Shown one piece after another: positions 1 through 34,043 of a DNA stretch of 34,043 nt (its first letter is position 1; each line of letters begins with the position of its first letter). The notes beneath the pieces were generated by a model that did not search any database, had not been told where the DNA came from, and saw only the letters and a list, made by a program, of their open reading frames with translations. Position numbers and translations under genes: made by a program. The DNA comes from Nemertoderma westbladi (Eukaryota; Animalia; Xenacoelomorpha): positions 1-34,043 of the forward strand of contig JAUCBJ010005283.1 in NCBI GenBank assembly GCA_032718475.1, read 5' to 3'.

Positions 1-64
1 CTCCCGGAGGTTTGACCAATAACCTCTATTGTGTGTGGCTCTTTGGGGGTTTGTCGTCCCCGTT

Positions 65-114
65 TATTGGGGATGATACGAGGTTGACTGTAATCAACCT
101 CGTACTCCCCAATA
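65..114. repeat. Long imperfect inverted repeat / stem-loop
   Basis: TATTGGGGA(65-73) pairs with TCCCCAATA(106-114) and TACGAGGTTGA(77-87) pairs with TCAACCTCGTA(94-104), around a 6-nt loop. Confidence 0.8.
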
Positions 115-195
115 TTGCTTAAAGGCGCCACTTCCCAACTTTATGGGGTGGTGGGCGGAATTGAATCCGCTCACACCTACTGCGTTGAGTATATT

Positions 196-1610
196 GTTGG
201 TGCCAGTTCCCAAGAAGGGCAACCTAACACTCTATGGTTCTTTTAGGGGAATCTCATTGATCTCGATTGCTGCAAAGCTATACAATAGGATTCTATTAAA
301 TCGCATCAGGGATCCCATTGAGAGACTGCTCCGTGGAAATCAGAATGGGTTCCGTAAAGGTCGTGGGACCATGGAGCCCATTTTGGCACTTAGAAGGATA
401 ATTGAAGAATTATCAAAAAAGAAAGACAGGCATCTGGCTGTTATCTTTGTTGACTTCTTCAAGGCCTTTGATTCAGTCTCTCAGTCACGTATGTTCAGCA
501 TACTTTCATTATATGGGATTCCTGATGAAATTATTGCAGCAATCAGATCAGTATACGATGGTTTGACAACATTTGTGTCTACTGTTGACGGTGACACAGA
601 ACCATTTGAAGTGTTATGGGGCGTCCTCCAAGGAGACACACTTGCACCATTCTTGTTCATTATTGTGGTTGACTATGTTCTACGCATGTCCTTAGATCAT
701 CATAATGATGATGGGGTGATGATAACTCCACCTACTGGCTCCAGAAGTCGAGGAAATCCTGCCAAGTACCTAACTGATCTAGACTTTGCTGATGACTTAG
801 GAGTACTCTCAGAATCATTAGAGGGAGTCCAACGGCTCCTCAGCTCATTAGAACATGCTGCTTCTAGTGTTGGTCTTTTTATTAACTCCAGAAAGACCAA
901 AATTCGCACAGTTAACTTTGAAAGTCCTCAGCAAGTCTCTGATCGGATGAGCATAAGCTCAAAGGATGGTATGCTTGAGCATGTGGACGACTTCTGTTAC
1001 CTGGGATTATGGATCCGGAAGTCAGGTGAGGACCTTCGAATACGTAAGGGAAAGGCATGGGCAGCCTTGAATAGGCTTTCCAGGATTTGGAAGTCACCTA
1101 GAATTAATCGGAAACTTAAGGTCCGATTATTTAGAGCAGCAGTAGTTCCAGTACTCCTCTACGGGAGTCCATGCTGGGCTCTAACTGCTGAGGACACCAA
1201 ATCTCTGGATGGCACATTCACAAGAATGCTACGCCGGGTTCATTGTGTCAAGTACAATGCACACATCTCCAACCAGACACTATATAACATTGGAGGTGTC
1301 TCATTGGTTCCCCCAAGCTTGACACTAGAACAAAATCGCCTCCGCTTTGCAGGACATTGCTTTCGCCGTGAGGACCAGCCAGTGCATAATCTTGTACTTT
1401 GGCAGCCTGATGGAGTGAATAAGCATGGTGGACAGCCCATGACTTTCTTGAGACGTATCTTAAAGGACACTGGCCTTAAAGATGCGGATGATCTAGCAAA
1501 TGTCATGGGTGATAGGGAGTTGTGGCGGTGCAATTTTGTTGACAAGCCGGCACAGCATTCTTAAAAATGCAGCTGCAATGCAGCATGCCGATCCTAGTAG
1601 TAGTAGTAGT
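196..1610 (+). mobile_element. 5'-truncated RTE-clade non-LTR retrotransposon, family A copy 1 (RT domain, open frame to stop at 1564)
   Basis: RT motifs VPVPKKG, RGISL, NQNGFRKGR, FVDFFKAFDSV, GVLQGDTLAPFLF, LDFADD, FCYLG, RLRFAGH. Short 3' UTR followed by a (TAG)n tail at ~1595-1610. Homology to copy 2 starts at 196 (=6055). Probable TSD TGAGTATATT(186-195)/TGATTATATT(1610-1619), 9/10 match. Confidence 0.95.
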
Positions 1611-4600
1611 GATTATATTCCTATAAACCATACATGGCTTCGCCTATTGAAGGCATCGGTAGTTATAAAGTACTGGTGGGTGGGAAGGGTTGGTGGGAGG
1701 GGGGTGCAGATTAAAAGTGGTAAACACGTACTGTCCCCCTTTCTTTGATTGATTGGTGGTGTGGGTAAATTTCTCAAAACCTGATTTTGTGATACAGTCG
1801 CTCAATTTTAATCTGTATTTGATAACTGAGCCTCGTCCTGAGCGATTGCCCCACGTTTGTGTGTTATACTGTATACTGAAATGTTTCCCTTCAGACTACA
1901 TGATTTATTTACCTACTGTATTCCCAGTAGTTGTTTTTCATATATGAGTTTTGTTTTCTACTATATTACATATTTACAGTGCTAACTACTTATTTACAGT
2001 ATCGCTGTTCGCGCTTTTAGACCTTTAACAGTTTAACCTGTTAATTGAAATTTCTTATATTATTTCGCTAGCCAGCACTAAAATAGAACTATTGATAAAA
2101 GACAGTCTTGCGCGGCGCATGACCCACCATGTGTGGAAGACTGGCAGAGAGAGGGGTAGGCTACTTTGTATTATTCAATTGATTTCCACTATATAATCTC
2201 CAAAAACTATGTTCACATTCAGGGTAGTATTAGCAGTTCCGTTCAGATGCTGCGATTTAAATACCTGAAAGAGTTATGACTTACGATAATACAACGGATT
2301 ATTTAATCGAGCCACTGTTATTTATATCCTTTAGGGATGTAGTATTATGTACTCGCACTCACTCCAATAACAATAATATGGGAATACACTGATTTGCTGA
2401 CTAGTACCAATTTTGCTCATATATAAGGAGAATTTCAGCTCACTCACGTTGGTATTATGAAATAGCATAAATATCACACAAACCAGTGGAATTTAGGCTG
2501 AAATAGTTACTCGAAATTCCTTTCTGCTAAACATGGATCCAGTTTTCTGTGTAATGGAACTCTATGGGATAGGAAAGTGAAAATTGCCCTGATTGCTCGT
2601 TTGGATATAACAGGGGCTACGGCTACCAAGACATAGGAACCAGGGTACTGTTCCTGGGCTGTTCAAGGCCTTTGTGTGGCAATGCGGCAATTCAGAGTTG
2701 TACACCAAAATTAAACAGAGTAAGGCGTAAGTTTATATGTTCTCAGCGTTTAGAGTAGTTCGCGAATTGCACAAAAGATATATTTTTGCCGCAAAACCTT
2801 TTACAAGCGCGTAGCGCTTATTAGGTGTTAGGTCCTACCGACTTAATTACAATGTTAAACCTACTTATTTACAAATACACGGGTATGGGGTTTGTGTAAT
2901 GGGTCTGGCCTACCCGACAAGCCTCCGTCTACATTATTTAATTATTATGCACAAGGAACTTACTCAACTATATGAAAGCACAGTATGTAGCAATTTGATT
3001 ATATTGTGGAGTGAATAGTTCATTATATCAGAGTACTTTGTAGTGACTGTCAGACTGTGTAATTAATTTCGCGTTACATAATGTTGATAATATGCAAATA
3101 TTTCATCGTTCCCATCTTTGTTATTCATAACAATTGATCAGACGTAAAGGGTTCCCCTCAGCTTGCTTTCATGGAAATTGGTCGGAGCGACTTGAAGAAG
3201 GAGTTATACTGCATTATGTAGGGTAGGCCTACCACAGACAGGCGTCGCGTGGATGAAGAGATCGTAAATCAGGTTAATCAGAATTGGTGGCTGGACGGGA
3301 TTATTGGTCGTCGGTTTGTATGGGTGGGGAGGAAACTGTTGGCCAGTAAAAGAGCCAGAGTGATGAGTGGCCATAAAAACGGATGATAAGGACAGGGCTT
3401 CTCTTGGCCTTCTTTAGAGGCTGGGTTGATAGGTGACTTTCCAAGATGAATTAATATTACGGAGTTAAAGATACTACCTCGGCTAGATAGACCATTGTCT
3501 CCTTTGTGCTACCTTTGTCAATATGGAACAGATCGGCGGTCGTATCATAGTGGTCGAGTTCATTGATATGTATGTAGCTCTTGCTCTTGTGCCGCAATCT
3601 TGTATTTTAGAGATAGTTTACCTCTTTTTAACGTTCTTGATGAACTGGAATTAGTTCAAGTTGTAACTTAGACTAAATATTCCGACTTAACTTCAATAAG
3701 GACATTAAGCTTTTATATAGCGGCCACCCAGTTCCCTTTGTCAGCCTTGCCTGCCATTGCGGTACAAGGCGAGTACTGCATAACTGGTAACGCCTATTTC
3801 GGCACTATTGCATTCATAACGGCACCCCAGCTCCCAGCTCTTTCCGGTGTGAACTGATATGCATAAACTACAGTCGTAGCACGTGTTATCTTTCGTTTAT
3901 TGTTTTGGTTCCCTCAACTCGCCTCTGTAACCTATTCCTTTACTAACCTGACTACATCACAGGTCAAGGTCTATTATTAATCCCGACGAAATACCAGACC
4001 CCCAGACGGCTAAGATCAAAATGTAAAATTATACTGTAAAATGCAGTGTCGGGGTTGTCGTTATAATAGCAGTGGCACCGAGTATTTTAATTCAGTATTT
4101 ATTATCAAATATTAGTCTGAGCCTTAGTTAGTTAGACAGTCAATAGCTGCAGTACATTACCGTACTGAAACAAGTAGTCTTAATTTAGTTAAGTATAGAT
4201 TAAGTACTCCGTATGTTAACAAAAAAAATACAGACTAAATGCAAATGAAACGTAAGTCTACCTCTAAGTCTACACTCTACATTTTATCTAAACCCACAAA
4301 AGTAAATATTACATGTGCAAACATTGATATTATGTGAAGAGTCAGATGGTATCGGTATACCTACAGTAATCAACATCAAACAACACCGCAGGAGTTTATA
4401 AATGTAGTATTGGAATTATATTTTACGCCATTAGTTACATTAACACTATAACAATAAATATTATTTGAAGCCGTGCCACTATCGTAACCAGCGAATTTAA
4501 TTTCACTGCAAAAAAAAACCCTGACTGGAGGACCCTGAACGTGAAATAGATTATTGCCTTTTTTTTTTATAAATCACTGGATATTTTAGTTTCTAGTATT

Positions 4601-4889
4601 ACAAAGGATGATACTTCCTAAAAATTTAAATCAACCCTCCAATGGAACTATCGAAGATTCCAACTCTTTGCACCCTTTCTTCTTCTCTTTGTGATCATCT
4701 GTTTGGCGTTTTATAAACTTCAATGAATGTTCAAAGAAAAGAAACTACCAGAGCAAAGGCTAACCCATTATATTGTAGTGGTTTATTGAAAAGTAACTAA
4801 AAAGTAGGTATATGATTGCTTTAAATTTTATATGTTCCACATCGTAATATTTTTATAGACTTAGGCATTGACAAGATAATATACTGTAG

Positions 4890-4975
4890 AACTGAGTCTG
4901 ACCTCTACGTCTACAGTCACTATTCTGTGGTCCGACCCAATTAGGTTGAACGGGCGTATGCCTCGCAGATAATTA
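4890..4975 (-). mobile_element. Inverted fragment of a LINE APE-endonuclease C-terminus
   Basis: Minus-strand translation FNLIGSDHRIVTVDVEVRL carries the SDH catalytic motif typical of APE-type LINE endonucleases. Confidence 0.65.
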
Positions 4976-5059
4976 TGGTGTTCACGACAATGATGTAGTC
5001 CTGCAGCTCGGGTATTGAAAGCTCTACAGCTTCCACTTACTTTTTTTTTAATGTGGCAA

Positions 5060-7485
5060 TTCTCTTGAAATGGATTGTTTTCGGCTGGAACCCAGTTCAA
5101 GAAGCGAACTGGAAAGCTATGATGGACTCATACTGGTTCCAGTGGCCACAAGTCCCAGATAGACCATATTATGTTTTGTAGGAAATAGAGAAGCTCTATA
5201 CAAGACTGTAATGCATTTACAGCAGAACAACGAACTCTGCCTTGCCACGGCATGACTACTGGTCCTCTCTGTTGCAACAGCCAAGTGTAAGATCCAGCTT
5301 CACACTACAGCTGAGCAACAGGTATGAGGTTCTTGCCTCTGAGGCGGCAGACCACTGTGAGGGCTATACTGCCTTCACAGAAGCAGTTAAGTTAGCAGCT
5401 GCAGAAACAGTTCCTGTATACCCTCGAAACAGGAAAAGGGCCCCCTGGACTGACAACAAAATTCAGAAGTGCCGAAATGACCTATATAAGGCGCAGAAAG
5501 AGTCCCGACTCGGACAGGAATGCACAGAATGCACAGGAATGACAGGAAACAGCGACCAAGAATGCAGTTAAGGCTGCATCTAGGTCCCTGAACAGGCAGT
5601 ACTCTGTTAATTTACAGGAGAAAATAAACCAACAGGTTGATGCCATCAATCATGCTGACGACAGCAGCCAATCATCCCAGGCATGGAAATCGATCAACTT
5701 GCATACTGGGCGGAAAAGCCAACCAACCACCAAGGTTAAGGCTGAATCACCAGCCGATCGCCTCAATGGTTGGAAGGCCCACTTTGAAAAGCTCCTCAAT
5801 AATGACAGGGTATTGCCTGGTAACTTTGTAGAAGTAAAAGTGTCTGAGTCTGTACTCCCAGATATTCCCATTGGTGATATCTCCTTTGCAGAAGTGAAGG
5901 CTGCTGCAAAGAGCATTAAGACCAATCGTGCCAGTGGAATAGATGGTGTTCCCCCTGAGGTCTTTAAAATACCTGAGTGTTTAAAGCTCATCTATCCCAT
6001 CACAGTAGACATGTACAGAACAACAAGAGTCCCACAAGAAATAAAAACAAATAAGTTGGTGTCAGTTCCCAAGAAGGGCAACCTAACACTCTATGGTTCT
6101 TTTCGGGGAATCTCATTGTTCCCGATTGCTGCAAAGCTATACAATAGAATTCTATTAAATCGCATCAGGGATCCCATTGGGAGACTGCTCCGTGTAAATC
6201 AGAATGGGTTCCATAAAGGTCGTGGGACCATGGAGCCCATTTTGGCACTTAGAAGGATAATTGAAGAGTTATCAAAAAAGAAAGACAGGCATCTGGCTGT
6301 TATCTTTGTTGACTTCTTCAAGGCCTTTGATTCAGTCTCTCGCTCACGTATGTTCTGCACACTTTCATTATATAGGATTCCTGATGAACTTATTGCAGCA
6401 ATCAGATCAGTATACGATGGTTCGACAACATTTATGTCTACTCTTGATGGTGACACAGAACCATTTGAAGTATTATGGGGAGTCCTCAAAGCAGACACAC
6501 TTGTGCCATTCTTGTTCATAATTGTGGTTGACTATGTTCTACGCATGTCCTTAGATCATCATAATGATGATGAGGTAATGGTAACTCCACCTACTGGCTC
6601 CAGAAGTCGAGGAAATTATGCCAAGTACCTAACTGATCTAGACTTTGCTGATGACTTAGGAGTACTCTCATAATCACTAGAAGGAACCCACTGGCCCCTC
6701 AGCTCATTAGAACAGGCTGCTTCTAGTGTTGGTATTTTTATTAAGTCCAAAAGGACCAAAATTTTGACAGTTAACTTTGAAAGACCTCAGCACGTCTCTG
6801 ACCGGATGAGCATAAGCTCAAAGGATGGTATGCTTGAGCATGTGGACGACTTCTGTTACCTGGGATCATGGATCCGGAAGTCGGAAGGACCTTCGAACAT
6901 GTAAGGAAAAGGCATGGGCACGGGCATGGAAAGCCTTGAATAGTCTTTCCAGGATTTGCAAGTCACAGAGAATTAATCGGAAACTTAAGGTCCGATTATT
7001 TAGAGCAGCAGTAGTTCCAGTACTCCTCTATGTGAGTCCATGCTGGACTTTAACTGCTGAGGACACCAAATCTCTGGATGGCACATTCACAAGAATGCTA
7101 CGCCGAGTTCATTGTGCCAAGTACAATGCACACATCTCCAACCAGACACTATATAACATTGGAGGTGTCTCATTGGTTCCCCCAAGCTTGACACTAGAAC
7201 AAAATCGCCTCCGCTTTGCAGGACATTGCTTTCGCCGTGAGGACCAGCCAGTACATAATCTTGTGCTTTGGCAGCCCCATGGAGTGAATAAGCATGGTGG
7301 ACAGCCCATGACCCTCTTGAGACGCATCTTAAAGGACACTGGCTTTGAAGATGCGGATGATCTAGCCAATGTCATGGGTGATAGGAAGCTGTGGCGGCGC
7401 AATTTTGTCGACAAGCCAGCACAGCATTCTTAAAAATGCAGCTGTAATGCAGCATAAAAAAACCTAGTAGTAGCTAGAAGTAGTA
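5060..7485 (+). mobile_element. Degenerate RTE-clade LINE, family A copy 2 (endonuclease C-terminus + RT; stops and frameshifts)
   Basis: 5064-5225 reads LENGLFSAGTQFKKRTGKL*WTHTGSSGHKSQIDHIMFCRK*RSSIQDCNAF (APE remnant). RT ORF 5699-6673 ends at a premature TAA where copy 1 has GAA. The C-terminus resumes in another frame to 7433. Degenerate TAG tail at ~7465-7485. Clearly >90% identical to copy 1 by eye. Confidence 0.95.
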
Positions 7486-8193
7486 TGTGATGTTTGTTGG
7501 TATCAATTCAAATTCCTCCATAAGATTTCCATTCTCCTGCAGTAAGTACCCATTTATATATATTTTAACTGGTGTTAGGCCAATAGGTGTAATCCTTGAT
7601 GTCTTCGGGAACAACTTGCTCATTCAGGACACCAACAATGACTGTGACATTGTTAATAACTCTGAACCCATATTGTTTTAATCTTTGTGTGCAAGTGCCC
7701 TCCATCGAATCATTACAAAATCTCAAAAAACATTTACAAATTTTATTGTTGAAACCTTCGACATCAGGACCCCTGACTACTGAAGGCGAAAAAGGTTGAC
7801 AAAAAGGTAGGAAGAGCAAGTTGACACATCCTTAGCTAGTTGATAACTCGTGCGTGGTTTCGACCTTAGCTAGTTGGAATCGCTAGCAATTACTGATGAA
7901 CACTGGCACTTAGAGGATTTGCACTGAAATCAATGTTTTCTGACATAAAATGTTCACATTCATATCTGATACAAACGTAAATCCTAACTTTGGAGATATA
8001 TGAAATATAAAATAAATTGCAATTGTTTATTAATTTTATTCAAGTATATTTTATAAAGTTGTCATACAATTAATATTAATTTTTAAATAACGTTTATAAT
8101 TGTAATATATTTCCCTCCCAGTATATCATTGAATTTATTTTATTGAATATTGACTATCTATTGAATTGATTCTTATATTATTAGTTATCCACA

Positions 8194-11100
8194 ATGGAAT
8201 ATTTGGAACATCCTTACCGAATAACAAGAAACGGACGTAAAATCTGCCTCATCGTCAATATCACTAAATATTTAAAAACTACAGACGATAGATCCAAAGG
8301 TTCTATACCTGATGTCGAACATGTCAAGAAAGTATTTGGTGACCAGCTTCACTGTGAGATTGTGGAATTTAAACCCGAAAACAACGGTTTTATAACACGT
8401 GATCATTTAGTTTCAGGAATGACCAGTTTTCGTAACAATGATTGTTTGAAGGATATTGAATGCCTATTCGTTTTTTTAATGAGTCACGGTCGTAGAGGTT
8501 TACTCACTTGTTCAGACCAAGAACAGGTTCCCATACGAGCAATTATTAACTTATTTTCAAATGACTGCCTTTCTCTAAGGTTACCGGTAGCAAAACCTCG
8601 AATATTTTTTGTAGAAGCTTGTCAATCAAATGTTGGAAACTACGATGAAGTTGATATGGATATAAATGGTCTTAAATTCAATCACATTGCATTGGCTATG
8701 GGTTGCAGCCCAGGCGAAACACTGCCACTATACAATGACCAAGGTTCCCTTTTTATAAGTACGGTTTGCGAAACCATAAGTTATATGATACAAAACCATA
8801 AACGTGGAGAAATTAAGACATTATTTGCGAAGCTAAAATCAGAACCATTATTGTACGGTCAAGAAGGTCAAGTGATGAATCCACGAGTGACTGACAATTT
8901 ACTGCAAAACTTATACTTTATCAATTTTGTGCAGAGTGTTTCCAAGTTTCGAATTGACAGTTTGTGTGAGGTACACTTTAATGGAGCTGAAAAATACCTG
9001 AAATGTGGAATTAATGGGATTGGCATTTTTGAGAAATCAACAGAAGACGTTTTGCAACTACCAATCCCATCTCACCAAGGATTAATTACGAGTTGCGCGT
9101 TGTCGCAAAGTAATAATAGAGTAGCAGGATGTTCACAGAATGGCGGTGTAGTTATCTGGGACATCGGTTGTTATCCACCGACAATATTGTATGACATAAC
9201 GCATTCACAAATAAATATGAATATGGAGAATGAAAACCTAATCAATCAACCAGTACTCACCCCACGCAGAGCTGTCTTCAACCCAACCAATGATTCAATA
9301 ATTGCAACGAGTCATATTGATGGAAGCTGCACAATCATCCATCTTGCGGGTCAACATTTTTTACATATGACATGGAGATTGCACGATAATGGTGGTGTAT
9401 TTGATATTGCTTACTCCCCAGATGGTAGAAAACTGGTTTCATGTGCTGATAAATGGTTGACAATATGGAATATGGAAGGGGTGCCAATGGCTTTACCAAA
9501 AAAAATTGCAAGTAGTTTCTTTGCAACTACATCTCTTCTTTGTGTTAGATGGACACCTGATGGAAGATATATAATAACCATAAGTGAAGGCGAATTTACT
9601 GTGTATTGTTACGATATTGAAAGAAAAGAAATTGTCTGGAAGAAGCCAATAGACGCTACTCGTATTGCGATTCATGAATTTGGTGATATTTTGGCTGTTG
9701 GGGGAAGTTTGGGAATCTATCTATTGAAAACTGCTACAGGAGAACAACTTCGAAAGGTTAGTGAAGAGGAAAACGCTGCTCTCAGCGGTTTAGAGTTCCT
9801 GAGAGGCAACCTTCTCATTGGTTGGAGTATTGGGGTGGTTCTAGAATATAATATGGAAACACTATTTCTGAAAAATGAAAAGAATCCACAAGATATACTT
9901 TATCTTCAAAGTGACAGTTTTAAAGGCTATTCTTCACATCTTAATGGACAAGATTCAGAATTCAAGAGTAATCAAGGAGGATATACATATGCGGATAAAT
10001 ATGTTGTTAAAAATGATACTGTAAAAGTATATTCTACACATCCTGATCAACATGATTCCGAAAGTTTTAAAAATAGTCATGCGCATGATGATGAACACAT
10101 TAATGAAACTAATATTGTTAAAGCATATCATGCATGTAATGATGAACACAGTGATGAATGTGACTTTGCTAAAGAATATCCTATACTTGATAATGATCAT
10201 TATGCTGGAAGAGGCAATGGCACAGAATGTTTAACCCAAGATGATGATGGATGCCAAAAACAACACAGACACAGGCCCATATGGATCAACCACATGCCCC
10301 CGAAGATATCCCTCAGAGCACTTCCTAAACTTAATCAACCTGAAATTAATCTGCATAAACAAATGTTTTATGAAACTACTCGTGAAGTATTTAAATATAT
10401 GGCACCTGCAGATCCTTATATTGAAAGTGAGCATAAGACCAAATATTCTAGAGAAATTATTGGTCTGCAGGAAAATTCAAACTTACCAGACTCATACGAC
10501 CATGGTGCAGATCAGCATTTGCAATTTAATGTGCAGGAATACGATATGGATAAATTTCCTCACGGGTTTTGTTTAATAATCAATAATCATAACTTTACGA
10601 GTTTGAGCCCTGATGGCGTCATTCTAGAGGATATTGTGGGTTCTGACGAAAATGTAGCTAGAATCGATAATACATTCAAAAAGCTGGGTTACAGAGTGAT
10701 GAGGCATAACGATTTGACAGCGCACGATCTCGACAAAGTTCTATATTCCGTCTCCAAGGATCCGACCCTCAAAGACTGTAATTCATTTGTTTGTTTCGTA
10801 ATGACTCATGGAAGGGATGAGTTTCTTTATGGATGCGATGGGATACCGATTGAAATCCGTCAAGTAACGAGTCACTTTAACTCTTTACTTTGTCCTCAAT
10901 TAGCTAGGAAACCAAAGATTTTTTTTCTTGATGCAGGTATGGTGAGTGCACTTATACCAGCTATGACCAGAGTTGATAAGGATCTATTCAAAATTACACA
11001 ACGACTTGAAGAACGACCTTCACGACGTGAAGAATCACAGCACGTTGGTGATGAAAGTGACCTTCTTATTGCTCATTCGACTTCACCGGGTCACGTGTCC

Positions 11101-11331
11101 TATCAAGGGATTTACATTGAGGAGCTGTGTAACTGCATCGATAATATGGCGATGAGACATGATTTGATATCAATTCTGACTGAAGTAAATCTGAAAATTT
11201 CTAACAGAGCTTTTTCGGATCTACCAAAACAGATCCCTCTTGTAAAAACCACTTTGTCAAAACAAGTGTATTTATACAAGCATGATCAAGGGCGACCATT
11301 GACTACAAAGGAAATAGGAGGGAAAAATTGA
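8194..11331 (+). CDS. Tandem caspase protein: caspase (C14) domain - WD40 beta-propeller - acidic/His-rich linker - catalytically dead caspase domain; 1045 aa, no intron in this ORF
   Basis: N-domain (aa ~1-242): ICLIVN, FVFLMSHG (H98), KPRIFFVEACQ (C143), GSLFISTVC, LLQNLYF. WD40 blades, e.g. HQGLITSCALSQSNNRVAGCSQNGGVVIWD, HDNGGVFDIAYSPDGRKLVSCADKWLTIWN, LLCVRWTPDGRYIIT. C-domain (aa ~783-1028): YDMDKFPHGFCLIINNHNF, FVCFVMTHG (H872), CPQLARKPKIFFLDAGM (G915 in place of Cys), DLLIAHSTSPGHVSY, KQIP, TLSKQVYL. A 3.1-kb stop-free frame in AT-rich DNA. An upstream exon spliced at TAG 8182-8184 cannot be excluded. Confidence 0.9.
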   Translation: MEYLEHPYRITRNGRKICLIVNITKYLKTTDDRSKGSIPDVEHVKKVFGDQLHCEIVEFKPENNGFITRDHLVSGMTSFRNNDCLKDIECLFVFLMSHGRRGLLTCSDQEQVPIRAIINLFSNDCLSLRLPVAKPRIFFVEACQSNVGNYDEVDMDINGLKFNHIALAMGCSPGETLPLYNDQGSLFISTVCETISYMIQNHKRGEIKTLFAKLKSEPLLYGQEGQVMNPRVTDNLLQNLYFINFVQSVSKFRIDSLCEVHFNGAEKYLKCGINGIGIFEKSTEDVLQLPIPSHQGLITSCALSQSNNRVAGCSQNGGVVIWDIGCYPPTILYDITHSQINMNMENENLINQPVLTPRRAVFNPTNDSIIATSHIDGSCTIIHLAGQHFLHMTWRLHDNGGVFDIAYSPDGRKLVSCADKWLTIWNMEGVPMALPKKIASSFFATTSLLCVRWTPDGRYIITISEGEFTVYCYDIERKEIVWKKPIDATRIAIHEFGDILAVGGSLGIYLLKTATGEQLRKVSEEENAALSGLEFLRGNLLIGWSIGVVLEYNMETLFLKNEKNPQDILYLQSDSFKGYSSHLNGQDSEFKSNQGGYTYADKYVVKNDTVKVYSTHPDQHDSESFKNSHAHDDEHINETNIVKAYHACNDEHSDECDFAKEYPILDNDHYAGRGNGTECLTQDDDGCQKQHRHRPIWINHMPPKISLRALPKLNQPEINLHKQMFYETTREVFKYMAPADPYIESEHKTKYSREIIGLQENSNLPDSYDHGADQHLQFNVQEYDMDKFPHGFCLIINNHNFTSLSPDGVILEDIVGSDENVARIDNTFKKLGYRVMRHNDLTAHDLDKVLYSVSKDPTLKDCNSFVCFVMTHGRDEFLYGCDGIPIEIRQVTSHFNSLLCPQLARKPKIFFLDAGMVSALIPAMTRVDKDLFKITQRLEERPSRREESQHVGDESDLLIAHSTSPGHVSYQGIYIEELCNCIDNMAMRHDLISILTEVNLKISNRAFSDLPKQIPLVKTTLSKQVYLYKHDQGRPLTTKEIGGKN

Positions 11332-11607
11332 GGCAAATCCCCCCGACCCGCATTGTGCGTCTCATGGTCGCGCCCATTCATGATATCCTTCATGATATTA
11401 TAGACAACATGATTGGATTAATGCTTATTGTACGGCGACATAATGCTTTATGTATAATGAATTATGTTAAATGGATGATACGATGGCATATTCCTTAATA
11501 TTAATTGGAAGAGTCGGAATGATCGTAGATTTATATATATTTATATTTTATTTATATATTATTTATATATATTCGGTCTATTTATATTATTTTACGACTT
11601 TTTGCGA

Positions 11608-11613
11608 AATAAA
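11608..11613 (+). promoter_or_regulatory. Candidate polyadenylation signal of the tandem caspase gene
   Basis: AATAAA ~280 nt downstream of the stop, after an AT-rich 3' UTR-like stretch and followed by TGT-rich sequence. Confidence 0.4.
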
Positions 11614-12379
11614 CTATTGTGCATAATTATTGTGCAAGCCACAAAGTTCACGTATTCTTATCGAACTGGTATTGTTCGGGGAGGGCGGGTTAATTTTTGT
11701 AAATAATTGTAGTTATTGTCGATATGGTCGTTGTCAATTTTCACTGTCGTTACGATTTTGACATGCTAAGAAGTTTGTGATAAGTGGAATTTGTGACAAC
11801 ACCCAAAAATGGTCTCAGCCTCAGTAAAATAAAAAACAGCAGACCAGTAAAAAATGACTGCAAAGAAATTTAATAACAATAAATCGCAGACCTAAAAGTA
11901 ATTCTGCCAAGTTTCTGCTCAACATTTTGCAGGCAAATCGCAGGAAAACAGTCAAAGTCTGGAGACAACTCACAAATGTCGGGCCAACACTCAAATCATG
12001 TAAAACAAGTGTTCTACAATAAAGTTCTTCAGATAACGTGTATAGGCGATGCCTACACAACACAGTGTTGTATGTAGTTCTGTTCTTTAGTGCTGCATTG
12101 TCCAGTGTCAGCAGAGTGTATACTTTGCGAGCTTTGCATGTTTCAACCCTGTTTCAACCGCTGTCTGCATGTTGGTCTATCCGTCGCCGAATGTTTAAAT
12201 TTTAATAACAATTTCGAATGGAATTCTGAAAATAATAACTCAGAAAAAGGAAAATTTGTTTTACGTTTTTACGATTACATAATTACATGATTTTGAGTGT
12301 TGTTCTGACATTTGAAGTTTGTCCCCAGCCGTTTGCCTGTCGAAGCTTGGCAGAAATTACTATTAAGTCTGCGATCTTG

Positions 12380-13060
12380 ATTACAAACTGGTCAGATAAC
12401 TTAGTATATGAAAATACGATTGCAAATATAATCGAAAGTTCTATTGAGAAAAATTTAAAGATTAATCCTAAGAAGTCAGAGGAGCTTTGCTTCATACCTC
12501 GAAACTTACAAAAGGAGCTACTGCTTGATATTTCTGCATCACGTATTGTAATTGATGGTAAATGTGTTCCACGTCCCACAGCGGTAAAATATTTAGGTGT
12601 ATTTATTTCCCAAGATTTATCGTGGAACCAGCATGTCAATCATGTTGTTCATAAAGCTAATTACTCAGTGCGACAATTTAGCTTTATAGTTCGATTTTTA
12701 ACTGAGAGAACGGCTATATTCATTTTTAACACATATATTTTACCGATTTATACATACTGTGCTGTTGCCTGGGTACCGAATATTACTGAAAAGCTGCGGA
12801 AAAAATTACGTAGGCCGATTTCACTATTTGCCAAACATTCAAAAGTTAATAAACAGATGCTTTTGATATTGTAAATGGTTGTTATAAAGGTATTTTTAAG
12901 AAAATGGTCGATAAAATTATAGATTCAAAAGATCATCCGTTGCATAAATCGTTGTTAGCACATACCTCTAGAAATGTCTCAACTAGGAACAATTTTGCCA
13001 TATCTTACTGTCGTACTCACAATTATAGAAACTCTTTTATACCAACTGCACTGCGTTTTC
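12380..13060 (+). mobile_element. 5'-truncated CR1/L2/Rex-group LINE remnant (RT C-terminus)
   Basis: LKINPKKSEEL, VKYLGVFISQDLSWNQHV, ILPIYTYCAVAW. After a frameshift: DHPLHK (~12931) and RTHNYRNSFIPTALR (~13012-13056), a C-terminal motif typical of this LINE group. Confidence 0.85.
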
Positions 13061-14464
13061 TATCTTTTCGGCCATAGTACCTTGTTTTACTTTGATTATC
13101 TTTTTTTTAGAAAATACCGTTTTCATTTTTATTTGACTAGTATAATTCTAATTTTTGTAATATCTGCATCATTATATGAACTCATTTCCTGCCATATATA
13201 TAGTTTTTATATATCTGCCTTATATGAACTGTCCCAACTTGTTGAATATCATAGTACTTAATGATTGGTTCGATGTTAGCTTTTAAAGTGTGCATATTTT
13301 AATATTTTGAAATTTTTAATCGATCACGGTATTAGAACTTAATCTACATAGCGTATTTTGTAATCACATACATTTCTTTTTACTTTAATTGCTTGATGTG
13401 TATTAATAATATTCCTCTTTATATATCCATATACGGGAATAAAAGCCAATATTAATAATAATAATAATCTACTGTTATTCACATTGTTTGTTTTGTGTGT
13501 TTTGTCACAAATTTCAACTATCATCCTGTTAAAAATTGAATACTCCATCTGAAGTTCATAAGTCTTCCTATAGAGAGCGAAATATCTTAAAGTGAAAACT
13601 GACTCCCATACCATCATGTTCATGTACGATTGACCTTTGGCAGATATGTATAGACTCCTTGCTGCGTCTTTGTGTGGGAACGCCGTTCAATCTTCAGTTA
13701 TAAAATTTGCTGCTGGAGGACGAAATGTCTGAATTAAAAACCTTCCCCGATTTCATATTATTGTTTATAATCCTTTATTCTTGTTTGCTACATGGCCCAT
13801 ATACTCTAGCTAGACACCAGTTTGAGGAGCTTATATTTTGCTTATAATACTTCGGAGGTGATATTTATTTAAAATATATTTATCTTATCTTATCTCTTTA
13901 TCTTTATGTAAGACTACGAGTCTATCACTTGTGAGTTACTCGCAATTCACAGTATTACGCATTTATATTTTATACATATTTATTTATTCACCTTTTCACA
14001 CGGCCCAAGAGATGGTCGCGGAAAAGTAAACATTTCCGAAGTTGGTAAGGTTCTCTTCATTTATATTCTACGGAAGTTGGTAAGGTTCAAATCATGTTTT
14101 GGTCCTTAGTTCTATTCTGTTTTGTTAACAAAGTTTACTAAAAGTAAACGTTTTGGCATTTTTAACTCTTAATTTCATTTTTAATTCACTATATAAAATA
14201 ATATATGAATATAAATTAAAGAATCAGGAAGTTATAGAGGCGAGTTTTTCAAACAAAAACAATAATCAATTTCTTTAAAAAATGAATGGAAAGAAATATG
14301 GTACAGCTAAATATGCGGGCTTTTCTGACAAAAAGTAAAAATTAAAAAGAAAACTAATTACAAACTATAGTAATGAGGATTATCGGTTTGCACTAAGTCA
14401 GATAGCAACATAGCGCCCCATATGTCACGGCCAGCCATAAACTTTCCTAAGTCATCCATGCTGT

Positions 14465-15000
14465 GACAGCACACAATGTTCTGTACAAGTTGATCCTGCC
14501 AGCGGAATCAGTACCAAGCACGGCGTCATCCCTGCAGGGTGGCGCTGGTTCTTGGCAATTCGATTTTGCCATAGTTGAATACTATTCAATAGCTTATGTG
14601 TGCATCATATCCAATTATGTGCAACCTGCTCAGCATCAAGGTATACAGTATGTACCATCCAGAGACCTGGTGTTTTCAGCAATTAGACCCCAGCTTGGGC
14701 TCCCATAGAGCAGCTCAGGCAGATCATCAGCACGGAAAATACCTTAAGAGAATGACATCATATCACAACTCCTTAAGATTCTCGATAACTGGCAGATGGT
14801 AGACCACTGAGACAAGGCTTCCCCAATGCGATTTCGCCACCCATCCAACCCTTTAGCCAAGATAGCAGAGGTCATTCATATTAGATTTCTGCAGAAGTCC
14901 ATCCAGCGATTGAATGTTATCACGACCAATTTTGTCTGCTCATCTGGGTCCGTGTTTACTGTCGGATCCGTAAGTGATTCATTTAAGAGCAGCGTGGACA
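14465..15000 (-). mobile_element. Old, highly degenerate RTE relic related to family A
   Basis: Minus-strand pieces DGLLQKSNMNDLCYLG, LLYGSPSWGLIAENTRSLDGTY, LMLSRLHIIGYDAHIS and FRWQDQLVQNIV align in order with copy 1 DGMLEHVDDFCYLG, LLYGSPCWALTAEDTKSLDGTF, RMLRRVHCVKYNAHIS and FRREDQPVHNLV. Not represented in the ORF track. Confidence 0.8.
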
Positions 15001-15514
15001 CATGGACGATATCTGTGCGAGAAGGGATTACGTACAGAGACAATTGGTAAGTCATCCTCGGTGTTTGCTGACATTATCTTATTTTATTGGTCTTTGTTTC
15101 GAATCACATTGATTTCGTCATATTTGTATAGTGAGTGATTACAATTATTCAACCAAAGTCATGTCTATATTTAATTGTGACGCGGTGACATACTGGGCAT
15201 AGAAAGCAATTGTGTGGCGTAACTGTGAAACTGAGAATTAATATCGCACTGCGATATAAAGTTGGGAAAATGTTGCACTGCGTGATTTGGTAGTGCAAAA
15301 CAAATTCCACAGAAATAAATATAAAGAATAGTATTAGCTTGTTATTTTATCGGCGCGACTTATATAGGGCGGGTCGAGTAAATCCATTGTCGAGCACCCA
15401 TGCGGCACCCCCTAAGAAACATGAGGGACAATCAAATGGTGAGGAAAATGTTGTCATTGTATACAAAGGTTAAAGCTGACCGGGCAGTGACGTGAAAAAA
15501 TTATCGTGGTATAA

Positions 15515-15549
15515 GGTTATATTTCGACCACAGGCCTTTATTCAAACCC
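15515..15549 (-). ncRNA. Minimal hammerhead-ribozyme-like motif in the Penelope terminal repeat (non-canonical core)
   Basis: Minus strand GGTT-TGAATAAA-GGCC-TGT-GGTC-GAAA-TAT-AACC gives stem I GGTT/AACC, stem II GGCC/GGTC and GAAA. The CUGANGA core is degenerate. PLE pseudo-LTRs are known to carry minimal hammerheads. Confidence 0.45.
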
Positions 15550-16611
15550 AAACTGCCTGACTAGAGATAAAAATTAGGGCTAAATACAGAAGTGCAGAAT
15601 AGGGAACAAATATAAAATAATTATAAAGTTTAAATTTGCCGCCAAATATAATATATACAGTAATAATACCATCCTTTATCATAGGGTTGAGGATACTGTG
15701 TGTTTATGGTGGGGCGTAGTAGCTGAATATATGTTTTTTCTTTGAGTTTCCGATCTGCCCAATCCTTCCCTCGGGCAAGAATACTGGCTCGAAAAGGATG
15801 GGGGTGGTTGGTGTTATGTGGGTGTTTGTCTCTGTAATGGGGGTTTACATTGGTGTTGTTGGTGCCGGTTTGGGAGGTGCAGTTATGTTGGGTTTGTGTG
15901 GTGTGGGGGAGGAGGGTGGGGACTGATGGGTGGGGGTTTCCGGGTTTGATTTTTCGGATGGCATTCGAGTGCTGAGAGATCCGTCCCCTGGCTGGGCCGC
16001 AGGTTTCTCCTACGTAGTCATCGGTACACAAGTTATACTTTAAGTGGTAGATGATGTTCTTTATCGTGCAAGTCTTGATCCCATTATTACATGTATAGCA
16101 ACGGACACTCTGTGGGGCTGGGCATTTGGCCGATCTAATAAGTATGTCGCGAAGTTTCGGGCTTGAGGTGGGCACGACCCTAGTTCGGTTCCCGAGTGTG
16201 GATGCTCGTACCGCGGCCTATTTTTGGGTCTCTCCTTTTTACGTGGGTGGAGTGCTTGTTGTGTTAGTTTGGTGATAGTTTCTTTCGGCCATTCATTCCG
16301 CGCTAGGATATGTTGTACTTTGAGAATGCTTCTATTGCGCCCTTCCTTTGTATTGGAGTTCCTAATGGCTCTGTTAATAAAATTTCGCTCTGTACTGTAT
16401 AAGGTAGTGGAGGGATGGCGGCTGTTGAAATTAATGGTTACTTCGGCACTAGCTGGTTTTATATATAGTTCACAGTTAATTGTGCCTTCATTACTGATCG
16501 ATGTCCAGACATCGAGGAATGCCAGGCCGTCGTCATAGGATTTGTCTACGGTATATTTAATAGTTCGGTGGCGGCTGTTGAGGTAGTCCATAAACTGCTT
16601 CCTATAAATTG

Positions 16612-16712
16612 TAAGTATATAAATAAAATAGTATATAATACTTAATATAAATAATTATAAATAATAATAATAATAATATAACTATATAATAACTATAATA
16701 ATAAATAATTAA
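16612..16712. repeat. AT-rich low-complexity / (AAT)n microsatellite
   Basis: ATAATAATAATAATAATATA-type runs between the PLE ORF and its inverted terminal copy. Confidence 0.8.
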
Positions 16713-17079
16713 TTGCTTAATAAAGGCCTGTTAATGTAACCTATATAACCTTATACCACAATAATTTTTTCACTCACTGCACGGTCAGCTTTACCCTTTT
16801 GTATACAAATACAGCAACAGTGACAGGGGCACACACATACTTAAAAAATGTTGTCAAATTTTCGTGATCCTGTGCCTTCTGTTGCTATGGCGATGTTGAT
16901 ATAAGTTTGTTGCGAATTGTTGCGACGCATTCCATCCTACAGTTGTGAATACCACTTATTTCGGATTCACCAAAAAATCTTTTATGATTCCTTTTACATG
17001 GATAGCTACTGTAGCTGTTTACACATGACTACAAAGGGCAGCACTAAATATCAGTTGGGGAAAACATTTTGTAAAAGCT

Positions 17080-17310
17080 ATATCGTCCAATATCACCTGT
17101 ATCAACCACTCACGGTGAACAAAGATTAAGATTCAGTGGGCCCTTTTGGAGAAATAAAAATGAGGTCATACCAGATGTACTTTTTTGGCAACCAACACAA
17201 AAGGAAAGCCAACAAAAGATATACTGGACTTGTGAGAAAAGAAATTGCGACAACCTAAAACAATAAGGGGGAATCTGATGAACCGCATCTGCACTGTCAA
17301 CTCGTCACCT
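17080..17310 (+). mobile_element. Short degenerate 3' fragment of RTE family B
   Basis: CACCTGTATCAACCAC...AGATTAAGAT(T/C)CAGTGGGC...GAGGTCATACCAGAT...TGGCAACCAAC...GAAATTGCGACAAC matches 22457-22652 in order, with an internal deletion. Confidence 0.85.
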
Positions 17311-17339
17311 TCACGGCATATACATTTTTGGGTTCTAAG

Positions 17340-17462
17340 TCACTTCCCCCCGGATACCCCCCCACCCCCCACCCCAACGGGCTGTTCCCCTCGTCAAAGT
17401 GAGACACTTCCCCCGGATACTTCCCACCAGACACCACCCCCCCCCCCGGACACTTCCCCCCA
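17340..17462. repeat. Clustered (GA)CACTTCCCCCCGGA-type repeats, probable subterminal repeats of a DNA transposon/MITE
   Basis: Motif recurs at ~17341, ~17403, ~17417 and ~17448. A GGGGGCTGCCGCCCCC hairpin lies at ~17618-17634. No matching other end identified. Confidence 0.5.
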
Positions 17463-17769
17463 GTTAAAATGTCAAAATTAATCTTGCATCAAAGCAATAA
17501 AAAAGTCACCCATCTTAGCAGCCATACAAGTTGTATCTTGTCATAGTCAAGTTTTTTCAAAATTATAAAAGAAACAATTTTATAGTCAAATTTTGATTGT
17601 TTTTGATTGATTATTGAGGGGGCTGCCGCCCCCAAACCCCGCTTTTCCTTGTGTGACCGTGGTAAAAGACTTTAAAACTATTTTGCAATAATTAATTCAT
17701 GTTTGTATCATCAGATAATAAATCTAAGCCAAAAGTAGGAACTGCATTGAATGCATATACTGTATATAT

Positions 17770-18685
17770 ACTGGTATGGTAATGTTGGACCTACAAAAGG
17801 CTTTCGATACTGTAGATCATGAAATTCTGCTTGGTAAGTTAGGCCTGATGGGTGTAGGTTCTATAGACTGGTTCAAGTCCTACCTGTCAGACAGAGGTCA
17901 AACTGTAGTCATTAGCAAATCGCAGTCTACTGTACAAGAGATTACCTGTGGTGTACCGCAAGGTAGCATATTAGGTCCTCTGCTTTTTGTATGCTATGTA
18001 AATGATATGATAAGTAGTATAGATCCCGATTTTAAACTCATTTTATATGCCGACGACAGTGCTCTTATTTTCTCTCATAAAGATCCTATCCATATTTCCC
18101 AAAAGTTAAGTGCAGTTCTGGAATCCTGTAATGAGTGGTTGGTTGATAATAAGCTATCCATTCACTACGGTAAGACTGAAAGTATTTTGTTTGGTTCCAA
18201 AAGAAAGTTAAAGAAGGTAAATAAGTTTGAAGTCACTAGTAATGGACATAAGATTGAAAATAAAAAGGAAGTTAAATATTTAGGCGCCACATTGGATAAC
18301 TGCTTATCAGGAGAAAGCACAGTGAAAAATATTTTCTCGAAAGTTAACAGTTGGCTTAGGTTTCTATACAGAAATAAAAATAGTTTAAACACCGACTCCC
18401 GCAAGTTACTTTGCTCTTCTTTAATACAGTGCCACATGGATTATGCGTGCTCTTCTTGGTATGAAGGCTTAACCAAACAGCTCAAATGTAAATTACAAGT
18501 AGCTCAGAATAAAGTAGTACGATTTATTAAAGACTACAAACCTAGGCACCACCTAACTCCAGATGACTTTTCTGGATCTGGACTACTTAACTTAGATAGT
18601 AGAGTTAAGCAGCTACGCCTTAACCATGTGCATAAAGTGTATAATGGTAAATGTCCCAATTACCTAAAACAAAAATTCACCCCTC
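17770..18685 (+). mobile_element. CR1/L2-group (Crack-like) LINE RT fragment, truncated at both ends
   Basis: [70 protein letters not shown]. Homology appears to end near CPNYL; the remaining ORF tail is read-through. Confidence 0.92.
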
Positions 18686-19701
18686 TTTGTACAACCCCCA
18701 TTCTGGGGACCGTTATTTCTATCGGTCGGTTTTGGGGTCGATATTGATTCCCTTATAACTTCTTTGTTCTTGGTTTAAATTAAATTACTTTGGCACCAAT
18801 AGACTCAGGAGACCATTTTACGTTTTTCTATTGTTTCAAAATTTATTAACTCTAAAGATTGCTAATTTGTTACTCATGGGTTGAAGTGGGGACCTCAAAC
18901 ATACACATTTCACTGGTGTGTTTAAGTTTTTGTCCAATCACGATCCGGTCCCCAGTGTGATTGAGCACATTTCAGGTAGAGTTTACACAATCATTAACTC
19001 TACCGAATGTTAAACATTAAACAATGTGCTGCTGTGACAGACGATATGTGATTGGATAACAAATAATGTTCTGGAATATTCTTGAGAAATAGAAAGGGTT
19101 CAATGGGAAGCCATAATCTTCAAATCCTTGAATTCGTAACTAACTCGGCAATATGATTTTGATTGCGTACTGAATGTGTGAGGAAATAATACGTAGATTT
19201 CATTTTTGCCACTAATTTTAACTACATATTTTAATATTTTTATTGCTATTTGTGATAATAATCAAAATAACCAATGAACTTGAAATAAATAATTAACTAA
19301 ACCTAAGAAACATTCATTTAATTTCGCAGTATGTAGTGCCTAACATGATGTTCGTAACATTATTACAGTCAGATAATATAGTCAAATCCTTTAATTCTGA
19401 ATTACTTAATATTATATAAGAAGAAAACAATACATGTATTATTTCGTTTCAAAAATTTATATTTTAATAAGCGATTCATTTATTTCGTACTGAATATGGA
19501 GAAAAAATGATGTTGATGTAGATTTCATTTTAGCTACCAATTCATTCCGGGGACGTCCCCGGATTGTAAATCGTCCCCGGTTTGTCGTTGTGTATTCATG
19601 CAATTGTCCCCGGTATGAATCAGGTACAACGTAATCCTGTGTAATCCGTATGTAATGTATATTTTTGAATACATATGATTGCATTGCATGAACATATTAA
19701 A

Positions 19702-20590
19702 GAAGGGGGTGGGGCAGGGTCGTCTGAGTTTAAAGGAGTGAGTGGGGCTGGGTTGTCGGAGGTTGAAGGAGTGGGTGGGGCAGGGTTGTCGGTGGTTGAA
19801 GGAGTGGGTGGGGCAGGGTCGTCTGAGTTGAAAGGAGTGAGTGGGGCAGGGTTGTCGGAAGTTGAAGAAGTTGGTGGGGCAGGGTTGTCGGAGTTTAAAA
19901 GAGTGAGAGGGGCAGGGTTGTCAGAGGTTGAAGGAGTTGGTGGGGCAGGGTTGTCGGAGGTTGAAGGAGTTGGTGGGGCAGGGTTGTCGGAGTTTAAAAG
20001 AGTGAGAGGGGCAGGGTTGTCGGAGGTTGAAGGAGTGGGTGGGGCAGGGTTGTCGGAGGTTGAAGGAGTGGGTGGGGCAGGGTTGTCGGAGGTTGAAGGA
20101 GTGGGTGGGGTAGGGTTGTCGGAGGTTGAAGGAGTGGGTGGGGCAGGGTTGTCGGAGTTTAAAGGAGTGGGTGGGGCAGGGTTGTCGGTGGTTGAAGGAG
20201 TGGGTGGGGTAGGGTCGTCTGAGTTGAAAGGAGTGAGAGGGGCAGGGTTGTCGGAGGTTGAAGGAGTGGGTGGGGTAGTGTTGTCGGAGGTTGAAAGAGT
20301 GGGTGGGGCAGGGTTGTCGGAGTTTAAAGGAGTGGGTGGGGTAGGGTTGTCGGAGGTTGAAGGAGTGGGTGGGGCAGGGTTGTCGGAGTTTAAAGGAGTG
20401 AGTGGGGCAGGGTTGTCGGAGGTTGAAGGAGTGGATAGGGCAGGGTCATTGGAGTTTAAAGGAGGGGGTGGGGCAGGGTCGTCTGAGTTGAAAGGAGTGA
20501 GTGGGGCAGGGTTGTCGGTGGTTGAAGGAGTGGGTAGGGCAGGGTTGTCGGAGGTTGAAGGAGTGGTTGGAGCAGGGTCGTTGGAGGAGG
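19702..20590. repeat. 33-bp G-rich minisatellite, 27 copies
   Basis: Consensus GGAGTGGGTGGGGCAGGGTTGTCGGAGGTTGAA. Two main variants (…GAGGTTGAA / …GAGTTTAAA). No indels, so the period of 33 is kept throughout. Confidence 0.97.
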
Positions 20591-20919
20591 ATAGGGTTTG
20601 GGTGCAAGGTTAACTGCGTCTGTTGTTGTTATGCAAACCATGCGTTCATGGCATGACTTATTTAATACATCAGATTTAACTACCACCAATGTTCTTGATA
20701 TTGTTAAGGACTTTACATGGTACAGGCAGATTGCCGGCAGAACTTGCAGATTGCATCAGTGAGCAACATGTCAGCAATCCGGCAGTAAGTAACTGTGACA
20801 TGGTCTGTGGTGATTCTCATGAAGATAAAAACAATCTATGCAATTCTGATACTTCTGATAATTCTGTTTAATAATAAATGAAATTATACTGATTCGGAAA
20901 ATGTTTCTGGTAATTATGT

Positions 20920-22724
20920 ATCTCCATTAACAAGGTTGAGAAAGCTAAGGATGATCTTAAATTGGCCTACAACATCAGCCAGGAAAAGTACATACAGGAT
21001 AAAATTGAAGCAATTACAACTGCTCACATACAGCAACAATCAAGACTTACCTGGCAAACTGTAAATTAGGTATCTGGTCGGAAAAGTTGTGCAAAGGGGC
21101 GCCTAAAAGCCGATAGTCCTGAAGAACGTGTTGGGAAGTGGAAAAATCACTTCAGCAACTTGCTTGGGCAGCCACCAAACATCGAGGTCATCCCTACAAG
21201 GAAAATATATGACAAGACACTACCTATAGAAACAGGGGACTTCACACCTTCCGAACACCAAAGAAGCATTAAAAGCATGTCCAATAATAAAGCGAGTGGA
21301 TTAGACGATTTCCCAGCGGAGGTATGGAAAACCAGAGTGCTAAACAGACCATTATTTAATGTTTGCAACCGGATGTTAAAAGGGGAAAAGCCACCACCAA
21401 TTTGTACTAAAGGTCAACTAAAGCCTCTCCCCAAGAAAGGAGACCTCGGCATACCAACAAACTATCGTGGGATCTGTCTGCTTGTGGTAGCTGCCAAAAT
21501 ATACAATAAAATGATTCTTTAAGAAACTACTGCGTAAGAGCCAAAACGGATTTCGACCAAGTAGATCAACAATAGCTCAGATACTTGCACTACGGAGACT
21601 GATTGAAGGAATGAAGGGGGGGGGGGGGGGGGGGTATACCCCCCTTCAGGTAAAATTTTCAAATTATTGTTTCTTTATTTCACGTAGAGCAGAATTTAAT
21701 GAGGATTACAAATCTGAAAACCGCTTAGTGAGACCTCTTTCAGTTCTCGAGTTATCAGTGTTTTTAGCGCAGTTACTCTCACCAGATGGTGAAACTGAGT
21801 TTTTCTCAATCCTGGCTGGCGTACTGCAAGGTGACACATTAGCACCATTGCTATTTGTAATTGTGCTGGATTATGCAATGAGGACGGCCACAAATGGTGA
21901 AGATCTGGGATTCACACTTCAAGAACGCAGAAGTAGTAGATATCCGGCAACTACAGTCACATACACCGACTTTGCGGATGACATCGCCCTGCACTCTAAT
22001 ACACTAGCAGATGCACAGCTTCTACTAAATAAAGTGGAGAGGGCTGCTAAGGAGGTTGGATTGCATATAAATGCTACAAAGACCGAATTCATGACCTTTA
22101 ATGTTGATGGAAACTTGACAACCATTGATAATAATCAACTAAGGAAGGTCGATGACTTCCAGTACCTTGGATCATGGATAGAGAGTAGCAAAAAGGACAT
22201 AGAAGTTAGGAAAGCAAAGGCTTGAGTAGCTCTATCAAAAATGGATACCATCTGGAAATCAGATCTCTCCAGGCACCTGAAGACTAAGTTCTTTCGAGCC
22301 ACAGTGGAAAGTGTATTTTTATATGGGGGGAGACCTGGACACTGACTAAATCACTTGAACACCGAATTGATGGTTGCTACACTAGACTACTAAGGGAAGC
22401 CCTAAACATCAGCTGGAGACAACACATGACAAACGCCGAGCTTTATGGTACAATACCACCTGTATCAACCACCCCCCGTGAACGCAGATTAAGATCCAGT
22501 GGGCACTGCTGGCGAAGTAAAGACGAGGTCATACCAGATCTACTTATCTGGCAACCAACTCATGGAAAGCGTAGTCGTGGACGACCTGCCATAACATATA
22601 TAGATCAACTTGAAAGGGATACTGAACGTGGGAGAAACGAAATTGCGACAACTATGGAGAATCGGGAAGTCTGGAAGGATCTCATTTCCACTGTACGAGT
22701 TCGCTCGACCTAGTAGTAGTAGTG
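20920..22724 (+). mobile_element. Degenerate 5'-truncated RTE-clade LINE, family B
   Basis: KWKNHFSNLLG, KASGLDDFPAEVWK, PLPKKGDL, NYRGICL, SQNGFRP, GVLQGDTLAPLLF, DFADDIAL, FQYLGSWI, RRLRSSGHCWR, RGRPAITY. The ORF stop is the first TAG of the (TAG)n tail at 22711. Multiple stops and frameshifts. Same clade as family A but a distinct sequence. Confidence 0.93.
21616..21767. other. Foreign ~150-bp segment replacing the FxDFxKAFD region of the family B RT
   Basis: RT homology stops at LRRLIEGMK and resumes at AQLLSPDGET. The intervening DNA starts with G19-TATA-C6 and has no RT similarity. Confidence 0.75.
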
Positions 22725-23762
22725 TAGTAGCATTATGCTGTTAGGCATCAATGCCTTATCATTATTACATTACCTGATTACGTCCGTACCTGTATTTATT
22801 TGAATAGTTATTATCACCTCTACCCGGGCTGGCAGCCACGGCGCCGCGGGGGCCTAATCTTTGGTCTGGACATAGTACTATATCTGAATCTGTATGCAGG
22901 CTGTAACAGAACAGTTTTAGTTGGATAGTGCTGTGTGTATAGACTGATAGATGCCGCTCGCGCGCTCGGTCTACAGTGACACTTACTTAGTTCGACTCGT
23001 CAGGGCTCTTCTACAGAACAGATGACACAAGGGCCTTCCACTAACATTTGTACATTTCGACGGGCGGTATATTTAGTAACTAACAGCGGCCATCTTTATC
23101 AAAAATGCTGTGCATGTTCAACGATTCACCCGGAATCTGTACCGACTTCAGTGTGCTAACTGCCTCAAACTCCTCGAAAACCGCCAGTAAAAAGATTAAT
23201 ACCGTCCATCGTCCATCGAAATTGACGAAGGAGAGTAAAATTAGTTATTTATTTGTTGTAGAGAAGAAGCTACTGCTGGACTTGGGGGGTCGGTTATTCT
23301 TTAAGAACCATCACGATAGTGTTATTCTCCTGCCTAAACCCTCCTGCCTCCTGACTCATATCGGAATCCCCCGAGGACATATCGGCCGTTTCGGAAGATC
23401 TCAAGTAAGACAATGCGTGATCGTAGTGTTCGCTTCTTAGATTTAATAGACAAAGTTTATTAATACATAATAGATATGCTGAGATAAATTACCGGTACTG
23501 TACTGCTGTAATATTACGACTTCAATATAATGAGGAACTGATATTTTTAGGGGAATTTTTATGAACTACAACTCGTTAAAAATCATTCGTGGTAACGAAA
23601 CTATCATTTTTTATGTGTTTTTATAGTGGGACGAAAAATACAAGTAGCATAAAATTTCAAACGGCAAAAATCGAATATGGTTTGATAATATGTTATTGTT
23701 GAGTTTTGATGAATTTTTATTGCGTCCAGTCCCCCCCCCCCCTCCCCCCTCCTATCTGTGAG

Positions 23763-24030
23763 TGTCATATTCGTGATCAGCATCATGTCATAAAATTAGA
23801 TTGATTTGGTAATGATTTTGATTATCAAATTAGTGTTACTTGTATTTTTCGTGCCGCACATTGACATTGACACGTATCCAAAAATAGCCTTATTCAACAA
23901 GGTAGGATATTTTTCAGTATCATATTCGTGATTAACATCCCGAAAAACCTATGGTCATAAAATCAATTTCTTTTTGTGGTGATTTTTTATTATTATATTT
24001 CCACTACTTGTTTTTTTCGTGCTCCACGGG
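23763..24030. repeat. Imperfect two-copy direct repeat (~155-165 bp period), probably transposon-internal
   Basis: CATATTCGTGAT(C/T)A(G/A)CATC, GTCATAAAAT, GGT(A/G)AT..TTT, TACTTGT(A/T)TTTTTCGTGC each occur twice in the same order. Confidence 0.7.
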
Positions 24031-24703
24031 GCACAATAACTGACTAATAACTAATATAAATAACAACATGCCTATGTTGTTATATTACACAACTATTCGA
24101 TATGTTTGATGTAGAGGAGTAACCCTTACTAATGAAATCAGCACATTCTAAAACCTCAGTAGCCAAACTGTAAGGCAAATTTACCACTTTTTGAAAAAAG
24201 TTCTACTTGCATTTTTGGTGCTCTAGTATCTATTAAAAAAAAATAAAAATTTTGCTTCTAATCTTGCTTTCGATTACTAATAATGAATTCAACAAAACAA
24301 AAAAGCATAGTATGGTTTAATGGTTATAGCAAAGTCTTTGAAGGGTGATGTATTTTGTGTAATTTTATCAATTCCGCAAGGTGTTGACATATGGTACGGG
24401 TGCCAAGAACTCATCATATCTCGAAAACTTTTGGAGCTATTCAATTTTTATTTGTCTCATCTGAAAGAGGACATAATTTTAGTTAGGGACAAGAACTTTC
24501 GGCGCGCTAGACATATTGTTTCAGGCGTTCTATCTAAGAGAAATAACTGGCCCACTAAATTTAGGGGCTTTGCAGCAGCAGCAGCTTTGCCATAATAAAA
24601 GCATCATTTTTCTAATGCCTGTCCTTGCATCAATTATTTGATAGCTACAGTACATCTCCCTCTGACCACAAAATATGGCTATTACAGTATTATATTCAAC
24701 ATT

Positions 24704-25933
24704 TTATACTTTAACATAAAATTTGATGTAATGAAAGTAATACGCGATAAAGAGCCACAATGTTGTACCAAACGTATTCACAGCAAGCCTATCGCCATGG
24801 GTAACGGAAGTTACCCAATCAAATGGGAATACAAATTGAAACAGTATGTGGCCCACATAGAGCAAGAAAGAGTTCCTCCCAACGAAAGAGAAAGGTGTTC
24901 CGGCCCACACATTACATACGTCGACCAGAACGTACAGGACAGAGAACACCAATAACGATATGGATGACGTAGCGAATGCGAATGACAGCGACCAAAGGTT
25001 CTTGTTGAGGGGAATCTTTCCAGAATTGGTAGAAGCACCGCATAGAATTAAAGAGAACGAAGCTAAAATAATTCCCCAGAGAATCCATCGAACCACTCGT
25101 GATTTCCATGTTGGGTAGATGTTGATGATACGGCCGGCGTGGAGTCCAAAGAAGGCGACAACGATGGTGGTGAGACATCCGAGAATCCCCTCCGGGTCGT
25201 TCGGGGTTGTTATGGCGTATATATCGGGTGCGGGATTGGCGTATAAGTGTTCCTGCGTCAGAATCGCGCGGTCTGTGTAGCTTGCCGCACCGCCTGTGCA
25301 GTTGGGGTAGCGACCTTGATCGGATAATCCCCCAGGACCGAGATAGCCAATGGGACAGCCCGGAACCGGTAACAGAAAGGTGATCGAAGTGTGGGCCACC
25401 AATAGGAGAAGGGTTATCACCCATTGTGGCCAGTAGTAGAGGACATCTCTTAGCGGGTCTATCAATCTATTATTGGTCAACTGAGTTTCCTCGACTCTTT
25501 GGTTACACCACCACCGGGGACATATAAATAAAACGATCGCACCGAGGAACAAGTAGGTTACAGCGAGACGTTGAAGTACTCCAGGGATCCTCAAACGACT
25601 GAGATTAGTTCCCCACTCTCCATTCCGTGGCATTCCTACAAAGGCGTTTAATACCACTCCTGTGCAGAACAGGATGGCTGTTCTGCACCCCACTGCGGTG
25701 CACAGAGGTAGTATAGGCCGATGGTGGGCTCCTCGGAAGGTGAAAGCCATGCTCGCACCCATAATGAACACGAAACATGGGGATACAATGTCGGCCAATG
25801 AGAGGCCGTTCCACGGAGACAGTTTAAACTGGTAGTAACCTCCGGCTCCGAGGTTGATGAATATCATCAATGTTGTCGCGATACCGCGGAATGTGTCCAG
25901 ACTTATTACCCGTAGATGATTCCGCACCTTACT
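24704..25933 (-). CDS. HGSNAT: Heparan-alpha-glucosaminide N-acetyltransferase homologue, exon 2 (multi-pass TM catalytic domain)
   Basis: SLDTFRG, MIFINLGAGGY, WNGLSLADIVSPCFVFIMG, LRIPGVLQRLA, VPGCPIGYLGPGG, NCTGGAA, DPEGILG, IPLNKNLWSLSF, GRNSFLLYVGH. Phase-0 acceptor TTGTTTGATCAG|AGT at 25933 (alternative AAG|TTG at 25945). Confidence 0.93.
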   Translation of the reverse strand, partial: SKVRNHLRVISLDTFRGIATTLMIFINLGAGGYYQFKLSPWNGLSLADIVSPCFVFIMGASMAFTFRGAHHRPILPLCTAVGCRTAILFCTGVVLNAFVGMPRNGEWGTNLSRLRIPGVLQRLAVTYLFLGAIVLFICPRWWCNQRVEETQLTNNRLIDPLRDVLYYWPQWVITLLLLVAHTSITFLLPVPGCPIGYLGPGGLSDQGRYPNCTGGAASYTDRAILTQEHLYANPAPDIYAITTPNDPEGILGCLTTIVVAFFGLHAGRIINIYPTWKSRVVRWILWGIILASFSLILCGASTNSGKIPLNKNLWSLSFAFATSSISLLVFSVLYVLVDVCNVWAGTPFSFVGRNSFLLYVGHILFQFVFPFDWVTSVTHGDRLAVNTFGTTLWLFIAYYFHYIKFYVKV

Positions 25934-26442
25934 CTGATCAAACAACTTGAATAAACCTAATTCTTATTTAGATTTTCTATGGCAGATTATGAAAATACAT
26001 TCAATAATTCAAACTATTTTATGATTATGAATAAAAATTATTTTTCATATTGTAATTTAAAATTCCTTAATTTTTTAAGAACATATTGGTCGATTAGATG
26101 AGAATAAGCAGTATAAGCCGTATTATTTGGCAAGATTTTATTATGGAGTTAAATGACTTCAAGTTTTCTTTCTACTGAAACCCAAAGGTGTGTTAGTAAT
26201 AATTACTTATATATTTACATTTTGCCATCACGCTGCACGCACATACTAGAATGGGTGTAAAAGCGAAATTGTACAAGTTGATACCAATACTTAAAAGTAG
26301 CGAAATGACATGGAGGATGCTCCAATATGATCATTCTGATAGTCTATTAAATGCAGAATATATATTTTACCCCAACTTGAGATGTTGATTTCTTAAAAAA
26401 ATACTTTAAAAAGACCCTAATAGATTTTTCAAGTTGTCTGAC

Positions 26443-27174
26443 CTGATTTGGAATATCCGGAGGACAAAACATCGATTCGTCGTATTCAGAAAATCTACTA
26501 GGATTTCCGAAACTGATACCAACAGATTGTCCAGAGCTGTTGGATTCTCCCAACTCTAAAGTGACCTTCACCTCATCGGAACGGCAACACAATCTCTTAG
26601 CGATGGGATATTTAAACCAATAAACAGACAGGGCGTAACTCATCCATAGCAACGCTACAACAGCGGACGCAACCCCTAACGCAACGTAAGGGTTGCTAGG
26701 CACCTGGCCAATAAAAAATTTACATCTGTAGCTTAATGTCCCGTTCTCATGGATACCATTCAACGATATTTCTAGTTCATAGACCCCGAGTTGATGAACT
26801 ATTTCCTTGAGAGATGGGCACAGTGGATTGTTTGTAGAGCGATTCACAACCGTTATTAGGACTGTGTAGTAACTGAAGTGAACCAGTATCGTAGAGAAGT
26901 TATCCTGTCTAAGCGATGCTACTAAAGTCTGTTTGCATTCATGACATTCAACGTACGACATGTATACATGTATATCAACCTTGACTGTAGATGTTACATT
27001 GATGAGAGCTTGATTCATTATAAGATCATCCCGAGAAAGATTAGCTTGCGATCTTCCCTTTTGTACAGGTGTCACATCATTTGAAGACATTTTAGTTACA
27101 TTTTCTTCCCTCGCCATCACAAGTAAGGGAAATAGTAACATCAATTGCAAAATTATTACTGTTGTCCTGTTCAT
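26443..27174 (-). CDS. HGSNAT: HGSNAT homologue, exon 1 (signal peptide, lumenal domain, TM1)
   Basis: Hydrophobic signal peptide MNRTTVIILQLMLLFPLLVMA, MNQALINV, ECHEC, LGVYEL, several N-x-S/T sequons, TM PYVALGVASAVVALLWMSYAL. Phase-0 donor CAG|GTCAGA at 26443. Spliced product is ~653 aa. Confidence 0.85.
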
Positions 27175-28844
27175 AATTTTTGCAAATAATTTGACTTCCC
27201 TAAACTAGACCATTTAAAGTTAGATGAAGTACACTGAGTTTTTACAAAACTACTTTAACTTAAGATTACTACCGGTACTACTTACTGTACAGTAGTAGCC
27301 TACTGTTTGTACCTGTAATAAAATTAACAATTATCACAGTTCAAAGTGCACTTATTCGGTGATACGATACCTGAATATTTTGGATACAGTTTGAGATTAA
27401 TGTTGGGTAGGATATAGGTACAAAGGTACACTAACTTATGCAACCGCTATTTACAAAAAGAACTATCATGCATTTAGCCTTACTTGTAGACCTAATTGAT
27501 ATTCCATTTTTACCCATATGAATTCAATCAATTTAAACTGTATATTAGTACAGTATATTAAAGGTTATCTTTATTGTAAAGGATATATTTTCAAATAATG
27601 TAGGCCCTTCTTGTATGATGTTTTTGATCCCGCTGCCTTTATTCCTATTCGAACTTTATCTTACTCCCTCCAGTCCATTGAACATAATATATTACAGTGC
27701 TATATTTTAATCTCCTTCCTGGACAGATAGAAGGTTATTGCCTCTACTTTGGTCGAATCAATTTTGTTCGTTTGAATTATGGAAAGAAACAGGCTACATG
27801 ACATGCTATTCTAACCAAAACAATAAACTAAAAAGCATGAATAGCAGAGGGTATATAGTACTATAGGTCAGAAAGGTTTCTATTATTTTGTATACCACGG
27901 AAGACGGAGACTCAGTAGATGAATTTGAAATTTACAATAAGTTTTCCTACTGGAGTTCTTACAGTATAACACACCCAAGGTTCCAAATTAAATTTCTTGA
28001 TATAGCAACTATTGTGTACAGAAAGCAGATGATGACGATGGGAAGATAATATGAATATTATTGTTTACAAATATATTTAGTATTAGGTGTTTGTTTACAG
28101 GAGGAAAAAATTATATGTTGGCAGAACCTTCTATCAAACCGTCTTTCCTTTCCCTTGTATGACTTCGTGACTCTTGATTTTAATTAACATCTTTCTATCA
28201 TCGACATCGGAAATAAAGCGTATTTGTTTTCCATGTACTGTACGGTAATGTACATATATTTATTTAGTTATTTCCAGTGCTCTAATTACTTTCACTTTCA
28301 CCCATTCCACAGCCGACTTACTGACAAGGATTCTGGCATTTACTGATTTACTGTATGTAACCAATGATGGTAACACCTTATTTTGAGAACCTTATTTATA
28401 TATTGTACCGTATACAACATATGATAATGAATTATTTACCTACACTTTCAATCGACTCTCAATATGTCTTATTGCAGTATTGATCTTACCCGGAATGATC
28501 GCTGCGCCACAGCTATAGGCTGACATGGTAACACAAACAGTCAGCGAGAGGAAAGGTAAACAGCATAAAGCGTACTGTACTTCTGTAACTTTATTCAACC
28601 TACAATAAATAGGCCTAGTTACCGTATGCCGTAATGCCTAAGTTTGTACTGCTGTAAGTGATATAACATATCTTTATTACAACTGTATCTGTATTACCTA
28701 CTACCGTATCTTTATTCGGCTGTTCGGTTATTAGTACAACCAACCACAACTTAATATACTGTATTACCTGTACCGGTACCGGTACTGTATTATTTAGAGT
28801 TCAAATATAAAAATGTGGTTATCGTTCATATGCGTACCTCTGGC

Positions 28845-28985
28845 AAAAGAAGCAGGTTACAGTGGTGGTGTTTTCTAACCAAAACAATGAACTAATCTCC
28901 ATTACCAGATTACTTAATTAACGGAAAGGAGCAGGTTACAGTGGTGGGCTTTTCTAACCAAAACAATAAACAATATCTCAATAAC
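28845..28985. repeat. Tandem duplication (79-bp period) of a ~50-60 bp motif; third diverged copy at ~27779-27828
   Basis: AGCAGGTTACAGTGGTGG..TTTTCTAACCAAAACAAT at 28851 and 28930. GGAAAGAAACAGGCTACA...TTCTAACCAAAACAATAAAC at 27781-27828. Confidence 0.85.
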
Positions 28986-29145
28986 ATAGGGTATTTCATA
29001 CTTATAGTCTTATTTTTGCAATACGAAAATACCAGAGGTACGCATATGAACTATAACTAAAAATGTGATTGCTGGATTGGAGGAATATTTCATCTATAAC
29101 TAACTGTATAATGTGAACATAACCCAGTAACCAAGTATAATAATA

Positions 29146-30849
29146 ATGCACGACGCCTATAGAGCAGTGCCTATTCTCGATAATCTGCCCCTCCATATCG
29201 AATCAATAAGTTGTTTCAATGGAACGTTATTGGTGGGAACTCGTCAGGGCCATTTACTGGTATACGAAGTGCGGACTGGACACGGAGGGGTACCGGTAAT
29301 CGTTAAACTAAAAAAATCGATAAAAACAATGTTCTCGAAGAAACCTTTAGTGCAAGTAGAGGCGGTACCTGAGTTTGATATAGTTGTTTGTTTGGCGGAT
29401 AACTTGGTTACAGTTCACGACCTGCAGACGTTACAAACACTGCCGACGTTACAGAGAACCAGAGGGGCTTCGTTGTTCGCATTAACGATAAACCGGACTA
29501 CTTCAGTTTCAGGAGAGGTCACGGAAGTCCTCCAACTCTGCGTCTGCATCCGTCGGAAACTGCAGATGTTTTACTGGAAGAACCGAGAGTTTCTCGAGAT
29601 GGACAGCGAAATGAGTTTACCGGACACCCCACGCGCGATGGCCTGGTGCCACGAGTCGTTGGTGATGGGGTTCCGCAGAGATTATTATCTGATGCGACGG
29701 GACGGAACCACCGAGGAACTATTCCCGACGGGCCGACAACCTGAACCGATAATAACCGCGATGGGAGCGGACCGCTTGATTCTCGCCAAAGATAATCTGA
29801 GTATCTTCGTAGATAAAGACGGACAACCGACGCAGAAGTACGCGTCTACGTGGGCCGACGTGCCGACGGGAATGGCCTACTCTCCGCCTTACATTATCGG
29901 CCTTATAGGTCGAGGAGTTGAGATACTAACGGTGGAACCCAAAGCCTCCATACAGGAAATATCCCTCCCTAAACCCAAACTGATTAGCAGTAAAGACGGT
30001 TTGATTTACGTGGCGTCGACAACCTGCGTGTGGCGACTAGTTGCCATCCCGATTACAACTCAAATTAAATCCTTACTTGCCCAGGAAAGACCCCAATTCG
30101 AGTTGGCCTTATCATTGGCCAACCTAACAGACGAAACTGAGGACGATAGACTACAAAGAGTTCACGACATTGAATCTCTATTCGCCTTCCAGCTCTTCCA
30201 AGAAGGTAAATACGAAGAGAGTTTGCGTCTCTACAGTAAACTCAACGCCGAACCCACAGCCGTTATCGGGTTGTTTACGGATCTCCTACCTAGCGAGTAT
30301 CGCACCCGTTTAGTATATCCTTCTCCCCCTAAACCTATACAATCCTCCAACATTGAGCGCGCCTATCTCTCCCTAATGGACTTCCTAACAACGAAACGCA
30401 ACTACCTCATACAGAACAAGGATTCTATAGAGGCCACAACTCACAAGAAGTTGTTCCAGATTGTCGACACAACGTTATTAAAATGTTATTTACAGACGAA
30501 CGAGGCCTTGGTGGCGCCGTTATTGCGTCTTAAAGATAACCACTGCCATATAGAGGAGTCAGAAAGAATACTAACCAGTAGGAATAAATACAGCGAGTTG
30601 ATAATTCTTTACCAGAAGAAAGGTTTACATAAGAAAGCGTTGGAGTTGCTGTTGAGACACAGCCAGCGGGCTAGTAGCCCCTTACGGGGTCACGAGATGA
30701 CAATTCGGTATCTACAGCATTTAGGGCCCCAACACATTCAACTGATTTTCGATTTCTCCGTCTGGGTATTGAATGCCCACCCTGAGGACGCCTTAAAGAT
30801 ATTTACAGACACAGAGATAGCAGAAGTTTCCAGCCTCCCTAGAGATCAG
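29146..30849 (+). CDS. VPS39: Vam6/Vps39 HOPS subunit, exon 1 (CNH domain + start of alpha-solenoid)
   Basis: MHDAY start, LLVGTRQGHLLVY, KKPLVQVE, RKLQMFYWKNREF, LFPTGRQPEP, QIVDTTLLKCYLQTNEALVAPLLRL, YSELIILYQKKGLHKKALELL. Phase-0 donor CAG|GTAAGC at 30849. Confidence 0.96.
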
Positions 30850-30874
30850 GTAAGCAAGCAATGAAAGGTCCGAC

Positions 30875-30965
30875 ATTGTCGTACGGTAGTGGTTTAATCT
30901 GTTGCCTTGAATTCGCATCTTTGGGTCCAGAGGTCGTGGGTTCGATCCCCGCAACGGGGCCATGG
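30875..30965 (+). mobile_element. tRNA-derived SINE-like head inside the VPS39 intron
   Basis: A-box-like TGGTTTAATCTG (30890-30901) and B-box GGTTCGATCCC (30939-30949). No complete cloverleaf could be folded. Confidence 0.6.
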
Positions 30966-31050
30966 AAAGTTTTTATATCATTAAATAATGCTTTAACGGC
31001 TTTTTTAAATCTTAAATGATTTCTAAATGAACACCATTTTCGATTATATT

Positions 31051-31175
31051 GAAAAATATCGAGAATAAAATATCGTTTGTAAAAATATCGAGAGAAAAAA
31101 TATCGAGAGTAAAAATATCGAGAGTAAAAATATCGAGAGTAAAAATAATATCTAGAGTAAAATTACCGAGATTAA
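31051..31175. repeat. 15-bp tandem repeat (AAAAATATCGAGAGT), ~8 copies, intronic
   Basis: Directly visible repeats. A hairpin AGCTAGTGTTTTTTCAAAAAAACTAGCT follows at ~31192-31219. Confidence 0.9.
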
Positions 31176-31358
31176 AATACATTTTTATTGTAGCTAGTGT
31201 TTTTTCAAAAAAACTAGCTATTTATTTTTTTAAATAAGAGATTCTTTATTGTAGTTTCTATGGAACTAGCTAGTGTTTCATTCCAATTTTTTCAGTCCTC
31301 GGATTTTATACGTAATCCCTAACGAACTAAAGTAACGGAGTAAAAATTTCCTTTTCAG

Positions 31359-32246
31359 GTACTTTTCTTCTTGGAAAAAAGCGCGGAGGAATTAGCTATT
31401 CCGTATCTCAAACACATAGTTTGGGTTTGCAACGAGACGGGGGCCGCATTCCACAACCGTCTGGTACATCTGTACCGTCTGCGAATACAAAGTCTCACGC
31501 AGGACTATCTGAGTTCCCTGCCGGAGGGCCAGTTACCGGCGGCAGCGGGGCGGGAAACCGGCGAACTCGGACAACTCCGACGGGAGTTACTCGTATTCCT
31601 CGAGTCCTCGACCCACTACGAACCCCAACGGCTACTCACGCACTTCCCGTTCGATTCGTTCCTAGAGGAGCGAGCCTTGTTGTTGGGTCGACTTGGTCGT
31701 CACGACCAGGCTCTCGCTATCTACACTCACCTCCTGAAGGATACCGAGAGAGCCAACCAGTACTGCGAACGCACCTACAACCAAGGAGGCAAGGAGGTTT
31801 ACGCCTCTTTACTAAAGATGTACTTACAGCCTCCAGACCCGGCCTCACTAGGCGTCCATATTGGTTCCGCCTCTTCCCGCATCCAACCCAACCTCTCTTC
31901 CGCCTTCGATGTTCTCCGCGACCACTGGCACCGTATCGATTCCTGCAGAGCCCTGGCTCTCCTTCCCTCCAACACTCCACTCGCAGATCTCGAGGAATTT
32001 CTCACGAACGTTATCGAGGAACGCAGCGTGGAACTGCGTAAGAACGGGGTTCTATGTTCTCTGTTAAAAGGTGCTAATCTACGTGCTAAAGGACACAAAG
32101 TGGAACTCGAATCGATTAAGTTTGTAGTCGATGAGGATTCCATATGTTTTATATGTAAGAAACGCATCGGCATTTCGGCTTTCTCTCGAGACCCACTAAC
32201 TAAACATTTAACTCATTATTTTTGTATGAACGATGAAAACCCGTAA
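31359..32246 (+). CDS. VPS39: Vam6/Vps39, exon 2 (clathrin repeat + C-terminal zinc finger)
   Basis: Acceptor TTTCCTTTTCAG|GTA at 31359, in frame. LAIPYLKHIV, FHNRLV, EERALLLGRLGRHDQALAIY, VYASLLKMYL, CFICKKRIG...HYFC. Spliced product is 863 aa. Confidence 0.96.
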   Translation, partial: VLFFLEKSAEELAIPYLKHIVWVCNETGAAFHNRLVHLYRLRIQSLTQDYLSSLPEGQLPAAAGRETGELGQLRRELLVFLESSTHYEPQRLLTHFPFDSFLEERALLLGRLGRHDQALAIYTHLLKDTERANQYCERTYNQGGKEVYASLLKMYLQPPDPASLGVHIGSASSRIQPNLSSAFDVLRDHWHRIDSCRALALLPSNTPLADLEEFLTNVIEERSVELRKNGVLCSLLKGANLRAKGHKVELESIKFVVDEDSICFICKKRIGISAFSRDPLTKHLTHYFCMNDENP

Positions 32247-34043
32247 ATACATAATATAATTGTTTATTTATCAACGCAAATCCATAATTATGTGCCTTTA
32301 TACATTTTCAATAATTATTTTAATTCTGCTGAATATCTTTGTTTGTATTATTATGAAAATAATAATTATAATTATAAAATAATATTTAATTATTATTATA
32401 AAATAAACAACAAGACTCGCCATCAGAAACCCGACCTGGAAAACCGCTGGTCAACAGAATCGATTCCTAATTTCCAACTTCACGGCGTTCGGGTACTGTT
32501 ATAAATTACGATCCCCGTTCCACATTAATCACCGATACCTGCCGCTGTAAACTTTGCTCCACCACCGGAATTTTAAGATAGTACCACGCACTACCGCAGT
32601 GTCCGTTGTGCCCCCCAATTGCGACTCTGCCACACCTATAAGTGGGTGCATCTACTGTATTACAATAATTTATTATTATGAAAATACGTAGAGGTGCCTA
32701 ATTATTAGATTGTACGTTGAGAGGAATCCGCAAACTATCTATTACTTTATATTCCCTTGGAATTCTAGTTGAGATTGGTTCATGTGCGTTTTTTCGAATT
32801 AATAATATAATAAAAATTAAAAATAATGACGTGGAAATAGCGAGTTTAAGTAAGTAACCCCGGGAAACCAATTTTGAAAATAGGCTGTGATTGGCTGCTA
32901 CATATATGATATTGGTTTCTATGGAGGGTGATTTTAGATCCATTCAAATACACATTAATCTCAATCATTTTACACGTGGCTTATATCAGTAAGCGGAGTG
33001 TCTTGCGCGTCTTTGTTGTCTATGTAAAACTATCTTTGTTTCAAATTTCATACAGTATCATACTGTATTTGTAGAACAATTAAGAGAGGGTGGGGGGGGG
33101 TGCTAGAGCACATGGGTGCTGTAGTATTACTGTTTGTGTGCAACAACTGTTATTATAATCAAAATTCAAATGTGGTTAGAATACTAATTAGCTAATCCGC
33201 CTCCGTCTTGATTTATTTTTCAAGAGATATTATTTGACTAATTAGGGAAAAACGAATAAGTTAACGAGTAAAAAAGACTTGTACTTAGTTTTTCGCATAA
33301 CCTTATTTTGTTCTTAAGTTTCTGCTACATTTGTCGCCAGGATGTCTTACTATTTACTATGCGAAATGCTTACTATGCAAAACATTTAAGGTACATACTG
33401 TATTCAATTCTATATAATTTACAAAAAGTTCACTAATAAAATGAACTAGAAAATTCGCGCAGCTTCACTCCTTGCGTATTTTGATGCCGGTAGTACGGGC
33501 CGCAGTAGGCCTATATGAACTCGATCATAATATCGAGGGTTAAGAAGCAAACGAACCTAACCAATATTAAAAAATGTGAGAAATTTATAAAATACCGTTT
33601 TTTCCATATGTTTAATTGCTTATAGTAAACTTGAACAATAAGATGTATTATAATAAGGAAATATTTTTATAAGGGGGGTGGGGGTAGCATCCCCAAACTG
33701 AACCCCACATTCCAACTCAATTTCAAATTTCAACTCATTTCAGTTAAAATTGGCGGAGAAATAGCCTTTTTCATGTAAAAACGTCATTCTGAGATAAGGG
33801 TGTTTAAGTTTAAGGAACAATTCAAACCTTCCCGCTATTTTAGATAATAGGCCCTACCATTTATCTATGTTTAACAATAAATTTGTCAAAAATGAATGAA
33901 ATTCTACGAAGTGCCCCTTACAATTGTAAAATATAGTGCTGCTCGAAGGCTTGTCAAAAATCAGACTAGCTCTTATGTTTTGGGTAATAACTTGAGTTTG
34001 AGAAAAGATATGAGAAAACTGCTTGCAAATTTGAAATCTCCAT

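Follow-up and report, generated by a model that had tools for sequence, protein, structure and literature searches.

Animal caspases are defined by cleavage after Asp and by recruitment via death-fold domains. The locus described here raises the question of what kind of enzyme, if any, is encoded by an animal gene that joins a caspase, a WD40 propeller and a second caspase in a single chain. It is located within a window of 34,043 nt (the whole stretch of Nemertoderma westbladi DNA that was analysed; contig JAUCBJ010005283.1), in which the caspase-WD40-linker-caspase order had originally been predicted from the nucleotide sequence.

Architecture of the ORF

The locus comprises a single ORF (designated copy A), whose length would arise by chance at the local base composition with a probability of ~1e-34. 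A Pfam scan, proposed earlier as a check, placed Peptidase_C14 in two stretches (E 2e-59) and also detected WD40 (E 2e-11), in keeping with the predicted order of domains. As judged from its sequence, the chain consists of a caspase with its catalytic Cys, a putative WD40 propeller and a second caspase devoid of that residue. No notable DNA repeats were seen inside the ORF. Its features, including their position and the basis of their assignment, are presented in Table 1.

Table 1. Features of copy A and of its immediate surroundings
Feature	Position (nt)	Strand	Basis and remarks
Probable 3′ splice acceptor (TAG)	8182..8184	+	Run X4 contig; 9 nt 5′ of the start codon; observed in the paralog, extrapolated to copy A
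Single ORF, 1045 aa	8194..11331	+	ORF listing, Pfam
N-terminal caspase-fold domain, aa 5-243	8206..8922	+	Profile alignment, residue alignment
S1 residues replaced: S34; E141; L179	8293-8295; 8614-8616; 8728-8730	+	Alignment
Catalytic dyad kept: H98; C143	8485-8487; 8620-8622	+	Alignment
Intersubunit linker of the N domain, aa 144-162	8623..8679	+	Alignment; DEVD at aa 151-154 in copy A; hypervariable between paralogs
Predicted seven-bladed WD40 propeller, aa ~257-553	8962..9852	+	Pfam, repeat HMM, fold model
Linker, ~227 aa (aa ~554-780)	9853..10533	+	Mildly acidic; DxxD motifs at aa 618, 654 and 766
C-terminal caspase-8/10-like pseudocaspase, aa 781-1028	10534..11277	+	Pfam, homology, residue alignment
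Candidate polyadenylation signal, first AATAAA 3′ of the stop codon	11608..11613	+	Sequence only

The fold model of the propeller (27 strands, pLDDT 82) contains seven blades, in agreement with the number and approximate limits (~8950-9860) originally given, and has an ~20-residue loop following blade 2. The repeat HMM by itself detects only 3 blades, and the Foldseek matches are generic 7-bladed WD40 proteins. The following linker, predicted to be acidic and ~220 aa long, has about that length, but is only mildly acidic (D+E 16.8% vs 10.5-13.6% in the domains); no family or homologue of it was found in Pfam or among 268 fetched proteins. A single-sequence AlphaFold model of the full-length protein (pLDDT 31) was too low in confidence to be used, and the predicted complex of the two caspase domains, computed without alignments, scored 0.00, which is evidence neither way.

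CARD and DED were not found in the ORF (Pfam, 17 families at E≤0.1), and no prodomain match in the window was obtained by tblastn when 18 N-terminal regions from related caspases served as queries. Their absence, as stated earlier, is thus confirmed within the ORF, although an upstream exon might contribute one. In a contig of run X4 the match begins exactly at 8185 and 200 further letters are unmatched, while paralog DNA in runs X1-X3 matches back to about 8090-8100; an upstream exon, at least 200 nt long and deduced from the paralog transcript, appears to be joined at 8184/8185. Run X4 was taken as RNA, as the GT..AG joint at 30845-31355 (the Vps39 intron) is spliced in it and its cover is mainly exonic. 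Copy A adjoins fragments of LINE-type retroelements.

An assembly chimera of separate genes, named at the outset as an outcome that would overturn the prediction, is very improbable. The whole ORF is spanned by no contig among those listed, and the two copies are so alike that their phases could have been confused. Against this, single contigs from two studies, at 9805-12200 (X1) and 9823-11191 (X2), run without differing letters from the last part of the propeller across the linker and the pseudocaspase, and contigs at 8741-8980 bridge the caspase and the propeller in both X1 and X2. Moreover, the caspase and the propeller are present in both copies, so mis-phasing would leave the layout unchanged.

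The N-terminal caspase domain

The caspase profile aligns over residues 5-243, including the β6 strand (hhalign, 99.4%). All 55 PDB matches of this domain are caspases, none of them MALT1 or a metacaspase (C14B), and its 30 Atlas matches all fall in Peptidase_C14 clusters (the three shown are all eukaryotic). Paracaspases and metacaspases have an acidic S1 pocket; here E141 is the sole acidic residue among the three S1 positions. The animal-type character proposed for both caspase domains is thus borne out, the C-terminal one being nearest to caspase-8.

The N domain had been described as intact. H98 and C143 are indeed in place, but none of the three S1 residues that bind Asp is left: S34, E141 and L179 stand where the aligned caspases have Arg (39/41), Gln (40/41) and Arg (41/41), respectively. 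By sequence, the domain therefore has the His-Cys dyad of caspases and lacks their Arg/Gln/Arg S1 pocket, a triad that sets Asp specificity in caspase-7 (PMC4357240). Loss of all three residues was seen in none of 105 gap-free related caspase domains, and Glu for Gln with both Args kept in 4 of 106. In view of this loss, the N domain is probably not an Asp-specific caspase. Further conserved residues are also gone, i.e. the G of QACxG (S145), S339 (L177) and the aromatic S2 residue (P178), which fits a dead enzyme. R33 adjoins the position of the lost Arg, for which it might substitute.

The C-terminal pseudocaspase

As predicted, the second caspase domain lacks the catalytic Cys, which is replaced by G915; H872 is kept. 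Since His is retained also in this Cys-less domain, its retention is no evidence of catalysis. The S1 positions are I814, D913 and Q971, so the triad is lost here too; a short deletion follows residue 971 and the β6 strand is kept. The best match is caspase-8 (E 2e-31), with 30-38% identity to caspase-8 types. In a quick tree, the end branch of the N domain measured 3.1 substitutions per site vs 1.16 for the C domain; neither falls within a supported set, and the best sequence matches of the C domain are caspase-8/10.

Paralog, transcription and rate of change

At least one paralog, ~92% identical to copy A, is present; its C-terminal half gave no alignment at 85%. The sequence of copy A is identical in DNA runs of two studies. 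Alleles were rejected as the source of the second copy, as each of X1, X2 and X3 carries one haplotype over 4.3 kb of HGSNAT (0, 2 and 21 differences, respectively; hemizygosity is possible there). A copy of the paralog is transcribed over the caspase and the propeller (one run X4 contig, 8185-9281), and the main transcript in that run has the paralog's letters. None of 10 run X4 contigs is at least 95% alike to copy A; parts of the ORF are without cover, so this says nothing on silence. The beginning of a pseudocaspase copy has weak cover, from one run X4 contig of low depth (3.7).

Among the differences listed between the copies (40 of 235; rows 8217 and 8403 left out), 30 are non-synonymous and 8 synonymous within codons 85-242, which gives a pN/pS of ~1.0 (omega 0.2 rejected, P 5e-6); counted by codon over the 40 of 235, the figures are 29 and 6, respectively. 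Such a ratio fits relaxed constraint as well as diversification. As controls, all 9 differences in Vps39 exon 2 are synonymous and 8 of 15 in HGSNAT exon 2 are non-synonymous, i.e. the control is mixed. The differences are concentrated in the intersubunit linker (14/57 nt vs 24/417 elsewhere in codons 85-242; Fisher P 3e-5), where all ten changed codons are non-synonymous, and the paralog carries E152Q and V153D within DEVD. No change was found in the codons of H98, E141, C143 and L179 among the listed 40 of 235 differences, so the state of the N domain predates the duplication, although chance alone would leave the dyad codons unchanged at a divergence of 8%. Among the indels listed (12 of 19), the frame is kept by four of the five groups in the ORF; the fifth is incompletely listed.

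Comparison with known systems

The layout had been supposed to be undescribed in animals. A whole-protein search gave 118 matches, none over more than 31% of the query; among shorter proteins, none of 634 candidates matched aa 1-330 at E≤1e-8, and none of the 268 fetched proteins matched both the caspase and the WD40 part. The representatives were the best 150 of 19,881 matches, below which a weak-scoring fusion could fall. These protein searches found no orthologue outside N. westbladi, which leaves long-term conservation of the fusion open to doubt. The literature, mostly outside subscription journals, gave no animal caspase-WD40 or caspase-WD40-pseudocaspase protein; supplementary domain tables might list one. 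With no protein or paper of such a layout found, the propeller insert, the reversed domain order and the lost S1 pocket are new; the novelty supposed is narrowed by published precedents of two kinds, a caspase plus pseudocaspase chain (PMC4715348) and sensor-caspase fusions of amphioxus (PMC2575513).

The former is Caspase-X of the coral Acropora (Moya et al. 2016), for which a β6-β6 model was built on cFLIP/procaspase-8; its active domain kills cells, p35 tends to rescue them, and the pseudo-domain dampens killing. As there described, it likewise has an active-type and an inactive C14 domain in one chain, no CARD or DED, and a small paralog family. In Caspase-X, however, the inactive domain comes first and lacks both His and Cys; here the Cys-bearing domain comes first and the pseudo-domain keeps its His. 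Copy A differs further in the lost S1 triad and in the propeller and 227-aa linker between the domains, no other domain being described for Caspase-X, which is set apart here by its description and not by sequence comparison.

In the amphioxus TNFR-caspase and LRR-caspase fusions, a putative sensor domain is likewise joined directly to an animal caspase, but according to their description QACXG is kept, the caspase domain is single and WD40 is absent; the fusions with WD40 that this source names are TIR-NB-ARC-WD40 (PMC2575513). Tandem-caspase gene models (P0129 of Mytilus edulis, P0132 of Leptopilina, P0125 and P0131 of oribatid mites, and P0180 of Anabrus) contain two or three C14 domains, and in P0129 and P0132 the second one lacks the catalytic Cys, in the same order as here. 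They have no WD40 by Pfam, their first domains keep all or most S1 residues, and some of these unverified models may be gene-model fusions.

In Apaf-1/NLR-type sensors an NB-ARC/NACHT ATPase precedes the WD40 repeats, and none was found by Pfam before the propeller of this ORF. Caspase-8 and cFLIP are a known heterodimer; the C domain resembles them in being nearest to caspase-8 and lacking Cys as cFLIP does, but caspase-8 and cFLIP-L are two proteins with tandem DEDs. Bacterial C14-WD40 fusions occur also among the ESM Atlas clusters, and caspase-like C14/CHAT proteases fused to WD40 have been proposed as one-piece sensor-effectors, one CHAT protease being reported to cut after P1 Leu (10.1101/2021.06.07.447441). 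Both domains here are animal caspases. The likeness is convergence; gene transfer is not indicated.

Possible function of the protein

We tentatively propose that copy A encodes a protease confined to this lineage, with a P1 preference other than Asp, which is held by the pseudocaspase of the same chain, is gated via the propeller and has a self-regulated role in immunity or cell death. In this view the N domain is a candidate active enzyme whose P1 preference has shifted, since His-Gly and Cys have persisted along a very long branch on which the pocket was remodelled. The less diverged pseudocaspase may act as a built-in dimer partner via β6, by analogy with the Caspase-X model and with cFLIP/caspase-8, and the long linker would permit in-chain pairing. 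The propeller would replace CARD/DED recruitment, binding a ligand or a substrate. As the N domain should not cut itself at Asp, its Asp-rich hypervariable intersubunit linker would be cut by another protease, host caspase or foreign, which would make the protein a relay or a bait. A wider formulation, in which a true animal caspase has turned into a non-Asp protease within a one-piece circuit (propeller sensor, pseudocaspase partner and fast-evolving bait linker) that converges on bacterial WD40-caspase sensor-proteases and dispenses with CARD, DED and apoptosome, is more doubtful. If true, such a caspase, with an S1 pocket rebuilt in nature, a propeller in the place of CARD/DED and a pseudocaspase of its own, would indicate the extent to which the scaffold tolerates rewiring, and would permit a direct test of the effect, activating or restraining, that a tethered pseudocaspase has on its partner. 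This is tempered by the published coral precedent for the single-chain caspase/pseudocaspase idea and by the gene being known so far from one species.

The main alternative, though somewhat unlikely, is a protein with little or no activity in either caspase domain, serving as a cFLIP-like scaffold or decoy, whose C domain would dimerise in trans with host caspase-8 and whose propeller would localise it. The S1 triad missing from both domains, the further active-site loop residues lost from the N domain, and the better conserved C domain with its canonical β6 argue for it. It is opposed by the retention of Cys143 despite the long branch, and by the opposite order of loss in the related domains without the dyad (n=6), which lost 0 or 1 S1 residue and mostly kept the pocket.

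Two other alternatives are less probable than an inactive scaffold. Copy A may be a redundant duplicate under relaxed selection, heading to pseudogene, the paralog (perhaps with a different C-terminal half) being the working gene; this is unlikely, even though the pN/pS, the neighbouring LINE-type fragments and the paralog letters of the main transcript agree with it. Its 1045 codons are open (P ~0.05 for no stop under neutrality, a rough value assuming 65 substitutions), the listed indels mostly preserve the frame, its sequence is the same in both studies, and the weak run X4 contig includes the beginning of a pseudocaspase copy. Still less credible is the version first put forward, an ordinary Asp-specific caspase fused to a regulator, in which R33 or another basic residue rebuilds S1 and self-processing takes place at DEVD. 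R33 is only one residue off the lost Arg, DEVD is present in copy A, and the few related domains with Glu for Gln offer a precedent; however, the invariant second Arg is replaced by Leu, Glu would repel Asp, and the DEVD motif is changed in the paralog.

Domain organization and the substrate pocket

The gene is real and contains a single ORF (8194-11331; 1045 aa), in which a Pfam scan identified Peptidase_C14 twice plus WD40, as the original prediction of a caspase, a WD40 region and a Cys-less caspase in one chain would have it. Residues 5-243 of the N-terminal caspase domain (N domain) align to the caspase profile with a probability of 99.4%, and all 55 of its PDB matches are caspases. Residues ~257-553 are predicted to form a seven-bladed propeller (pLDDT 82; structure prediction with a 25-sequence alignment), whose structural matches are generic WD40 proteins. 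The C-terminal caspase domain (C domain), best matched by caspase-8, carries Gly in place of the catalytic Cys. Pfam detected no CARD, DED or ATPase domain in the ORF.

In caspase-7, the P1 aspartate is bound by Arg87, Gln184 and Arg233 (PMC4357240, available part). The equivalent S1 positions of the N domain are S34, E141 and L179, which are R, Q and R in 39/41, 40/41 and 41/41 aligned caspases, respectively; S145, L177 and P178 are further departures. The dyad of the N domain (H98/C143) is intact, as originally described, but the pocket is not. The S1 positions of the C domain are I814, D913 and Q971. In a set of 106 caspase domains (one gapped) cut from fetched matches, gathered mainly by similarity to the C domain and including some duplicates, 83 have both dyad and pocket complete, 14 keep the dyad with one pocket residue lost, two keep it with two lost, six lack the dyad, and none has lost all three S1 residues. 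With the S1 triad and further residues changed, two readings are left for the N domain: a protease whose P1 preference is new, or another pseudoenzyme besides the C domain. The replaced S1 triad is also why the protein is not classed as a true Asp-specific caspase. In a quick tree, which placed neither domain with support, the N domain branch measured 3.1 substitutions/site vs 1.16 for the C domain; the retention of Cys143 along so long a branch modestly favours a catalytically active N domain.

Relatives and known architectures

The whole-protein search returned only generic WD40 proteins, with coverage ≤31%, and aa 1-330 used as query against shorter proteins found no relative. Identities were 27-40% among the best 150 of 19,881 matches (1.84 billion representatives searched), and no protein among the 268 fetched matched a caspase as well as the propeller part. 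Queried with the whole protein, the ESM Atlas gave clusters of bacterial WD40 and C14-WD40 proteins, taken as leads only; queried with the N domain, it gave eukaryotic caspases. Tandem-caspase gene models, some with a Cys-less second domain, were found in mites, mussel, wasp and orthopterans; WD40 was absent from all 26 scanned. Those of oribatid mites (P0125, P0131) have NAC/SAC motifs instead of QAC. Together with P0129 (Mytilus), P0132 (Leptopilina) and P0180 (Anabrus), some also with a Cys-less domain, they are possibly further Caspase-X-like cases.

According to the available part of PMC4715348, coral Caspase-X joins inactive and active caspase domains in one cDNA-verified chain, was modelled through beta6 on cFLIP/procaspase-8, and has an inactive domain that dampens killing of HeLa cells; an expansion of Caspase-X is noted in PMC7783167 (available part). 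The single-chain caspase plus pseudocaspase, the central idea of the original prediction, is thus no longer novel. The protein shares the built-in pseudocaspase with Caspase-X; unlike the latter, it has the reversed domain order and a propeller, and is for this reason not classed as Caspase-X, a distinction made by layout. Other fusions include TNFR-caspase and LRR-caspase of amphioxus (PMC2575513) and WD40 joined to bacterial caspase-like proteases, one of which cleaves after Leu (10.1101/2021.06.07.447441), both from the parts available. The accessible portions of PMC8195603 and PMC10959488 name no animal caspase-WD40 fusion, and none was found in the main texts searched; we could not find a published description of the three-part layout. 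The greatest interest lies in the combination of rebuilt substrate pocket and propeller, ahead of the caspase-pseudocaspase pairing.

Gene copies and transcription

Four public runs (X1-X4) match the window wholly or partly, X1, X2 and X3 coming from two studies. Each of these three DNA runs contains a single, unbroken 4.3-kb haplotype of the HGSNAT region (24600-28843; 0, 2 and 21 differences), which suggests very low heterozygosity within individuals. The X2 and X3 haplotypes differ, although both are coded as one sample. In the caspase and propeller region the same runs hold two sequences, that of the window (A) and one ~92% identical (B), which we read as a paralog. X3 has additional copies of the pseudocaspase region, e.g. 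10622-10815 with 7 differences.

X4 was inferred to be RNA because the Vps39 intron is joined at GT..AG; the automated guess was DNA. It contains B-like contigs at 8185-9281 (95 differences from A; 200 extra letters) and 9582-10128 (63 differences, followed by 1116 letters that do not resemble A), so transcription is seen for the B-like sequence if X4 is RNA. The former starts immediately 3' of the TAG at 8182-8184, whereas genomic B matches the window back to about 8090-8100, which argues for an upstream exon. This exon may be untranslated, the ATG being flanked by A (-3) and G (+4), or may encode a prodomain; the predicted lack of CARD and DED thus holds for the ORF itself. Another X4 contig (record 29; depth 1347) matches 69 nt at 10786-10854, around the pseudocaspase His motif, and its flank reads as a different caspase; this contig probably represents a conventional caspase that the species expresses at a high level.

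Possible function and alternative explanations

As the likeliest reading, we tentatively propose that (i) the N domain would be an active protease with non-Asp specificity, (ii) the C domain would be its tethered dimer partner via beta6, (iii) the propeller would bind a ligand or substrate, standing in for death-fold recruitment, and (iv) the Asp-rich intersubunit linker would be cut by another protease, since self-cleavage there by the N domain is not expected. The protein could then act either downstream of ordinary caspases, as a relay, or as bait for proteases of foreign origin. Propeller-gated non-Asp activity is in itself rather unlikely. The main rival, also compatible with the altered pocket, is a double-pseudoenzyme scaffold acting on host caspase-8 as cFLIP does; it is rather unlikely, and the retained Cys143 speaks modestly against it. 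An Asp-specific enzyme whose pocket is rescued by R33, despite the replaced S1 triad, is very doubtful. An assembly chimera is highly improbable, since contigs with zero differences to A cover 9805-12200 (X1), 9823-11191 (X2) and 8741-8980 (both).

That A is a decaying duplicate is improbable. The A/B comparison covered 40 of 235 difference entries. Those listed in codons 85-242, to which pN/pS was limited, comprise 30 non-synonymous and 8 synonymous differences (pN/pS 1.0); omega 0.2 was rejected (P 5e-6) and omega 0.5 was marginal (P 0.045). Relaxed selection after duplication may explain this ratio equally well. Among the listed indel groups, 4/5 keep the frame; freely changing amino acids in a frame that stays open, as here, are frequent in immune genes. 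In the intersubunit linker, 14/57 nt differ vs 24/417 elsewhere in these codons (P 3e-5), and all 10 of its listed changed codons alter the residue, including the DEVD of A, altered in B. Such linkers are under loose constraint in general.

Other features of the window

Introns are few in this window of animal DNA (see table). The best matches of the Vps39 exon are proteins of amphioxus and hemichordates, at only 51-53% identity, so the organism is probably a bilaterian that evolves slowly and lacks near relatives in the databases, conceivably a xenacoelomorph. One high-copy repeat lies within the Vps39 intron. The gene on the opposite strand putatively encodes heparan-alpha-glucosaminide N-acetyltransferase (HGSNAT); its 387-aa part matched no Pfam family at E≤0.1, and the gap in X4 cover suggests one intron. 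Two LINE-type copies, 93% identical over 1403 nt, lie directly 5' of the caspase gene, the second being broken; the remaining reverse-transcriptase fragments also read as putatively LINE-type. The G-rich repeat is probably a minisatellite, and the 176-aa ORF presumably resembles the region after the reverse transcriptase of Penelope-like elements.

Features located in the window
Feature	Position	Strand	Remarks
Vps39/Vam6 gene	29146-32246	+	Pfam; single intron seen in coding part (joint 30845-31355, GT..AG, X4)
HGSNAT-like gene, two parts	24704-27174	-	X4 cover 24683-25929 and 26443-27279
LINE-type reverse-transcriptase element, two copies	77-1564; about 5200-7433	+	ORF reading
RT-like fragments	12287-12874; 17776-18747; 21277-22713		
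G-rich tandem repeat	19675-20613	+	Reads as 312-aa ORF; units of ~11 residues; GC skew 0.6
Very high-copy short repeats	11739-12200; 27732-27992; 28776-29036; 30864-31385		Summed depth up to 4e5
176-aa ORF	16061-16591	-
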